Shown here one piece after another: positions 1 through 64,000 of a DNA stretch of 64,000 nucleotides; within the stretch, counting starts at the first letter, position 1; every line of letters starts with the position of its first letter. Both the position numbers and the translations under genes were made by a program. Under the pieces are notes generated by a model, which saw only the letters and a program-made list of their open reading frames with translations, was not told the origin of the DNA and made no database searches. The DNA lies in the NCBI GenBank assembly GCA_964393845.1, contig CAYMUX010000003.1, forward strand, positions 48 through 64,047. Reading direction: 5' to 3'. Source of the DNA: an uncultured Nitrospiraceae bacterium. Lineage in GTDB: Bacteria; Nitrospirota; Thermodesulfovibrionia; UBA6902.

Positions 1-2754
1 AGCACGGGGCAATCAACAACGAGCGGAAACTCAGCAGTGCCGACCTATGCAAGTCCTATCTGGGATACTCCGGCAAGCGCTGTCTGCGGAACATGTCATA
101 AGGTGACAGAGGTCTCGGGATTAACCTCCGGCAGTCATGCAGCGCATCTCGGTACAACAGGGGTAAACGGCTGCGGGGACTGTCATACAGGAGCTGCAAA
201 CGATGCATCATCATATAATTCAGCAAACCATGTGAATGCTTCAATAAATGTTTCAAATACATATACGGCAGGCGGGGCGCCCGGAAACGGATACGGCACA
301 TGTTCAACCGCCTCCTGTCATGACAACGGGACAGGCAGTCTCGCGGTCACACCGGCATGGGGTTCTTCACCGGCAAACTGTTCAGAATGTCACGCTGCAG
401 TGCCTGGCACGGGCAGTCACCAGAAGCATGTAGTAACAACGCAATACAGCAAGGCGTTATGCGGCAATTGTCATGATGGAGCAGTACAGGGGACAACAGC
501 GTCGGCGCAGCATCTTGATACAAATGTAGACGTATATGATGTAACAGCAGGCGACCTTGGATATCCGCAGGATAAAGCCAAGGGCTCTGCTTACACATCA
601 TGTACAACAGCATATTGCCACAGCACGGGACAATCCACAACAAACGGAAATTCAGCAACGCCGGCTTATGCATCGCCGACATGGGGCAATGCGTCAAGCG
701 CAGCATGCGGAACATGTCATAAAGTAACCGAGGCATCAGGACTGACATCCGGCAGCCATGCAGCGCATCTTGGGGCAACCGGAGTCAACGGCTGCGGCGA
801 TTGTCATACCGGAGCAGCGAATGACGCTTCATCATATAACTCATCAAACCACGTGAACGCTTCAATAAATGTTTCAAATTCCTATACTGCAGGCGGGACG
901 CCGGGCAACGGATACGGTACTTGTTCCGCAGCATCATGTCATGATGATGGAACGGGCAGTCTGAGCGTAACTCCTGAATGGGGGACAAGCGTAACGGATT
1001 GTACAGAATGCCACGCGGAGATACCTGCCACAGGCAGCCACCAGAAACACGTGGTGACTACAAGCTACAATAAAGCCGTATGCGGAGACTGTCATGACAA
1101 TGCAGTACAGGGCGCCACAACGCCGGCACAGCATCTTGACGGGAACCTTGATGTATACGATACAGCAGCCGGAGACCTCGGATATCCGCAGAATGTGGCA
1201 AAGGGCGGAGCGCCTTATGACACCTGTTCAACAGCATACTGTCATAGCACGGGACAATCAACAACAAACGGCAATTCATCAACGCCTACATACGCGACAG
1301 TAACATGGGGCGGTTCGGCTGCATGCGGTACATGTCATAAAGTGACTGAAACATCGGGATTAACCTCCGGCAGTCATGCAGCGCATCTTGGAACAATGGG
1401 TGTAAACGGCTGCGGAGACTGCCACACAGGGGCTGCAAATGATGCTTCATCATATAATTCATCAAACCACGTGAACGCTTCAATAAATGTTTCAAATTCC
1501 TATACTGCAGGCGGGACGCCGGGCAACGGATACGGTACTTGTTCTGCAGCATCATGTCATGGAGCTGGAGCGCCACAATGGGGTGGAACATTGACATCAT
1601 GCGGAGACTGTCATCTTGGAACGGGCGATGTGGATGATTTTACCTTTAGCAATGGAACTCTCGCTATAATAGACAACGCACAATGGAGTTGGTCCGGTCA
1701 TGGTAAGACAACAAGCATTTATGATGTCTCGGGTAATTCTGCAGCAAACCTGCCCGGCGCTGCTAATGGCGGCGACCCATGCCGGTATTGTCATAGCTCC
1801 CCGGTAACTCATAATACAGTTACTAATCCATTCCGTCTGGCAAATAATAATGCCTTTGGAAACGGATGGAATGATACTTGTCTTGTTTGCCACAAAACAG
1901 GCTCAACAGGTTATGACCCTGATAGTGCTGGTGTTATGACGAGCAAAAATGCAGCAAAGAAGATAGACAAATATCATTATGGAGCAAAACACGGCGTTTC
2001 AAATGACGGCGGCTCACTCTGCTGGGATTGCCATGACCCGCATGGGGACAGGACATCAGGCTCAGGCAATATCTTTATGACTCACTCAAACGTTACAAAA
2101 GACAAGACCGATGTGTATGGAACCCCTGCTTCAACAGGTTCTCCTGCATTTACCGCAAACAGCACAGGCACAGATTATGCCAAATCTTCAGCACCGTTTA
2201 ATGGTGTATGTAATGTCTGTCATACTACAACAGCTCACTATACTTCAACATCAGGTGATGGACATAACAGCAGTTCAAAATGTGTGCAATGCCATACACA
2301 TAGCGGTGACACCACGGTTGACGGCGAGGCATTTAAAATAGGCAGATGTGACTCCTGTCATGGATATCCGCCTGCGATCGGAGACGGAAAAACATACATG
2401 ACATCTGAGCAGGAGGGCAAGGGCGTTCATACGAAGCACCTGAACCATCTGCTTGCGCTTTCCGGCTACACGCTTGACCCTGCAACAGATCAGTTTGGAA
2501 ATAACGCAAAATTCAACGCAACATGCGGCGTCTGTCATACGAATAATTCTGCAAACCACTCGACTTCAGCGACACTGCCGAACACGCTGAGGACCATAAC
2601 AATTCCTGTGAGCTATCAGTTCGGGCCGAGCGCACCTGCGTACAACGGCGTGCAGGGTACGTCATCTACTGTAAATCCAAAGACCTGCTCGAACGTGAGC
2701 TGTCACTTCCAAGTGACTCCTTACTGGCAGAATCCTGCCACGGCGGGGAATTAG
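1..2754 (+). CDS. Giant secreted multiheme c-type cytochrome, 5'-partial (the reading frame is open from window position 1; the ORF track starts it at a GTG at 37). About 205-aa modules are tandemly repeated and at least 24 heme-binding motifs are visible.
   Basis: Translation shows repeated CGTCH, CGDCH, CSECH, CGNCH, CRYCH, CLVCH, CWDCH, CNVCH, CVQCH, CDSCH and CGVCH motifs, plus CX4CH variants (CSTASCH, CTTAYCH, CSNVSCH) as seen in cytochrome c3. Bases 1-36 translate in frame to STGQSTTSGNSAVPT, which matches the internal repeat, so the gene continues upstream of the window. Confidence 0.85.
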   Translation, partial: STGQSTTSGNSAVPTYASPIWDTPASAVCGTCHKVTEVSGLTSGSHAAHLGTTGVNGCGDCHTGAANDASSYNSANHVNASINVSNTYTAGGAPGNGYGTCSTASCHDNGTGSLAVTPAWGSSPANCSECHAAVPGTGSHQKHVVTTQYSKALCGNCHDGAVQGTTASAQHLDTNVDVYDVTAGDLGYPQDKAKGSAYTSCTTAYCHSTGQSTTNGNSATPAYASPTWGNASSAACGTCHKVTEASGLTSGSHAAHLGATGVNGCGDCHTGAANDASSYNSSNHVNASINVSNSYTAGGTPGNGYGTCSAASCHDDGTGSLSVTPEWGTSVTDCTECHAEIPATGSHQKHVVTTSYNKAVCGDCHDNAVQGATTPAQHLDGNLDVYDTAAGDLGYPQNVAKGGAPYDTCSTAYCHSTGQSTTNGNSSTPTYATVTWGGSAACGTCHKVTETSGLTSGSHAAHLGTMGVNGCGDCHTGAANDASSYNSSNHVNASINVSNSYTAGGTPGNGYGTCSAASCHGAGAPQWGGTLTSCGDCHLGTGDVDDFTFSNGTLAIIDNAQWSWSGHGKTTSIYDVSGNSAANLPGAANGGDPCRYCHSSPVTHNTVTNPFRLANNNAFGNGWNDTCLVCHKTGSTGYDPDSAGVMTSKNAAKKIDKYHYGAKHGVSNDGGSLCWDCHDPHGDRTSGSGNIFMTHSNVTKDKTDVYGTPASTGSPAFTANSTGTDYAKSSAPFNGVCNVCHTTTAHYTSTSGDGHNSSSKCVQCHTHSGDTTVDGEAFKIGRCDSCHGYPPAIGDGKTYMTSEQEGKGVHTKHLNHLLALSGYTLDPATDQFGNNAKFNATCGVCHTNNSANHSTSATLPNTLRTITIPVSYQFGPSAPAYNGVQGTSSTVNPKTCSNVSCHFQVTPYWQNPATAGN
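95..1560 (+). repeat. Nucleotide-level tandem repeats of about 611-618 bp inside the cytochrome gene (two full copies and a partial third), each encoding a roughly 205-aa six-heme module.
   Basis: Near-identical strings tgcggaacatgtcataa(g/a)gt at about 95, 706 and 1324; the protein repeats TSGSHAAHLG...CGDCHTGAANDASSYNS...AYCHSTGQSTTNGNS. Confidence 0.8.
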
Positions 2755-2765
2755 GAGGTGGCGAA

Positions 2766-5700
2766 ATGAAGATATACCGTAAATGGAATAAAAAAATGAT
2801 GACAAAATCCAGGGATGAGGATATAAAGAATAGTATGCTAGAAAATTTTGGAAAGAGTAACAGCGTTGTGAAGATGGCTTTTATGGCAGTTCTTGCTCTA
2901 ATTATGGTTTTAGGTGCAATCGGTGGGGCTGAGGCGGCGATTACAACGGTCCCGGGCAATGCATGGTCCCAAATCTATACTAATACGAATGCATTCCCCG
3001 GAACGATTGCGTACACAGTGAATGCTGGTAGTAATACCAATCGTTTGCTGGTTGTTGCTGTTTCTTCAAGTATTGACGCAGCAGGTGCCAAAACCTGCTC
3101 TGTAACGTATGGCGGCCAGTCTATGACTCAGGTGACGGCTGATGGAGGCAGTACGCAAGCTCATACGTATCTTTTTAGACTGAGTGAAGCAGGTCTGGAT
3201 GCAGCAGCTAATACTAACCTAATCTTTACGTGGGGTGGCGCAGGTTCAGCGTCTGTCAACAACGTTTTTGCTACTGTTTATGATGGGGTAGACCAGTCTG
3301 CAAATCCTATCGGGAGTTCTGTGAGTGGCACAGGCACAACATCAGTCGCCTTACCCTCGAATCTAACTATCGCAGCAGGCGAACAGGCTGTCGAAGTGGT
3401 AAATATGAGCAGGACCGGTGGAACAACATATCGTACCATTACAACGCCTGCCACAAATTGGACTTCTGTACTTGGACCTTTATCGACTAACGATGGAACT
3501 GTATATAATTCCAGCTATATTCTGACTGACGCTACTGCAGGAACAACGAATGCTAACCACACTATAAGTAGTGCTACAGCATCTATTTATGCTATGTCCG
3601 CTATGAGCATAAAGGCTTCCCAGGCTACGACAGCCGGGACGGCAACTGCTGTGGCGGCAAGCGGCACTACGATCAATGTGAGCATGCCCTACACTGATGA
3701 CGGAAACGCCAATAACACATATACAGTGGATTACAAACTAAGTTTATCCGGCACATGGACTAACTGGGTGACGAATGCAGCGCATACCACAAGCCCATAC
3801 ACAACGACAATAACCGGGCTTTCTGCCGGTACCAGTTATGATGTAAGAGTAACTTATAATGACACTGATGGTGTCAACGGCAGTGCGACGCAGACGATTA
3901 GCAATATATTTACATGGAACACCCTGACTGTCGGGGACGCAACTAACCCGGCAAACAAGACAGTATACAGGAGTGAAGCTGACAAGGCCGTATCCGCATT
4001 CACCCTATCGGTGGATGCTGGGACAGCGACAGTATCGCAGATAGTGGTAACCGGCACAGCCTCTGCCGGGTCGTCACAGACAGAGACATCAGCAGCAAAG
4101 ATATATCAGGACAACAATGGAGACCGTGAATGGGATGCAGGAGATACACTAATAGCGTCTACGACGTTTGCGACAAACACAGCTACGTTCTCCGGGCTGA
4201 GCATATCTGTGACCACAACGACAGTCAACTATATAATTGCCTATGACATATCAGCAACAGCAACCAGCGGGCGCACACTGCAGGCGCAGGTTTCAGGCAT
4301 CACGTCGACTGCCAATACAAACACTGATAATGATACTAATGATGCAACGCTGACAATCGGGACACAGACCCTGACTGCGGGCGACGGCACTGATCCGGCA
4401 GCCAAGAATGTTTACAGGACAGATACTAATAAAGCCCTTGACACATTCACGCTTTCGCTGAATGCCGGAAATACTACAGTGACGCAGATTGTCGTGACCA
4501 GCACGACATCTTTAGGTTCTGGACAGACAGAGACATCAGCAGTGAAAATCTGGCAGGACACGGGTACGACTGCTAACGAATGGGATGCAGGAGATACACT
4601 GATAGCGTCTACGACATTCGCGACAAACACAGCCACATTCTCAGGTCTGAGCATACCTGTGACAACAGCAACGGACACCTATATTGTTACAGTAGACATT
4701 TCGGCAACTGCCACAGCTACAAGAACAATTACAGCGCAGTTGTCCGGCATAAGCTCGTCTGCACAGACAAACACGGACAACGATACAGGCGGCGCAACGC
4801 TGACGATCACCAGCCAGACACTGACTGTCGGGGACGCAACCAACCCGACAAACAAGACAGTATACAGGAGTGAAGCCGACAAGGCCATATCCGCATTCAC
4901 CCTATCGGTGGATGCAGGGACAGCAACAGTATCGCAGATTGTGGTGACCGGCACAGCCTCTGCCGGGTCGTCACAGACAGAGACATCAGCAGCAAAGATA
5001 TATCAGGACAACAATGGAGACCGTGAATGGGATGCAGGAGATACACTAATAGCGTCTACGACGTTTGCGACAAACACAGCTACGTTCTCCGGGCTGAGCA
5101 TATCTGTGACCACAACGACAGTCAACTATATAATTGCCTATGACATATCAGCAACAGCAACCAGCGGGCGCACACTGCAGGCGCAGGTTTCAGGCATCAC
5201 GTCGACTGCCAATACAAACACTGATAGTGATAATAATGATGCAACGCTGACAATCGGGACACAGACACTGACTGTCGGCAATGGCACAAATCCAGCCAAT
5301 GCCAATGCACCCAGGAGCTCGACGAACAATGCACTGGATGGCTTTACACTATCTTTGAATGGCGGCTCAGGGACAGTCTCTACCCTGACTGTTACCGGAA
5401 GCGCTAACTTTACTGCAACCAATATTCCTACCAATGGCGTTAAAATATATCGTGACGCCGGTACGATAGGGACGCTGGACGGAACTGATACGTTGATCTC
5501 AAGCGGATCTACTGCTATAGCAGGCAATGCTACAACAGTAACGTTGGCCAGTGCGGAGACAGTGACAACTACATCTGCCAACTATCTCGTTACAGTTGAT
5601 ATCACTGCGGGCGCAACTCTTTCACAGACCTTTACCGGCAACATAAGTGCTGCTACAGGATCCGGCATTGGAACGCCGGTTGACAATGACACAACCTCGG

Positions 5701-7994
5701 CAACACTGACTATTACTGCTGCGCAGACACTAACTATTGGCAATGGCACAAATCCAGCCAGCGCCAATGCGCTCAGGAGCTCGACGAACAATGCACTGGA
5801 CGGCTTTACGCTATCTTTGAATACTGGCTCAGGGACAGTCTCGACCCTGACCGTTACCGGAAGCGCTAACTTTAATGCAACTAATATTCCTACAAACGGC
5901 GTTAAAATATATCGTGACGCCGGTACGATAGGGACGCTGGACGGAACTGATACGTTGATCTCAAGCGGATCTACTGCTATAGCAGGCAATGCTACAACAG
6001 TAACGTTGGCCAGTGCGGAGACAGTGACAACTACATCTGCCAACTATCTCGTTACAGTTGATATCACTGCGGGCGCAACTCTTTCACAGACCTTTACCGG
6101 CAACATAAGTGCTGCTACAGGATCCGGCATTGGAACGCCGGTTGACAATGACACAACCTCGGCAACACTGACTATTATTGCATCGCTCTCAACCATCACC
6201 TCCTGCGCAGGCTGTCATGACTATCCGCCTCTTGACGGAACAAGAAGCGGTGTAACAGGAGCTTTTGTAGGCGACCATCAGGTTCACACCTATATCTGCT
6301 CGACCTGCCATGTAATACCGGCAACTGAGACGAGCGCAGACTTTGCACACAGAAATGCAAATATACAGATGAAGGCAGGGGCTACAGCAATAGACAATGG
6401 CTATTACGATAAGAACGGCAACAGCGCATATAATGCCGGTGTTGATGATACATTTGCCCAGACTAATTCACCAGTCACAGCAAGCTGCAGGACTGTGTCC
6501 TGCCACGGCGGGGTAACTACACCACAATGGGGTGTTGGGACAACAACATGCTCTGACTGCCACGCAGGGGTTGTTAAGAGCGTAAGAAGGACAACAACAG
6601 GGGCATCCAGCGATTTTAGCAAGGAAGGAACTGGAAGCACGCATGTCGCCGCAGGAATCAACACTCCTCTTAAGGCAACCTGTCAGGCATGTCATGGAAG
6701 CCATCTTGGCTTAGGGTTAGACCCGAATGCGTCTTTGCTGAATGCCGATTCCGGCGCAGCAATAACCTTTGATGGCACTGCAGCGAGCACAGAGGTATTC
6801 TGCATAAGCTGTCATGACTCTAATGGAGCTACAAGACTCGGAACGCCGACCGACCCGTTTGGCACAGACGGAGCAAATGTGGTCAATATCGGATGGACAA
6901 TAGGTACAGTTGCACACAGCCAGGCCTCAAATGTTAACAAGTGCATGGCCTGCCACGGAGATGCTTCGGGAACCGGAACCACGCTTTCCCCGACGATTAA
7001 CGCCCACGGATCATCCTCGAAGAAGCTGACGCGGTACAGTTATACGGCGGGAGCGGAACAGACCTTCTGTTACAACTGTCATGGGACAACAGTAGCAAAT
7101 GGGGCACAGGACAGCATTCAGCCCATGTTTGCGAAGACTTATCCTCATGCCGTTGCAGACTGCGCTGCCTGTCATAATAAGCATATAGCGACTATCGCCA
7201 GTCCGCTCAGCGGTATGAGCGGTGCAGATCCTTCAACACCTGGCGCTGGTGCTCAGCCGACCTTCTCTACTGTAACGGTGACAGACCCTGACCATCAGTA
7301 TAAGGTCTGTTTTAACTGCCATTCGAACTTTAGCGCAGGAGCTACAAAGAAGGTTGATATTGATTTTAATACTGCAAACGACAGCTTCCACTGGGTGGAG
7401 AAGGACAAATACTCATATACAGTAAATACCGGTACAAGCAAAGGCATCTGGACAATCGCCACGTTCAATCTGAATGCAGTGCCTACCCAGGGCACCAAAA
7501 AATATGTTGAGGTCATGATGCCGAGGTCCGGGTTCACGTATAATGATGCAAATCTCAGGACACTGGCCCTGAGATGCTCTGACTGTCATGGTCCCAACGC
7601 GGCAGACGGCGGAGTGGCTGTGCCTGAAGGCCCTCATGGATCAAGCGTAGCCAAAATTCTTAAAGTGCCTGCAGGAAGTCCATATACTACATGGAACGCA
7701 ACTACCAGTTCTCTGACAGGAAATACATGGTGCCTCAACTGTCATAACCCCAGTTTTACCAATTCAGGTTTCAGGCCTTCGGACGGGCATCTCTACGGCG
7801 GATCAGGAAAGCATCAGAGAGCGTGTCAGTATTGCCACATTCCGATTCCGCATGGTTCAGGCTCAGAAGGCACAGGTGTCGCCAATCAGAGAAGGCATCT
7901 TTTAAAGACAACGACGTTTACAGAAGGTATAGACAGCGAAACATCCGGAAGCCAGTCTCAGCACGGTTCATGGGTAATCCCAGGCTGTACATAA
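2766..7994 (+). CDS. Giant (1742 aa) secreted or cell-surface multiheme cytochrome. It has an N-terminal signal/anchor, an FN3-like domain, five Thr-rich repeat domains of about 150 aa, and a C-terminal module of about 600 aa with 13 CxxCH/CX4CH motifs.
   Basis: Strong Shine-Dalgarno ggagg 5 nt upstream. Hydrophobic segment MAFMAVLALIMVLGAIGGAEA. Heme motifs CAGCH, CSTCH, CRTVSCH, CSDCH, CQACH, CISCH, CMACH, CYNCH, CAACH, CFNCH, CSDCH, CLNCH, CQYCH. Five tandem ~150-aa Thr/Ser/Ala-rich domains. Confidence 0.85.
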   Translation: MKIYRKWNKKMMTKSRDEDIKNSMLENFGKSNSVVKMAFMAVLALIMVLGAIGGAEAAITTVPGNAWSQIYTNTNAFPGTIAYTVNAGSNTNRLLVVAVSSSIDAAGAKTCSVTYGGQSMTQVTADGGSTQAHTYLFRLSEAGLDAAANTNLIFTWGGAGSASVNNVFATVYDGVDQSANPIGSSVSGTGTTSVALPSNLTIAAGEQAVEVVNMSRTGGTTYRTITTPATNWTSVLGPLSTNDGTVYNSSYILTDATAGTTNANHTISSATASIYAMSAMSIKASQATTAGTATAVAASGTTINVSMPYTDDGNANNTYTVDYKLSLSGTWTNWVTNAAHTTSPYTTTITGLSAGTSYDVRVTYNDTDGVNGSATQTISNIFTWNTLTVGDATNPANKTVYRSEADKAVSAFTLSVDAGTATVSQIVVTGTASAGSSQTETSAAKIYQDNNGDREWDAGDTLIASTTFATNTATFSGLSISVTTTTVNYIIAYDISATATSGRTLQAQVSGITSTANTNTDNDTNDATLTIGTQTLTAGDGTDPAAKNVYRTDTNKALDTFTLSLNAGNTTVTQIVVTSTTSLGSGQTETSAVKIWQDTGTTANEWDAGDTLIASTTFATNTATFSGLSIPVTTATDTYIVTVDISATATATRTITAQLSGISSSAQTNTDNDTGGATLTITSQTLTVGDATNPTNKTVYRSEADKAISAFTLSVDAGTATVSQIVVTGTASAGSSQTETSAAKIYQDNNGDREWDAGDTLIASTTFATNTATFSGLSISVTTTTVNYIIAYDISATATSGRTLQAQVSGITSTANTNTDSDNNDATLTIGTQTLTVGNGTNPANANAPRSSTNNALDGFTLSLNGGSGTVSTLTVTGSANFTATNIPTNGVKIYRDAGTIGTLDGTDTLISSGSTAIAGNATTVTLASAETVTTTSANYLVTVDITAGATLSQTFTGNISAATGSGIGTPVDNDTTSATLTITAAQTLTIGNGTNPASANALRSSTNNALDGFTLSLNTGSGTVSTLTVTGSANFNATNIPTNGVKIYRDAGTIGTLDGTDTLISSGSTAIAGNATTVTLASAETVTTTSANYLVTVDITAGATLSQTFTGNISAATGSGIGTPVDNDTTSATLTIIASLSTITSCAGCHDYPPLDGTRSGVTGAFVGDHQVHTYICSTCHVIPATETSADFAHRNANIQMKAGATAIDNGYYDKNGNSAYNAGVDDTFAQTNSPVTASCRTVSCHGGVTTPQWGVGTTTCSDCHAGVVKSVRRTTTGASSDFSKEGTGSTHVAAGINTPLKATCQACHGSHLGLGLDPNASLLNADSGAAITFDGTAASTEVFCISCHDSNGATRLGTPTDPFGTDGANVVNIGWTIGTVAHSQASNVNKCMACHGDASGTGTTLSPTINAHGSSSKKLTRYSYTAGAEQTFCYNCHGTTVANGAQDSIQPMFAKTYPHAVADCAACHNKHIATIASPLSGMSGADPSTPGAGAQPTFSTVTVTDPDHQYKVCFNCHSNFSAGATKKVDIDFNTANDSFHWVEKDKYSYTVNTGTSKGIWTIATFNLNAVPTQGTKKYVEVMMPRSGFTYNDANLRTLALRCSDCHGPNAADGGVAVPEGPHGSSVAKILKVPAGSPYTTWNATTSSLTGNTWCLNCHNPSFTNSGFRPSDGHLYGGSGKHQRACQYCHIPIPHGSGSEGTGVANQRRHLLKTTTFTEGIDSETSGSQSQHGSWVIPGCT
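3901..6180 (+). repeat. Five tandem intragenic repeats of about 450-460 bp, two classes (A1, A2, A3 at about 3921, 4370, 4819; B1, B2 at about 5268, 5727). A1/A3 and B1/B2 are nearly identical at the DNA level.
   Basis: acc/acactgactgtcggggacgcaac(t/c)aacccg recurs at about 3921 and 4819; acactgactgtcggcaatggcacaaatccagcc at about 5268 and 5727. The antisense ORFs 5138..5581 and 5582..6043 are near-identical because of this repeat. Confidence 0.85.
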
Positions 7995-8028
7995 AACCTG
8001 ATATCTATATTTGCAATAATATTCAAAA

Positions 8029-8058
8029 AGGGCTGGTGTAAAACCAGCCTTTTTTTAT
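8029..8058 (+). terminator. Rho-independent terminator after the cytochrome gene.
   Basis: Hairpin ggctggt-gtaaaa-ccagcc followed by a T7 run (8031-8057). Confidence 0.7.
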
Positions 8059-8081
8059 TGTGGTAAAATGGAATAGTTATT

Positions 8082-9485
8082 ATGAACCAGGAACAAAAAA
8101 CACGTTTTGACAGACTGGTGAGTTTTCTCGGAAGCATGAGACTTTCCTTTGTCCTTATCGTCATACTCGGCCTGCTTGTTGCCCAGCGGGCTGTAATAGC
8201 GCAGAAATTCGTTTACCTTGAGGAAGTACCGTGGTTTTTACGGATTCTTGGTTCGCTCGGGATTCAATCGGCGGAGGACCTCTGGATACCCTTTCTTGCT
8301 GTGCTCGCTGTTTTTGTGCTGAACCTCGGGTTTTCAAGCATAAGGATGGCAAGGAGGATAAGAGCCAGAAAAGAGGGCATCAGGGGATATCGCACATATG
8401 AAGCATTACAGGCTTTTATAAACAATGCGGAGTTTTTCTGCCCCGAAGATTCGGAACCCCTGATTAGAAGGTTTTTCAAGAGAAAGGGCTTTTATATTCA
8501 GAGCGACAATCTCGGGAATGAGACACGCATTCATGCCGTGAAGCATAGGGCCGGTTACTGGGGGGTTTTTTCCTTTCATCTGACGTTTCTGATAATACTC
8601 ATGGGAGTTCTCCTCAGTGTCTTTACGCGATACGCCGGATATTTTGAAATTTCACCGGGAGAAAACTTTATTGAGAGGTATGAGAACTACAGGGAGGTTA
8701 CAGAAAAGCCGGCTCTGTTCAGCGGAAACAGCGGATTGAAAATAAGGCTTGAGGAAATTGACCTTTCATACTGGAGACAGGGTGAAGTAAAACAAAGGGC
8801 AAGCATTGTGAGCGTCTTTGATGCTGAAGGAAGGTTTATGGGTAAAAGACGGATAGAAGTGAACAACCCGGTAAAAATAGAGGGAATGAACATATACCAG
8901 GGCTCAAGGAACGGCTACATCACAGTTCTTGATATTACAGACTCTGCCAGCACAACAGCAGAGGGTACAGCGAGGTTTCAGCTCCCGAAAAAACCGGGTG
9001 AACAAATGAAGAGCGCCATAACACTGCCGGGTATCGGCATCTCACTTCTGTTGGAGCTCTTTACCGAAAAACTGGGCGAGATAGAGGGACTTGAACAACT
9101 GGGCGCTATGCATATGGCGACCCTGCTGAAGGTAACGAGCAAGGAGGACCTCCGCAGTAACTTCAGGGGAGTAGCATTTAAGGGCGGGAGTCTGTCTTTT
9201 GAAGGGATTACCTTGAGGTTTTTGAGCCTGAGGCCGTATACTTCTTTTGTGGTAATCAGGGACTATGGTGTTCCAGTTATTTTTTCAGGCTTTGTCGTCA
9301 TGCTTATCGGCCTTATCATCACGTTTTTCTGGGTGCCTGAAAACTATTGGGCAATAATCAGGAAAAGTGAAAGCGGAGAAGTGGTCATTATGGGAGCGAG
9401 CAGTGATAAATTCAGGGAATCCTTTAGGGAGCGCTTTCATGCTGAAATTGAGGAACTCAAGGCAGAGGTGAAGGCACATGGCTGA
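8082..9485 (+). CDS. ccsB: Cytochrome c biogenesis protein ResB/Ccs1 (system II, CcsB).
   Basis: 467 aa with an N-terminal TM segment, HxxxGYWG-like AGYWGVFSFHL segment, large soluble domain and a C-terminal TM segment; immediately upstream of ccsA. Confidence 0.8.
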   Translation: MNQEQKTRFDRLVSFLGSMRLSFVLIVILGLLVAQRAVIAQKFVYLEEVPWFLRILGSLGIQSAEDLWIPFLAVLAVFVLNLGFSSIRMARRIRARKEGIRGYRTYEALQAFINNAEFFCPEDSEPLIRRFFKRKGFYIQSDNLGNETRIHAVKHRAGYWGVFSFHLTFLIILMGVLLSVFTRYAGYFEISPGENFIERYENYREVTEKPALFSGNSGLKIRLEEIDLSYWRQGEVKQRASIVSVFDAEGRFMGKRRIEVNNPVKIEGMNIYQGSRNGYITVLDITDSASTTAEGTARFQLPKKPGEQMKSAITLPGIGISLLLELFTEKLGEIEGLEQLGAMHMATLLKVTSKEDLRSNFRGVAFKGGSLSFEGITLRFLSLRPYTSFVVIRDYGVPVIFSGFVVMLIGLIITFFWVPENYWAIIRKSESGEVVIMGASSDKFRESFRERFHAEIEELKAEVKAHG

Positions 9486-10299
9486 AATAATCCTTTTCTG
9501 GATTTCTGTCGGCGCTTATGTCTTCAGTGCAGTAGCGTATATTGCAGGTTTAACATTTAAAAAGGACGGTTTCAGGAAAGCAGGCGCTCTTTTGGCGGCT
9601 TGCGGACTTCTTTTTCATACAGTTGCAATTGTGTTAAGATGGCTGCACGCGGGGCACGGCCCTTACGTCAGCACCTTTGAGATCCTTTCATCAACAGCAT
9701 GGGTGTCTGTCCTGTTTTTTCTTCTTCTTCAGTGGAAGTTCAGGAACTTTGTAAACCTCGGAGCTGCTGTAATGCCGCTTTCTTTTATCATGATGGGTTT
9801 TGCATTCATGGGTTCACAAGAGGTAAGGGCGCTGCCTCCCACTCTGAGGAGTTCATGGCTTGTGGTTCACGTTATCTTTGCCAAGCTTACTATTTCCTCT
9901 CTCCTTATCGCTGTCGCAATGTCGGTATTCTATCTCATGAAAAAAGGCAGGGATACACACAGCGGTATACTGGCAAAGCTGCCTTCTCCGGCAATGCTGG
10001 ATGATTACAGCTACAGGCTCGTTGCCTTTGGCTTTATCACATTGACCATAATGATAATCACGGGCTCTATATGGGCAAACAACTCATGGGGCAGTTACTG
10101 GTCATGGGACACCACCCAGACATGGTCGCTTGTCCTCTGGCTGGTCTACGGTGTATACCTTCACGGCAGGATCACCTTCCGGTGGAATGGTATGGTCTCT
10201 GCATGGTATATAATCCTGGCATTTATCTTTTCAGTAGCGACATTTTTTATTATTCCGTATTTCATCAAGGACATACATTCAGCTTACATGACAGGTTAA
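9478..10299 (+). CDS. ccsA: Cytochrome c-type biogenesis protein CcsA/ResC (heme exporter/lyase subunit).
   Basis: Polytopic membrane protein with the WWD domain WANNSWGSYWSWDTTQTW and conserved His residues; 8-nt overlap with resB. Confidence 0.85.
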   Translation: MAEIILFWISVGAYVFSAVAYIAGLTFKKDGFRKAGALLAACGLLFHTVAIVLRWLHAGHGPYVSTFEILSSTAWVSVLFFLLLQWKFRNFVNLGAAVMPLSFIMMGFAFMGSQEVRALPPTLRSSWLVVHVIFAKLTISSLLIAVAMSVFYLMKKGRDTHSGILAKLPSPAMLDDYSYRLVAFGFITLTIMIITGSIWANNSWGSYWSWDTTQTWSLVLWLVYGVYLHGRITFRWNGMVSAWYIILAFIFSVATFFIIPYFIKDIHSAYMTG

Positions 10300-10304
10300 A
10301 GCAA

Positions 10305-10790
10305 ATGCACGGAATGAATATGATAAAACCGGTAATCCTTATTCTTATCATAAGTATCTCAGGATTTTATGGATGCAGAAAGGGAAGAGATGGCAGTGTG
10401 ATTCACATGAAGGAATTGATAAAACAGTATAATAATCTTCTTTCAGAGGCGTATATCACCATGGATTTGACAGAGCTGAATAAAATACTTACAGAAAATC
10501 ACGCTGTAAGGCTTGAAACCCGGCTGACGAATGTCAGGAAATCTCAAAGGCGGATGGAATCTGAATTGAAAAAGATAGAGTTTAAGGATATTGTATTCCC
10601 GGATGACAAATCAGTTATTGTTAGTACGAAAGAAGTGTGGGATATCCGCCATATTGATTTAAAAACAAAAAAAATGATCAAAGAGCATAAGGGCTATGTA
10701 TATGATCTTCGCTATGAACTCGCTAAAAAAGGGGATACATGGCTGATTGACAACGTGGTTGTCATTGATGAAAGGGAACCATTATTGTAG
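10305..10790 (+). CDS. Uncharacterized lipoprotein co-transcribed with ccsBA (paralog of 12986..13516).
   Basis: The start was refined to the ATG at 10305, 6 nt after the ccsA stop; signal peptide with a Cys (ISGFYGC). Shares GYIT...LKF.D.K...W.DLL.GDTWL.D..V motifs with the lipoprotein downstream of the second ccsA. Confidence 0.6.
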   Translation: MHGMNMIKPVILILIISISGFYGCRKGRDGSVIHMKELIKQYNNLLSEAYITMDLTELNKILTENHAVRLETRLTNVRKSQRRMESELKKIEFKDIVFPDDKSVIVSTKEVWDIRHIDLKTKKMIKEHKGYVYDLRYELAKKGDTWLIDNVVVIDEREPLL

Positions 10791-10850
10791 CTCCGACAAG
10801 GAAGTTTCTTGATGCACTTTGGAACGGTGAGTATCGGCAATTTCGTGAAA

Positions 10851-11198
10851 TCAGTTCCCAGTCATGGCTTTTGCCGCATTGAAATTCGGCTCTAAAACAA
10901 GGTCTGCTGTCTTATCCTGATAACCTGACCGGTATCCTTTAACAAAAGCCTCTCTCATATCAGCATTTACTCCGAAGAAATCAAGACCTGTTTTGCTCGC
11001 AAGCACTTTTACAAATGCATTGTCTATATCCCCCGGTTTAAGTCCGTTTGCTCTGTGTTTTTCACCCCATAATTCACCGTCCTTCATAAAGTCTGTTGCG
11101 GCTTTTGCCGGATGGATGGTTGCACATCCAACGGCAAAACATAATAGGGAAAATAATACAACCATCACCCGGGCAGTATAAGCATTTAGTTTTTGCAT
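10851..11198 (-). CDS. Small secreted or lipoprotein of unknown function.
   Basis: 115 aa; N-terminal signal peptide MVVLFSLLCFAVGCATIHPAKA. Confidence 0.5.
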   Translation of the reverse strand: MQKLNAYTARVMVVLFSLLCFAVGCATIHPAKAATDFMKDGELWGEKHRANGLKPGDIDNAFVKVLASKTGLDFFGVNADMREAFVKGYRSGYQDKTADLVLEPNFNAAKAMTGN

Positions 11199-11497
11199 TG
11201 TTCTTTCTATCCTTCCTTTAAAGCAGAATTACATCTGTGCATATGGTGTTAATTAATGGTAAAATGACACGAAAGTGACTTACGCTGATTATAATGATAA
11301 CAGCAAGTCACTAGGACTGCAAGTCTCCATTGATGTTGCTAATAAAAAGGCAATAAATCTATCGAGGTCCAACCTCCATAATTTTTCAGTGTGTTATCTT
11401 TTTTTTGACCCTATGCAATTTGTGGCATAGGAATTACGTCATAATTAAAATAAGTAAAAATAGTATAATTAAATAAGGTCGGAAATAGGCTGTAATC

Positions 11498-12964
11498 ATG
11501 AAAAAAATAAAAAGAATACTCCTTATAACCCCTCCATATCATTCCGGAGTAGTTGAGTCGGCAGGGGTGTGGCTGAACGTTGCATTTGTGTATATAGCCG
11601 GAAGCCTGCGGGCCGCCGGATACGAGCCTGTCATATACGATGCTATGAGCTACTGGGACGGATATGGCGACATAGAGAAAAGGATAAGGGATGAGAGGCC
11701 TGATGTTGTAGCTGTCACGGCATTTACAGCCGGGATAGTGGATGCATTAAAGGTACTGAAACTCGCTAAAGATATTAACGCTGAGATTGTAACGGTCATA
11801 GGGAATGTCCATCCCACATTCTGCTTTGAGGAGATACTCAGGGAACATCATGCGTATATGGATTACATTGTACGCGGCGAAGGCGAGGAGACACTGGTAG
11901 AGCTTCTTGACTGCATTAATTCAGGGGGGAATATTGATAAGGTCAGGTCAATATCTTTTTATAAAGAAGGCAATCTCATTGTAACACCCTCAAGACCTGC
12001 AATAAATGATTTAGACAGTCTGCCGACGGCATGGGACCTGATAGACTGGCCCATCTATACATATAAGCCGATGGAAGGTTCAATACTGGCGATAGTAAGC
12101 TCCTCACGTGGATGCAACCAGCAGTGCAGTTTCTGCTCTCAGCAGCTTTTCTGGGAAAGGAAGTGGAGGGGCCGGAGCGCGGAGAACTTTGTTGCCGAGC
12201 TTGAATACCTGAGGGACACCTATGGCGTAAACGTAGTCATGCTGTCCGATGAAACGCCGACATTAAACAGGGAACGGTGGGAGAATATCCTGGACCTGCT
12301 GATAGAGAGGGATGTCGGTACAAAGCTGCTGATGGAGACAAGGGTTGACGATATAATCAGGGACGAAGACATCATGTGGAAATACAAAAAGGCCCTGATT
12401 GACCATGTCTATGTGGGTGTTGAGGCAACGACACAGGAGACGCTGGACATATTCAAGAAAGACATAAAAGTGGAGCAGTCCAAGAAGGCGCTTGATCTTT
12501 TAAACGCGCAGGACATTGTAACGGAGACGTCTTTTGTGCTGGGAATGCCTGATGACACAAAAGAGAGCATGGAGAAGACCATTCAGCTTGCGAGGTATTA
12601 CAATCCGGACCTTGCGTTTTTCCTTGCTATAGCGCCGTGGCCGTATTCGGAACTGTATCCGTATTTAAAGGACCATGTAGAGATAAAGGACTACAGCAAG
12701 TACAACCTTGTGGAGCCTGTGGTAAAACCAAAGGGGATGACGCTAAAAGAGGTGTCTGAGATACTGGGCAGGGCCTCGAGGGAATTCTATATGTATAAGA
12801 TAAACAACCTTGAATTGTTAACAGACAGGAAGAAAGAATTCATGATTAAGGTTGTCCATATAATAGCCACCAGTTCATATCTCGCGGAGACTATGAAAGG
12901 CACGAGCATGCCGGAAGACGTAAAAAAGCTGCTTGAAAAAATAAAAATGGATGCAATAGCCTAA
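11498..12964 (+). CDS. B12-binding domain radical SAM protein.
   Basis: N-terminal Rossmann-like B12-binding region followed by the CNQQCSFCS (CX3CX2C) radical SAM cluster motif. Confidence 0.75.
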   Translation: MKKIKRILLITPPYHSGVVESAGVWLNVAFVYIAGSLRAAGYEPVIYDAMSYWDGYGDIEKRIRDERPDVVAVTAFTAGIVDALKVLKLAKDINAEIVTVIGNVHPTFCFEEILREHHAYMDYIVRGEGEETLVELLDCINSGGNIDKVRSISFYKEGNLIVTPSRPAINDLDSLPTAWDLIDWPIYTYKPMEGSILAIVSSSRGCNQQCSFCSQQLFWERKWRGRSAENFVAELEYLRDTYGVNVVMLSDETPTLNRERWENILDLLIERDVGTKLLMETRVDDIIRDEDIMWKYKKALIDHVYVGVEATTQETLDIFKKDIKVEQSKKALDLLNAQDIVTETSFVLGMPDDTKESMEKTIQLARYYNPDLAFFLAIAPWPYSELYPYLKDHVEIKDYSKYNLVEPVVKPKGMTLKEVSEILGRASREFYMYKINNLELLTDRKKEFMIKVVHIIATSSYLAETMKGTSMPEDVKKLLEKIKMDAIA

Positions 12965-12985
12965 ACTGTCCCTTATCAATTTTCA

Positions 12986-13516
12986 TTAAGAAAGCGGCTT
13001 GTAACCTTCGGGGTTCTTTTCCTTTGTCTGCTTTACATCTATATCATCAACAAGCCATTTGCCGGACAGCTTTATCAGACGGTAGGTAAGCTTATAATCT
13101 ACAGAGTTTTCATATACCTGTTTGCCTGAATCCGTATTTATGTATTTATAGTCCCACTTTTCCTCTGTCCCGGCCTCAGCATTGTCCGGCGAAAGAATTT
13201 TTACATCCGTGAATTTCAGTTCATTCAGTTTCATATCCATCTTTACCTTGCCCTCTCCCAAAGCCGACATGTGGTAATAAGCCTTATTGGCACGCTTCTC
13301 TGTCGCCGCCTCAAGAAGAAGACTCATGTTTTGTGTAATATAGCCTTTTGCAAGCAATGAATCATAAAGGATTACAGTGTTTTTAATCCTTGTTTCTTCA
13401 TCAAACGCGCCTGTTTCTTTGGGCTTCTCCGAAGACGTGCCGACCGTTTTTTTGTCTTGTTCACAGGCTGTCACAGACAAGACAGCAATTAAAATAATCA
13501 CCAGCATTCTGATCAT
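12986..13516 (-). CDS. Uncharacterized lipoprotein, paralog of 10305..10790, terminal gene of the second ccs operon.
   Basis: Signal peptide MIRMLVIILIAVLSVTAC. Sequence similarity to the lipoprotein downstream of the first ccsA. Confidence 0.6.
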   Translation of the reverse strand: MIRMLVIILIAVLSVTACEQDKKTVGTSSEKPKETGAFDEETRIKNTVILYDSLLAKGYITQNMSLLLEAATEKRANKAYYHMSALGEGKVKMDMKLNELKFTDVKILSPDNAEAGTEEKWDYKYINTDSGKQVYENSVDYKLTYRLIKLSGKWLVDDIDVKQTKEKNPEGYKPLS

Positions 13517-13540
13517 TTAAAAACTCCATTCTCCTTTATT

Positions 13541-13885
13541 TTAATGAAAGGCCATTGTATACTGCCAGTAAGTTCCGCTGCCGAAAATTACAAGAAGTAA
13601 GATATGCTTTATTATAAGCATCTTTCTTCTCGTCCGCTCTGCATCCGCTCCGTACACGTCCCCTACATAGGCATATGTGAAGGTCCTTCCGGCGCCTGCA
13701 AGAAACACTATCCCTATACAGATAAGGCCGATATAAAAAAATTCCTTCATAAGTCCGCTCAGTACTATCTTCAGGCTGACCTCGGGGACCCTGTCAAGCC
13801 AGTAAACCGCCAGAACAGTCGCCGCCCATATACCGGCGGCAAAGTCATGAATAAAACCGATTATGATTGTCAGCGCCCTTTTCAT
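13541..13885 (-). CDS. Small (115 aa) three-TM membrane protein translationally coupled to ccsA.
   Basis: The start was refined to the internal ATG at 13885-13883, which forms an ATGA overlap with the ccsA stop (13884-13882). The longer ORF 13541..14059 would overlap ccsA by 178 nt. Confidence 0.5.
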   Translation of the reverse strand: MKRALTIIIGFIHDFAAGIWAATVLAVYWLDRVPEVSLKIVLSGLMKEFFYIGLICIGIVFLAGAGRTFTYAYVGDVYGADAERTRRKMLIIKHILLLVIFGSGTYWQYTMAFH

Positions 13886-14712
13886 GATCTGAAATACTCC
13901 GAGTGAACGGATGACTCGATCAGGGGCGTAAAGAACAGCGCTATAATTGAGAGGACAAAACATACCATGAAGAAATAAGAGGCCTTCTCTCCCTTTAATC
14001 CGAAGAACCTTCTCAGGTGAAGATAGATGCCGAAGAAAATCCATGTTATCAAAGACCATGTCTCAATCGGGTCCCAGCCCCAGTATCTTCCCCACGATTC
14101 ATAGGCCCAGATTGAACCCGCAAGCATGGCAATGGCCCAGAAGGTGAAGCCGAATCCCGCAAAGCGGTATGCGTACATATCGATAATATCAAGTTCCGGG
14201 AGTTTCCGGACCCATATAATCTGCGTCCTGTTTTTAAAGATATAAAATATTGAAAAAGCGAGCGCAATGAGTAACGAACCCAGGGCGATCTTATAAAAAC
14301 TCACATGCAGGACGAGCCATATGCTCCTTAACGATGGAGGCAGCTTTGTAACTTCAGGATTAAAGAAGATGCCTATAGCTATCAGCAGGAACACCGACGG
14401 GAATACGATGATGCTCGCAGGTCTTATCTTCGGGAAGAGCTTTGAGAAAATGAGAAAGAGGAAAAGGGCCATCCAAGCATTGGACGACATGACCTCATAC
14501 CTTGCCATATAAGGGCCGTGTCCTGCTGCATTCCATCGGTAGAGGATAGCTACACCGTGCACCAGCAGGCCTGCAATCGCAATATAATAGCTCCTTTTAT
14601 ATGCCCTTTCGTTTTCAAATATCAGTCCATAGGCATTCAGCACAGTTGCAATTACATAGATAATTACAGCGGCCCAGTGAGCGCCGGTATCAATGATCAA
14701 AGGACTGGTCAT
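13882..14712 (-). CDS. ccsA: CcsA/ResC paralog (cytochrome c assembly protein, second copy).
   Basis: WWD motif WAYESWGRYWGWDPIETW; topology parallels 9478..10299. Confidence 0.85.
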   Translation of the reverse strand: MTSPLIIDTGAHWAAVIIYVIATVLNAYGLIFENERAYKRSYYIAIAGLLVHGVAILYRWNAAGHGPYMARYEVMSSNAWMALFLFLIFSKLFPKIRPASIIVFPSVFLLIAIGIFFNPEVTKLPPSLRSIWLVLHVSFYKIALGSLLIALAFSIFYIFKNRTQIIWVRKLPELDIIDMYAYRFAGFGFTFWAIAMLAGSIWAYESWGRYWGWDPIETWSLITWIFFGIYLHLRRFFGLKGEKASYFFMVCFVLSIIALFFTPLIESSVHSEYFRS

Positions 14713-16096
14713 CAGCTTCTCCTTCCCGCAAATATCCCGGTAATTTTTTTGAACTCATCTTCGTAGAGACTCTTAAACTTCGCGGACTTCCATGTTACAT
14801 CGAATTTGTCGCCTTCTTTTTTTGCGTGTATCTCTCTCGGCGGCATAAAGTATGTCAGCGCGCCTCCGGTAATTATAATGAAAAACCCTGCAAAGACACC
14901 AGACATGCCGATGCTCCTTGTGAATATCAGGCCCGTCCACTTTGCAACGTGAACAAGCTCTGCAGTATATGGACCAAAGGGTTTCCTTTCGCCAATCTTT
15001 AAAGATACCTCCGCATAGATCTTTTCATTCTCAACAATATCCATCTTTAAGCTTCCGCCTTCCCCGTTATTCTGAGTTATACCACCTATGGACCGGTCTG
15101 TCTGAACGAGCCTCATGACCAGCAGAGGGTCTTTGCTTTCAATGGATTTCTTTTCGGCGTCAGCATAATATTTGGCTTTCAGCAGATACGGGATGTCTTC
15201 CATCATGAAGTTGCCGTAACTCGCCTTATCCCTTTTTAAGGGATGCTCTATCTGGAATATCTTATTGAATTCCTTCCCCTCCGTATCAGTAAGCGATACA
15301 TAGAAGGCCTCGCCAAAGCTTCGGCCCTGATAGATGCGGAGCCCCCTGTCATTTACATTCAGGTTGATCCCCACGGTATGCCGTGTCTCTTTTCCATCCG
15401 CGCCTGTAAAGCTGAACACGGTTGTCTGGTACTTGACCTCGTCTGTTTCCCAGAATTCAATATTGGACTGTTCAAGCCTCACTGCCTCAGGCAGAATAAA
15501 CCCGCCTCCTAAAATGCCCGTATCTTCTAAAAGCCATTGACCGCCCTGAAAAAAGGCGTCTCCTTCAGCCAGGTGTATCAGGCCTCTCTTTTCAGTAGAG
15601 ACAATCAGGAGTGACGCTGAAATCATGACAGCCATACCCGCATGAAGAAGCGCATTGCCCCAGTATCCCCATCGGTTCCTGATAAATTCAGATTTGATTC
15701 ATCATAATAAGAGAGCCGATATCCCGCCTTCTTAATTACGCTGATGACGTCTTCCCTGGAAGCAGATATTTTAACACCTTCTGAATCCGGGGTTATCCCC
15801 TGACCGGATATCTTTTTGTAAGAAAATTTGATTTGTTCAATTGTTGAGAGTACGAGTGTGATAAGAAAAATCAGGAGCAGGACAGCGAACCAGGGAGTTG
15901 TATATACATGGTCTAGCCCGAGCCTGCTGCCCCAGAGGGACCAGAAGGGATACGTCTCATGCCATTTCTGAAACTGTTCCTGTGTAGTCGAAAACCTCTG
16001 CGGGAAGATATACCCGGCAACAACGGCTTTAAGAATGAGCAGTATCAGTGTGAGGACAGTTTTTCTTGAAAGCAGGAACTGCTTAATCGTTTTCAT
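14712..16096 (-). pseudogene. ccsB: ResB/Ccs1 paralog split into two frames (ORFs 15623..16096 and 14712..15635) by a single-base frameshift near 15640-15700; either a pseudogene or a sequencing error.
   Basis: The N-terminal ORF (TM segment + loop) ends at ...GAMRFFMRVWLS. The +1 frame reads IKSEFIRNRWGYWGNALLH and continues into the C-terminal ORF; the conserved GYWG segment lies in the shifted frame. The combined length of about 465 aa matches the first copy. Confidence 0.65.
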
Positions 16097-16436
16097 CCAT
16101 TCTATTATAATGCAGCCTCTTCAAAAAAAAGGCCCTGACAGGATGTCGGGGCTTTTTTGATATGTTTTATTACCAGGAATCGCCACTAAATTATGACGAA
16201 CTGACTTTTCATCATCTATAATTAAAATTGACGTCTTCATAGTTAAAACCTAAACTCTTTCGACGGGGAGTAATATTTCTAAAATTGTTGATTCTGTTTA
16301 TCTCTGACTTAATTTGAATAGTGGATTCATGTTCGGCAATTTAATCATTAACATAAAAAAATAATGAAAATATGGAATCGATAAATATATAATATGTCAA
16401 ACCTTTAGCAATATATAAATAATAATCAGGGGAAAA

Positions 16437-16964
16437 ATGATTGTCAGTAAACCGTTTCTTACTGTTGAACAGATTCAAAGCAAAGTAAAAGAACTTGCTG
16501 ACAGGATTTCCATGGACTACAAAGGAAATGAGATTATTGCAGTCGGAATATTGAAAGGCGCCTTTATGTTTTTCGCAGACATTGTAAAACTTATTCAGGT
16601 GCCGATGAACGTCGATTTTCTTGTAGCTTCCAGCTATATTAAAACCGAGACAACAGGCGAAGTAAAAATTCATGCTGATATAAGGGAAAATATAAAAGAC
16701 AAACACGTGCTTCTTTTTGAAGACATTGTAGACACAGGAGTAACTTTAAAATATATAAAAGATACTCTCCTCGTCAGAAATCCCGCCTCACTAAAAATTT
16801 GCGCATTTCTTGATAAAAAAACTCACCGGCAGGTCGATTTAGAACCGGATTATGTGGGTTATGCCATACCTGATAAATATGTAGTCGGGTACGGACTGGA
16901 TTATGATAACAAATACAGAAACCTTCCTTATATAGCTGTCTTCAAGGGAGATAACTCTCTATAA
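16437..16964 (+). CDS. hpt: Hypoxanthine-guanine phosphoribosyltransferase.
   Basis: PRPP-binding motif LLFEDIVDTGVTL; 175 aa. Confidence 0.85.
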   Translation: MIVSKPFLTVEQIQSKVKELADRISMDYKGNEIIAVGILKGAFMFFADIVKLIQVPMNVDFLVASSYIKTETTGEVKIHADIRENIKDKHVLLFEDIVDTGVTLKYIKDTLLVRNPASLKICAFLDKKTHRQVDLEPDYVGYAIPDKYVVGYGLDYDNKYRNLPYIAVFKGDNSL

Positions 16965-17168
16965 AATGGCAAGTGATCGGTCCGTAATTTGTCATTCCGG
17001 ACATTCATGAATAATACCATGCGTTGTTGTTAAGTTAATTTATAGCCCGCCATCATAAAAACCACTAAATTATTTTATTTGACAGAGGAAGCCATTGATG
17101 ATACTTTTTCTTTAAGAAAGAGATTATTCTTTTCTCTCTGGAAACATATTTCAATTTCATATTTATAT

Positions 17169-17861
17169 ATGAACAATAGACGAAACTATTACCGTATACT
17201 TCAGGTCCAGCCCGATGCCCCTGCGGAAATTATACATGCATGCTACCGCACGCTAATGCATAAATTAAAGCAGCATCCGGACTATGGCGGGGCACATTGG
17301 AATGCTGCGATTATAAATGAGGCTTACGAAACACTCAGCAACAGCGATAAACGTTTTGAATATGAAAAAAGACTCTTTGAGCGCTATACAAAACAACAGT
17401 TTCCTGATAAAGACTATATCAGGTATCCTGTTATAAGCATCTTTTGTCCGTTTTGCAAAAGACCCCTTGCGCGTAAAGCAAACCCCGGTGAAAACTGTGC
17501 TTCATGCAGGAGTCCTTTGCAATCAAAGAGTACCGGGGAATTGTTAAAACAGGAATATCAGCGCTCGGCTAATCGTATAAAAAAATCCGGAAGCATTCTA
17601 TACTATTCTTCCTGGCCTCAAAAGGGGAAAGAGGCAAAAATTATTGACCTTTCACCACAAGGAATTCGTTTCCTGTGCTTTGAGAAACTTGAACACGAAG
17701 CAATCATCAAGATAAGAAGTCCTTTGTTAAACGCCATTGCGAAGGTAACAAATACTCAAAATAAAGAGGCGGGCAGAGATCCCGCATATTCTGTTGGGAC
17801 CCGGTTTTTGGCGGTTACCTTTGCAAACTCAAAAGGTTCATTTCTTTCCACAATCGTTTAA
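17169..17861 (+). CDS. J-domain protein fused to a zinc ribbon and a C-terminal PilZ (c-di-GMP-binding) domain.
   Basis: J-domain YYRILQV...HPD tripeptide (KQHPDYGG); CPFC...CASC zinc ribbon; PilZ motifs RSANR (RxxxR) and DLSPQG (DxSxxG). The start was refined to the ATG at 17169. Confidence 0.65.
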   Translation: MNNRRNYYRILQVQPDAPAEIIHACYRTLMHKLKQHPDYGGAHWNAAIINEAYETLSNSDKRFEYEKRLFERYTKQQFPDKDYIRYPVISIFCPFCKRPLARKANPGENCASCRSPLQSKSTGELLKQEYQRSANRIKKSGSILYYSSWPQKGKEAKIIDLSPQGIRFLCFEKLEHEAIIKIRSPLLNAIAKVTNTQNKEAGRDPAYSVGTRFLAVTFANSKGSFLSTIV

Positions 17862-17936
17862 TCTTCAGACAGTTTTAAATCTTTTTCTATAATATCCTAA
17901 AATCTGTTCCTGATTCATCATGGACCCTGCAAAAAA

Positions 17937-18024
17937 TGGTGCCGAAGGCCGGATTTGAACCGGCACGGAAATTTCTCTCCGAGGGATTTTAAGTCCCTTG
18001 CGTCTACCAATTCCGCCACTCCGG
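17937..18024 (-). tRNA. tRNA-Leu (anticodon UAA), class II with a long variable arm.
   Basis: The reverse complement reads GCCGGAGTGGCGGAATTGGTAGACGCAAGGGACTTAAAATCCCTCGGAGAGAAATTTCCGTGCCGGTTCAAATCCGGCCTTCGGCACCA: 7-bp acceptor stem, anticodon loop CTTAAAA, T-loop GGTTCAAATCC, encoded CCA. Confidence 0.9.
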
Positions 18025-18192
18025 CAACCAAAGCACAATAGTCCAAAGTGCAATCGCGTAACAGCAAAAAATCGTCCGACTTTTACGCTTTGATATTATA
18101 CACAATACCATAGAGCAATAGTCCATAGAGCATCGGCCTTCTTTTGCTGGAAACAAAACCTGAGCCTTTACATCTTAAAAATAAATTATACT

Positions 18193-18729
18193 ATGCATAT
18201 GAATAGAAACCTGAAAATATTTTTTGCCAACGGAATTCCTTTCGGCATATTCACGGCAGTATTGTTTTCATCTCTTTACGGTATCAATGCCGGTCTTACA
18301 GGCGGGCTTGTTTTCGGTTTAATCTTCGGTTTTCTTATGTTTATCATATTAGGGTTTCTTCACAGCCGGGCCGTGGGAAAAATCGCAGGTGACCAATCAG
18401 AAGAGTCAATGGGTACCTTTCAGGTCCGGAATACAGAACTGCAGCTCCCCTATGACAGGACCTTTGACCTTTGCATTAAATCTCTAGACCTGATCAGCAG
18501 ATGCAGGGTCCGGGAGGAAAACCGCTCTCAGGGTAAAATCATAGCAAGATCGTCTGTTAACTGGAAGACATGGGGGGACACTATCTCTTTTGACATTACC
18601 GGTATAAGCAATGAAAACACTGCTGTAAAAGTATCAAGCAGACCGACCTCATGGTCAACACTCGTAGATTATGGCAACAACCTTGAGAATGTGAAAACAA
18701 TAGTTTCCTTTTTAGAAAAATCAAAGTAA
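18193..18729 (+). CDS. Hypothetical membrane protein.
   Basis: 178 aa; two N-terminal TM helices followed by a soluble domain. Confidence 0.45.
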   Translation: MHMNRNLKIFFANGIPFGIFTAVLFSSLYGINAGLTGGLVFGLIFGFLMFIILGFLHSRAVGKIAGDQSEESMGTFQVRNTELQLPYDRTFDLCIKSLDLISRCRVREENRSQGKIIARSSVNWKTWGDTISFDITGISNENTAVKVSSRPTSWSTLVDYGNNLENVKTIVSFLEKSK

Positions 18730-18879
18730 GCAGGACCGAAAACAGGAAAGCAGAAATGACACACAGATGGGTGACCCAGGTTCCTTCAAACTTCCGCGCT
18801 TACGCACCTTCTTGCTGATTTCAAATGAAGAGAGAGAACTTTTCTTAAGTGGAAAGCTGACTGCTGTTACTGCTCGTCC

Positions 18880-19332
18880 TTACTTCCTCAAATCAGACCT
18901 GGCATCTATCCAGCTTCCTACTATCTCTGAACTGAAATTGCCCAGATCAATGATGTAGTTTTTTAAATCTGAAAAAGACACATCTTCTTTAACTTCATGA
19001 TCATGGAATTTAACAATAATCTGATATCTGTCGTCCTGAGGCACCGTGACAGAAAAATTCCCATATTTATCCGTCTGCCCTTTTCGCACAGTAATATTGT
19101 TTGCATCTTTTATAAAGACCTGCGCATCCCTTGCTGCATAGCGGTTTATTTTTAAATATTCCGCAGAGGAAATTTCATCTATAAAAGAATACCCGTGTTT
19201 TTGCATATACTTCGACATAAGGCTGCACGTGAAATGAGCTGATCCGGTAATTGTAATATCAGACGCTAAAGCTATGGAATTGAAAAACAGAAGCAGTAAA
19301 ACAAGCAGGATTGATAATGAAGTTGTTTTCAT
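18880..19332 (-). CDS. Secreted protein with a possible carboxypeptidase-regulatory-like beta-sandwich.
   Basis: Signal peptide MKTTSLSILLVLLLLFFNSIALA; ...VRKGQTDKYGNFSVTVP... resembles CarbopepD_reg-like folds. Confidence 0.4.
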   Translation of the reverse strand: MKTTSLSILLVLLLLFFNSIALASDITITGSAHFTCSLMSKYMQKHGYSFIDEISSAEYLKINRYAARDAQVFIKDANNITVRKGQTDKYGNFSVTVPQDDRYQIIVKFHDHEVKEDVSFSDLKNYIIDLGNFSSEIVGSWIDARSDLRK

Positions 19333-19715
19333 ATATCCCCCCTTTTTTAAAAAATGTATCCTGTTTCCCTGAATATTGACCCGTTGAGAAATAAGGTATA
19401 TTTAAGGGGGGTGAGAGCAATTACCATGCCATTTTATATCAGATTCAGGTAAATGATTAATTGCTGCAAAGGCCCTTGTATTTACGGATTTTTTTAAAAT
19501 GGTTATCTGCTGTTGTGATTTTGCCTGTGTAATATGGCGCACGAGTTAGAGGAAAAATCCTTTCCGGCTTCCCGGCTTTCACACTTGCTTGCTTTTGACG
19601 CTGAATGCTGATTGCTGAGAGCTGCCTTTCCGCCTTTCACGCTTGCGAGCTAACAAGCGGGTTTGAGGGCGAATTTGAATTAGGAAAACTCAATTTTTAA
19701 GCCCGACCCCGGTGG

Positions 19716-29838: not shown

Positions 29839-30120
29839 AATAACTACCCCCTTTCTACTCATCAAAAAAAAGCCTGTTTCCTTAAAAGAGAAACAGGCTT
29901 TTTTCCATAGGTAAACTCTGAGTAAGCACTGTTTCTTCGACGGCCCGGCTATCCCTTTATAGGACCCGTGGCTTTGTGCCCCCTGGTTACCCAGGGTTTA
30001 CCTTTATCGGAAACACCAATTTATGTAACCTTAATTTATGATAAATAAAGATAGGGGAGAGAAGCGGTGATTACAATCACGATATGATAAAATTCAGCCA
30101 TATCCTTTTATTTAATGAGC

Positions 30121-30261
30121 CTCTTGCAAAAGTATCGAGGAAATTGCTTTTGCTGTCATACCCGCGAAGGCGGGTATCCAGAAGTCTTTGGTTTTAAAGA
30201 ATACTGGATTCCCGATAAAGACCTCGGGAATGACAAATTTAGACTTTCGCAAGAGCCTCAG
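30121..30261. repeat. Structured intergenic repeat element, copy 1; a related copy is at 59511..59594.
   Basis: Flanking inverted repeat ctcttgcaaaag / ctttcgcaagag; internal hairpins gtcatacccgcgaaggcgggtatc and attcccga-N8-tcgggaat. Shares the 18-nt string tcgggaatgacaaattta with the 59.5-kb copy. Confidence 0.55.
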
Positions 30262-30508
30262 GCTGTCGGCATTCTTTACGGTAGCAATAAAGTTTACACT
30301 TCTTGAATTTTTTATCATTTACGGTTATATTTGATAAAAATTAAGATGTTATATCTAAGTAGATACTAAATAATTAAAGATTCATTTATTTATAATAATG
30401 AAATGTCGGGATATCTTACATGAAAGGTAATTTATCTTAGCAGTTAAAATTACCATAATAGCTAATTTATGTTTTATATTCACAATGTTACAGTTTTATT
30501 GCACTGCT

Positions 30509-30523
30509 TGGCACAACTATTGC
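30509..30523 (+). promoter_or_regulatory. Sigma-54 (-24/-12) promoter upstream of the PEP-CTERM protein gene.
   Basis: TGGCAC-aacta-TTGC with exact 5-nt spacing, 88 nt upstream of the ATG at 30611. A sigma-54-dependent PrsR-type regulator is encoded 6 kb downstream. Confidence 0.7.
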
Positions 30524-30610
30524 TTTGTATTTAACTAACAAAGCAGAAAATAATATATAAATATTATGAATAACAAAATGATAAAACAAATATCGAAAGG
30601 AGAAAATTCA

Positions 30611-31246
30611 ATGAAAACAAGAAGACTTTTATTATGTGCAATATTAGTTGTAACAGCAATGCTGATCACAACTACTATTCATGCAACAACCTTACCATGG
30701 CTGGACTTCGGGAGTAATTTGATTTGGGATTCCAATACAAATACTCTCACAAACCATGCGTCTACATATGTTAATTCCGTAACTTACAGAAATGGAGCTA
30801 CATATCCAACCATTCCTATATCCTTTCCTTTATCTGATGGTGTTATTTTTTCACCTGTTTCAATGTCAATATCGTTTGACGGGAATAACACAAACGACTT
30901 TATAAATATTGGTAGCTGGTTATCAGCAAGTTTGAATGTTACTGGTCCGACGCCTAATCCACTTACTCCTAACCAATTTATAGTTAATGTAAGCTCGGCA
31001 GGAATGAATGTCAACACCGGAGCGGGTTCTCCATGGGCTGATGAGTTCGATTCCACAATCGACTATTCGCTTTTATATCCTGCCCGACTGATTATAAACC
31101 CGTTCGGCAGCTATATCCCTCTCGGCGGTGGTCGCTATAAAGTAAATGCACCTGGAAAACTGGCTCCAGTCCCGGAACCAGGCACTTTGTTACTCCTTGG
31201 TTCAGGTTTAATGGGCGTTGCTTTCTACAGAAAACGTAAAAAATAA
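30611..31246 (+). CDS. PEP-CTERM sorting-domain secreted protein (exosortase substrate).
   Basis: Shine-Dalgarno aaggag before the ATG at 30611; signal peptide. C-terminal VPEPGTLLLLGSGLMGVAFYRKRKK is a PEP motif + TM + basic tail. Confidence 0.8.
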   Translation: MKTRRLLLCAILVVTAMLITTTIHATTLPWLDFGSNLIWDSNTNTLTNHASTYVNSVTYRNGATYPTIPISFPLSDGVIFSPVSMSISFDGNNTNDFINIGSWLSASLNVTGPTPNPLTPNQFIVNVSSAGMNVNTGAGSPWADEFDSTIDYSLLYPARLIINPFGSYIPLGGGRYKVNAPGKLAPVPEPGTLLLLGSGLMGVAFYRKRKK

Positions 31247-31275
31247 ATAGTAACTATTTAAGTTGAAAAACAAAA

Positions 31276-31310
31276 AAGCAGCTATCCTAAAGATAGCTGC
31301 TTTTTTATTG
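31276..31310. terminator. Bidirectional rho-independent terminator between the convergent PEP-CTERM and crp-like genes.
   Basis: A-run, hairpin agcagctatc-ctaa-agatagctgct, T-run. Confidence 0.65.
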
Positions 31311-31321
31311 ATAAGGGTTGT

Positions 31322-32035
31322 TTAAATAATAATTTTTACATCTTCTTGCATAAAGGTTGGGGTCAAGCATATAAACTTATTTTTAAGGATAATTAATTCC
31401 TTATTCTTTTGTAATTTGTCAATTACCCTCGTAACAGTTTCACGTGTCTGACCTGTCATATCGGATATATCCTGGTGAGTTAGTTTTATTTTTAATACTG
31501 TGCCCTCGGGAGTTTTCTCGCCATATTCATCAATCAACATGAGAAAGAGCATTTTTGTTCGCTGTGAGGCATTATTAAAATTTAACAACTGTATAGTATC
31601 CCAGCATCTGCGAAGCCTGGAACATAATATTTGGAGTAAATTTGTTGTTACCTTATTTTGAAGAAAAATAATCGAGAAGAAATCCTTCCTGGCAATAATG
31701 GCTATAAGAGAGTCTTCTGTAGCTATTACCGAAGCAGGCATTGTCTTTCCATCAATCAGGGACATTTCGCCAAAAAAACTGCCTGATTTGTGCATTGCGA
31801 GAATTATTTCTTTTCCTTCCTCTGTTGTCCGGACAACCTTTACTTTGCCTAACAAAATTATATACATGAATTCATTCGTATCTTCTTCATAAAGAATTGT
31901 CTCATTCTTCTTGAACTGCTTTAGAATCATTACATTGATGATTTGATCCATCTCTTTGTCGGTCAATGTAGAAAAGAGCTGAGTCTTTTTTAAAAAGTTA
32001 TTTTTGTATTTATCATCCATATCACTTTCCAACAA
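31322..32035 (-). CDS. Crp/Fnr-family transcriptional regulator.
   Basis: cNMP-binding beta-roll (GSFFGEMSLI) and C-terminal HTH (ISDMTGQTRETVTRVIDKL). Confidence 0.75.
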   Translation of the reverse strand: MLESDMDDKYKNNFLKKTQLFSTLTDKEMDQIINVMILKQFKKNETILYEEDTNEFMYIILLGKVKVVRTTEEGKEIILAMHKSGSFFGEMSLIDGKTMPASVIATEDSLIAIIARKDFFSIIFLQNKVTTNLLQILCSRLRRCWDTIQLLNFNNASQRTKMLFLMLIDEYGEKTPEGTVLKIKLTHQDISDMTGQTRETVTRVIDKLQKNKELIILKNKFICLTPTFMQEDVKIII

Positions 32036-32218
32036 TACCTAACTTAAGAATCCGTCACCTATTAATTCCCAACTGCCTTAACCCAATTATATTATATTAA
32101 AACATGATAACATACCTACAAATAAAATCAAGGGGCAATTGGGTTGAGGACAGTAATTTTCATCGAAACATAATTAATATATAATATTATAGAGATAACA
32201 TTAATTAATAATTAATAT

Positions 32219-34282
32219 ATGATAATTTTAATCATTTCAATTATCACAGTCACATTTGCAATTCTTACCGCCCTTGCAGCTGTCTTTAAAAGATACCAGC
32301 GTTTCGCTAATATCGTATTCTCTATTAGTTTACTTTCAACTGCATCTGTGATATTCGGCGACTCAATGAGTATATTTGAACCCGAATTCATGTTTGAATG
32401 GAAAAGAGTAGTTTTTATAAGTGAAGCTGTTATGGCTATTGCATGGCTGTCATTCAGTATCAGCTTTGCACGAACAGACTATTGGCAGGCTATAAGCAGG
32501 GTTTCAAAATTTTTCATTTCTCTCTCTCCCTTAATCGTTGTTCTCTTTCTTGTAGTACCGATGAAAGATTTTTTTTATTCACCTGAATTTGAGAGCGAGA
32601 AAATTCTTTTTCTTACTAATGCAGGGTATATTTTCAACCTTGTTCTTCTTTTCTATTCGATACTATCAATTATAAATCTTGAAGCCACCTTGAGAAGTTC
32701 TTCAGGGACTAACAGGTGGGAAATCAAATATATGATACTGGGAGCGGGTGGAATACTTTCAATAAACATTTTTTATTACAGCCACGCACTCCTTTACCGT
32801 TCAATAAACATGTACCTTGCTCCTGTCAGAACAGGAATAGTTTTAATTTCAATCCTTCTGATTGGTTTTTCCTTATTAAGACATAAAGCCATGGATATCG
32901 AATTTACTGTATCAAGAAAGGTTTTTTACCGGTCTCTTAGCCTGATTATAGTGGGGATTTATCTCCTGGGGCTTGGATTAATAGGTGAAGGAATGCGATA
33001 TCTCAGCCCGGAGCTGGGGGAAAACATTAAGATTTTTCTGGGATTTGTCGGTGCAATTTTAGTCCTAACCTTCTTCCTTTCCGAACAACTGCGGAGAAAA
33101 GTAATAGTTTTAATAAACAAGCATTTTTACAGCCAGAAATACGACTACAGAAAGCAATGGCTGCAATTTACACAACTAACATCGCTAGAGCATTCTTTTG
33201 AAGATCTCATAATCTCAATAGCAGAGGGATTTAAGGATGCGATGGGTGTCAGAGGAGTTGCTGTATGGCTAAGAGAAAAAGGTGATGGAGATTTTTTTTG
33301 CGCCAGGGCATTAGACACAGTTATGATTGAGACAAAACCTGACATAAAACTTGTGGAGTATCTTAAAGACAGGAAGTGGATTCTTGATATACGTAATTAT
33401 AACTGCATAGAAATTGTTACTATTAGCAAAGAGTTTATAAATAAAACCAGGGCATCCCTCATTGTGCCATTGCTGAATGTAGATAATCTTATCGGTTTCA
33501 TAATCCTGGAGGAAGGTCTAGCCGAAGTTTACTATAATTATGAGGATTATGATCTGCTTAAAACTCTTGCGAGACAGACGACGGTAGCAATTTTAAATGC
33601 CCGGCTGTTAGATGAATTGACGGAAGCAAAGGAAATGGAGGCTATGGGAAGGCTATCATCATTTATTATACATGACCTCAAAAATGCAACATCCATGCTG
33701 TCGCTTATAGTCCAGAATGCTGAGGAGCATATTGACAATCCTGCTTTCCAAAGGGATGCCATAAAAGCTATTTCAAACACGTCTGAAAAGATTAAAGGTA
33801 TCATCGGGAAACTTAAAAACCTTCCAACAAAGCCGAGCCTTGATCTTAAATATTCCGATCTGGGATATCATGTCAAAAAAGCAATCCACCAGTTAAACTT
33901 AAACGGGAATGGAGTGTTATCATTTAAAGAAGCTGCTCCTGCAAAAACCCGTTTTGACGCGGAAGAAATATCAAAAGTTATTATTAACCTTATTATTAAC
34001 GCCCTTGACGCAACAAACAATCAGGGGAAAATTGAAGTTGTTGTTGGTAAAGAAAGCAATATGGTATTTGTTAAAGTATCCGATAATGGCTGCGGGATGT
34101 CCGATGAATTTATCCAAAAGCGTCTTTTTAAACCCTTCCAGACCACAAAGAAAAAAGGGCTTGGAATAGGTCTTTTCCAGTGTAAGGCCATCGTCGAAGC
34201 GCATGCAGGCAAGTTGAAAGTTCTCAGCCAGGAAGGCAGGGGAACTGATTTCTTTTTGTATTTACCGTTGACTGAGTCTTAG
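32219..34282 (+). CDS. prsK: PEP-CTERM system sensor histidine kinase (PrsK-like) with a multi-TM N-terminus, GAF, HisKA and HATPase domains.
   Basis: About 8 N-terminal TM helices; H-box SFIIHDLKN; N/G boxes NLIINALDAT, DNGCGM, GLGIGL. Confidence 0.65.
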   Translation: MIILIISIITVTFAILTALAAVFKRYQRFANIVFSISLLSTASVIFGDSMSIFEPEFMFEWKRVVFISEAVMAIAWLSFSISFARTDYWQAISRVSKFFISLSPLIVVLFLVVPMKDFFYSPEFESEKILFLTNAGYIFNLVLLFYSILSIINLEATLRSSSGTNRWEIKYMILGAGGILSINIFYYSHALLYRSINMYLAPVRTGIVLISILLIGFSLLRHKAMDIEFTVSRKVFYRSLSLIIVGIYLLGLGLIGEGMRYLSPELGENIKIFLGFVGAILVLTFFLSEQLRRKVIVLINKHFYSQKYDYRKQWLQFTQLTSLEHSFEDLIISIAEGFKDAMGVRGVAVWLREKGDGDFFCARALDTVMIETKPDIKLVEYLKDRKWILDIRNYNCIEIVTISKEFINKTRASLIVPLLNVDNLIGFIILEEGLAEVYYNYEDYDLLKTLARQTTVAILNARLLDELTEAKEMEAMGRLSSFIIHDLKNATSMLSLIVQNAEEHIDNPAFQRDAIKAISNTSEKIKGIIGKLKNLPTKPSLDLKYSDLGYHVKKAIHQLNLNGNGVLSFKEAAPAKTRFDAEEISKVIINLIINALDATNNQGKIEVVVGKESNMVFVKVSDNGCGMSDEFIQKRLFKPFQTTKKKGLGIGLFQCKAIVEAHAGKLKVLSQEGRGTDFFLYLPLTES

Positions 34283-34513
34283 TTGCACCAATCTGGATTT
34301 AGCATATATACTATTAATTTCAAATTGTTTATTAAAATTCAAGTAGTATACTCTTATTACCGAATAGTAGTTATTCGACAGAATAAGATAAACAGTTTAT
34401 TTAATTTATCAGGGAACTAAGACTGGCAGGGAAATACAACCGCCTTTGAACTTAAAATTTGTATTTTTATCATAAACAATCACTTTTCATAAAAGATATA
34501 AAAGGAGGAAACT

Positions 34514-35338
34514 GTGACACACGAAGAAATGGAAAAATTGATGTCTATGAGTCTTGAGGAAAAGATTGCTCATTCCAAAAAGGTTATTAAAGAGGCAATT
34601 AATAAGTATGGTTCGGAAAATTTAGCCGTAGCCTGGACCGGGGGAAAGGACAGCACAACGATGGTGTGGCTGTTCAGAGAGGCGAGTAAAGAACTGGGAG
34701 TTAAAATGCCCAAATGCATGTTTATTGATGAAGGCTACGTGTTTGAAGAGATATGGGACATCTTCAACCAGCTTAAGAAAGAATGGACCCTTGATGCTCG
34801 TATCGCAAAGAACACCGACGTGAGTGATAAGGCGGAAAATGTAGGAGATATGGTCAAGGTCAGCAGCCTTAATGAGCGTAATAAAAAGGAAATTGCAATA
34901 CTGGAATATGAGGAAGAAGAATTTCCCTTTGAACCCGAATCGTTTGTCGGCAATCATCTGATGAAGACAGTGGCCATGAATGTATTCATGGAAGACAACA
35001 AAGTTCAGGCGCTTGCAACTGCCATCAGATGGGATGAACAGGAGGCGAGGATAGAAGAAAATTACTTCAGTCCCAGAAGAATTCCTCCTCACGAGCGGGT
35101 CCAGCCGATATTGCATTTTAAAGAGCGTGATATATGGGATTTTATATTTAAGTATGAGGTGCCTTTCTGTGTATTATATAAAGAAGGATACCGCTCACTT
35201 GGTGCAAAGGGTTCTACAGTCAAAATGTCTGACATTCCTGCATGGGAGCAAGACCTGGAAAACACATACGAAAGGGCTGGCCGCGGACAAGGCAAAGAAG
35301 AAATCATGGGTAAGCTTAGAGATCTGGGATATATGTAA
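34514..35338 (+). CDS. PAPS reductase-like / PP-loop ATP pyrophosphatase family protein.
   Basis: PP-loop AVAWTGGKDSTTMVWL. Confidence 0.55.
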   Translation: MTHEEMEKLMSMSLEEKIAHSKKVIKEAINKYGSENLAVAWTGGKDSTTMVWLFREASKELGVKMPKCMFIDEGYVFEEIWDIFNQLKKEWTLDARIAKNTDVSDKAENVGDMVKVSSLNERNKKEIAILEYEEEEFPFEPESFVGNHLMKTVAMNVFMEDNKVQALATAIRWDEQEARIEENYFSPRRIPPHERVQPILHFKERDIWDFIFKYEVPFCVLYKEGYRSLGAKGSTVKMSDIPAWEQDLENTYERAGRGQGKEEIMGKLRDLGYM

Positions 35339-36684
35339 TGTTTAATATTTTCAAGAAAAAGACTAAAGATTCAAAAGAGAAGGTCGCAGTTCTCGGCATA
35401 GACGGCGTCCCCTACAGTCTGTTAAAGCGATTCATTGGGGAAGGCTTAATGCCGAACCTCTCGACCCTTGCCGATAAAGGCTCGTTGGCGCCTATGACAG
35501 CATCTATTCCAGAAGTGTCCTCTACGTCATGGAGTACATTCATGACAGGTGTGAATCCCGGCAAGCACGGTATTTACGGATTCATGGAACTGCAGGAGGG
35601 CTCTTATAAATGGAGTTTCCCGAATTCAAATGACATAAAGAGTGAGACCTTATGGGAGATAGCAGGAAAAAACAACAGAAAAAGCATTGTGCTTAATGTA
35701 CCGTCAACGTATCCTGCAAAAACATTAAACGGTATTCTAACAGCCGGATTTGTCGCCCTTGACTTAAAGAAGGCTACTTACCCTGAAAGCGCTTATGAAT
35801 ATCTGAAGAGTATTGGTTATAAAATGGATGTAGATACGCGTAAGGCACAGGAATCAACAGCAGCACTGGCAGCAGAGATTGCCTCTGCATTTCGAATTAG
35901 AAAGAAGGCCATGCTTCATTTTCTGGATAATAACGAATGGGACCTCTTCATAGGAGTAATAACCGAGACTGACCGGCTGCATCACTATCTCTGGGCAGCC
36001 CTCCAGGATAACAAACATCCGCAGCACAATTTTTTTCTCGATTTTTACAGGGAACTGGATTCATTTATCGGTGAGATGTATGACAGGGTTGGTGACAGCG
36101 TCCCCTTTATAATATTGTCTGATCATGGTTTTACAACAATAAAACAAGAAGTATATCTCAATTCCTGGCTCAGAGAAAAAGGATATTTAAAATTCAATAA
36201 GGAACATCCTGACTCGATGGAAGATATACACAGTGAGAGCAAGGTCTTTGCGCTTGACCCGTCACGATTATATATTCACACTAAAAACAGATACTCTCGG
36301 GGAAATGTTGATGCCAATGAATATGAAAGTCTGCGGCATAAAATAAAAGAAGAGCTGCTATCGTTAGTTTTAGACGGCGAAAAAGTTATTAAAACAGTTA
36401 TGTTCAGGGAAGATATATATAGCGGCAATTTGTATGATAATGCCCCTGATCTTGTTGCACTCCCCTATGAAGGTTATGATTTAAAAGGATCCATCAACAA
36501 ATCTCAAATATCAGGAAAAGGTTTCCTTACAGGGGGGCACACCAGAGAAAATGCAGTGTTTTATATCAACAGAGAGATATCTGCCAGGGACATTAATATA
36601 GTAGATGTTGGCCCAACAATAATTTCATTGCTGGGTATTGAAGGAAACAATTTTGACGGAAAATGCTTACTAAACGATAGATAA
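35338..36684 (+). CDS. Alkaline phosphatase superfamily protein (type I phosphodiesterase/nucleotide pyrophosphatase-like).
   Basis: LGIDGVPYSL, TASIPEVSSTSWSTFMTG (metal-binding Ser/Thr), DRLHHYLW, ILSDHGF. Confidence 0.6.
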   Translation: MFNIFKKKTKDSKEKVAVLGIDGVPYSLLKRFIGEGLMPNLSTLADKGSLAPMTASIPEVSSTSWSTFMTGVNPGKHGIYGFMELQEGSYKWSFPNSNDIKSETLWEIAGKNNRKSIVLNVPSTYPAKTLNGILTAGFVALDLKKATYPESAYEYLKSIGYKMDVDTRKAQESTAALAAEIASAFRIRKKAMLHFLDNNEWDLFIGVITETDRLHHYLWAALQDNKHPQHNFFLDFYRELDSFIGEMYDRVGDSVPFIILSDHGFTTIKQEVYLNSWLREKGYLKFNKEHPDSMEDIHSESKVFALDPSRLYIHTKNRYSRGNVDANEYESLRHKIKEELLSLVLDGEKVIKTVMFREDIYSGNLYDNAPDLVALPYEGYDLKGSINKSQISGKGFLTGGHTRENAVFYINREISARDINIVDVGPTIISLLGIEGNNFDGKCLLNDR

Positions 36685-36695
36685 AATACGTCATT

Positions 36696-38084
36696 ATGAA
36701 ACAAATACTGGTAGTTGAAGACGATCCTGATATCCAAAATCAGATGAAATGGGGCCTTTCGGAGGAATACACTGTTCTTCAGGCATTAAACAGGGCTGAA
36801 GCCGTCTCTCTATTTAACAAAAATCAACCCTTGGTAGTAACTCTCGATCTTGGACTTCCTCCAGATCGTAATGATGCAACCGAAGGTTTATCATGTCTTC
36901 GCGAAATACTGAAAAAAGCTCCCGACACGAAAGTAATTATAGTTACCGGGAATAACGACAGAGAAAATGCCCTTAAGGCAATTCAGATGGGCGCATATGA
37001 TTATTATCTCAAACCTGTCAATATGAATGAATTAAAGGTAATACTGCAAAGGGCATTTCACCTATCAAAAATAGAGTCTGAAAACCTCAAATTACATAAG
37101 ATGCTGGATAAAGAAATCGGTTATGCCGGCATGATTGGACAAAGCCCTGAGATGCAAAAGGTATTTGAGACTATCAGTAAAGTCGCTACTACTGATGTGG
37201 CAGTTCTGGTAACAGGAGAAAGTGGAACAGGTAAAGAGCTTGTTGCCCGGGCAATTCATGACAAGAGTTCGAGGAATAAAGGCCCTTTCATCCCTATTAA
37301 CTGCGGGGCAATACCGGAGACTCTGCTTGAATCTGAGCTCTTTGGATATGAAAAAGGCGCTTTTACAAATGCATACGCCCAGCAAAAAGGCAAATTTGAA
37401 TATGCAGACAAAGGAACGCTTTTTCTCGATGAAATAGGAGAAATGTCGCCGAATCTGCAGGCAAAGCTCTTGAGATTTTTACAGGAAAAAAAGATTCAAC
37501 GCGTGGGCGGCAGAAAAGACATTGAGATAGATACCAGAGTAATTGCCGCTACGAATATTGACTTGAATATAGCCATGAAGGATCACAAATTCAGAGATGA
37601 TCTATTCTTCAGGATCAGTGTCATTACAATTAATGTCCCTCCACTCCGGGATCGGGGATTGGATATCAAATTGCTGGCAAATATTTTTCTTGAGCGATAT
37701 AAGGTCATATTTAACAAGAAAATTAAAGGGATCAGCCAATCCGCTATGTGTGAAATTGAAAAATACCCGTGGCCCGGAAATGTCAGAGAACTTGAAAACA
37801 AGCTACAGAAAGCGGTGATTACAACCGAATCCAGCATTATTGAACCTCATAATCTGGGATTAGGCGCACAGTCAAAAGAAATATTAAGCGGGGTAACTTC
37901 TGAAAAACGGGATAAGGGAGTTACACTCAAAGAAGCGCGTAAAAGACTTGAAATGGACCTCATCTCAAATGTAGTTGAAAGACACAGCGGCAATATCAAA
38001 AGGGCGTCAGAGGAGTTAGGGATCAGCAGACCGACACTATATGATTTGATTGAGAAATATAAGCTGCCTATTAAAGAGGATTAA
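36696..38084 (+). CDS. prsR: Sigma-54-dependent response regulator (PrsR-like; receiver + AAA+ + Fis-type HTH).
   Basis: Receiver Asp ([10 protein letters not shown]); Walker A GESGTGKE; GAFT motif EKGAFTNA; C-terminal [27 protein letters not shown]. Confidence 0.8.
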
Positions 38085-38091
38085 AAAGAAA

Positions 38092-38472
38092 ATGTACTTA
38101 AAGATGAAAAATAAAAAATACGGCGAAAAAGAAATATTGGCAGTAAAACTCGGAAAATGGCCTAACCCGAATCCGGACAGGGACTATACAATTGATATAA
38201 ATTTTTCTGAATTTACGTGCTTATGCCCGCGCTCGGGCTATCCCGACTTTGCAACTATTAAAATCAACTACGTACCGGACAAGCATATTGTAGAATTGAA
38301 GTCCCTGAAACTTTATCTGAATAATTTCAGAGACCAGAATATTTCCCATGAGTCTGCAACCAATCAGATATTTGATGATTTAAAAAAATTACTGAAGCCG
38401 AGACATCTGGAAGTTACAGGGGATTTTAATCCAAGAGGAAATGTTAAAACAGTAATTAGTGTAACATCTTAA
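38092..38472 (+). CDS. queF: NADPH-dependent 7-cyano-7-deazaguanine reductase QueF (type I).
   Basis: Catalytic Cys [14 protein letters not shown]; QueF motif [14 protein letters not shown]. Confidence 0.8.
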
Positions 38473-38529
38473 CTTCCACTCTTACTGACCTTTGCTCTGC
38501 CTCAATTTCTCATTAATGCAGACATTATT

Positions 38530-39309
38530 TCAAACATTCAACACCTTCATCCCCTTGCCGATGGAAATCGCATTCGTCATGGCAGTATATGTAAAACCCT
38601 TCGCCTTGATAAACGCCTCTTTTACATCGTATCCGAGAGCAAGACAGGCTGTAATAGCAGCTGAAAATACACACCCCGTACCGTGAAATTCTCCTTCAAG
38701 CCTCTCATTCTCCAGAGATAAAAATTCCTTTCCGTCAAAAAGCAGGTCCATTGCCTTATCTTTCAAATGCCCGCCTGTAATTATTACTGCATCAGGACCA
38801 AACCCTCTTAATCTCACAGCTGCTTCTTTCATATCATCCTCAGCTTCTATTTCCTTCCCTGTGAAAACGCCCGCTTCATAAATATTTGGAGTAATGACTC
38901 GTGCCAGAGGGAACAAATCATTTTTTATAATATCCAGTCCTTTTTCTTCAATAAGCCTGACCCCCGTTGATGATACTGTTACGGGGTCAATGACGAAATT
39001 ATGGAGTGAATATTGCCGTACCTTGCCGGCTACTGCACTAACAGTATCCGTAGTATAAAGCATCCCTGTCTTAACGGCGTCAGGCAGGACATCCTGAAGA
39101 AGTACATCTAATTGCTCGGATATCAGATCAATGGACAGTTCATGGACACAATGTACTCCTTTGGTACTTTGTGCAGTCAGCACCGTGGGAATGCTCAGAC
39201 CGTAAACTCCCATGGCCTGGAATGTCCTTATATCCGCCTGTAATCCGGCGCCTCCTGAAGGGTCAGACCCTGCTATTGTGAGGGCAGTTTTATGTTTTGA
39301 GTTGATCAT
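38530..39309 (-). CDS. thiD: Hydroxymethylpyrimidine/phosphomethylpyrimidine kinase.
   Basis: [22 protein letters not shown]; PfkB-type C-terminal [10 protein letters not shown]. Confidence 0.8.
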
Positions 39310-39431
39310 ACTTTAATCAACAACTTCAGGGCGCGGCGAAGCCGTGCACCTACTTCCGAGCTTACGTGCTTATGGATCATGGAAAGACTATATCAACTTG
39401 TATATAATATTTCAAGAATAAAGGAGCTATT

Positions 39432-39938
39432 ATGCAGGAAGAACTTCTTGAAGTCGTTAATGAAAAGGGTGAAACAGTCAGGACCCTTCCGAGATCTCAA
39501 ATCCACGGTGACCCCTCATTGATCCACAGGGTCGTTCACGTCCTTGTATTTAATGGAAAAGGTGAGCTTCTACTTCAGAAACGCTCAATGAATAAAGATG
39601 TGGCAGCTGGGAAATGGGATACATCTGTCGGCGGACACGTCAATTCGGGTGAAACACTTGAGGAAGCAGTCAGGAGGGAAACAGAAGAAGAACTAGGCAT
39701 CACAGCTTGTTCGACCGGGTTTCTGTATACTTACATTCATTCAAACGAATATGAAACAGAACTCGTATATACCTATACATGTACATATGACGGAGAAATA
39801 AAATTTCAGCAGGACGAAATTGACGAGGTACGGTCGTGGGGCCTGGATGAAATCAAGTTTAATACCGGAAAAGGCGTCTTAAGTGACAACTTTGAGCATG
39901 AGATCGAAACATACTTGAAATTTAAAGAGGGTCAATAG
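39432..39938 (+). CDS. NUDIX hydrolase.
   Basis: Nudix box GGHVNSGETLEEAVRRETEEELGI. Confidence 0.75.
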   Translation: MQEELLEVVNEKGETVRTLPRSQIHGDPSLIHRVVHVLVFNGKGELLLQKRSMNKDVAAGKWDTSVGGHVNSGETLEEAVRRETEEELGITACSTGFLYTYIHSNEYETELVYTYTCTYDGEIKFQQDEIDEVRSWGLDEIKFNTGKGVLSDNFEHEIETYLKFKEGQ

Positions 39939-39982
39939 ACCTTATAATTTATCCTGGCTGAATTCGTCTCCCCATTTAACAT

Positions 39983-40279
39983 TTACCGATCTTCCGGCAA
40001 TTTGTAATCCATCCCTGCAAATTGAATATTAGACTGGTCCTCGCATCGCGGGGGCGACACTGCATGCACTCCGCTGCATTTGGGACATTTCCCTACAAAT
40101 GTTTTTAATGTAAAAATCTCACCACAGCCCCGGCACCTGGTTTCCAGCCCGCCGCCAGGAAGAGGCTGATCTTTTATCGCTCCGCCATGTGCATTATAAA
40201 CAAATTCTACAAGATCCCTTCCTTCAGAAAAAGGCCCTGCTCCCCTGTCCCCGCAGCTACCACATTGTCCCATGTTCAC
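39983..40279 (-). CDS. Small zinc-ribbon protein.
   Basis: CGSCG ... CRGCGEIF ... CPKCSG cysteine pairs. Confidence 0.45.
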   Translation of the reverse strand: MNMGQCGSCGDRGAGPFSEGRDLVEFVYNAHGGAIKDQPLPGGGLETRCRGCGEIFTLKTFVGKCPKCSGVHAVSPPRCEDQSNIQFAGMDYKLPEDR

Positions 40280-40797
40280 ACCTCCTGTTTTTTGTCTGCA
40301 AATATTTGATCAGGTCAATAGCAAAATTATTTTTATAGTTTACAGAATCAGCAATCTAAATAATATGAGCTAAATCATGAAGTTTATATATTCTATTATT
40401 CCAGCACAGGCAAGAGGTTTTTTCTAAGCAGTAACGGCATGCCCTTTTAAATGGATTGATATCAGGATATGAAGTTTTAAAATTAAATGCCGATAAGTAT
40501 ATCAGGAGGCCAAAGTGGTTTATCCATTAAAGGAAATACCATGACAGCAAAAGAAACAATAGAAATCATCAGTAACTCTTCACTGTGGAAAACACTATCC
40601 ATAAAGGAAAAAGCGGAAGCCGCTGCCTATGCCATGAAAATCGCCGGGATCAAACATGAGGATGAAGATGTGAGCGATCTCATAGGCGAAGTTTATGCCG
40701 GCTGAGTTAATTCGACACTTCCAGACAGTTAAAGAAAAAAGATGGTGAGACAACTCCCACCATCCAGTATTAAATATCTATGTTCAGCTATAGCGGC

Positions 40798-41222
40798 TTA
40801 TCCGCATGAAGAGCCGCAGCTTGGTCCGCATGACGGAGGATTGGGATTGTTGATTATAAATCCCTGTTTCTCCCCGTCATCGACAAAATCGATAGTCATG
40901 CCGTCGAGTTTTTCAGAAGCATCTTTGTCGATAAAAAACCTGGTGCCGTTTTGTTCTATGACTTTATCCCCGTCAACGGGGCTTTCTACAATATCTATTC
41001 CGTATGAGGGCCCGCAGCAGCTGCTGCCGGCTGTGTAAAATCTGAGTCCCCACCTGGTCTTTCCTTCTGCATATATAGTAACGGCATTAAATTAAAATAC
41101 ATCTTAAGCATTTAATTAGCTGTAATATAAAGGAAATATCATATTTTAACTTAAGTTATTTATTGCCGTTACTATAGTATCTCCTTGGTTTTCTCTGCTG
41201 CTGTGTCTGATATGGTTACCAT
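40798..41222 (-). pseudogene. HesB/IscA-like Fe-S cluster carrier gene interrupted by a ~100-bp insertion.
   Basis: Shine-Dalgarno aaggagg + ATG (41222) encode MVTISDTAAEKTKEIL, then immediate stops inside the insert. Downstream of the insert the same frame continues YAEGKTRWGLRFYTAGSSCCGPSYGID...DDGEKQGFIINNPNPPSCGPSCGSSCG*. Removing 101 nt restores a single 107-aa ORF. Confidence 0.7.
41074..41176. mobile_element. MITE-like non-autonomous insertion (~100 bp, AT-rich) with 13-15-bp terminal inverted repeats and a TA target-site duplication, inserted in the HesB-like gene.
   Basis: Left end tatagtaacggcatt (41074-41088) versus right end attgccgttactata (41162-41176), a 13/15 reverse-complement match; flanking TA on both sides; no coding capacity. 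Confidence 0.65.
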
Positions 41223-41407
41223 CAATAAAATCCTCCTTAAATTGTTGCCGGAAACTGATGCGGCTGTTCTTTTTAGGGTAAAAGAAAAGTATGGAAAAAA
41301 GCAAACATAAATCTTTTTTTAGTTTTTTTTGATGTATACTTTATATAAATACGTACGAACAAATCCGGCACGATAATCTGTTTTTGTTATGAAAGAGAAG
41401 GAGTAAA

Positions 41408-42265
41408 ATGTCCCCTTTAAGATTTAACATATTTCTATGTGCTTTATTAATTACCCTGATTCCATCCTTTTCACAAATATCAAAGGCTGGTGAACCGTTA
41501 ATTTTTGCAGTCCATCCATACCTGCCTGCAACTGAGATTGTTGAGAGGTTTACTCCGCTTGTAAAATACCTGAGTAAAGAATTAGGTGAGACGGTTATAA
41601 TTGACGTCTCGCTTGATTATCAAAATCATATAGCAAGAACCGGTAAGGACAATGTGGATATCGCCTATATGGGACCGGCAAGTTACGTAAAGATGGTTGA
41701 TACGTATGGCAGGAAACCGCTTCTGGCACGTCAGGAAATTAACGGCAAACCCACATTCCACGGGGTAATAATCGTCAAAAAGGACAGCCCGTTGCGATCT
41801 CTCACGGATCTGGCAGGAAAGCGCTTTGCTTTCGGCGACCCGGAGTCTACCATGAGTCATCTGGTGCCCAGATACATGTTATGGAAGGAAGGAGTGACCA
41901 TTGACAACCTGGGCGGCTATGCATTCCTGGCAAATCATCATAATGTGGCGCTCGGAGTGCTTGCCGGGGATTTTGATGCCGGGGCAGTCAAGGAAGAGGT
42001 GTTTGATGAATACGAAAAACGCGGGTTAAGAGACCTTGCAAGGACGCCGGAGATATCGGACCATGTAATTATTGCGACTAACAGACTTTCCCCTGAGAAA
42101 ATACAAAAACTTCGTGATGCCCTGAATTCTCTCAGCGGAAAAGAAGATGGCCGGAATATTCTGAATTCCATCAAACCCTCCATCAGCCTGGTCCCCGCGA
42201 AAGATGAAGATTACGATAACCTGCGTGAAATACTTAAGGCGCTTGCTAAACTGGGAATTTACTAA
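41408..42265 (+). CDS. Periplasmic substrate-binding protein of the phosphonate/phosphate (PhnD-like) family, probably sensor-associated.
   Basis: Signal peptide; PhnD-like fold motifs (FAVHPYLP, RFAFGDPESTMSHLVPR); stop overlaps the start of the downstream hybrid kinase. Confidence 0.6.
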   Translation: MSPLRFNIFLCALLITLIPSFSQISKAGEPLIFAVHPYLPATEIVERFTPLVKYLSKELGETVIIDVSLDYQNHIARTGKDNVDIAYMGPASYVKMVDTYGRKPLLARQEINGKPTFHGVIIVKKDSPLRSLTDLAGKRFAFGDPESTMSHLVPRYMLWKEGVTIDNLGGYAFLANHHNVALGVLAGDFDAGAVKEEVFDEYEKRGLRDLARTPEISDHVIIATNRLSPEKIQKLRDALNSLSGKEDGRNILNSIKPSISLVPAKDEDYDNLREILKALAKLGIY

Positions 42266-44769
42266 TGACTGAAACCGCAAGATTTAAATATCAGCGTGCT
42301 TTTTTGGCATTTATTGCTATACTGCTTGTCTTTCTCATTGTTACTGATATGGTTATCGTGTCGAACCAGCGGAAACAGCTAATGAGTGACGCGGAGAACC
42401 ACATGCGGTCTGAAGTGGATTTAGTAGAGACGTTTATACGGGAACCGCTTCTGAAACATGATTATGCAAAGGTAGAACAGTTTCTCACACACTGGGCTGA
42501 GGAGCATAATGAAGTCATTGAGGTCAGGGCGGTGATGCCCAATAATTTTGTACTTGCAGAATACAATCGCAAGACACCATCACGTTATGTCTATGTTTTA
42601 CAGAAACAGGTGCGGTACGGGGACAAAGATCTCATCAGCTTGAAAGTAGTCAAGGATTTTTCAAGCGTTGAGACTATCATCGGCAGACTCCGGCTGCAGC
42701 TCATAGCGTTTTCTCTCTTTCTCACGGCGCTGCTGGGAATTCTCCTTTGGCGTACCGTCAGGACAATGGCGCTGAAGCCACTGGAGATGGAAATCAATCT
42801 GCGCACTCAGGTCGAAGAAAAGCTTCAAAAGGCCAAGGACCAGCTGGAAGCGAGGGTACAGGAACGCACTGCGGAACTGAGGGAAAGTGAACTGCGCCTG
42901 AAAACTATAATAGAGACAGAGCCGGAATGCGTTAAGATTCTTGCGTCTGACGGCGCCCTGCTGACAATGAACCCTGCAGGTCTTGCAATGCTCGAGGCTG
43001 ACTCAATTGAAGAAGTTATAGGCGGCAGCATATATCCTTTTATTGATCCAAAATACAGGGACGCTTTCAGGAAACTTAACGAAGCTGTTATACAGGGGGA
43101 AAAGGGCAGTATGGAGTTTGAATTGACAGGATTGAAAGGAACGCGGCGGTGGCTTGATACACATGCCGTGCCTCTCCGTAATGACAGGAATGAGATTGTG
43201 GGAATACTGAGTGTTACGCGCGATATAACCGAACGCAAAAAATCCGAAACGGAATTGCGGTTTTCAGAGGAGAAATTCTCAAAAGCATTTCGTTCAAGTC
43301 CGACTTTTATAACAATAAGCACTCTTCAGGAGGGGAGGTTTATTGAAGTAAACGATGCATTTCTTAAGGCAAGCGGCTACAGCAAAGAGGAAATGCTCGG
43401 CATATCATCATTAGAACTTGGTATTTGGGCAGACGCTTCTGACCGCAGGGAAATGGTCAGCCTGCTATTAGAACATGGTGTTGTCTATAACAAGGAAAGT
43501 AAATTCCGTATGAAGACCGGTGAAATAATAAATATCCTCTACTCTGCGGAACTTATTGACATAGGCAATGAGCAGTGCATCATCGCGGTAATCCTGGATA
43601 TCACAGAGAGGAAGAAACTTGAAAACCAGCTCCTGCAGGCGCAGAAAATGGAAGCTGTGGGCCAGCTTGCAGGGGGCATTGCCCATGACTTTAATAACAT
43701 CATCACAGCTATTTTCAGTTACGGGTACCTCCTGCAAAGGAAGTTAAGATCAGACGATCCCGCGGCTGATTATATCAATAAAATACTTTCCTTATCTGAC
43801 AGGGCCGCCCAGATAACGAGGGGGCTGCTTACCTTCAGCAGAAAACAGCACTTTGAGGTCGTGCCTGTAAACCTCAACGAAATTATTGGTAATATTAAAA
43901 AGCTTCTGGTAAATTTCATCGCGGAAGACATTGAACTCACCACAAAACTGTTGGATAAGGATATCATAATAATTGCGGACAGGAACCAGATAGAACAGGT
44001 GGTCCTGAATCTCGCAACGAACGCAAGGGACGCCATGCCGAACGGGGGGAAACTGATTATAGAAACTGACCTTGTGGAAATAAACGAAAGCTTTATCAAA
44101 ACTCATGGATTCGGCAGGCTTGGCAAGTATGCCCTTCTAACGGTTACTGATACAGGGATAGGCATGGACGCGGAGACAAGACAGAGGATATTTGAGCCTT
44201 TTTTTACTACAAAGGAAGTCGGCAAGGGGACGGGACTCGGCCTTTCCGTGGTTTATGGCATTATCAAGCAGCACAGCGGCTTCATAAATTTATACAGCGA
44301 GCCGGGCAGGGGGTCCACCTTCAGGATATATTTACCTGAAATTAAAGCGACTGTTGAGAGGAAAAAAGAAGAGGAGCCTCTGCGGCAGATAGGGAAATCA
44401 GCTACAATACTTGTGGCGGAGGACGAGCCGGCAGTCAGGGGGCCGGTCAAAGAGATCCTTGAGGAATACGGATATAAAGTCATAGAAGCGGCAGATGGAC
44501 AGGATGCAGTGGAGAAATTCAAACAATATAAAGATGAAATACAGCTTCTTCTCCTTGATGTAGTAATGCCGAAAATGAACGGGAAGGAAGCATATGAAGA
44601 AATAAAGCGGATGTCCCCGGAGATAAAGGTCATATTTACCAGCGGGTACACTGCAGATGTTATACTTAAGAAAAAAGTCCTTGAAGAAGACGTAATTTTC
44701 ATTTCAAAACCGATAATACCGGACAAGTTATTATCAAGAATAAGGGAGGTCATTGAAGGTGAACGCTAA
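42265..44769 (+). CDS. Hybrid sensor histidine kinase (TM/HAMP-like, coiled coil, 2 PAS, HisKA, HATPase, C-terminal receiver).
   Basis: H-box [10 protein letters not shown]; N box [10 protein letters not shown]; DTGIGM; GLGLSVV; receiver [12 protein letters not shown]. Confidence 0.8.
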
Positions 44770-45832
44770 AGCCGGAAACAGGATTCTCCTGGTGGATGAT
44801 GATCCTTTTATACTTGAATCCGCTGTACAGGTGTTTACAGGACAGCAATATTCTGTGACTGCCTGCAGCAATGCGCATGACGCAGAAGCTGAGATGCAGG
44901 GAAATGAATTTGATGTGGTGCTGACTGATATCAAAATGCCTGGAGTGTCAGGCCTTGATCTCCTTGAGAAAATACACAATGTTAATCCTCATCTGCCGGT
45001 GATATTAATGACCGCTCATGCCGACCTGGATATAGCGGTAGAGGCGATAAAAAAAGGGGCGTTTGATTTTATCTTAAAGCCTTATCATCCGGAATACCTG
45101 GTGCATTCGGTTAATAAAGCTGTTCAATACGGCAATTACCTGAAGTGGAAAGAAAATTACAAGCTTTATCTTGAGGACATGGTCAGGATCAGGACAGAGG
45201 AGCTGGAAGCCTCGAGAAAGGAGGCGGAGAGTTTCAGCAGGGACATCGTGGAACGCTTAACATCAGTCGCCGAATTCAGGGACACCGAGGCAGGGGTGCA
45301 CGTTAAAAGAATAGGAGTTTTATCTCAAATAATCGCATCCGCATTGGGGATGCCGGATGACTTTGTCCTGAAAATCGGACAGGCAAGCCCTCTGCATGAT
45401 ATCGGCAAACTGGGAATTACCGATTATATACTGTTTAAAATGGGACCCCTTTCCCCTGAAGAATTTGAAGTTATAAAAACTCATACGACGCAGGGCGAAA
45501 GGATATTGGCAGGTTCTTCACATCCGATATTAAAGCTGGCGCAATCCATTGCCCTTAACCATCATGAAAGGTGGGACGGCACAGGATATCCCAGTGGCTT
45601 GAAAGGTGAAGCAATTCCTATTGAAGGCAGGATCGTGATGATCGTTGACCAGTATGATGCATTGAGAAGCGAAAGACCATATAAAGAAGCGCTGGACCAC
45701 AAGAACGTCTATGAAATAATTACTAAAGGGGACGGAAGGATAAAGCCGGAGCATTTTGACCCTGCTGTCCTGAATGCATTTATCAAGAAAGCTGCTGACT
45801 TTGACGAGATTTTTAGATTGCTGGCAGATTAA
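44753..45832 (+). CDS. Response regulator with an HD-GYP phosphodiesterase output domain (c-di-GMP hydrolysis).
   Basis: Receiver [13 protein letters not shown]; HD motif PLHDIGK; [11 protein letters not shown]. Confidence 0.8.
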
Positions 45833-46161
45833 ATCCGGAGGCTGTCTGTGTATCTTCTATTTGGCAGACAGGTTAATAATGATTGTGGGGTATTCACAAC
45901 TGTTTGAAGATAGTCGTAGTAATTACTAAACGGCATGAGATTATCTCTCGATGATTTGTGAAACATTTAAGCTCCAGTCAATGCTTGTGCTCCGTCCCGC
46001 CTCTCAGTAAGCACTCTATTACCTTCATGAAGTGTGAGCAGCTAAAAAATTCTCTAATAGTTTATCATTTAAGTTATTGACCTGTAAAATGAATTGATAT
46101 TTTATTGAGATATTGTCAGAATTATTTAAGAGCAAACCCAGGAATAGAAAATAAATAATCA

Positions 46162-48706
<2,545 letters not shown>

Positions 48707-48796
48707 TAGTATTATGTTATAAATTGTATTGGTTACGCTAAGATAGATATTTGAAGAATCAATTTATTTATCACCGTGAAAAAATTTTATTAGGAG

Positions 48797-49372
48797 ATGC
48801 ATATGGAAAATTATAAAAAGTGGCTAATAGCTGTAATTGCGGTTTCTGTAGCAGTGTTAGTTATAGTTAGTTTCGTTACCAAACAACCAGACAGACAGGA
48901 AAATCCGGTACGTCAGGCACCGGGACAGACTTCCATGCCTCCGGTTGCTCCCGGACCTATGGTGGAGCAGGACCTTAACAAGGTCGTTCCGGTAGATGAA
49001 TTGGGAGTGGACACTAAAGATCCTCAAGCGCTTGCACTTTTTGGAGATAAGTATTTTGAGGGCAGCAAATTTAACCAGGCGATAGAAATATATAAGAAGG
49101 TGCTGGAACTTAATCCTGCTGATATAGATACATATAATGATCTCGGATTGGCCTATCAATATGCAAATAAACCTGATCTCGCAATAGATATATTGATAAA
49201 AGGTACGAAAGTTTTACCGTCATATCAGAGGATATGGTTAAGCCTCGGATTTGTTCACATGTCTACAGGGAATAACAAAGAAGCGAAAGAGGCTTTAAAG
49301 AAGGCGGTAGAACTGAATCCCCAAACAGATGTCGGACAGGAAGCAATGAGAATGATCGACCTCATTAAATAA
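48797..49372 (+). CDS. TPR-repeat protein with an N-terminal membrane anchor.
   Basis: TM segment LIAVIAVSVAVLVIVSF; TPR-like repeats (AIEIYKKVLELNP, YNDLGLAYQ, WLSLGFVH). Confidence 0.6.
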   Translation: MHMENYKKWLIAVIAVSVAVLVIVSFVTKQPDRQENPVRQAPGQTSMPPVAPGPMVEQDLNKVVPVDELGVDTKDPQALALFGDKYFEGSKFNQAIEIYKKVLELNPADIDTYNDLGLAYQYANKPDLAIDILIKGTKVLPSYQRIWLSLGFVHMSTGNNKEAKEALKKAVELNPQTDVGQEAMRMIDLIK

Positions 49373-49625
49373 ACATACCAATTTTAAGGCGTCAGTCTTT
49401 CAAAACTTCTAACTGAAAATTCCTTATAGTGTAATAGGCTGTATATTCTACCAGATACTGGACCAGTTCTGAAGACTTAGTTATTCCCAGTTTCTCCAGT
49501 TCATCCAATATTTCACAGCTCTTTAATGCTATCATCTCAGCCTCCTGCTTATACTTAAGCACATTCCATGCCAAATTAAAAAATGTTGATTCTAAATATA
49601 TTTTTTCATGGGCTTGTTAAATCGC

Positions 49626-49654
49626 TTGACATAAATTGACAGAACTTGTAAATA
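49626..49654 (+). promoter_or_regulatory. Sigma-70-like promoter (TTGACA-17-TAAATA) about 335 nt upstream of htpG.
   Basis: ttgaca taaattgacagaacttg taaata. Confidence 0.3.
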
Positions 49655-49988
49655 CTTGTCGCTTACTCTGGTTTTTCTCAGTGAATTTATTAAGTAAATT
49701 TAGTACACCGGAAAATGACATATAAATAACATGAGTGAAATGCAACAAGGAACATTTTTTTTACACACTGATTTGAATAATTGTAGTTATGGAGTGTTTT
49801 ATTCCTGTGACATTTTGTATCATTTTCTCAACAATACAACTTTTTCTAACGATTTCATTCAGCACAATGCAGGAATTTGACTTTTATGACAAGTAAATAT
49901 TATAAAACATACGTTGTAAGCATTCATTTTCCCCCATCAGGTAACTGCGGCCTCTAACGGGGTATATAAAATAAAGGAGTTTACTAAT

Positions 49989-51902
49989 ATGACTAAAGAA
50001 AACCTGGAATTTAAAGCCGAGGTCAAGCAACTGCTCGATTTGATGATCCATTCCCTTTATTCTCACAAGGATATATTCCTGCGAGAGCTGATTTCCAATG
50101 CTTCGGATGCAATAGATAAGGCACGGTACGAAGCTCTGACTGAAAGCAGCATTATGGAGAACGAAAAAGAGTGGAAGATCAAATTGACTGCCAATAAAGA
50201 AGCCGGAACATTGACTGTAAGCGACAACGGCACCGGCATGACTAAAGATGAAATAACCAAATCGCTTGGAACCATTGCCCATTCCGGCACGAAAGAGTTT
50301 CTTGCCGCGTTACAGAGCAGAGAAGTTAAGGACAACCCGGAGCTCATAGGCCAGTTTGGGGTCGGGTTCTATTCATCATTTATGGTGGCGGACAAGGTGA
50401 CGGTCATAACAAGAAAAGCCGGTTCCGGAGATAAAAAGGCTGTCAAATGGGAATCCTCTGCCGACGGTTTTTTTACTGTAGAGGATACGGAAAAAGAGAG
50501 GAAGGGCACTGATGTAATTTTGCATCTGAAAGAAGATGACAAGAAGTATGTCGAAGAATGGGAGATCCGGGGCATAATCAGGAAATACTCTGACTACATC
50601 GAACATCCCGTTGTAATGGACATTGAGAAGGAAGAAGAGAGCAAGCTGAAAAAAGGGGAGAAGGTCAAAATAAAAGAAGAAGAGACCCTGAATTCGAGAA
50701 AGGCGATCTGGCTCAAAGATAAATCCGAAGTGTCCGATGAAGAATACAAAGAGTTTTACAAACATGTCTCCCATGATTTCACAGACCCTGCAAAAATTAT
50801 TCACTACAAAGCGGAAGGGACTTCCGAGTTCGTTGCGCTTCTGTATATTCCTTCAAACATGCCATTTGATATCTATTATAAAGATTACAAAATGGGACCG
50901 ACTCTTTATGTTAAAAGGGTGCAGATCATGGACCACTGCGAGCAATTGATCCCGAGGTATTTGAGGTTTGTAAAAGGTGTTATTGATTCTTCCGACCTTC
51001 CCCTGAATGTTTCCAGGGAGATGCTTCAGTCCAACCGGCAGGTTGATATTATTAATAAGAGCGTAACGAAAAAAGTCCTCGACACATTAGGCGAGATGAA
51101 AAAGAATGAATATGATAAGTACCTTCCCTTCTATAAGGAATTCGGCAGGATTCTAAAAGAGGGCATTCATTTTGATTTTTCAAGGAAAGAGGCAATCTCC
51201 GATCTGCTTCTGTTCCAGTCAATATCTAAGACCGCTGATATGTACTTAGCACTTCAGGAATATGTTGATAGTATGAAAGAAGGTCAGATGGAGATTTATT
51301 ACATAACAGGCGCAACCTATGATGAAGCAAAGAACTCCCCTTACCTCGAGGCGTTTAAAGAGAAGGGATACGATGTGCTTGTAATGCTCGATGAAGTAGA
51401 CGATTTTATAGCCACCGGCCTGGAGTACAAGGGCAAGAAATTTAAATCCGCCGTCAAGGGTGAGATCGACCTTGATAAATCAAAAGAATCTGAAAATAAA
51501 GAGACAAAGAAAAAGTTCAAGGCGCTGATTGAGCTTATCAAGGACCAGCTTAAGGATGACGTGAAAGACGTGCGGCTTTCAGGCAGGCTTAAAGACACGG
51601 CCTGCTGTCTCGTGGGGGATGAAGCGGATATGGACCCTCAGATGGAAAAACTCTTAAAGGCAATGGGGCAGAACGTTCCTCAAAGCAAACGCATCCTTGA
51701 AATTAACCCGGCCCATCCTATATTTGAGGCAATGAATAAGCTGTTTGAAAAAGAGCAAAAGAGCGTGGTCCTGGAGGGATATATAAAACTCCTTTATGAC
51801 CAGGCGCTATTGCTGGAAGGTTCAAAACCTAAAGACCCTGCTGCATTTGCAAATGCTGTGACAAGGTTAATGATGAGGGATGTGGAAAAGGCGGCGGTTT
51901 AA
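49989..51902 (+). CDS. htpG: Molecular chaperone HtpG (Hsp90).
   Basis: ATPase motifs LISNASDAIDK, DNGTGMT, GQFGVGFYS; 637 aa. Confidence 0.9.
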   Translation: MTKENLEFKAEVKQLLDLMIHSLYSHKDIFLRELISNASDAIDKARYEALTESSIMENEKEWKIKLTANKEAGTLTVSDNGTGMTKDEITKSLGTIAHSGTKEFLAALQSREVKDNPELIGQFGVGFYSSFMVADKVTVITRKAGSGDKKAVKWESSADGFFTVEDTEKERKGTDVILHLKEDDKKYVEEWEIRGIIRKYSDYIEHPVVMDIEKEEESKLKKGEKVKIKEEETLNSRKAIWLKDKSEVSDEEYKEFYKHVSHDFTDPAKIIHYKAEGTSEFVALLYIPSNMPFDIYYKDYKMGPTLYVKRVQIMDHCEQLIPRYLRFVKGVIDSSDLPLNVSREMLQSNRQVDIINKSVTKKVLDTLGEMKKNEYDKYLPFYKEFGRILKEGIHFDFSRKEAISDLLLFQSISKTADMYLALQEYVDSMKEGQMEIYYITGATYDEAKNSPYLEAFKEKGYDVLVMLDEVDDFIATGLEYKGKKFKSAVKGEIDLDKSKESENKETKKKFKALIELIKDQLKDDVKDVRLSGRLKDTACCLVGDEADMDPQMEKLLKAMGQNVPQSKRILEINPAHPIFEAMNKLFEKEQKSVVLEGYIKLLYDQALLLEGSKPKDPAAFANAVTRLMMRDVEKAAV

Positions 51903-52065
51903 CGATATCATCCGTTAAACCGCTTGAGCGGCCCAAACAGTTGAACCGGTTTTTTTAGCCGGCGTTCTCATGCCAAATACTCCTGTTATTATTTGGCCTA
52001 CTTGACGAACTGTTCGGGACATGCTATGCTTAATATAGAATTTTGGAAGTTTTTGTTGTTCATGA

Positions 52066-52098
52066 GGCCACAAAGATTTTTAACTTTGTGGCTTTTTA
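52066..52098 (+). terminator. Terminator-like hairpin + T-run between htpG and the csp gene (in the csp 5' leader).
   Basis: ggccacaaag-atttttaa-ctttgtggc followed by ttttta. Confidence 0.4.
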
Positions 52099-52150
52099 TT
52101 GTTATTGAGACCTTCCAGGATTTCAGTTTATAGATAAGGAGGTAAAAGAA

Positions 52151-52351
52151 ATGAAACAAGGAACTGTTAAATGGTTTAACGACAGTAAAGGTTTTGGCTT
52201 TATTACAAGTGAAGACGGAAGTGATGCTTTTGTGCATCATACATCCATCCAGGGCAATGGCTTTAAGAGTCTTGCCGAAGGCGACTCAGTCAGCTTTGAT
52301 ACTGAAAAGGGACCGAAAGGCCCCAAGGCTGTCAATGTAATAAAACTGTAA
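52151..52351 (+). CDS. Cold-shock protein (CspA family).
   Basis: [18 protein letters not shown]; RNP motifs KGFGFI and FVHHT. Confidence 0.9.
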
Positions 52352-52407
52352 TTAGCGATAGAGAAGGCCCCTTCCACGCGGAGGGGGTCTTTTCATTTGG
52401 GAGGAAC

Positions 52408-52764
52408 ATGTTTAACAGAAATAATCAGGCAAGGATAGAAAGAAAGCAGGAGAAGGTTGATGCAGGCTTTATGGCTAAACATTTCCCTGAAGTTGCAAGC
52501 ATTGTCATCAGCATGATGTATACCCAGAAAGGAGCAAAATCATTACTTCGGACTGTTAATTTCACTCCGGACAGTTATGCTTTTTTCAAGGTAGCCTGTT
52601 TAAGCAACGATTGTGTTAACGGCGGGTTTGATATGACCCGGATTATAACCTCGATGATCAGAAGCCACAGCGAGGCGCTAAATGGAGAACTCGGTTGTGA
52701 AGACACGGGTCCTCGCGCCGACCACTCAGCTATTGTCTACGAAGTTGCCATTCAATACGCATAA
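52408..52764 (+). CDS. Hypothetical protein.
   Basis: 118-aa ORF with an intrinsic terminator upstream; no motif recognised. Confidence 0.35.
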   Translation: MFNRNNQARIERKQEKVDAGFMAKHFPEVASIVISMMYTQKGAKSLLRTVNFTPDSYAFFKVACLSNDCVNGGFDMTRIITSMIRSHSEALNGELGCEDTGPRADHSAIVYEVAIQYA

Positions 52765-52884
52765 AAAAATGCCGCAGCTCCGCAGTGCAAAATTCTAAAG
52801 AGACTCCGAAAGTTTCTCGTGCTTTGAGATCGTAAAAATAACTGATATCAGTACAGATAGTTAATTATGAATTAAGGAGATATT

Positions 52885-53355
52885 ATGGAAAAAATAAAAA
52901 ATATTGCCCTGGTGGCGCATGATAACCGCAAAAAAGATTTGATCGAATGGATTGAATGGAATTATACATCAATAATTGAACATAAATTAATTTGCACGGG
53001 AACAACAGGGATGATGGTTGAGCAGGCCCTCAAGAAAAAACTTGAGAAAGAAGATATCGAGCTTCATATCACAAAATTAAAATCAGGCCCGCTCGGCGGT
53101 GATCAGCAATTGGGGGCCATGATTTCTGAAGGCAAAGTCGATATAATTATATTCCTATGGGATCCTATGCAGCCTCAACCTCACGATGTCGATGTGAAAG
53201 CCTTATTACGAATTGCCGTCCTTTATAACATCCCAACGGCATGTAATCGCGCAACAGCGGATTTCTTAATATCATCATCATTGATAGGTCAAGAATACAC
53301 TCCCGTAACAAAAGATTATGAAGCATATATTAAAAGAGACGTAAAATTAGAATAG
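52885..53355 (+). CDS. mgsA: Methylglyoxal synthase.
   Basis: IALVAHDNRKKDL, LICTGTTG, FLWDP. Confidence 0.85.
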   Translation: MEKIKNIALVAHDNRKKDLIEWIEWNYTSIIEHKLICTGTTGMMVEQALKKKLEKEDIELHITKLKSGPLGGDQQLGAMISEGKVDIIIFLWDPMQPQPHDVDVKALLRIAVLYNIPTACNRATADFLISSSLIGQEYTPVTKDYEAYIKRDVKLE

Positions 53356-53432
53356 GCAGGACATTGGCAGATAATTACAATCTATGATCATCTCATAATT
53401 TGATCTTTCAGTTAAGCGGTTTCCACTACCTT

Positions 53433-54164
53433 CTATTCACCCCTCTGCTTCGCTATCTCGTGGGCAAAAATGGCGCAGGCCATTGCAACATTAAATGAAA
53501 GTTGTGCGCCTTTCATCGGCAGGGTTACCTTCATATCGAGATGCTTTTCTATCCCATAACGGACCCCCTTCCCCTCCGAGCCCAGGACGAGGACAAGCGG
53601 AAAAGGCAGGGGGACTTTATTAATATTTTCTCCGCCTTCAACGACAGTACCCACAGCCCAGTATCCGGCATTCTTTGCCTTTATCAATGCAGTCGAAAGA
53701 TTAGTGACCATCGATACGGGGACAAAGTTTTCTCCTCCGGAGGCTACATGGATTACTGCATCGGTAACTTCGCAGGAGCCGCGCTCGGGGATGACAAGGG
53801 CAAAACCGCCGAAGCATGCAGCGATCCGCATGATTGAGCCCAGGTTGTGAGGGTCATTCAGGCTGTCCAGAAAAATTAAAGAGAGCTGTTTCCCCCCTGA
53901 TTTGTGAAGCAAATCTTCAAAGGGAGTGTATAAATATTGATTGACCTCGGCTACAATGCCCTGAAGACGGTCGGCGTTTTTAATTCTCAATAAACTTTCT
54001 TCGCTGACAATTTTATAAGGAATTCCCCTGGATTTTATTAAATCAGTTATGTGCAGGGCCTTAAAATTATCCTGTATAAATACTTGTCGTATACTTCCGT
54101 GATTAGCCTTCAAGCGTTCCTGAATGGAGTTTTTTCCATATAAGTACATTTTATTTTTAGCCAA
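53433..54164 (-). CDS. SpoU/TrmH-family RNA 2'-O-methyltransferase (RlmB-like).
   Basis: N-terminal substrate-binding region; SPOUT motifs LDSLNDPHNLGSIMR, LVLGSEGKG, LSFNVAMA. Confidence 0.75.
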   Translation of the reverse strand: MAKNKMYLYGKNSIQERLKANHGSIRQVFIQDNFKALHITDLIKSRGIPYKIVSEESLLRIKNADRLQGIVAEVNQYLYTPFEDLLHKSGGKQLSLIFLDSLNDPHNLGSIMRIAACFGGFALVIPERGSCEVTDAVIHVASGGENFVPVSMVTNLSTALIKAKNAGYWAVGTVVEGGENINKVPLPFPLVLVLGSEGKGVRYGIEKHLDMKVTLPMKGAQLSFNVAMACAIFAHEIAKQRGE

Positions 54165-54384
54165 TGATTCCCTCCGGAAAATTGTTTCGAATAATTAATA
54201 CGTAAATTGAACACTTCTTGCAAGGTCAACTGTGCAAAGTAGGCTTACAAAATAAGACCGATCAATTCAGGTAATAGTAAAATGTATAGCAAAATATAAA
54301 TGGAAGTCAAGAATTAAAAACACTCTGAATAAACAATCTGGTAAATAAACGGATGAAAACAGTATAATTCAAAGGCTTGCTTAG

Positions 54385-54420
54385 GGAGCAATTGCTCCCG
54401 CTTTTTTTTGTTGATAACGT
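54385..54420 (+). terminator. Intrinsic-terminator-like palindrome + T8 immediately upstream of the radical SAM gene.
   Basis: gggagcaattgctccc followed by gcttttttttg. Confidence 0.45.
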
Positions 54421-54442
54421 ATGTTAAACTTTTTTATTAATT

Positions 54443-55918
54443 ATGAAAATTGCTTTTATTATTCCCAAGAACAGTTCTGATACTGGAAAAAGCTTTTACG
54501 ATTATAAATTCTTCTCTGAGTTTTTACTCTCAAAAAAATATTTTTCCTACCTCCTGGCGATTCCCACGTTAGTCTCTCTTACTCCGCCGGAACATGAGAT
54601 AAGGGTATTTGATGAGAACATTGAAGATATCGACTATAACTGGGGTGCGGATATAGCCGGCATCAGCGTAAGGACCATGTTTGCGAAAAGGGCCTACAAG
54701 ATATCGGAATCGTTCCGGCAAAGAGGCGTAAAAACCGTTTTGGGAGGCATACATCCTTCAATGTGCAGTGAAGAGGCCCTTCAGCACTGTGATTCCATAG
54801 TAGTCGGAGAAGCTGAGGAAGTATGGCAAAATCTCTTACTTGATGCAGGTAATGGCGGTCTTAAAAAGATTTATAAAGCGGAGAAGAAGGCTGATTTAAC
54901 GGCTTTCCCCATTGCAGGAAGGGCATCTCTATCGAAAGACAGATACTTTTCAGATATTGTTCAAACAACAAAAGGCTGTCCATTTCATTGTGAATTTTGT
55001 TCCGTTCATGCATTTGACGGACAGAAGATCAGGAACAGGACAATTGAACATGTATTGAATGAAATAAGAGACGTTGTGGGCACAAGCGCCACATACAAGA
55101 AGAGGTCCATATTCTTTGCTGACGACAATATAATAGCAAACAGGAAATTTGCCAGAGAGTTATTCCTGGCATTAAAGGATTATAACCTCAACTGGTCATG
55201 TCAGGCGTCAATTAATATATCAAAGGATGATGAACTTCTCAGGTTAATGAAAGACAGCGGGTGCGGAGCTATTTTAATAGGGCTTGAGTCAATATCCAGG
55301 GAAAATCTGTCCAGCATGGACAAGGGGATCAATCTTAAACATGACTATCATGATGCAATTAAAAAAATCCAGTCGCACGGTATAATGGTGCACGGATCAT
55401 TTATTCTGGGATATGATTTTGACACGCAGTCTTCATTTGATGAACTGACAGCGTTTATCAAAGATACTCACCTGCTTATGCCTCTAATCAACATCCTGAC
55501 ACCGTTCCCGGGTACGAAGCTTTTTAAACGTCTCGAAGAAGAGGGCCGGATACTCCATAAAGACTGGGACAAATACGACGCAAAAACTGTTGTTTTTTTC
55601 CCTCATCTTATGACCCCTGAAGAACTGCTGGAAGGGCACAAGCGGGTGATCAGGGAAATTTATTCGTTTGATTCCATTTATAAGAAACTTACATATTATT
55701 GGGACACCGACTTCTGGAAGCATTCAAACGAGGTTGATCCCATTAAATTAAAATACCGGCTGCTGTTTGCTTTCAGGCTTTGTACTCTGCTTTTTTCAAG
55801 CAACTTCAAAAGATCAAAGTTTATTCTCAGGATACTGCCGAAAATATTCGGCAAACGCATAAGAATTTCGACTATACTTTCACTAATGGCTTACAACGAT
55901 TATGCCTATTCATCTTGA
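54443..55918 (+). CDS. B12-binding domain radical SAM protein (second copy in the window).
   Basis: N-terminal B12-binding-like region; cluster motif CPFHCEFCS. Confidence 0.75.
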   Translation: MKIAFIIPKNSSDTGKSFYDYKFFSEFLLSKKYFSYLLAIPTLVSLTPPEHEIRVFDENIEDIDYNWGADIAGISVRTMFAKRAYKISESFRQRGVKTVLGGIHPSMCSEEALQHCDSIVVGEAEEVWQNLLLDAGNGGLKKIYKAEKKADLTAFPIAGRASLSKDRYFSDIVQTTKGCPFHCEFCSVHAFDGQKIRNRTIEHVLNEIRDVVGTSATYKKRSIFFADDNIIANRKFARELFLALKDYNLNWSCQASINISKDDELLRLMKDSGCGAILIGLESISRENLSSMDKGINLKHDYHDAIKKIQSHGIMVHGSFILGYDFDTQSSFDELTAFIKDTHLLMPLINILTPFPGTKLFKRLEEEGRILHKDWDKYDAKTVVFFPHLMTPEELLEGHKRVIREIYSFDSIYKKLTYYWDTDFWKHSNEVDPIKLKYRLLFAFRLCTLLFSSNFKRSKFILRILPKIFGKRIRISTILSLMAYNDYAYSS

Positions 55919-55979
55919 TATCGGGATAGATCAGATTTCTTAATGACAATAGTTGTTTCGAGAATTATTAAAGATAACG

Positions 55980-56423
55980 CTAAATGAGCTCTGAAATTTT
56001 TTGAATTGCTTCCTCCGGAGAATTTACATTTATCACCCCATCGATATTTTTCCACGTATTAATTCCTATCACCGGTTTGCCGAGTTTCAGTGCAATGGCA
56101 ATTTCAGAAAGGGTCCCATATTCGCCTGCTACAGCGATTACTGCGTCGGCTGAACGGACGATAATGATATTCCTCGCATGGCTCATGCCGGTAATTACCG
56201 GTATCGTCACATACGGATTTGCCTCCTCTTTGCTGAAGCCGGGAAGTATTCCGACAGTTGTCCCTCCTGCTTCTTTTGCGCCTTTGGAAGCAGCTTCCAT
56301 AACGCCGCCGAGACCGCCCGTGATAATGACAGCCCCTTTTTGAGCAATAAGCCTGCCGACATCCTCGGCTATGCTGTATATATTATTATCACAGTAACCT
56401 GCGCCGATGACGGAGATTATCAT
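55980..56423 (-). CDS. TIGR00725/LOG-like Rossmann-fold protein.
   Basis: ISVIGAG ... ITGGLGGVMEAASKGA ... PVIGI pattern. Confidence 0.6.
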   Translation of the reverse strand: MIISVIGAGYCDNNIYSIAEDVGRLIAQKGAVIITGGLGGVMEAASKGAKEAGGTTVGILPGFSKEEANPYVTIPVITGMSHARNIIIVRSADAVIAVAGEYGTLSEIAIALKLGKPVIGINTWKNIDGVINVNSPEEAIQKISELI

Positions 56424-56455
56424 GGTGATTATGTTAACTTATTGTTTGATTGGAA

Positions 56456-57625
56456 TTAAAGAACATCAGCAAAGCTTATGCCATTCTTTAATGGTTCAAC
56501 CTGAAAAATTTCTGCTATGGTTTGTCCTAAATCTGCAAAAGTCTTACGCACTCCAACATTTGTTCCCCCCTTGGTTCCATAAATCAGCAGCGGAACATAT
56601 TCTCGCGAGTGATCTGTACTTGTGGTTGTCGGATCACACCCATGATCTGCGGTGATAATCAACAAGTCTCGATCGTTCATTGCGTTAAAAATGTCCGGCA
56701 ATCTTTGATCGAATGTCTTTAATGCGTTAGCATATCCAAGGACATCATTCCTATGACCATAGAGCATATCGAAATCAATTAAATTGGTAAAAATGAATCC
56801 ATGTTCTGTACGGGAAATAGTTTCTATTGTTTTATTTACACCATCCTCGTTATTTAAGGTATGTATAATCTTTTCTAGTCCTTGGTTTGCAAAGATGTCC
56901 CCGATTTTACCTATACCAATTGTTGGGATACCTGCATTCTGAAGTGCATTGAGGAGAGTTGGTTCGGGAGGCGGAAGAGAAAAGTCTTTTCTTCTGGAAG
57001 TTCTTTGAAATTTTCTGGGTTTGCCCATAAAAGGTCGAGCGATGACGCGAGATACCCCATTAACACCAGTCAAAAGCTCCCTAGCAATCATACATATTTT
57101 GTAAAGTTTTTCTATTGAAATGATATTTTCGTGCGCTGCAATTTGGAAGACACTATCAGCAGAAGTATAAATAATTGGATATCCTGTTTTGATATGAGTT
57201 TCTCCGAGTTCTTTGATAATTTCTGTGCCTGACGCGGGATAATTGCCTAATATGTCAGTCCCTATTTTTTCTATGAAAGGTTTGATTATTTCATCTGGAA
57301 AGCCGTTAGGATATGTTGGGAATGGATTCTTTAAAATTAATCCCATCATCTCCCAGTGACCTGTCGTGGTGTCCTTTCCAACCGAGGCTTCTGACATTAT
57401 GCCAAAAGACCCATTAGGTTCAGAACCCCTTTGGATACCCTGGAAAGAACCAAGATACCCCAAGCCCAAGGATTCCATATTGGGTAAATAAAGTCCCCCT
57501 ATTGCCTCTGAAATATGCTTCAAAGTGTTGGATCCGGTATCATTATATTTAGCCGCATCATGAAGTTCGCCGATACCAAGGCTATCTAAAACAATTAAAA
57601 TTACTCGGCTAATGCTTCTTAACAT
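56456..57625 (-). CDS. deoB: Phosphopentomutase.
   Basis: N-terminal VLDSLGIGE metal-binding motif; ADHGCDPT. Confidence 0.8.
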
Positions 57626-57705
57626 TACTGTTCAAAACCCTATTCTTTTTCCAATAAATTTGATATATTATACTCCACTAGATAAATAAGTCGGAGGTTT
57701 ATTGA

Positions 57706-58005
57706 ATGTCTTTTTTGGGAAATTTGAACGGACCTAAGGAATCTGAAATAATTGAAAAATTAGGTCCAGATTTTTTTGGAATTACATGGGAACAACTTGA
57801 AAATGAAATTTCACATAATAAATATGCTGAAAGTAGAAATGAAGTAGTGCCTGTAAGGATAGATGATACAGGCGAACCATATATACTGTTTAGTTCACCA
57901 GATAAAAAGGTGCAGCGTTTTTATTTAAGAAAAGAGGGATATAAATTACGTAGTACTGTGCTCTGCATAAATGAAAAAGGCGAAAAAATATACATAGATT
58001 TTTGA
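57706..58005 (+). CDS. Hypothetical protein.
   Basis: 99-aa ORF; no motif recognised. Confidence 0.3.
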   Translation: MSFLGNLNGPKESEIIEKLGPDFFGITWEQLENEISHNKYAESRNEVVPVRIDDTGEPYILFSSPDKKVQRFYLRKEGYKLRSTVLCINEKGEKIYIDF

Positions 58006-58222
58006 TAGAAGTAATGAAAATAGCTCATGCTCTCGACATCGACAACACATTAACTCCCCCCATCAACCTATTGAAATGGAAATGACCGATATTTTGGTGC
58101 GCTTATGCGTTCTTTTTTTGTGGTTGCGGGTTCTCTAAATGATTGGAATTCCCTTCCTTTACAAAATAGTCATGTCTCACTTAATATAATTAAAAAATTG
58201 GCTCTATTCTTAGGAGAACGAA

Positions 58223-59365
58223 TTGCAGAACATAACTGAAAATCAGGAAGCAAGGATCACTTTATTGTGTCCTTCAAAAGCTATTAGGGTTGTGCTGATA
58301 GGCTTAGGAAGCGTTGCTACAGAAACGCATAATGGTGGGCACTTGAAGCAATATTTAAACGAGCCGGATATTGATGTTATTGCAGGTATCGATCCATCTC
58401 AAGATGCGCGGAATAAAGCACTTCAAAAAGGAATACCCTCTGTATATTCGACTTTTGAAGAAGTGATTGAAAAAGAAGATTTTGAGTTCGTTAGTATATT
58501 GACCCCCACCGACAAGCATCTGGAATGTTGTCGCATGGCGGTAGCAGCGAATAAAAAAATATTATGCGAGAAACCATTAGCTTCTACTTTAGAAGAAGCT
58601 AAAAAAATTGAGCAAATTATTAAAAATGCCGGTATTTTTTTTGCTGTAAGCATGAACCTTCGCGGTCTTCCTATTGTGCAACAAATATCCAAGGATATTA
58701 GTAATGGCGAATTTGGAAAACTTTTTTTTCTGGACTTCGATGAGTGCACTTCTTTTGAATGGTCAACCTATTGCAGCAGAAGACCGGAAGACTATTCTAT
58801 TGCTTCAAAGTCTTTTTGGGGTAATCCAGAAGATTATGGACTTCAAAGATTAATTATTCTTGACAAAGCAGTCCATTTCATTGATCTCATGAGACTTTGG
58901 ACTGGAGCGAATCTTTCATCGGTATACGCGCAGGGAGGGTGCCTAGGACGTAATAAAGATGCAGGTGATAATTTTTCATCCATTAATGTAACTCTAAGTA
59001 ATGGGATTCGGTGCCGGCTACTGAATATATGGGGCTCACACTTTAATGATCGCGCGGGTGGTGAACTTAGTACCCGCATTCGGATCTTTGGCGATAGAGG
59101 AACCGGTGTTTATGAATCGTATAAAAAAGGAATGTCAGGAAGATATTCCATTTACAGAAATGACATAGAGATAAAGACAATGGAATTTTTACCATTAGAC
59201 AGAATGGATTTTGCTTATTCTCTTAAATGCTTAGCTCAAGTTGCATGGAAGGACGAAAACAGTTATCAAAATTTAGAGTCAGGAGTTGAACTTATGCGTG
59301 TAGTTGAGGCTTGTTATCACTCATTGACAACGAATTCGGTAGTAGATATATCTACTTTTTGCTGA
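58223..59365 (+). CDS. Gfo/Idh/MocA-family NAD(P)-dependent sugar oxidoreductase.
   Basis: N-terminal Rossmann VVLIGLGSVA; EKP motif LCEKPLA. Confidence 0.7.
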   Translation: MQNITENQEARITLLCPSKAIRVVLIGLGSVATETHNGGHLKQYLNEPDIDVIAGIDPSQDARNKALQKGIPSVYSTFEEVIEKEDFEFVSILTPTDKHLECCRMAVAANKKILCEKPLASTLEEAKKIEQIIKNAGIFFAVSMNLRGLPIVQQISKDISNGEFGKLFFLDFDECTSFEWSTYCSRRPEDYSIASKSFWGNPEDYGLQRLIILDKAVHFIDLMRLWTGANLSSVYAQGGCLGRNKDAGDNFSSINVTLSNGIRCRLLNIWGSHFNDRAGGELSTRIRIFGDRGTGVYESYKKGMSGRYSIYRNDIEIKTMEFLPLDRMDFAYSLKCLAQVAWKDENSYQNLESGVELMRVVEACYHSLTTNSVVDISTFC

Positions 59366-59510
59366 GCAGAATAGAATAATGCCTTATGTATTATTTAATG
59401 GCATTGTGAAGCGGCAATGGTACCTGCTTAGCAATACATTCAAATAGTCGAATTCCGCAGGTAAAACTATGGTTGTCTATTTAGTGTCTGTTTATAAACT
59501 CCCTTTGTCT

Positions 59511-59594
59511 GTCATTCCCGAGGTTTTAATCGGGAATCTATCCTTGTGTTTATTTTCTTTCCCGCTTAACAGACTTCGGGAATGACAAATTTAC
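59511..59594. repeat. Structured intergenic repeat element, copy 2 (related to 30121..30261).
   Basis: Hairpin attcccg-aggttttaat-cgggaat; inverted gtcattcccgag / cttcgggaatgac; shared 18-mer tcgggaatgacaaattta. Confidence 0.55.
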
Positions 59595-59625
59595 TTGGGT
59601 GCCTTGCGGCATTTATAAACAGCCA

Positions 59626-60816
59626 CTATTTAAACTCTCGATTGCGGTAACACTCGTCAATCGTCTTTCGGATCATCTTTCCGAACCATACTATTCGCTC
59701 TTTGCAAGCAAGCAACACGCTATGATGAAATCGGACTCCTTCTTCTTCAGAAGCCTTCTCAGCCCATGGAGCCTTAAAATCAGCTTTGTTATTGGCACGT
59801 GCTTTTCCTATAGGATGCCCTGAGCAGAAGCGATTAAAACCACGACTTAACGAAACATAAGGCTTGCTCCACTTTACCTGTGTATTTATAATTGCCCTTT
59901 GCACAAAGGCAGCGCTCTTAATTGATCTTAGCTTCCAGCAGAATGAGTAGTATGTTTGAAGACTAACACCGTCTGGACTCATAATGGGGCATAGTTCCTC
60001 AACATTAGATAATTCAGACTTAAGTATTTCAGCATTCTCCGCTTCTTTCTGGATTATTGCGTTCAAATATGGCAATCGTGAAGATAAAAGTGCAGCTTGA
60101 AATGAAGCCATCCTATTATTGCCACTTGTTATTACTTGTCTATCGGTTGTGTAATTGAGTGGACGCGTACCATGATCCCGCAACTCATGAACCCGCGCAT
60201 AAAGCTCTTCATCACCAGTTACAATACAACCGCCTTCGCCGCAGGGCAAGAGCTTCTTCTCATGAAAACTAAATACCCCGGCCTGTCCAATACACCCTAG
60301 GGCCTGACTTCCCCATCGAGCTCCATGGCAATGAGCGGCATCTTCTAAAATATAAATGCCTCGTTTTCTACAAATCTCACCGAGTTGCGTCATATCAGCT
60401 GCCGAACAATAAAGGTGAACTGGTACTACGGCCTTTGTTCTGCCTGTTATCTTTGTCTCAAAGGAGTCAATATCCAGACAGTATGTGCTAGGATCAATGT
60501 CGGCGAGGATAGGGGTAGCTCCACAATCGAGTACTGAAACGGCGGTTGATGGCCATGTCAGAGATGGCACGACAACCTCGTCTCCCGGTCCTACGCCAAG
60601 CGCTTCCAGAGCAATGCAGAGGGCATGCGTAGCGTTGCTAACTGCTAAAACAAAACGAACACCAAGAAATGAAGCAAACTCCTGCTCAAATTTTGATATG
60701 GCTAACCCCCGAGACCAAGCATCATTTCGAACGCAATTGGCTACCGCCTCAGCATCCACGTGTCGATTATCCGGCCACAAAGGCGGCCACTGATCTTTCA
60801 TCTCTGAGAAAGACAT
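59626..60816 (-). CDS. DegT/DnrJ/EryC1/StrS-family PLP-dependent sugar aminotransferase.
   Basis: Fold-type I aminotransferase pattern with the conserved Lys in SFHEKKLLPCGEGG. Confidence 0.75.
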   Translation of the reverse strand: MSFSEMKDQWPPLWPDNRHVDAEAVANCVRNDAWSRGLAISKFEQEFASFLGVRFVLAVSNATHALCIALEALGVGPGDEVVVPSLTWPSTAVSVLDCGATPILADIDPSTYCLDIDSFETKITGRTKAVVPVHLYCSAADMTQLGEICRKRGIYILEDAAHCHGARWGSQALGCIGQAGVFSFHEKKLLPCGEGGCIVTGDEELYARVHELRDHGTRPLNYTTDRQVITSGNNRMASFQAALLSSRLPYLNAIIQKEAENAEILKSELSNVEELCPIMSPDGVSLQTYYSFCWKLRSIKSAAFVQRAIINTQVKWSKPYVSLSRGFNRFCSGHPIGKARANNKADFKAPWAEKASEEEGVRFHHSVLLACKERIVWFGKMIRKTIDECYRNREFK

Positions 60817-60878
60817 AATAATGCTTAGACTCTCCGTGAGAATATTTTATGAACGAATCTTTTAGGCAACTTTTAGTC

Positions 60879-62342
60879 TCAGGCACCATCAGCAAAACGG
60901 AAAGCCGCCAATTTTGCCGCCGCAATAGCAACCTCATATGATGTTGGACAACCTGTCTTATCCGATAAGAGGCAAACCTTCAAAGTACCCCATCCGCATT
61001 CGTCCCATTGCCTTTGAAAGCTCTCCACCAGTGCCAGTCCCAACGGAGATCTCACATTTCCGCCCGAAAAAACTAATTGATCAAAATAGTAATGAGTCCG
61101 AAGGTCTACTACAGCGGGAATGAGCCAATAGGCTAACACGTCAACGCACCTTTTGGCATATTCTACGACTGCAACTTCAGAACTTATAAGAAGAGAGCTT
61201 AGATAAGCTCCGTCTCTGCTAATATGAGAATTATCATGAGGAATTGAAGAATTAAAGAATCCAAAAGCCCGTTCAATGCCATACGAAGCTGAGTATTGCT
61301 GCAACACTCCAAGAGATCCTGTAGACGTATGGCGGGGAGCATCGTCGTTGAGATCGATAATTATCCGGCTTGCGAGGTTAACACCATTTTGGTAACTGCC
61401 GTCAGGAAGAAAGTACGCGCCACCTGTACTAGTGCCAAGTATCAACAGATAGGTCTGCGGCAAGCCGCGCCAAATGCCGAGGTACTTGGCTAATGATTCG
61501 GAATCGCCATAAAAACTTAGAGGACAACCAAACTTTGCTTGCATCCTGTCTTTAATACCACGGATTTCTTGCGCCCACATGCTAGCCGACCAAGGCACAA
61601 GATCAGCCGCCTGTGTCAGCGGTATCTCTTTGAGCACGTCGCCGAACCATGCAATGCCTACAGCGGTAAACTTGGCCTTAGTAGGTATGTAATGGGCAGT
61701 TAATCGTTTGACTATTTCGGCAATTCTGTCAAAACATTTGTACGGGCCAAGCAAGATATCCTCTTTAATTTGACTGGGTATCTCATCCATATACGTCGTG
61801 TTATTATCGCAAAGAACAACTATCTTTGTGCGGCTATTGCCGATATCAATACCAAGAAATAGACCACCAGGTGAACTTTGCTGCACCGAACTTGAGATCC
61901 TACTTTCTTGCTTCGGGCCTCGGTCAGGACGACTTGTTTCATCAGACGCGATTATATAAGGTTGTCCGTTCGGATACCATTTTGTCATGATGTCAAGAGC
62001 CTGATGATAGCGTTTGCTCAATTCGGCTGTGATTTCATTATAATCACGCACGCCCGCTTTGATATGCAAGCGGCTCCCCCCATGCGTCATAACTAAATTA
62101 TTTGCAACGGCAGCGATAAAGCGCATAAACCTTGAACGGGCTAACGCAGAAAGCCTGATAGGTATACCGCATTGCCAGCTAACCCCACCCTGTTCATTAT
62201 GCAGATATAATCCAACGTCTCCAGAAAAACCCTTGCGATAACGTCTACTGTTATGGTCAATGAAAGCCACTTGGTGCCAGTAAGCAATATCGCCTTCGGG
62301 ATCACTTCGCCAATCAATTAACAAATTGGCACGTCCTTCCAT
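60879..62342 (-). CDS. Two-domain protein: N-terminal domain of unknown function fused to a BadF/BadG/BcrA/BcrD- or ROK-like ASKHA ATPase domain.
   Basis: Phosphate-1 motif LGIDIGNSRTKIVVL; LILGTSTGG. Confidence 0.5.
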   Translation of the reverse strand: MEGRANLLIDWRSDPEGDIAYWHQVAFIDHNSRRYRKGFSGDVGLYLHNEQGGVSWQCGIPIRLSALARSRFMRFIAAVANNLVMTHGGSRLHIKAGVRDYNEITAELSKRYHQALDIMTKWYPNGQPYIIASDETSRPDRGPKQESRISSSVQQSSPGGLFLGIDIGNSRTKIVVLCDNNTTYMDEIPSQIKEDILLGPYKCFDRIAEIVKRLTAHYIPTKAKFTAVGIAWFGDVLKEIPLTQAADLVPWSASMWAQEIRGIKDRMQAKFGCPLSFYGDSESLAKYLGIWRGLPQTYLLILGTSTGGAYFLPDGSYQNGVNLASRIIIDLNDDAPRHTSTGSLGVLQQYSASYGIERAFGFFNSSIPHDNSHISRDGAYLSSLLISSEVAVVEYAKRCVDVLAYWLIPAVVDLRTHYYFDQLVFSGGNVRSPLGLALVESFQRQWDECGWGTLKVCLLSDKTGCPTSYEVAIAAAKLAAFRFADGA

Positions 62343-62422
62343 TTGTCTTCAACTCTTACAACTAGCTTTTCGATTCCTCCATATCGGTATTGTCGCCAGG
62401 TAACATCGACGCGTAGGATACA

Positions 62423-63814
62423 TTAAAAATCACCCTCAGGCACAAGCTGCAGAAGTTCGTCTGTTTGTTGAGCATTGCTTAGAAAGTCACCCAAAAACAA
62501 TTGCCCGTATGCATGACAGCCGGCAAGAACAACAATAGAATCTCTGACATTCCGGACAGCAGTGATTAAAGCATAGTCGGTCTCAAGCAGCTTTGTCCCG
62601 TCATTCCGTGGTTTGCTGTAAGAAGAGGAATATCTAATATCCTCAGTTGTTGAAATGATATCGTGGTTGCGATTTCCTTTGTCAAACTGGAAGTGAAGGT
62701 TTTGCAAATAAAATTCCGTGTGTGCATTAGTAACAGTGGAACCGAGTAGAATTCTATTCAGCGGCTCATATGTATCAGAGACCTTGTCCTTATCGAAGTG
62801 ATAAGTAACACTACCACGCCCACAAAAAGATTCTAACGCTGAACTAATCCGTAAAGCACAATATATATCATCAAAGGCTGATTCGTGTTGATTATACGGA
62901 TAGTTGAGAACTTTACTCATTTTATGACGTGGGTTCGGAAAGCTCGGCATGACTATTCTTGTTTTTCCCTCTGGGAAAAGTCGCAACAGGTCGCCCAGCG
63001 GGACGGTAAGTTGACGTCGTGGAGTCAGCGGCGGCAACGACGCCTCAGTCAGCAGGCAGTGAACAAAGGAGGCAGCAGTTGCACAAGCATAGTGCCGGTA
63101 ATTATCATTCTTATCCTCGCCTGCAGAGTCTGATACAGCTTTTACCATGAGAAAGTCCGTATCAGGCGTTCGACATGAATATGCAACACCAGCAGCTTCC
63201 ATTTCAATGGAAATTGCTTCAGGATATTGGCGACTTAACTCTTCTGCCAAGGAGTCGCTCGCAATCACTTTTTCACCGGAACAAACGCTCCCCTCTTTTA
63301 GCTGAGGTCGTTCTCTTGCATTGGAATCACCTGGCCGCCCGATAAAAATTCTGTCAGCCGCTGTCCAGGTACCATCTCTGATGCTCAAAGCCGCAGGCAG
63401 AAGCTTTCTTGAATGCTCGCTCTTAGATTCATATATGTGAGCACGCGACTCGTACTTGAGACCGCGTATTTTTGCAGGTTCATAATAAATGACGCGATCA
63501 CTAACAACTACGTCTCCCAGTCGAAAGTCTTCGACAGATTGTAGCAGCCCGCCGCAGATACCAGTCAGGATAATGTGTCGAGGGGCAACTTCGCGTATGA
63601 GTTCAGAACAAATGTTAAGAGAGGCGAGATTACCCATTTCACCAATATTAACGATAACAAGCCGATAGGATTTATTGGACTTGTTATTACTAAACCTAAC
63701 AAACCTGCAAGTATGTCCAGCAAACTGTCCTGGCACACCGTTACCGAAACTGCGTGACACCGCTTCGAATTCTACATCAAGAGCGCAAACTATCGCAAAA
63801 TCTACAAGCTGCAT
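62423..63814 (-). CDS. Protein with an N-terminal purine/MTA nucleosidase-phosphorylase (PNP_UDP_1) fold domain and a C-terminal domain of about 220 aa of unknown function.
   Basis: FAIVCALDVEF, ILTGICGGL, ISIEMEAAGVA are typical of MTA/SAH nucleosidase-like folds. Confidence 0.55.
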   Translation of the reverse strand: MQLVDFAIVCALDVEFEAVSRSFGNGVPGQFAGHTCRFVRFSNNKSNKSYRLVIVNIGEMGNLASLNICSELIREVAPRHIILTGICGGLLQSVEDFRLGDVVVSDRVIYYEPAKIRGLKYESRAHIYESKSEHSRKLLPAALSIRDGTWTAADRIFIGRPGDSNARERPQLKEGSVCSGEKVIASDSLAEELSRQYPEAISIEMEAAGVAYSCRTPDTDFLMVKAVSDSAGEDKNDNYRHYACATAASFVHCLLTEASLPPLTPRRQLTVPLGDLLRLFPEGKTRIVMPSFPNPRHKMSKVLNYPYNQHESAFDDIYCALRISSALESFCGRGSVTYHFDKDKVSDTYEPLNRILLGSTVTNAHTEFYLQNLHFQFDKGNRNHDIISTTEDIRYSSSYSKPRNDGTKLLETDYALITAVRNVRDSIVVLAGCHAYGQLFLGDFLSNAQQTDELLQLVPEGDF

Positions 63815-64000
63815 AGACTCCCCTCCTTATGAAATATTTTTAAGCTCTTTCACTAGTGTCCTAACGTTGCATTTTAGGATATGATAACACATTAAGAATG
63901 AAGACGTTACATGACTTATTAACATTTATCTATTTGAAATCGGAATGGCATAGCGGCCATACTTCCGAACTACATCGGGGGAGAAGACTGAATTTCCGGT

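What the first reader, a model, noticed from the sequence alone, without database searches (positions are those of the whole stretch)
1..7994. Tandem giant multiheme cytochromes, at least 37 heme motifs in 8 kb, built from recently duplicated modules
The first gene is open from window position 1 to 2754 and shows at least 24 CxxCH/CX4CH motifs in ~205-aa modules repeated at the DNA level. The next gene encodes a 1742-aa protein with a signal/anchor, an FN3-like domain and five ~150-aa Thr-rich repeat domains that form a long stalk, ending in a 13-heme C-terminal module. This architecture fits an outer-surface electron conduit for extracellular electron transfer or mineral/partner interaction, and the near-identical modules suggest recent expansion. 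CX4CH motifs (CSTASCH, CTTAYCH, CRTVSCH) occur alongside canonical CxxCH.
Basis: partly seen in the sequence, partly recalled or inferred. Interest (0 to 1): 0.8.

Follow-up and report, generated by a model that had tools for sequence, protein, structure and literature searches.

The report
Paired giant multiheme cytochrome genes
An uncultured Nitrospirota bacterium carries two adjacent giant genes for proteins with at least 37 heme-binding sites; this gene pair recurs in related bacteria, sits next to its own heme-attachment genes, and is a plausible but unproven route for moving electrons out of the cell.

Summary
Gene 1 (1-2754, cut by the contig end) has 18 CxxCH and 6 Cx4CH motifs. Gene 2 (2766-7994, 1742 aa) has 12 and 1. 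Shuffled sequences give fewer than 0.3.

Gene 1 belongs to the large, uncharacterised "CxxxxCH/CxxCH domain" family (TIGR01904). Its heme modules are 76-86% identical in DNA, so they are not near-identical.

Gene 2 is a mosaic:
- a signal peptide;
- an unannotated 235-aa domain;
- an FN3-like module;
- five beta-sandwich repeats (model pLDDT 91, adhesin-, cohesin- and CBM-like);
- a 13-heme domain.

Only the heme-free repeats are near-identical (96-98%). They contain two exact 280-nt blocks, so their copy number needs long reads.

The pairing of a Cx4CH cytochrome with a stalked C-terminal-heme cytochrome recurs in three other loci.

The last 310 aa of gene 2 form a rare pentaheme module that ends in an invariant Cys-Thr. 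In several genomes this module is followed by a distinct ResB/CcsA pair and a B12 radical-SAM enzyme.

The host is a Thermodesulfovibrionia-like Nitrospirota. Surface location and a role in extracellular electron transfer are plausible from the domain company these proteins keep, but they are not shown. I rate it a new variant of a known kind, of moderate interest.

The parts
1..2754 (+). Gene 1: 3' 917 codons of a CxxxxCH/CxxCH-domain (TIGR01904) multiheme cytochrome, cut at the contig end; 24 heme motifs
   Evidence: sequence and motif count. (Pfam Cytochrome_C7 81.9 bits; GSu_C4xC__C2xCH 43.2 bits). (TIGR01904 148.6 bits, 7 stretches). (424 homologs, best 71-78% identical). (about 400 aa missing).
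1..1560 (+). Gene 1 heme modules: M1 1-621, M2 622-1239, M3 (half module) 1240-1560. Each full module carries the motif order CxxCH, CxxCH, Cx4CH, CxxCH, CxxCH, Cx4CH.
   Evidence: DNA identity is 76-86%. Synonymous codon differences exceed non-synonymous ones between M1 and M2 (35 against 14) but not between M2 and M3 (24 against 26).
2755..2765 (+). Shine-Dalgarno sequence (GGAGGTG) overlapping the gene 1 stop, a few nt before the gene 2 ATG; the 11-nt gap suggests translational coupling
   Evidence: sequence read directly.
2766..7994 (+). Gene 2: 1742-aa mosaic cytochrome (stop codon TAA)
   Evidence: An exact copy exists on one NCBI contig of 64,143 bp.
2766..2936 (+). Long leader with Sec-type signal peptide (…MAFMAVLALIMVLGAIGGAEA|AITT); no lipobox Cys
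   Evidence: read from the sequence; the cleavage site is inferred.
2931..3635 (+). N-terminal domain of about 235 aa with no known family; shared with giant non-cytochrome surface-type proteins
   Evidence: No Pfam match. No PDB match with a profile. Found in 14 proteins; 57% identical to P0005 and 63-67% to P0021.
3672..3908 (+). FN3-like module (aa 303-381), 65-82% identical to modules in several other phyla
3921..6182 (+). Five heme-free, Thr-rich (23% Thr) beta-sandwich repeats of 147-154 aa (R1-R5)
6183..7055 (+). First part of the heme domain (aa 1140-1430): 8 heme motifs including the single Cx4CH; related to TIGR01904-type cytochromes
   Evidence: P0065 E 8.5e-25; P0153 E 4e-33. (41% identical to P0006). 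(weak similarity to gene 1).
7056..7991 (+). C-terminal pentaheme module ('hemeC', aa 1431-1742) ending in an invariant …WVIPGCT-COOH
   Evidence: 61% mean column identity across Nitrospirota, Geobacter and Desulfobulbales-like loci. (only 120 hits among 1.84 billion representatives, essentially all at or within about 60 residues of the C-terminus). (the closest members end in CT).
8025..8056 (+). Terminator-like hairpin (GGGCUGGU-GUAAA-ACCAGCC plus U7) between gene 2 and resB
   Evidence: sequence. (-18.6 kcal/mol, z -4.85). One search lists the same stem on the minus strand.
8082..9485 (+). ResB-like System II cytochrome c biogenesis protein (set 1)
   Evidence: PF05140, E 1.6e-34. Orthologs 46-49% identical follow hemeC cytochromes in L001, L004, L008 and L009.
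9478..10299 (+). CcsA/CcsB heme-handling subunit (set 1), with a variant WWD motif WGSYWSWDTTQTW
   Evidence: (TIGR03144 185.5 bits against a cut-off of 187.6). (61% identical to L004). (40% identical to the in-window paralog). (alignment).
10305..10790 (+). Small NTF2-like lipoprotein accompanying set 1 (MNMIKPVILILIISISGFYGC…); the exact start is uncertain
   Evidence: Homolog after ccsA in G. argillaceus, 40% identical.
11498..12964 (+). B12-binding radical SAM enzyme, BchE-like
   Evidence: (TIGR02026 400 bits, below its 481 cut-off). Orthologs 59-60% identical lie directly after ccsA in L004, L008 and L009. A 52% identical copy lies beside a TIGR01904 cytochrome in L006.
12986..13516 (-). 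Second NTF2-like lipoprotein (MIRMLVIILIAVLSVTAC…), a paralog of the first
13882..14712 (-). Second CcsA (set 2) with the canonical WWD motif WGRYWGWDPIETW
14712..16096 (-). Second ResB (set 2), split into two overlapping ORFs (15623-16096 and 14712-15635)

Best explanation
Shown. The region holds a conserved two-gene cytochrome module in an uncultured Thermodesulfovibrionia-like Nitrospirota bacterium, followed by its own heme-attachment genes.

- Gene 1 is a long CxxxxCH/CxxCH-domain (TIGR01904) cytochrome. It has about one heme per 34 residues in its modules. From its homologs I estimate about 34 hemes when complete. It has enough spare His for bis-His ligation.
- Gene 2 is translationally coupled to gene 1. 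It is a Sec-exported mosaic of a 235-aa beta-rich domain of unknown function, an FN3-like module, five beta-sandwich repeats, and a 13-heme domain.
- The 13-heme domain combines a TIGR01904-like 8-heme part with a rare, highly conserved C-terminal pentaheme module.

Inferred mechanism. Both apoproteins are exported unfolded. They receive heme in the periplasm from the System II (ResB/CcsA) machinery encoded immediately downstream. Together they then act as an electron conduit beyond the inner membrane. Gene 1 would serve as a molecular wire tens of nanometres long. Gene 2 would serve as a heme head held on, or anchored by, a non-conducting adhesin-like stalk of about 25-30 nm, most probably at or outside the cell surface. 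The partner could be a mineral, an electrode-like surface or another cell.
For: Motifs and family:
- Motif counts are far above chance.
- Gene 1 scores 148.6 bits on TIGR01904 over 7 stretches and has 424 homologs, many annotated as that family.
- Gene 1 has 28 non-motif His for 24 hemes. The gene 2 heme domain has 17 non-motif His plus 6 Met for 13 hemes.

Gene arrangement:
- A Shine-Dalgarno sequence overlaps the gene 1 stop.
- A Cx4CH-type cytochrome lies 11-97 nt upstream of a giant protein with beta modules and C-terminal hemes in four loci: the window, L007, L010 and L011.
- ResB and CcsA lie directly downstream. The order cytochrome-ResB-CcsA is conserved in G. argillaceus and in three metagenomic loci.
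- Geobacter genomes show the same linkage of ResB/ResC pairs to multiheme cytochrome genes (PMC2700814).

Stalk and location:
- The repeat model is confident and all-beta. Its nearest folds are surface-adhesin, cohesin, CBM and Calx-beta domains.
- The three non-heme modules recur in giant non-cytochrome surface-type proteins.
- A related 27-heme cluster in Desulfuromonadia is modelled as a wire about 350 Å long and is predicted to be extracellular (PMC11492766).

Host: LigA is 80-83% identical to Nitrospirae MAG proteins.
Against: - There is no experimental or sequence evidence for crossing the outer membrane. The 64-kb window has no porin-cytochrome, beta-barrel or type II secretion genes. 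The G. argillaceus ortholog has none nearby either.
- Stand-alone versions of the C-terminal module are small proteins with ordinary signal peptides.
- A terminator-like hairpin separates gene 2 from resB, so co-transcription is uncertain.
- The heme-domain model is poor (pLDDT 48.8), so no heme chain geometry could be checked.
- No member of TIGR01904 has a demonstrated function.
- The wire-plus-stalk picture and all lengths are inference.
Confidence: 0.55

Rival explanations
1. The proteins stay inside the cell envelope. They would be periplasm-spanning wires or electron stores (capacitors) linking inner-membrane quinol oxidation to periplasmic or outer-membrane acceptors, and the beta modules would bind peptidoglycan or envelope components rather than external surfaces.
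For: - No outer-membrane translocation components lie in the window or next to the orthologs.
- The small hemeC proteins have plain signal peptides and sit beside mreBCD-pbp2-rodA.
- PMC11492766 notes many long periplasmic wire cytochromes in Desulfuromonadia whose function is unknown.
Against: - The N-domain, the FN3-like module and the repeat co-occur with SLH, sortase-linked, beta-helix and LamG modules of secreted giant proteins in monoderm and diderm phyla.
- A stalk of about 25-30 nm plus a wire of about 35-45 nm would exceed the roughly 17 nm periplasmic width quoted in PMC11492766. These lengths are inference.
Confidence: 0.22
2. The C-terminal pentaheme module is a catalytic or specially matured redox centre rather than a passive relay. 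Its invariant penultimate Cys would act as a heme ligand, a nucleophile or a modification site. The linked variant ResB/CcsA pair and the BchE-like B12 radical SAM enzyme would be needed to build it. Gene 2 would then be a tethered terminal reductase or oxidase fed by the wire.
For: - Conservation is unusually tight outside the heme motifs (61% mean column identity across three lineages; invariant NDSFHWVEKDK, LRCSDCHG, PxGPHGS, NQRxHLL and the C-terminal …CT).
- The module is rare and lies at or within about 60 residues of the C-terminus in essentially all hits, in proteins of 423-3378 aa.
- The cassette cytochrome-ResB-CcsA-rSAM is conserved in L004/L008, in L009 and in the window.
- CcsA proteins of this cassette share a Glu-to-Gln change in the WWD motif that the housekeeping-type paralogs lack.
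- Precedent: a catalytic Cys/Sec beside a heme in MccSep, found in the same taxa (PMC13510729).
Against: - There is no detectable homology to MccSep or to any solved enzyme. The NrfA matches at E about 0.05 are not significant.
- Six invariant non-motif His would allow ordinary bis-His ligation of all five hemes.
- G. argillaceus lacks the rSAM within 10 kb, and L002 lacks resB downstream.
- ResB/ResC pairs beside cytochrome genes are common in Geobacter without any known special chemistry (PMC2700814).
Confidence: 0.18
3. The architecture is partly an assembly artefact: repeats were collapsed, duplicated or mis-joined by a short-read assembler.
For: - The contig ends inside the repeat-rich gene 1.
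- R1/R3 and R4/R5 each contain a perfectly identical block of exactly 280 nt, with flanking mismatches 281 nt apart in both pairs. That is longer than usual k-mers and suspiciously equal. It equals 2k-1 for k = 141; this link is my inference.
Against: - The heme-bearing modules are diverged (76-86%, longest exact repeat 86 nt) and so are readily assembled. The count of 37 motifs does not depend on the near-identical repeats.
- Both ORFs are intact and in frame over 8 kb.
- Independent homologs (P0005, P0006, P0064-P0066) show the same modular design, including near-identical adjacent repeats.
Confidence: 0.05

Closest known systems
CxxxxCH/CxxCH-domain c-type cytochromes (TIGR01904 / PF09698). 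The family was first defined in Geobacter sulfurreducens. PMC11492766 models GSU2884 (OmcA), OmcG, OmcH and a 27-heme Desulfuromonadia cluster as long wires; I did not test here whether those proteins belong to TIGR01904.
   Same: Gene 1 has alternating Cx4CH and CxxCH motifs in repeated modules, 7 domain matches at 148.6 bits, and 50-78% identity to annotated members. The first 8 hemes of gene 2 are related to the same family.
   Different: The host is Nitrospirota rather than Desulfuromonadia. Gene 1 is truncated. No family member has a proven function, so membership does not assign a role.
GSU1996-type polymers of c7 triheme domains ('nanowire' dodecaheme)
   Same: Built from duplicated small multiheme units. 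The Pfam Cytochrome_C7 model matches four stretches of gene 1.
   Different: The TIGR04257 nanowire_3heme model scores 27.5 bits against a cut-off of 40. There is no PDB sequence match even at E 10. The Cx4CH motif and the 206-aa hexaheme module are different.
MtrC/OmcA/MtrF outer-surface decaheme cytochromes of Shewanella
   Same: The proposed role as terminal surface reductases is similar. Pfam MtrC/MtrF domain II/IV matches aa 1384-1473 of gene 2 (47.8 bits).
   Different: Only half of one pentaheme domain matches. There is no lipoprotein signal, no staggered-cross four-domain layout, no adjacent MtrAB-type porin pair, and no PDB sequence match.
Large multiheme cytochromes fused to non-heme surface domains, such as the ANME-2 and Methanoperedens S-layer-domain cytochromes (from my own knowledge: McGlynn et al. 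2015)
   Same: A heme domain is combined with a long non-heme extracellular-type spacer in a single giant polypeptide. Such proteins are proposed to carry electrons across or beyond the envelope.
   Different: Those are archaeal proteins with unrelated spacer domains. This is an analogy only and was not tested here.
Dedicated System II heme lyases: Wolinella succinogenes NrfI and CcsA1 (own knowledge), and the four ResB/ResC pairs next to multiheme cytochrome genes in Geobacter (PMC2700814)
   Same: A paralogous ResB/CcsA pair lies directly after a particular cytochrome. It is conserved with that cytochrome across lineages and is distinct from a second, canonical pair in the same genome.
   Different: The Wolinella lyases serve non-standard motifs (CXXCK, CX15CH). 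The conserved C-terminal module here has only standard CxxCH motifs, and its stand-alone relatives have no Cx4CH. What a dedicated lyase would recognise is therefore unknown.
MccSep, the pentaheme selenoprotein polysulfide reductase of G. sulfurreducens (PMC13510729; PDB 9wt8)
   Same: Same taxa (Desulfobacterota and Thermodesulfovibrionia). Five hemes plus a single conserved Cys/Sec outside the heme motifs. A superficially similar local string (IPDGU against IPGC).
   Different: No detectable sequence similarity, although the structure is in the library that was searched. In MccSep the Sec lies in an internal Ig-like domain about 125 residues from the end. Here the Cys is the penultimate residue, and the stop codon is TAA.

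Membership tests
TIGR01904 / PF09698 CxxxxCH/CxxCH-domain c-type cytochrome (gene 1) | Repeated domain of about 73 aa holding a Cx4CH motif followed by a CxxCH motif, scoring above the curated cut-off | tested here: met
   NCBIfam 148.6 bits (cut-off 27), 7 stretches. Pfam GSu_C4xC__C2xCH 43.2 bits (cut-off 21.7), 4 stretches.
TIGR01904 / PF09698 CxxxxCH/CxxCH-domain c-type cytochrome (gene 1) | Close full-length homology to annotated family members | tested here: met
   424 hits. 71-78% identical to Nitrospiraceae MAG proteins and about 50% to Geotalea proteins named as this family.
TIGR01904 (gene 2 heme domain) | Domain score above the cut-off | tested here: not met
   26.8 bits against a cut-off of 27, one stretch (aa 1227-1274). 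It is related but not a clear member.
c-type cytochrome (both genes) | Export signal plus CxxCH-type heme attachment motifs with available axial ligands | tested here: met
   A signal peptide is present in gene 2 and in all full-length gene 1 homologs. There are 37 motifs, and non-motif His (plus Met) outnumber the hemes in each protein. Actual heme occupancy cannot be tested here.
MtrC/OmcA/MtrF outer-surface decaheme family | Two pentaheme domains (II, IV) alternating with two beta-barrel domains (I, III), a lipoprotein signal, and a usual partnership with MtrAB | tested here: not met
   Only profile positions 75-166 of 176 of one domain match. There is no lipobox, no PDB sequence match and no MtrAB-like neighbours.
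c7 triheme 'nanowire' polymers (TIGR04257, GSU1996 type) | c7-type triheme domain scoring above the cut-off | tested here: not met
   27.5 bits against a cut-off of 40. No PDB match at E up to 10.
MccSep multiheme selenoprotein family | Five-heme helical cap plus a C-terminal Ig-like domain carrying a conserved Sec/Cys, with detectable sequence homology | tested here: not met
   MccSep chains are in the library. Neither the gene 2 heme domain nor a profile of the C-terminal module retrieves them. The stop codon is TAA, with no downstream extension.
Fibronectin type III domain (gene 2 aa 303-381) | Pfam fn3-clan score above the gathering threshold | tested here: inconclusive
   FN3_DSCAM 23.5 bits (cut-off 39) and fn3 19.6 bits (cut-off 25). 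Homologous modules in other proteins carry precomputed PF00041/PF25059 hits. No structure was predicted for this segment.
System II cytochrome c biogenesis (ResB/CcsB + CcsA) | A ResB-family protein paired with a CcsA protein that carries the WWD motif and conserved His residues | tested here: met
   PF05140 E 1.6e-34 and PF01578 E 5.8e-38. TIGR03144 scores 185.5 bits, just under its 187.6 cut-off. A WWD motif and His-containing segments (GHGPY, VVHV, YLHGR) are visible in the CcsA alignment, and the motif's Glu is replaced by Gln; calling these the functional His residues is my reading.
BchE (anaerobic Mg-protoporphyrin monomethyl ester cyclase) | TIGR02026 equivalog score above the cut-off | tested here: not met
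   400.4 bits against a cut-off of 481. It is a B12-binding radical SAM enzyme close to BchE, but it cannot be assigned as BchE. The substrate is unknown.

The most novel reading that the evidence does not exclude
The last 310 residues of gene 2 define a rare cytochrome family: five CxxCH motifs plus an invariant Cys as the penultimate residue. It occurs either as a heptaheme protein of about 430 aa or as the C-terminal cap of proteins up to 3378 aa.

On this reading the family needs its own maturation cassette. That cassette would be a ResB/CcsA pair with a Glu-to-Gln WWD variant, an NTF2-like lipoprotein, and a BchE-like B12 radical SAM enzyme. It would build an unusual centre, such as a modified heme or a Cys-linked or Cys-ligated catalytic heme.

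Gene 2 would then be a surface-tethered enzyme fed by the gene 1 wire, rather than a simple conduit.
Probability: 0.15. Interest if true: 0.75.

Novelty: new variant of a known kind. Interest (0 to 1): 0.45.

Why it matters
Giant modular multiheme cytochromes are a leading candidate for how uncultured anaerobes exchange electrons with minerals and with partner cells. Almost none has been characterised.

This locus adds three testable points:
1. A wire-type Cx4CH cytochrome and a stalked, C-terminally hemed cytochrome form a recurring gene pair, so they probably work together.
2. The same adhesin-like beta modules are combined with at least three different C-terminal heme domains. This argues for a general design of a redox head on a spacer.
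3. One of those heads is a rare, tightly conserved module that travels with its own ResB/CcsA pair and a tetrapyrrole-type radical SAM enzyme. A cultured carrier exists (Geobacter argillaceus), so the long-open question of why Geobacter-like genomes keep several heme-attachment systems could be tested directly.

The module's presence in Thermodesulfovibrionia-like Nitrospirota also extends Geobacter-style cytochrome hardware to a sulfur-cycling lineage.

Tried and rejected
- **Cx4CH as the target of the adjacent heme lyase.** Rejected. The cassette is conserved with stand-alone heptaheme relatives that have no Cx4CH motif.
- **MccSep homology and selenocysteine read-through at the gene 2 end.** Rejected. 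There is no sequence match although MccSep is in the PDB copy. The stop is TAA and only 87 nt separate it from resB.
- **Sequence homology to solved cytochromes.** No significant PDB match for either gene or for one or two modules of gene 1, so no solved multiheme cytochrome in that library is a detectable sequence relative. Profiles of the N-domain and of the repeat also found nothing.
- **AlphaFold model of the 603-aa heme domain.** Mean pLDDT was 48.8, and Foldseek returned nothing. It was not used.
- **Joint model of N-domain, FN3 and repeat.** MAFFT misplaced the repeat fragments onto the N-domain (alignments A4 and A7). Only the R1-R2 pair was modelled, so the N-domain and FN3 folds remain unpredicted.
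- **Finding the window's own genome.** There was no self hit among GTDB representative genomes, and the exact protein has no encoding-contig record. Taxonomy therefore rests on LigA identities.
- **Metagenome scan for the C-terminal module.** It returned only two loci, one apparently the same population as L004.
- **Literature on a BchE-like radical SAM linked to cytochrome maturation.** Nothing relevant was found.
- **Porin or secretion partners.** None were found in the window or near the G. argillaceus ortholog.

Full report
**Observation**

Gene 1 is open from window position 1 to a TAG stop at 2752-2754. Gene 2 runs 2766-7994 and encodes 1742 aa.

Gene 1 has 18 CxxCH and 6 Cx4CH motifs, and all 48 of its cysteines lie in them. 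Gene 2 has 12 CxxCH and one Cx4CH, all within aa 1147-1691. Residue shuffles give means of 0.29 and 0.02 motifs. The density is therefore real.

Gene 1 has 28 non-motif His for 24 hemes. The gene 2 heme domain has 17 non-motif His plus 6 Met for 13 hemes, so bis-His ligation is feasible.

The window is almost a whole NCBI contig of 64,143 bp, and gene 1 is cut by the contig end. Full-length homologs are 1365-1551 aa, carry 33-43 motifs and have signal peptides. They align from about their residue 400, so roughly 400 aa are missing.

**Repeats**

Gene 1 holds 2.5 copies of a 206-207-aa hexaheme module with the motif order CxxCH, CxxCH, Cx4CH repeated twice. The copies are only 76-86% identical in DNA, and the longest exact repeat is 86 nt. 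They are old duplications and are easy to assemble.

The near-identical units are the heme-free repeats of gene 2. R1/R3 are 97.7% identical in DNA and R4/R5 95.6%. The other pairs are 61-72% identical.

Each near-identical pair contains a perfect block of exactly 280 nt, bounded by mismatches 281 nt apart. I cannot explain why the two lengths are equal. Gene conversion and an assembler effect are both possible; 281 equals 2k-1 for k = 141, which is my inference. The repeat copy number therefore needs long reads. The heme count does not depend on it.

**Host**

The LigA protein of the window is 80-83% identical to many Nitrospirae/Nitrospiraceae MAG proteins and 76% identical to Thermodesulfovibrionales proteins. 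The best gene 1 homologs also come from Nitrospiraceae MAGs.

**Gene 1**

Gene 1 scores 148.6 bits on NCBIfam TIGR01904 (CxxxxCH/CxxCH-domain c-type cytochrome) over seven stretches. It also matches Pfam GSu_C4xC__C2xCH and Cytochrome_C7. It has 424 homologs in the searched database.

It is a member of a known, large and functionally uncharacterised family. A survey of Desulfuromonadia cytochromes modelled a 27-heme cluster as a wire about 350 Å long and predicted it to be extracellular. It also modelled OmcA (GSU2884), OmcG and OmcH as long wires (PMC11492766). No solved structure is detectably related by sequence.

**Gene 2**

The ATG at 2766 follows a GGAGGTG Shine-Dalgarno sequence that overlaps the gene 1 stop. 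The protein consists of:
- **A long leader with a Sec-type signal peptide** and no lipobox.
- **A 235-aa domain (aa 56-290)** with no Pfam match and no PDB profile match. It recurs in 14 giant proteins, many of them not cytochromes.
- **An FN3-like module (aa 303-381).** Its Pfam scores are below threshold, yet it is 65-82% identical to modules in Chloroflexota, Verrucomicrobiota, Gammaproteobacteria, Geomobilimonas and Actinomycetota proteins.
- **Five repeats of 147-154 aa with 23% Thr**.
- **A 603-aa heme domain.**

This supports a spacer or stalk built from adhesin-like beads. It does not show what the stalk binds or where it sits.

**The heme domain is itself a mosaic**

Residues 1140-1430 carry 8 motifs, including the single Cx4CH, and are related to TIGR01904-type proteins.

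Residues 1431-1742 form a distinct pentaheme module. It is 45-62% identical to the C-termini of proteins in Geobacter argillaceus, Thermodesulfovibrionia, Thermodesulfobacteriota and Desulfurivibrio-like genomes. Mean column identity is 61%. Long invariant non-heme strings are present, and the end is an invariant …WVxxxCT-COOH.

An exhaustive HMMER scan of 1.84 billion representatives found only 120 relatives, 22 of them below E 1e-30. Essentially all matches lie at or within about 60 residues of a C-terminus, in proteins of 423-3378 aa. The closest relatives all end in Cys-Thr, and more distant ones keep a Cys within a few residues of the end.

The AlphaFold model of this domain was too poor to use. 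MccSep is a recently described pentaheme Sec/Cys enzyme from the same taxa. It is not detectably related, although it is in the library that was searched (PMC13510729).

**Context**

A strong hairpin followed by a U-run lies after gene 2. Downstream come:
- ResB (8082-9485) and CcsA (9478-10299);
- an NTF2-like lipoprotein;
- a BchE-like B12 radical SAM enzyme (11498-12964);
- on the other strand, a second lipoprotein, a second CcsA and a split second ResB.

The order cytochrome (with the C-terminal module), ResB, CcsA is conserved in G. argillaceus, where the lipoprotein gene follows. It is also conserved in L004/L008 and L009, where the radical SAM gene follows directly at 59-60% identity.

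CcsA proteins of this cassette are about 60% identical across phyla but only 40% identical to the in-window paralog. They share WGxYWSWDxxQTW, where the paralog and L006 have the WGRYWGWDPxETW form that I take as canonical from my own knowledge.

The stand-alone relatives have no Cx4CH, so the cassette is not a Cx4CH lyase.

Linkage of ResB/ResC pairs to particular multiheme cytochromes, and the idea that they are dedicated to them, was already noted for Geobacter. Its purpose was left open (PMC2700814).

**A recurring gene pair**

A Cx4CH-type cytochrome lies 11-97 nt upstream of a giant protein with beta modules and C-terminal hemes in four places:
- the window;
- L007, a Nitrospiraceae MAG, where the second gene has an FN3 module and 11 hemes;
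- L010, where a 1100-aa Cx4CH cytochrome precedes P0005, which shares the N-domain and five repeats;
- L011, where a 608-aa cytochrome precedes P0006, with ResB and CcsA nearby.

The C-terminal heme domains differ between these loci. They end in …GCT, …TPW or …GGxY. The beta-module scaffold is therefore combined with different redox heads.

**Interpretation**

I regard the identity of the parts as settled. The function is inferred.

The most likely reading (about 0.55) is an electron conduit beyond the inner membrane, in which a long heme wire works with a stalked heme head, probably at the cell surface. This rests on family precedent and on the extracellular company kept by the non-heme modules.

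The main rival is an envelope-internal role, and it cannot be excluded. No outer-membrane partner or secretion genes are present. The small relatives of the C-terminal module also look periplasmic.

A second reading is compatible with either location. In it the C-terminal module is a specially matured or catalytic centre. Its tight conservation and its private cassette make this worth testing.

An assembly artefact could change the number of heme-free repeats, but not the main finding.

**Verdict**

Gene 1 is a new member of a known family. Gene 2 and its cassette are a new variant of a known kind. Interest is moderate (0.45). It would rise if the cassette proves to build an unusual heme centre.

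Noticed in passing
window 29935-30011 (-), upstream of ORF 27487-29865 (-): A c-di-GMP-I-GGC riboswitch (RF03167, 64.8 bits, E 5e-13) sits just upstream of a 792-aa secreted protein with two fn3 domains and an Ig-like domain. This suggests second-messenger control of a surface protein.
   Followed up: no
window 3672-3908 (gene 2 aa 303-381): The FN3-like module of about 85 aa (…PYTDDGNANNTYTVDYKLS…WTNWVTNAAHT…SYDVRVTYND…) is 65-82% identical to modules in giant proteins of Chloroflexota, Verrucomicrobiota, Gammaproteobacteria, Geomobilimonas and Actinomycetota, with up to 9 copies per protein. That is unusually high cross-phylum conservation for an FN3-type module.
   Followed up: partly
window 4050-4329 = 4947-5226, and 5436-5715 = 5898-6177: Two unrelated repeat pairs each contain a perfectly identical block of exactly 280 nt, with flanking mismatches 281 nt apart. 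The equal length is unexplained; gene conversion and an assembler effect are both possible.
   Followed up: partly
window ~10305-10790 (+) and 12986-13516 (-): Each of the two System II (ResB/CcsA) sets is accompanied by a paralogous small NTF2-like lipoprotein. Homologs sit beside resB/ccsA in G. argillaceus (L001) and in a Nitrospiraceae MAG (L006). This may be an unrecognised accessory factor of cytochrome c maturation.
   Followed up: partly
window 11498-12964 (+); L004 13322-14791; L009 13178-14644; L006 6740-8665: A BchE-like B12-binding radical SAM enzyme (TIGR02026 400 bits, below its cut-off) recurs directly after the cytochrome-linked ccsA, or beside a TIGR01904 cytochrome, in non-phototrophs. 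The L006 copy carries an extra SRPBCC (Polyketide_cyc2) domain. Its substrate is unknown.
   Followed up: partly
window 14712-16096 (-): The second ResB is split into two ORFs that overlap by 13 nt (15623-16096 and 14712-15635). This could be a frameshift, a sequencing error or a natural split.
   Followed up: no
window 30566-31246, 32219-34282, 36696-38084: A PEP-CTERM protein lies near a 7TM-type histidine kinase. A 462-aa ORF at 36696-38084 starts like a response-regulator receiver domain; no family search was run on it. The set may be a PrsK/PrsR-like exosortase regulon, which would suggest a diderm that makes exopolysaccharide.
   Followed up: no
proteins P0006, P0007, P0014, P0015, P0017, P0022, P0036, P0062, P0305, P0315: Many giant cytochromes related to gene 2 share a conserved N-terminal leader (MGKVIKKKIxGMNLWAKVGLVxxLTLL…YQGWYKP) that gene 2 lacks. 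It may be a specialised export or anchoring signal.
   Followed up: no

Follow-up and report, generated by a model that had tools for sequence, protein, structure and literature searches.

A small, membrane-anchored lipoprotein family that previously had no annotation is encoded beside one large multihaem cytochrome family and a dedicated ResB-CcsA pair (the System II haem exporter/lyase), and these three components are the core of a gene neighbourhood conserved far beyond the genome in which it was noticed. The lipoprotein is probably a missing helper in the making or the docking of giant multihaem cytochromes. The window, meaning the whole stretch of DNA that was analysed, comprises 64,000 nucleotides from an uncultured Nitrospiraceae bacterium (GCA_964393845.1) and carries two copies of the lipoprotein gene, each next to its own resB-ccsA pair.

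Genes of the window

The genes resB1, ccsA1, ccsA2, those of both lipoproteins and that of the small membrane protein were all located where a first-pass annotation of the window had placed them (Table 1). That annotation had the two ccs sets flanking the cytochromes; in fact the cytochromes (1..7994) are to the left of both sets, and the gene that the sets flank is the one encoding the radical-SAM enzyme. The gap between ccsA1 and the lipoprotein 1 gene, given as 6 nt, is 5 nt.

Table 1. Features of the window, with positions counted from its first nucleotide
Feature	Position	Strand	Description
Multihaem cytochrome A	1..2754	+	cut by window start; listed ORF from 37
Giant multihaem cytochrome B	2766..7994	+	1742 aa; of the family accompanying the module elsewhere
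ResB1 (CcsB)	8082..9485	+	intact, 467 aa; PF05140, E 1.6e-34, 120 bits
CcsA1	9478..10299	+	273 aa; PF01578, E 5.8e-38
Lipoprotein 1	10305..10790	+	161 aa; signal peptide with lipobox (..FYGC), then NTF2-like domain
Lipoprotein-like ORF	10851..11198	-	115 aa; no Pfam/NCBIfam match
BchE-like B12-binding radical-SAM enzyme	11498..12964	+	488 aa; PF02310 and PF04055
Lipoprotein 2	12986..13516	-	176 aa; lipobox (..VTAC), then NTF2-like domain
Small membrane protein	13541..13867	-	108 aa; conserved His-Asp in first helix and Lys-His in last helix
CcsA2	13882..14712	-	276 aa, intact; PF01578, E 1.1e-37
ResB2	14712..16096	-	broken by 1-nt deletion between 15688 and 15687
ResB2 fragments	15623..16096; 14712..15635	-	157 aa; 307 aa (frame analysis)

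ResB1 has the full-length domain, including the membrane His segment ..GYWGVFSFHLTF.., and is only about 21% identical to ResB2. CcsA1 and CcsA2 share 39.5% identity, and both pass the PF01578 cut-off of 29.9 bits (131.1 and 130.1 bits, respectively) and miss the NCBIfam equivalog cut-off of TIGR03144, which stands at 187.6 (185.5 and 167.8 bits); the two depart slightly from the curated CcsB/CcsA equivalog. The translations of both contain the Trp-rich WWD segment, the flanking periplasmic His residues and the membrane His, as seen in ..HAGHGPY.., ..WLVVHV.. and ..WGSYWSWDTTQTWS..YLH of CcsA1 and in ..AAGHGPY.., ..WLVLHV.. and ..WGRYWGWDPIETWS..YLH of CcsA2.

The second resB-ccsA pair was correctly recognised as far as the intact ccsA2 is concerned, but its resB is split, and the conserved NRWGYWGNALLHAG segment of ResB2, which bears the membrane His, falls in the third frame. 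In a locus with 97.3% DNA identity (L065), ResB is intact with 462 aa, and the alignment places the loss of one G in the window at 15688/15687. The lesion is probably present in the reads and is not just an assembly slip, because the same 157-aa truncated product is recorded in a Logan contig. Set 1 (ResB1, CcsA1 and lipoprotein 1) is intact and lies directly 3' of its client cytochrome; set 2 is of the widely conserved type, yet has a frameshifted resB.

Cytochromes A and B are the only multihaem ORFs within the 64 kb. Cytochrome A contains 18 CxxCH and 6 CxxxxCH motifs and matches the Pfam families Cytochrome_C7 and GSu_C4xC__C2xCH; cytochrome B contains 12 CxxCH motifs and one CxxxxCH motif, every one of them in its C-terminal third. 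As for the remaining genes, the top NCBIfam match of the radical-SAM enzyme is by far TIGR02026 (BchE), with 400.4 bits under a cut-off of 481.35, and the small membrane protein has a weak match to Pfam CopD (E 0.015). Relatives of the 115-aa lipoprotein-like ORF were sought in 65 loci and none was found, and it is probably not a part of the module.

The lipoprotein family and its fold

Lipoproteins 1 and 2 are true paralogues, with 29% identity over 119 residues (BLASTP, E 2e-14), as the first-pass annotation had proposed, and they are the only members of the family within the 64 kb. Lipoprotein 2 represents the widely conserved subtype, which carries the motif Y-x-HMAALGE. Both proteins satisfy a lipobox pattern of the PROSITE PS51257 type (..SGFYGC in lipoprotein 1, ..LSVTAC in lipoprotein 2), with lipidation being predicted, and a lipobox is present in 96 of 120 family members, 86 of which have a Cys-free mature part. 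A search of Pfam and NCBIfam returned no model above cut-off for either lipoprotein, and neither database has a model of the family, in agreement with the earlier view of these lipoproteins as uncharacterised. The translation of each window lipoprotein holds a single Cys, inside the lipobox, and no CxxC; with an NTF2-like fold instead of a thioredoxin fold, an identity as ResA/CcsX or CcdA is ruled out, as had also been supposed.

Structural models of the two proteins are confidently NTF2-like (pLDDT 93.6 for lipoprotein 1, from AlphaFold2, and 89.8 for lipoprotein 2), showing an alpha+beta cone in which three helices are packed on top of a curved antiparallel sheet. The top Foldseek matches of lipoprotein 1 are the intermembrane-space (IMS) domains of PARC6 and ARC6 (E 5e-7). 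The corresponding sequence signal is weak: lipoprotein 1 scores 21.3 bits against Pfam ARC6-like_IMS (PF13355), under the gathering cut-off of 22.8, this model returns nothing for lipoprotein 2, and 15 of the 120 family members match it at E <= 0.01, the best at 1e-6. On the cone, the conserved residues of the family occupy helix 1 and strands 2-4, and a predicted pocket of lipoprotein 1 is lined by the conserved residues Tyr42, Glu110, Trp112, Tyr133, Tyr137 and Trp146, the pocket residues being invariant across the 120 diverse members.

Gene neighbourhoods across genomes

Linkage was assessed in 55 non-redundant loci from metagenomes, Nitrospirota and Desulfobacterota, which represent the closer part of the family and a small share of its 683 representative clusters. 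The captured DNA contains resB/ccsA in 33 of these 55 loci, within 400 nt of the lipoprotein gene in 31, and the hosts of linked loci include a Nitrospirae MAG, Geomonas sp. Red276 and a Desulfobulbaceae MAG. Well covered, with flanks of 1.5 kb or more on each side, are 21 loci, of which 17 contain ccs genes and 19 a multihaem cytochrome; the lipoprotein occurs without ccs genes in L020, L023, L029 and L058. The first-pass annotation had allowed for the contrary outcome of a broad family unlinked to ccs; the family is moderately broad, not rare, and its sampled members are overwhelmingly ccs-linked.

Within the ccs operon, the lipoprotein gene takes three positions, which are after ccsA, between resB and ccsA (L031, L038), and before resB (L030, L037, L045, L053, L056), and a 4-nt overlap of its start with the ccsA stop is seen in six or more independent loci. 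Moreover, the lipoprotein subtype co-varies with the CcsA subtype. CcsA2 is the type that adjoins the lipoprotein in most other loci, and CcsA proteins of related loci are 51-79% identical to CcsA2 versus 34-47% to CcsA1. Genes of the lipoprotein 2 type come after CcsA2-type CcsA, whereas those of the lipoprotein 1 type (L063, L064) follow a CcsA of the CcsA1 type, with 64-72% identity to CcsA1 against 39% to CcsA2.

The lipoprotein is tied to one multihaem cytochrome family at least as tightly as to the ccs genes. In more than 20 loci, the cytochrome encoded upstream of the module is homologous to the C-terminal 450 aa of cytochrome B, and CcsBA is encoded beside this specific family: 20 of 21 neighbouring cytochromes carry a C-terminal CxxCH-x3-PHG domain, with the motif CxxCH-[ILVM]-x-[ILVM]-PHG at 56-111 aa from the C-terminus, as does cytochrome B, in which CQYCHIPIPHG is located 56 aa ahead of the C-terminus. 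The terminal residue is Trp in 13 of the 21; cytochrome B ends in ..HGSWVIPGCT. The suggested connection with CX4CH sites did not hold, as about half of the loci with a neighbouring multihaem cytochrome lack CX4CH entirely, including L001 (35 CxxCH) and L008 (51 CxxCH). The close tie to one cytochrome family, which extends to ccs-free loci, had been missed in the first reading.

The first reading had likewise missed that the small two-His membrane protein and the BchE-like enzyme are often part of the conserved lipoprotein neighbourhood. In 18 non-redundant loci, an orthologue of the radical-SAM enzyme (46-82% identity) is encoded within a few kb of the lipoprotein, and the small membrane protein is kept in 20 loci (27-64% identity), its gene usually standing just ahead of the radical-SAM gene. 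Some loci contain additional genes: several have an ICMT/PEMT-like carboxyl methyltransferase and a LuxE-like enzyme, and maturation-type genes are found in the clusters L007 (a CycH/CcmI-like TPR protein and a TPR-thioredoxin) and L001 (a PPIase).

Candidate roles and comparison with known systems

Gene context and structural analogy suggest, with a confidence that stops a little short of even, that the lipoprotein serves as an adaptor for a specific cytochrome, in partnership with a dedicated CcsBA. Its NTF2 cone would be held at the membrane next to CcsBA through the lipid anchor, and the conserved pocket may grip a peptide of the client cytochrome, most plausibly the conserved C-terminal domain or tail, just as ARC6 holds the C-terminal tail of PDV2 and PARC6 that of PDV1. 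The lipoprotein would thereby be a holdase or adaptor specific to its client, preventing a very long apocytochrome from leaving its own synthase while haem is attached or the molecule is assembled; that the proteins touch, that the pocket binds peptide and that the lipoprotein takes part in maturation are all inferred in this proposal. Several points count against it: four well-covered loci have the lipoprotein but no ccs genes, CcsBA alone is sufficient for ordinary CxxCH sites in System II, an invariant Tyr/Glu pocket is typical also of NTF2-like enzymes and small-molecule binders, and the window cytochrome B does not end in Trp.

Since two whole clades have the lipoprotein gene directly 3' of the cytochrome gene and no ccs genes in the captured DNA, the lipoprotein may have the mature cytochrome, rather than the synthase, as its partner. 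[quoted passage not shown] This appears somewhat unlikely, although it agrees with the gene order in L021, L023, L027, L028, L029, L048, L051, L052 and L058 (lipoprotein directly after the cytochrome, no ccs nearby), with the greater frequency of multihaem cytochromes than of ccs genes in well-covered loci, and with the nearest structural analogues being tail-binding scaffolds, neither enzymes nor chaperones. It accounts less readily for a gene that often lies inside the ccs operon or overlaps the ccsA stop, for the resB and ccsA genes that stand between lipoprotein and cytochrome in many loci, and for a lipoprotein subtype that tracks the CcsA subtype. That the linkage is functionally meaningless, the lipoprotein gene being a passenger carried along by mobile cytochrome islands as they spread, is highly improbable: the unusual similarity of CcsA2-type genes across phyla (51-79%) is compatible with horizontal island spread, but the linkage outlasts repeated rearrangements of gene order and at least 70% divergence of lipoprotein sequence, the pocket residues are invariant, and the overlaps with ccsA are of the translational-coupling type.

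The other conserved neighbours raise the question of a cofactor. The lipoprotein, together with the two-His protein and the BchE-like enzyme, could act in the periplasm on a modified tetrapyrrole or some other cofactor, as its binder or as an enzyme, and the dedicated CcsBA would then export and attach that cofactor. The ccs-free loci L020 and L023, in which the lipoprotein gene is followed by those of the small membrane protein and the radical-SAM enzyme, the lipoprotein gene adjoining the radical-SAM gene in L015, the tetrapyrrole-acting BchE as top family match, the methyltransferase and LuxE-like genes of several loci and the Tyr/Glu/Trp pocket, which is like those of NTF2-like enzymes and ligand binders, are all in line with this. 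The proposal is nevertheless doubtful to the point of improbable, as about one third of the well-covered loci (L005, L039, L055, L057, L058) have no radical-SAM gene in the captured DNA, the BchE score lies under the family cut-off, the best structural matches are non-enzymatic, and we know of no modified haem c in these organisms. A further, unlikely reading would make the whole neighbourhood (ResB, CcsA, the NTF2-like lipoprotein, the two-His protein, the BchE-like enzyme and sometimes the methyltransferase and LuxE-like enzyme) one route for one giant cytochrome family. Cytoplasmic enzymes would modify a tetrapyrrole, or an unusual cofactor site would be installed at a C-x(n)-C-x(m)-H...Trp-COOH tail, and the lipoprotein would then recognise the cytochrome tail and hand it to the specialised CcsBA. 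If true, a third kind of client-specific System II would have to be recognised, one that has a novel accessory subunit and perhaps a novel haem modification too.

Returning to the proposed adaptor, its closest structural relatives are the ARC6/PARC6 IMS domains (PF13355) of plastid and cyanobacterial division proteins. The ARC6/PARC6 IMS domain is a membrane-tethered, extracytoplasmic NTF2-like cone with a pocket that takes the C-terminal tail of a partner (PMC9945983). The lipoprotein family is anchored by a lipid, ARC6/PARC6 by a transmembrane helix that belongs to a large division protein, and the gene context is cytochrome maturation in one case and cell division in the other. Tail binding is known for ARC6/PARC6, whereas the candidate ligand here, the conserved cytochrome tail, was picked from sequence alone. 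Other NTF2-like domains, such as the Tim44 C-terminal domain and those of the VirB8/TraM type from secretion systems, have lower structural scores than ARC6/PARC6, belong to other machines and have no context in common with the lipoprotein.

Among cytochrome maturation proteins, ResA/CcsX and CcdA/DsbD are often encoded with resB and ccsA, and ResA can be a lipoprotein, but they are defined by a CxxC thioredoxin fold or a membrane CcdA core, and the present lipoproteins have neither. The System I proteins CcmI/CycH and CcmH are analogous to the proposed role, as membrane-anchored periplasmic modules that keep the apocytochrome, and above all the C-terminal part of it, in place at the haem lyase; their fold (TPR or three-helix bundle) is unrelated to NTF2, they belong to System I and not II, and they have no sequence relationship to the lipoprotein, beside which the L007 locus has a CycH-like TPR protein. 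Wolinella succinogenes reportedly has dedicated haem lyases, NrfI for the CX2CK motif of NrfA and CcsA1 for the CX15CH motif of MccA; to our knowledge, no lipoprotein partner has been described for them. The mcc cluster has a PPIase, as does L001. Common to the Wolinella isoforms and the present loci are extra CcsBA-type paralogues beside one multihaem cytochrome, and because they adjoin one particular cytochrome, client-specific maturation is suggested here as well, with a conserved C-terminal domain or tail as the hallmark of the client instead of a proven non-canonical haem motif as in Wolinella.

Gene order around the two lipoprotein genes

The two lipoproteins had been called homologous from the sequence, and BLASTP bears this out, the alignment spanning 119 residues at 29% identity (E 2e-14). 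In both proteins the signal peptide ends at the lipobox cysteine and no other cysteine is present; the family was also rightly set apart from ResA- and CcdA-type proteins, and since it has no CxxC motif a thiol-redox role was rejected. The two are paralogues, and confident AlphaFold2 models of lipoproteins 1 and 2 (pLDDT 93.6 and 89.8), which each combine four long strands with one long and two short helices, give them an NTF2-like fold. Searches of Pfam gave scores narrowly under the cut-offs of ARC6-like_IMS and NTF2_YvbJ for lipoprotein 1 and nothing above cut-off for lipoprotein 2, NCBIfam had no match for either, and a profile search of PDB sequences found nothing significant, the best hit being the MlaC-like protein Ttg2D (E 0.15).

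Coordinates of the genes around the two maturation sets (set 1, ResB1-CcsA1-lipoprotein 1; set 2, ResB2-CcsA2-lipoprotein 2) and of methyltransferase-like and/or LuxE-like genes in the collected loci (L numbers)
Sequence	Feature	Position	Strand	Remark
Window	Multihaem cytochrome A	within 1..7994	+	5' part lost at window start; 18 CxxCH and 6 CxxxxCH
Window	Multihaem cytochrome B, 1742 aa	2766..7994	+	12 CxxCH and 1 CxxxxCH, all in C-terminal third
Window	ResB1	8082..9485	+	directly 3' of cytochrome genes
Window	CcsA1	9478..10299	+	next after ResB1
Window	Lipoprotein 1	10305..10790	+	next after CcsA1
Window	Lipoprotein-like ORF, 115 aa	10851..11198	-	between lipoprotein 1 and radical-SAM gene
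Window	B12-binding radical-SAM gene, BchE-like	11498..12964	+	
Window	Lipoprotein 2	13516..12986	-	last gene of leftward set 2
Window	Small membrane protein, 108 aa	13867..13541	-	between CcsA2 and lipoprotein 2
Window	CcsA2	14712..13882	-	set 2
Window	ResB2, disrupted	16096..14712	-	set 2
L006	ICMT/PEMT-like and/or LuxE-like genes	8534..10312		
L010	ICMT/PEMT-like and/or LuxE-like genes	7040..7627		
L011	ICMT/PEMT-like and/or LuxE-like genes	2721..4590		
L033	ICMT/PEMT-like and/or LuxE-like genes	713..1945		
L043	ICMT/PEMT-like and/or LuxE-like genes	284..1513		

According to the first-pass annotation, the two sets of System II maturation genes (resB and ccsA, hereafter ccs) flank the cytochromes. 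The gene order argues otherwise: the radical-SAM gene lies between the two sets, with the minus-strand set 2 pointing toward it from the right, and is thus what both of them flank. The second resB-ccsA pair stands as far as ccsA2 is concerned, but resB2 is not a single ORF, being split into two of 157 and 307 aa, and frame analysis places NRWGYWGNALLHAG, a conserved segment with a membrane histidine, in the third frame. Locus L065, which shares 97.3% DNA identity with the window over 3.2 kb, encodes an intact ResB of 462 aa, and the alignment has a single gap, at 15688/15687 (-), where the window is short of one G. Because the identical 157-aa truncated product is also recorded from a separate Logan contig, this single-nucleotide lesion is probably real in the sequenced population; ResB is intact in all other relatives.

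Outside this region the window is an ordinary stretch of chromosome with genes such as those for LigA, HtpG and the PrsK/PrsR regulators, and no further member of the lipoprotein family, ccs gene or multihaem ORF occurs elsewhere in the 64 kb. The 115-aa ORF matches no family, and none of the related loci has a relative of it. A promoter and terminator scan of the window gave counts that stayed within about 1.5 sd of those expected from shuffled sequence. At 54443..55918 (+) lies the gene of another, more divergent B12/radical-SAM protein, with 25% identity to the first and HpnJ and BchE matches far under cut-off. A Rho-like ORF of 320 aa (22429..23391, +) has no N-terminal RNA-binding domain; a further frameshift, which would have pointed to poor assembly, was considered there, but the ORF looks like a short-form Rho instead, since no N-terminal domain was found upstream in another frame.

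A broad lipoprotein family linked to ccs genes

Single-sequence, word-indexed protein searches with the two lipoproteins returned only 2 and 7 relatives and suggested a very rare family, a view overturned by an exhaustive profile search, in which 683 representative clusters passed E <= 1e-3, 315 passed 1e-10 and 58 passed 1e-30; nearly all are 140-220 aa long. A lipobox is present in 96 of 120 aligned members, and 86 of these 96 have no cysteine in the mature part. Tyr42 and Glu110 (lipoprotein 1 numbering) are invariant in this alignment, and Trp112, Tyr137, Trp146, Tyr133, Thr108 and Leu46 are 93-99% conserved; placed on the model by secondary-structure position only, these residues fall in helix 1 and strands 2-4, an arrangement consistent with a conserved pocket. 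Natural tandem two-domain versions exist as well (P0010, P0012 and P0013, 312-333 aa). They were considered as fusions of lipoprotein 1 with lipoprotein 2, which was rejected, as only the C-terminal domain is clearly of the lipoprotein-2 type and the N-terminal one is divergent; the tandem proteins hint that the domains may work as dimers.

For the window's own protein a look-up turned up no recorded contig. Genomic context was gathered from look-ups of individual homologues, one genome-contig scan with a narrow pattern, which yielded one locus only, and one metagenome scan with a single motif from a narrow alignment, which covers only the HMAALGE subtype. The resulting 65 loci (55 non-redundant), in which neighbouring genes were found by searching with the window proteins, represent the nearer relatives, of the HMAALGE subtype and a few others, and many of the contigs are short. 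The first-pass proposal that the lipoprotein is linked to ccsBA holds, and the linkage is far wider than one genome: resB/ccsA are present in the captured DNA of 33 of the 55 non-redundant loci, in 31 of these 33 no more than 400 nt from the lipoprotein gene. Where at least 1.5 kb was captured on both sides ccs genes are present in 17 of 21 loci, and with at least 2.5 kb in 13 of 15, most loci beyond the well-covered ones being too short to judge. The hosts that could be named include a Nitrospirae MAG, Geomonas sp. Red276 and a Desulfobulbaceae MAG, and the closest relatives of the window that could be placed carry a Nitrospirae label.

The lipoprotein gene varies in place: it may follow ccsA, lie between resB and ccsA (L031, L038) or precede resB (L030, L037, L045, L053, L056). 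Among loci with called genes, at least six independent ones show a 4-nt overlap of its start with the ccsA stop. The CcsA proteins of other loci are 51-79% identical to CcsA2 versus 34-47% to CcsA1, and judged by these identities set 2 is the widely conserved type of module. The two lipoprotein-1-type relatives that could be placed (L063 and L064) follow CcsA1-type proteins, with 64% and 72% identity to CcsA1. Since lipoproteins of the first type thus go with CcsA1 and those of the set-2 type with CcsA2, the ResB-CcsA-lipoprotein unit was duplicated and diverged as a whole. In one 220-aa homologue (P0014), an N-terminus resembling the start of CcsA2 is fused to the lipoprotein domain; it is probably a product of deletion or misassembly, and lends further, indirect support to the adjacency of the two genes.

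Some loci carry additional genes. The Geomonas locus (L005, 8001..14140) has two lipoprotein copies, with GT39 (PMT) and GT2 glycosyltransferase genes interspersed among resB and ccsA; two large cytochromes and a TPR protein are encoded upstream. Maturation-type genes encode a CycH/CcmI-like TPR protein and a TPR-thioredoxin fusion in L007 (9637..11354), and a SurA-like PPIase in L001 (8805..9767).

Neighbouring cytochromes and other conserved genes

Over 250-450 residues at its C-terminal end, cytochrome B is homologous to the module-adjacent cytochrome in more than 20 loci. The motif CxxCH-[ILVM]-x-[ILVM]-PHG is found 56-111 residues before the C-terminus in cytochrome B and in 20 of 21 module-adjacent cytochromes. 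Together these cytochromes are one family (L001, L003, L005-L008, L016, L021, L028, L029, L033, L039, L045, L048, L049, L051, L052, L056, L058 and L059). A C-terminal tryptophan, typically in ..E-S/A-W after an irregular C-x(n)-C-x(m)-H stretch, is present in 13 of the 21, and an ..NCSxxxxCH end in 7; such a tail could serve as a non-canonical cofactor site or for recognition, as a tag. In a neighbour-joining tree of the lipoproteins, clades found directly after 'CH-tail' cytochromes are mostly without ccs in the captured DNA, and 'Trp-tail' cytochromes are accompanied by ccs. A specificity for CX4CH sites, to which the first-pass annotation had pointed, was rejected, as about half of the neighbouring cytochromes lack any CX4CH.

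In 20 loci the 108-aa membrane protein has conserved counterparts of 27-64% identity, the gene usually lying immediately upstream of the radical-SAM gene. Pfam returns a weak CopD-like signal and nothing else; the first helix of the protein carries an invariant His-Asp and the last helix Lys-His, which suggests that it may bind haem or metal. BchE is the anaerobic Mg-protoporphyrin cyclase, and it is also the best family match of the radical-SAM enzyme (TIGR02026, 400 bits, under the cut-off of 481), whose gene apparently sits in a non-phototrophic context; a tetrapyrrole is an obvious guess for its substrate. Some Desulfobulbaceae-type clusters also carry an ICMT/PEMT-like methyltransferase and a LuxE-like enzyme, and in several clusters such a membrane carboxyl methyltransferase and/or LuxE-like acyl-protein synthetase is encoded between the lipoprotein and the radical-SAM gene.

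Possible roles of the lipoprotein

Context and fold lead us to favour, tentatively, a client-specific adaptor or holdase that would work with a dedicated CcsBA, because in the closest structural relatives, the ARC6/PARC6 intermembrane domains, a partner protein has its C-terminal tail held in the NTF2 pocket (PMC9945983) and the adjoining cytochromes share a C-terminal domain and tail. The main rival, rather unlikely in our estimate, would have the lipoprotein dock or anchor the mature cytochrome. Of the 21 well-covered loci, 19 have a multihaem cytochrome, which makes it at least as frequent as ccs, and in the four of these loci without ccs (L020, L023, L029, L058), as in several shorter ones, the lipoprotein gene directly follows a large multihaem cytochrome, lies beside the membrane protein/radical-SAM pair, or both. 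In 18 non-redundant loci the ccs/lipoprotein module has an orthologue of the radical-SAM enzyme (46-82% identity) close by; that the lipoprotein acts with this enzyme in handling a modified cofactor is a weaker possibility, which we consider improbable.

A search of the full-text literature found no description of the lipoprotein family or the gene cluster. System II is regarded as a minimal cytochrome c synthase, consisting of CcsBA and thiol-redox helpers. If the lipoprotein is a conserved, client-linked accessory, it would be a concrete new component in several bacterial lineages, bearing on the way in which dozens of haems are attached to bacterial proteins of 1000-1800 residues. Its presence in cultured Geomonas means that genetics may be feasible, and it could matter for the heterologous production of large cytochromes in bioelectrochemistry. 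The BchE-like enzyme and the two-histidine membrane protein point to further chemistry around these cytochromes and, as pure speculation, the pairing of a methyltransferase with a radical-SAM enzyme recalls the order in which BchM and then BchE act on a porphyrin propionate.

Follow-up and report, generated by a model that had tools for sequence, protein, structure and literature searches.

The locus lies on the minus strand of the window, by which we mean the whole stretch of 64,000 nucleotides that was analysed, and it consists of a hesB/iscA-type gene (41222..40798) that is broken after its codon 16. The 5' fragment (41175..41222, minus strand) holds codons 1-16, MVTISDTAAEKTKEIL: it begins with an ATG at 41222, has the ribosome binding sequence AAGGAGG just 5' of it, and is matched by residues 1-16 of the protein in tblastn at 41222..41175. 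The 3' fragment (40798..41073, minus strand) holds codons 17-107 and the stop, is read in a frame different from that of the start codon, runs from YAEGKTRWGLRFYTAGSSCCGPSYG to NPNPPSCGPSCGSSCG with the stop at 40798, and is matched by residues 16-107 at 41076..40801. Between the two fragments stands an insert, inside which an in-frame TAG follows directly after codon 16 of the interrupted allele, and within the 3' fragment there is no in-frame ATG, GTG or TTG ahead of Met74. The first-pass annotation of this DNA had described an AT-rich element of about 100 bp with a TA duplication, placed 16 codons into a HesB-like ORF, and all of these features were found at the positions that it had given.

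When 101 nt are deleted in silico, the two fragments join into a restored HesB of 107 aa, residue for residue the protein that had been predicted to result from a precise excision. The restored protein scores 52 bits against PF01521 (cutoff 26.3) and 72.5 bits against TIGR00049, 'iron-sulfur cluster assembly accessory protein' (cutoff 58.8), the latter match spanning positions 1-103 of the 106 in the model; with the equivalog models for IscA, SufA and ErpA it stays below cutoff. These full-length matches hold for the restored sequence only, as the window allele has no intact hesB ORF. In an alignment of 20 HesB sequences Cys35/36 and Cys98 are present throughout, Cys102 and Cys106 nearly throughout. 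The restored protein resembles the A-type Fe-S carriers (IscA/SufA/ErpA/HesB) in its end-to-end coverage by the model, in a cysteine near residue 35 and in its C-terminal cysteines, but it differs from them in the arrangement of these residues: the C-terminal spacing is C-x3-C-x3-C (SCGPSCGSSCG) and a CC pair stands at positions 35-36, both kept in the Nitrospirota orthologs, whereas the canonical motif is C-G-C. By analogy with the known carriers these cysteines may ligate the cluster. A second A-type carrier was not found within the 64-kb window. Downstream of the gene, 33 nt 3' of the hesB stop, there is an intrinsic-terminator-like hairpin (40740..40765, minus strand) whose 11-bp stem precedes a T run, which suggests that hesB is monocistronic.

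The insert spans 41074-41176 when both TA dinucleotides are counted, that is 103 nt with 21% GC, and the MITE proper occupies 41076..41174 (99 nt, AT-rich and non-coding). Its size is below the ~300 bp that bounds bacterial MITEs, and it has no coding capacity, as stop codons occur in 6/6 frames. Its ends are inverted repeats with 19-nt arms, 41074-41092 (TATAGTAACGGCATTAAAT) and 41158-41176 (ATTTATTGCCGTTACTATA), that match at 18/19 positions. The presence of terminal inverted repeats (TIRs) had thus been seen correctly by the first-pass annotation, but its count of 13/15 matching positions had not: the 15-mers that it quoted match at 14/15, and the repeat extends to the 19 nt given above. 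Without the TA dinucleotides, the repeat on the plus strand at 41076..41092, TAGTAACGGCATTAAAT, resembles the end of insertion sequences (IS) that lies downstream of the transposase gene, as aligned with the ends of the metagenome loci L072, L089 and L094, and the repeat on the minus strand at 41158..41174, TAGTAACGGCAATAAAT, belongs to an end that is 24/24 identical to many IS ends upstream of the transposase gene. The target-site duplication, established by comparison of the filled site with empty sites, is a TA at 41175..41176 on the hesB 5' side, where it overlaps codon 16, and a TA at 41074..41075 on the hesB 3' side. Folded as single-stranded DNA, the insert gives a hairpin with -16.1 kcal/mol (z = -4.9). 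A promoter scan found no outward-reading sigma-70-like promoter in the insert, and the insert region has no Rfam match.

Within the window alone, a chance test of the two ends was weakly significant: 2 matches were found against 0.26 expected, and 1/100 shuffles reached 2. Chance is excluded by the occurrence of the same 19-mer at 84 metagenome loci, most of which adjoin IS630 transposase genes or lie in short TIR pairs. No second copy of the MITE was found in the 64-kb window. A 16-nt match to the insert at 55741-55756 lies within a radical-SAM-like ORF and was set aside as a chance AT-rich match.

The state of the locus before the insertion can be read from its relatives. A protein search with the restored HesB gave 111 homologs, typically of 106-110 aa, and almost all of those that bear an organism name come from Nitrospirae/Nitrospirota MAGs. 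The first-pass annotation had proposed a comparison with uninterrupted orthologs, and these are present at both the protein and the DNA level: all 19 aligned HesB orthologs (19/19) are colinear with the restored protein and gap-free at the junction, the best ones sharing ...KEILYAEGK..., and three loci provide empty sites in the DNA. A naturally split gene was therefore rejected, since the HesB orthologs are unsplit. The gene is uninterrupted in L004, which is the locus of the homolog P0001, and also in L101, L102 and L103, the last two being Logan contigs. L101 is a contig of GCA_016208905.1, a 'Nitrospirae bacterium' MAG, and encodes P0235, a member of the 90% cluster of P0001 that is identical to the restored HesB at 105/107 positions. 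The filled site of the window reads ...GATAC-TA-[99 nt]-TA-TATGCAG..., and the empty sites read ...AAATAC-TA-TATGCAG... in L101 and L102 and ATTC-TA-TATGCAG in L004: in each of these three loci the gap opposite the insert is exactly 101 nt and a single TA is present. Therefore, the event was the insertion of a 99-nt element with one TA duplicated. Excision of 98 nt with a longer duplication (CTATA or TATA) was also considered and rejected, because the protein would then contain an extra residue, which is missing from every ortholog.

The synteny between the window and L101 extends over ~18 kb, with a nucleotide identity of 77-95% per block and ~87% overall, and the common gene order is NUDIX - hesB - RR/HD - cinA - ligA - TPR - htpG. 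A block at 41392-44652 (plus strand), with a gene for a PhnD-like periplasmic binding protein and a gene for an 834-aa PAS histidine kinase, stands in the window between hesB and the response-regulator/HD gene and is absent from L101, where hesB abuts the regulator gene. The region 30566-38084 encodes a sigma-54 activator, a 7TM histidine kinase and, next to them, a protein whose C-terminus is of the PEP-CTERM type (…VPEPGTLLLLGSGL…RKRKK); L101 has the same arrangement. The hesB upstream region (41223..41300, minus strand), which contains the ribosome binding site and a presumed promoter, is nearly identical in L004, L101 and L102. Over ~75 nt 5' of hesB (window 41223-41300, minus strand; L004 4810-4889; L101 about 9085-9162) the sequence is almost invariant, whereas the coding regions differ by 7-12%; the stretch may thus contain a conserved regulatory site or leader.

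The origin of the insert was traced by a single metagenome scan, in which the 19-nt end was used as query against JGI/ENA metagenome contigs and from which the 84 loci were obtained. At least 11 of them are complete insertion sequences of 1109-1114 bp with both ends, for example L030 851-1964 and L072 5-1113. The transposase of the complete elements has an N-terminal helix-turn-helix region (HTH_29, HTH_33), its DDE_3 domain (PF13358, 95.7 bits) is encoded in a different frame, and its two parts match NF033545, 'IS630 family transposase', with 88.7 bits (positions 2-135) and 127 bits (139-294). The HTH and DDE frames join at an A8/A9 run in both subgroups examined, and this run is probably the site of a -1 slippage or frameshift that joins the two frames. 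A homologous transposase, with 52-100% identity, adjoins the end in 36/84 loci. As far as we have checked, the loci with these termini form an apparently unnamed IS630 clade with the end TAGTAACGGCAWTAAAT.

The relation of the MITE to this clade is visible at both of its ends. One end is identical to the upstream IS end over 24/24 nt, after which a partial similarity continues to ~35 nt, and the other end is similar, to ~40 nt, to the distinct downstream end of an AT-rich 1109-bp subgroup. Because the MITE matches two different IS ends, it is an internal-deletion derivative. The proposal of the first-pass annotation that the element is a Tc1/IS630-derived MITE is thereby borne out, as the 11 complete elements share its termini and encode the NF033545/DDE_3 transposase. 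Further TIR-bearing copies and a parent IS630 element, for which the same annotation had proposed to search the genome, were found in metagenomes. Among them the 103-nt MITE (both TAs counted) occurs six more times, in six different metagenomes. These copies align gap-free, with 81-85% identity to the window copy and 88-99% to each other; they are flanked by TA and by unrelated sequences, and all appear to be intergenic, none of them apparently breaking an ORF. These six copies probably come from other hosts. The GC content of their contigs is 33-38%, compared to 43% of the window, which is evidence that the MITE family has moved between hosts. The MITEs that share these ends fall into length classes of 69, 103, 148-150, 166 and 184-188 nt, so that this IS630 clade has given rise to at least 5 derived MITE length classes across groundwater, sediment and soil metagenomes.

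In the near surroundings of hesB the family is represented by the one insert. A tblastn search found no transposase homolog within the 64-kb window, and nhmmer with a profile of the 7 copies, run against the window and all loci, detected neither additional nor degenerate copies in the window, L004 or L101-L103. A scan of GTDB species representatives with the pattern TAGTAACGGCA-N62-92-TGCCGTTACTA gave 3 matches, which have no internal similarity and were rejected as chance; this paired pattern was too strict, as the other 103-nt copies have TACCGTTACTA at one end. A scan of viral contigs with the 19-mer gave 2 matches in coding regions of AT-rich phages, which have no second end and were also rejected as chance.

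The age of the insertion can be estimated from the state of the gene that it interrupts. Restored hesB and its L101 counterpart differ in 19 codons, of which 17 differ synonymously and 2 non-synonymously, and the restored gene contains no further frameshift or stop. The prevalence of synonymous changes indicates that purifying selection acted on hesB over practically the whole divergence, and the undecayed body of the gene suggests that the insertion is evolutionarily recent. The first-pass annotation had called the gene 'freshly inactivated', and this description fits both the 17 to 2 ratio and the lack of other lesions, although we infer the inactivation itself from the sequence.

Taken together, we consider it very likely that the interruption is a MITE, a 99-nt derivative of an IS630-family insertion sequence of ~1.1 kb, which inserted recently into a TA of hesB and produced a null allele. 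The 99-nt element would be non-autonomous, having retained just the two ends (~35-40 nt each) of an AT-rich IS630-family IS. An IS630-family transposase, composed of HTH and DDE_3 parts from two frames, would act in trans on the 17-19-nt TIRs; for the genome of the window such mobilisation in trans is presumed by analogy. The element would be cut from its donor site and pasted into the first TA of CTATAT, at hesB codons 16-17, with duplication of the TA. Steps of this kind have been reconstituted in vitro for ISY100: its transposase binds the TIRs via the N-terminal HTH, double-strand breaks excise the element, cutting exactly at its 3' ends and 2 nt inward from its 5' ends, and the cut-and-paste insertion goes into TA, which is duplicated (PMC2170065). 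In the interrupted hesB, translation would end at 16 residues, at the TAG after codon 16, and the next in-frame start, Met74, lies past the conserved Cys35/Cys36, so that the A-type carrier would not be made. The early TAG and the lack of a start before Met74 point to a null allele, and hesB has thus very probably lost its function. A polar effect on the neighbouring genes is not expected, since hesB has its own putative terminator.

One could argue that the insert is an artefact of assembly or consensus, mis-joined into hesB via a repeat or present only in a minority while most cells carry the intact gene. The source contig is indeed metagenome-assembled, and assemblies are often broken or mis-joined at IS and MITE ends: for many of the 84 loci, ~105-126 nt separate the end of the locus from an end of the contig. 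A consensus contig could also conceal a subpopulation with intact hesB. The Logan contig L013 (run SRR13723394) bears on both sides of this question. It begins 25 nt inside the insert, as a contig broken at a repeat might do, but it is 100% identical to the window from there through the hesB 5' part and the next gene, and it thereby reproduces the same right junction from an independent assembler. The break of L013 inside the insert was considered as a sign of repetitiveness and rejected, since L014, a contig from the same run that covers window 39293-40954, ends at 40954 in unique sequence: low coverage suffices for such contig breaks and explains them better than a repeat. Moreover, the insert is joined exactly on both sides, the TA/TA duplication is perfect and the frame is restored to the nucleotide, unlike what a chimeric join would give. 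No record of the exact intact allele was found: an exact look-up in a collection of 15 billion proteins returned neither the restored HesB of 107 aa nor the C-terminal ORF of 33 aa. Exact-protein look-ups of the histidine kinase, the 72-aa ORF and P0112 gave no record either. We regard an artefact as very unlikely.

Even less credence is given to the notion that the insertion is a reversible or tolerated state, in which hesB would be rescued either by a precise loss of the 101 nt, as a population on/off switch, or by removal or bypass at the level of RNA or translation. Such a rescue, if true, would account for the undecayed hesB. Its stricter form, that the present gene is functional despite the insert because the 101 nt are lost or skipped through reversible excision, splicing or ribosomal bypass between the repeated ATA/CTA codons on either side of the insert, we hold to be extremely improbable. 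It can draw on the intact gene body, on the strong hairpin in the insert and on a superficial likeness to take-off and landing sites, as the TA duplication together with the TIR creates direct repeats ACTATA...ACTATA at the junctions and a stop stands right after codon 16. However, the known case of bypass, T4 gene 60, spans 50 nt, and a bypass of 101 nt would be twice as long; ribosomal bypass was considered and rejected. There is no Rfam match in the region, and the other copies of the transposon family are intergenic and have no dedicated tie to hesB. Excision by a transposase would, judging from ISY100, leave a TA-NN-TA footprint that adds 4 nt and shifts the frame instead of restoring it (PMC2170065). 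Finally, the missing decay is explained equally well by a recent insertion. In a milder version, this uncultured Nitrospirota lineage would harbour a currently active IS630/MITE system, and the sample would contain filled alleles side by side with empty ones.

The reading of the insert as some other small repeat (REP/BIME-like or Correia-like), moved by an unrelated enzyme and sharing no more than a palindromic end, deserves hardly any weight: Correia elements do begin with TATAG... and duplicate TA, but the ends of the insert are identical to those of complete elements with an IS630 transposase and the similarity runs 35-40 nt into both distinct ends, and the TA target duplication is as in IS630 (PMC2170065). 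An intron or intein was rejected, as the insert has stops in every frame, is too small and has no Rfam match.

Several other features of the window are worth recording. At 37-7994 (plus strand) two ORFs of 905 and 1742 aa contain long internal repeats that are almost identical, together with many haem-binding CxxCH motifs, and the GC content of this region is ~50% compared to 43% of the whole window; the two ORFs look like giant multihaem cytochromes or surface proteins. A c-di-GMP-I-GGC riboswitch (RF03167) at 29935-30011 (minus strand) reaches 64.8 bits (gathering score 59) and lies directly 5' of a repeat-rich, secreted-looking protein of 792 aa (27487-29865, minus strand). At 20658-21630 (minus strand) an 85-aa RelE/ParE-like ORF adjoins an apparent C-terminal fragment of a C5 DNA methyltransferase (…NQIGNAIPP…), as recognised by eye from the translations; these may be the remains of a mobile or defence island.

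The insertion of a MITE into hesB is a clean but ordinary case of a well-known event and changes no concept. Its value is of a practical kind. The locus should be annotated as a hesB/iscA pseudogene interrupted by a MITE, rather than as a pair of short hypothetical ORFs or a gene that is 'absent', and the pseudogene call affects reconstructions of Fe-S assembly for this Nitrospirota MAG. In addition, the pair of filled and empty sites is a textbook case that fixes the TA duplication.

The closest known systems include the IS630 elements and ISY100 of the Tc1-mariner-IS630 superfamily. The transposase of the clade described here is split over two frames at the A8/A9 run, whereas the ISY100 transposase is a single ORF, and the window holds a non-coding derivative only. 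The likeness lies in the parent elements of 1109-1114 bp, which have TA-flanked TIRs, HTH and DDE_3 parts and an NF033545 match, and in the insertion into TA with a 2-bp duplication, which was shown in vitro for ISY100 (PMC2170065). The Correia/NEMIS elements of Neisseria measure 100-155 bp, have TIRs, TA termini and a TA duplication, form a long hairpin in transcripts and are found within and between genes (PMC2229807). The window MITE shares with them the size class of ~100 bp, the TIRs, the TA termini and the TA duplication. However, no autonomous partner has been established for the Correia elements, whereas an IS630-family partner was identified for the window MITE; moreover, the 107-bp Correia form is open-framed and often fused in frame with genes, in contrast to the window MITE, which has stops in every frame and truncates hesB. 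The classical bacterial precedent is RUP, a 107-bp MITE of Streptococcus pneumoniae that is attributed to IS630-Spn1 and occurs in ~108 copies per genome (PMC2229807). RUP and the window MITE are both ~100 nt long, have TIRs in common with an IS630-family element, a TA target and TA termini, and stops in six frames; both are presumed to be mobilised in trans and can inactivate the genes that they enter. They differ in the TIR, which has 9 contiguous bp in RUP and 17-19 nt here, and in the host, which is a member of the Firmicutes in the case of RUP and belongs to Nitrospirota and environmental metagenomes in the present case; the likeness between the two is one of features.
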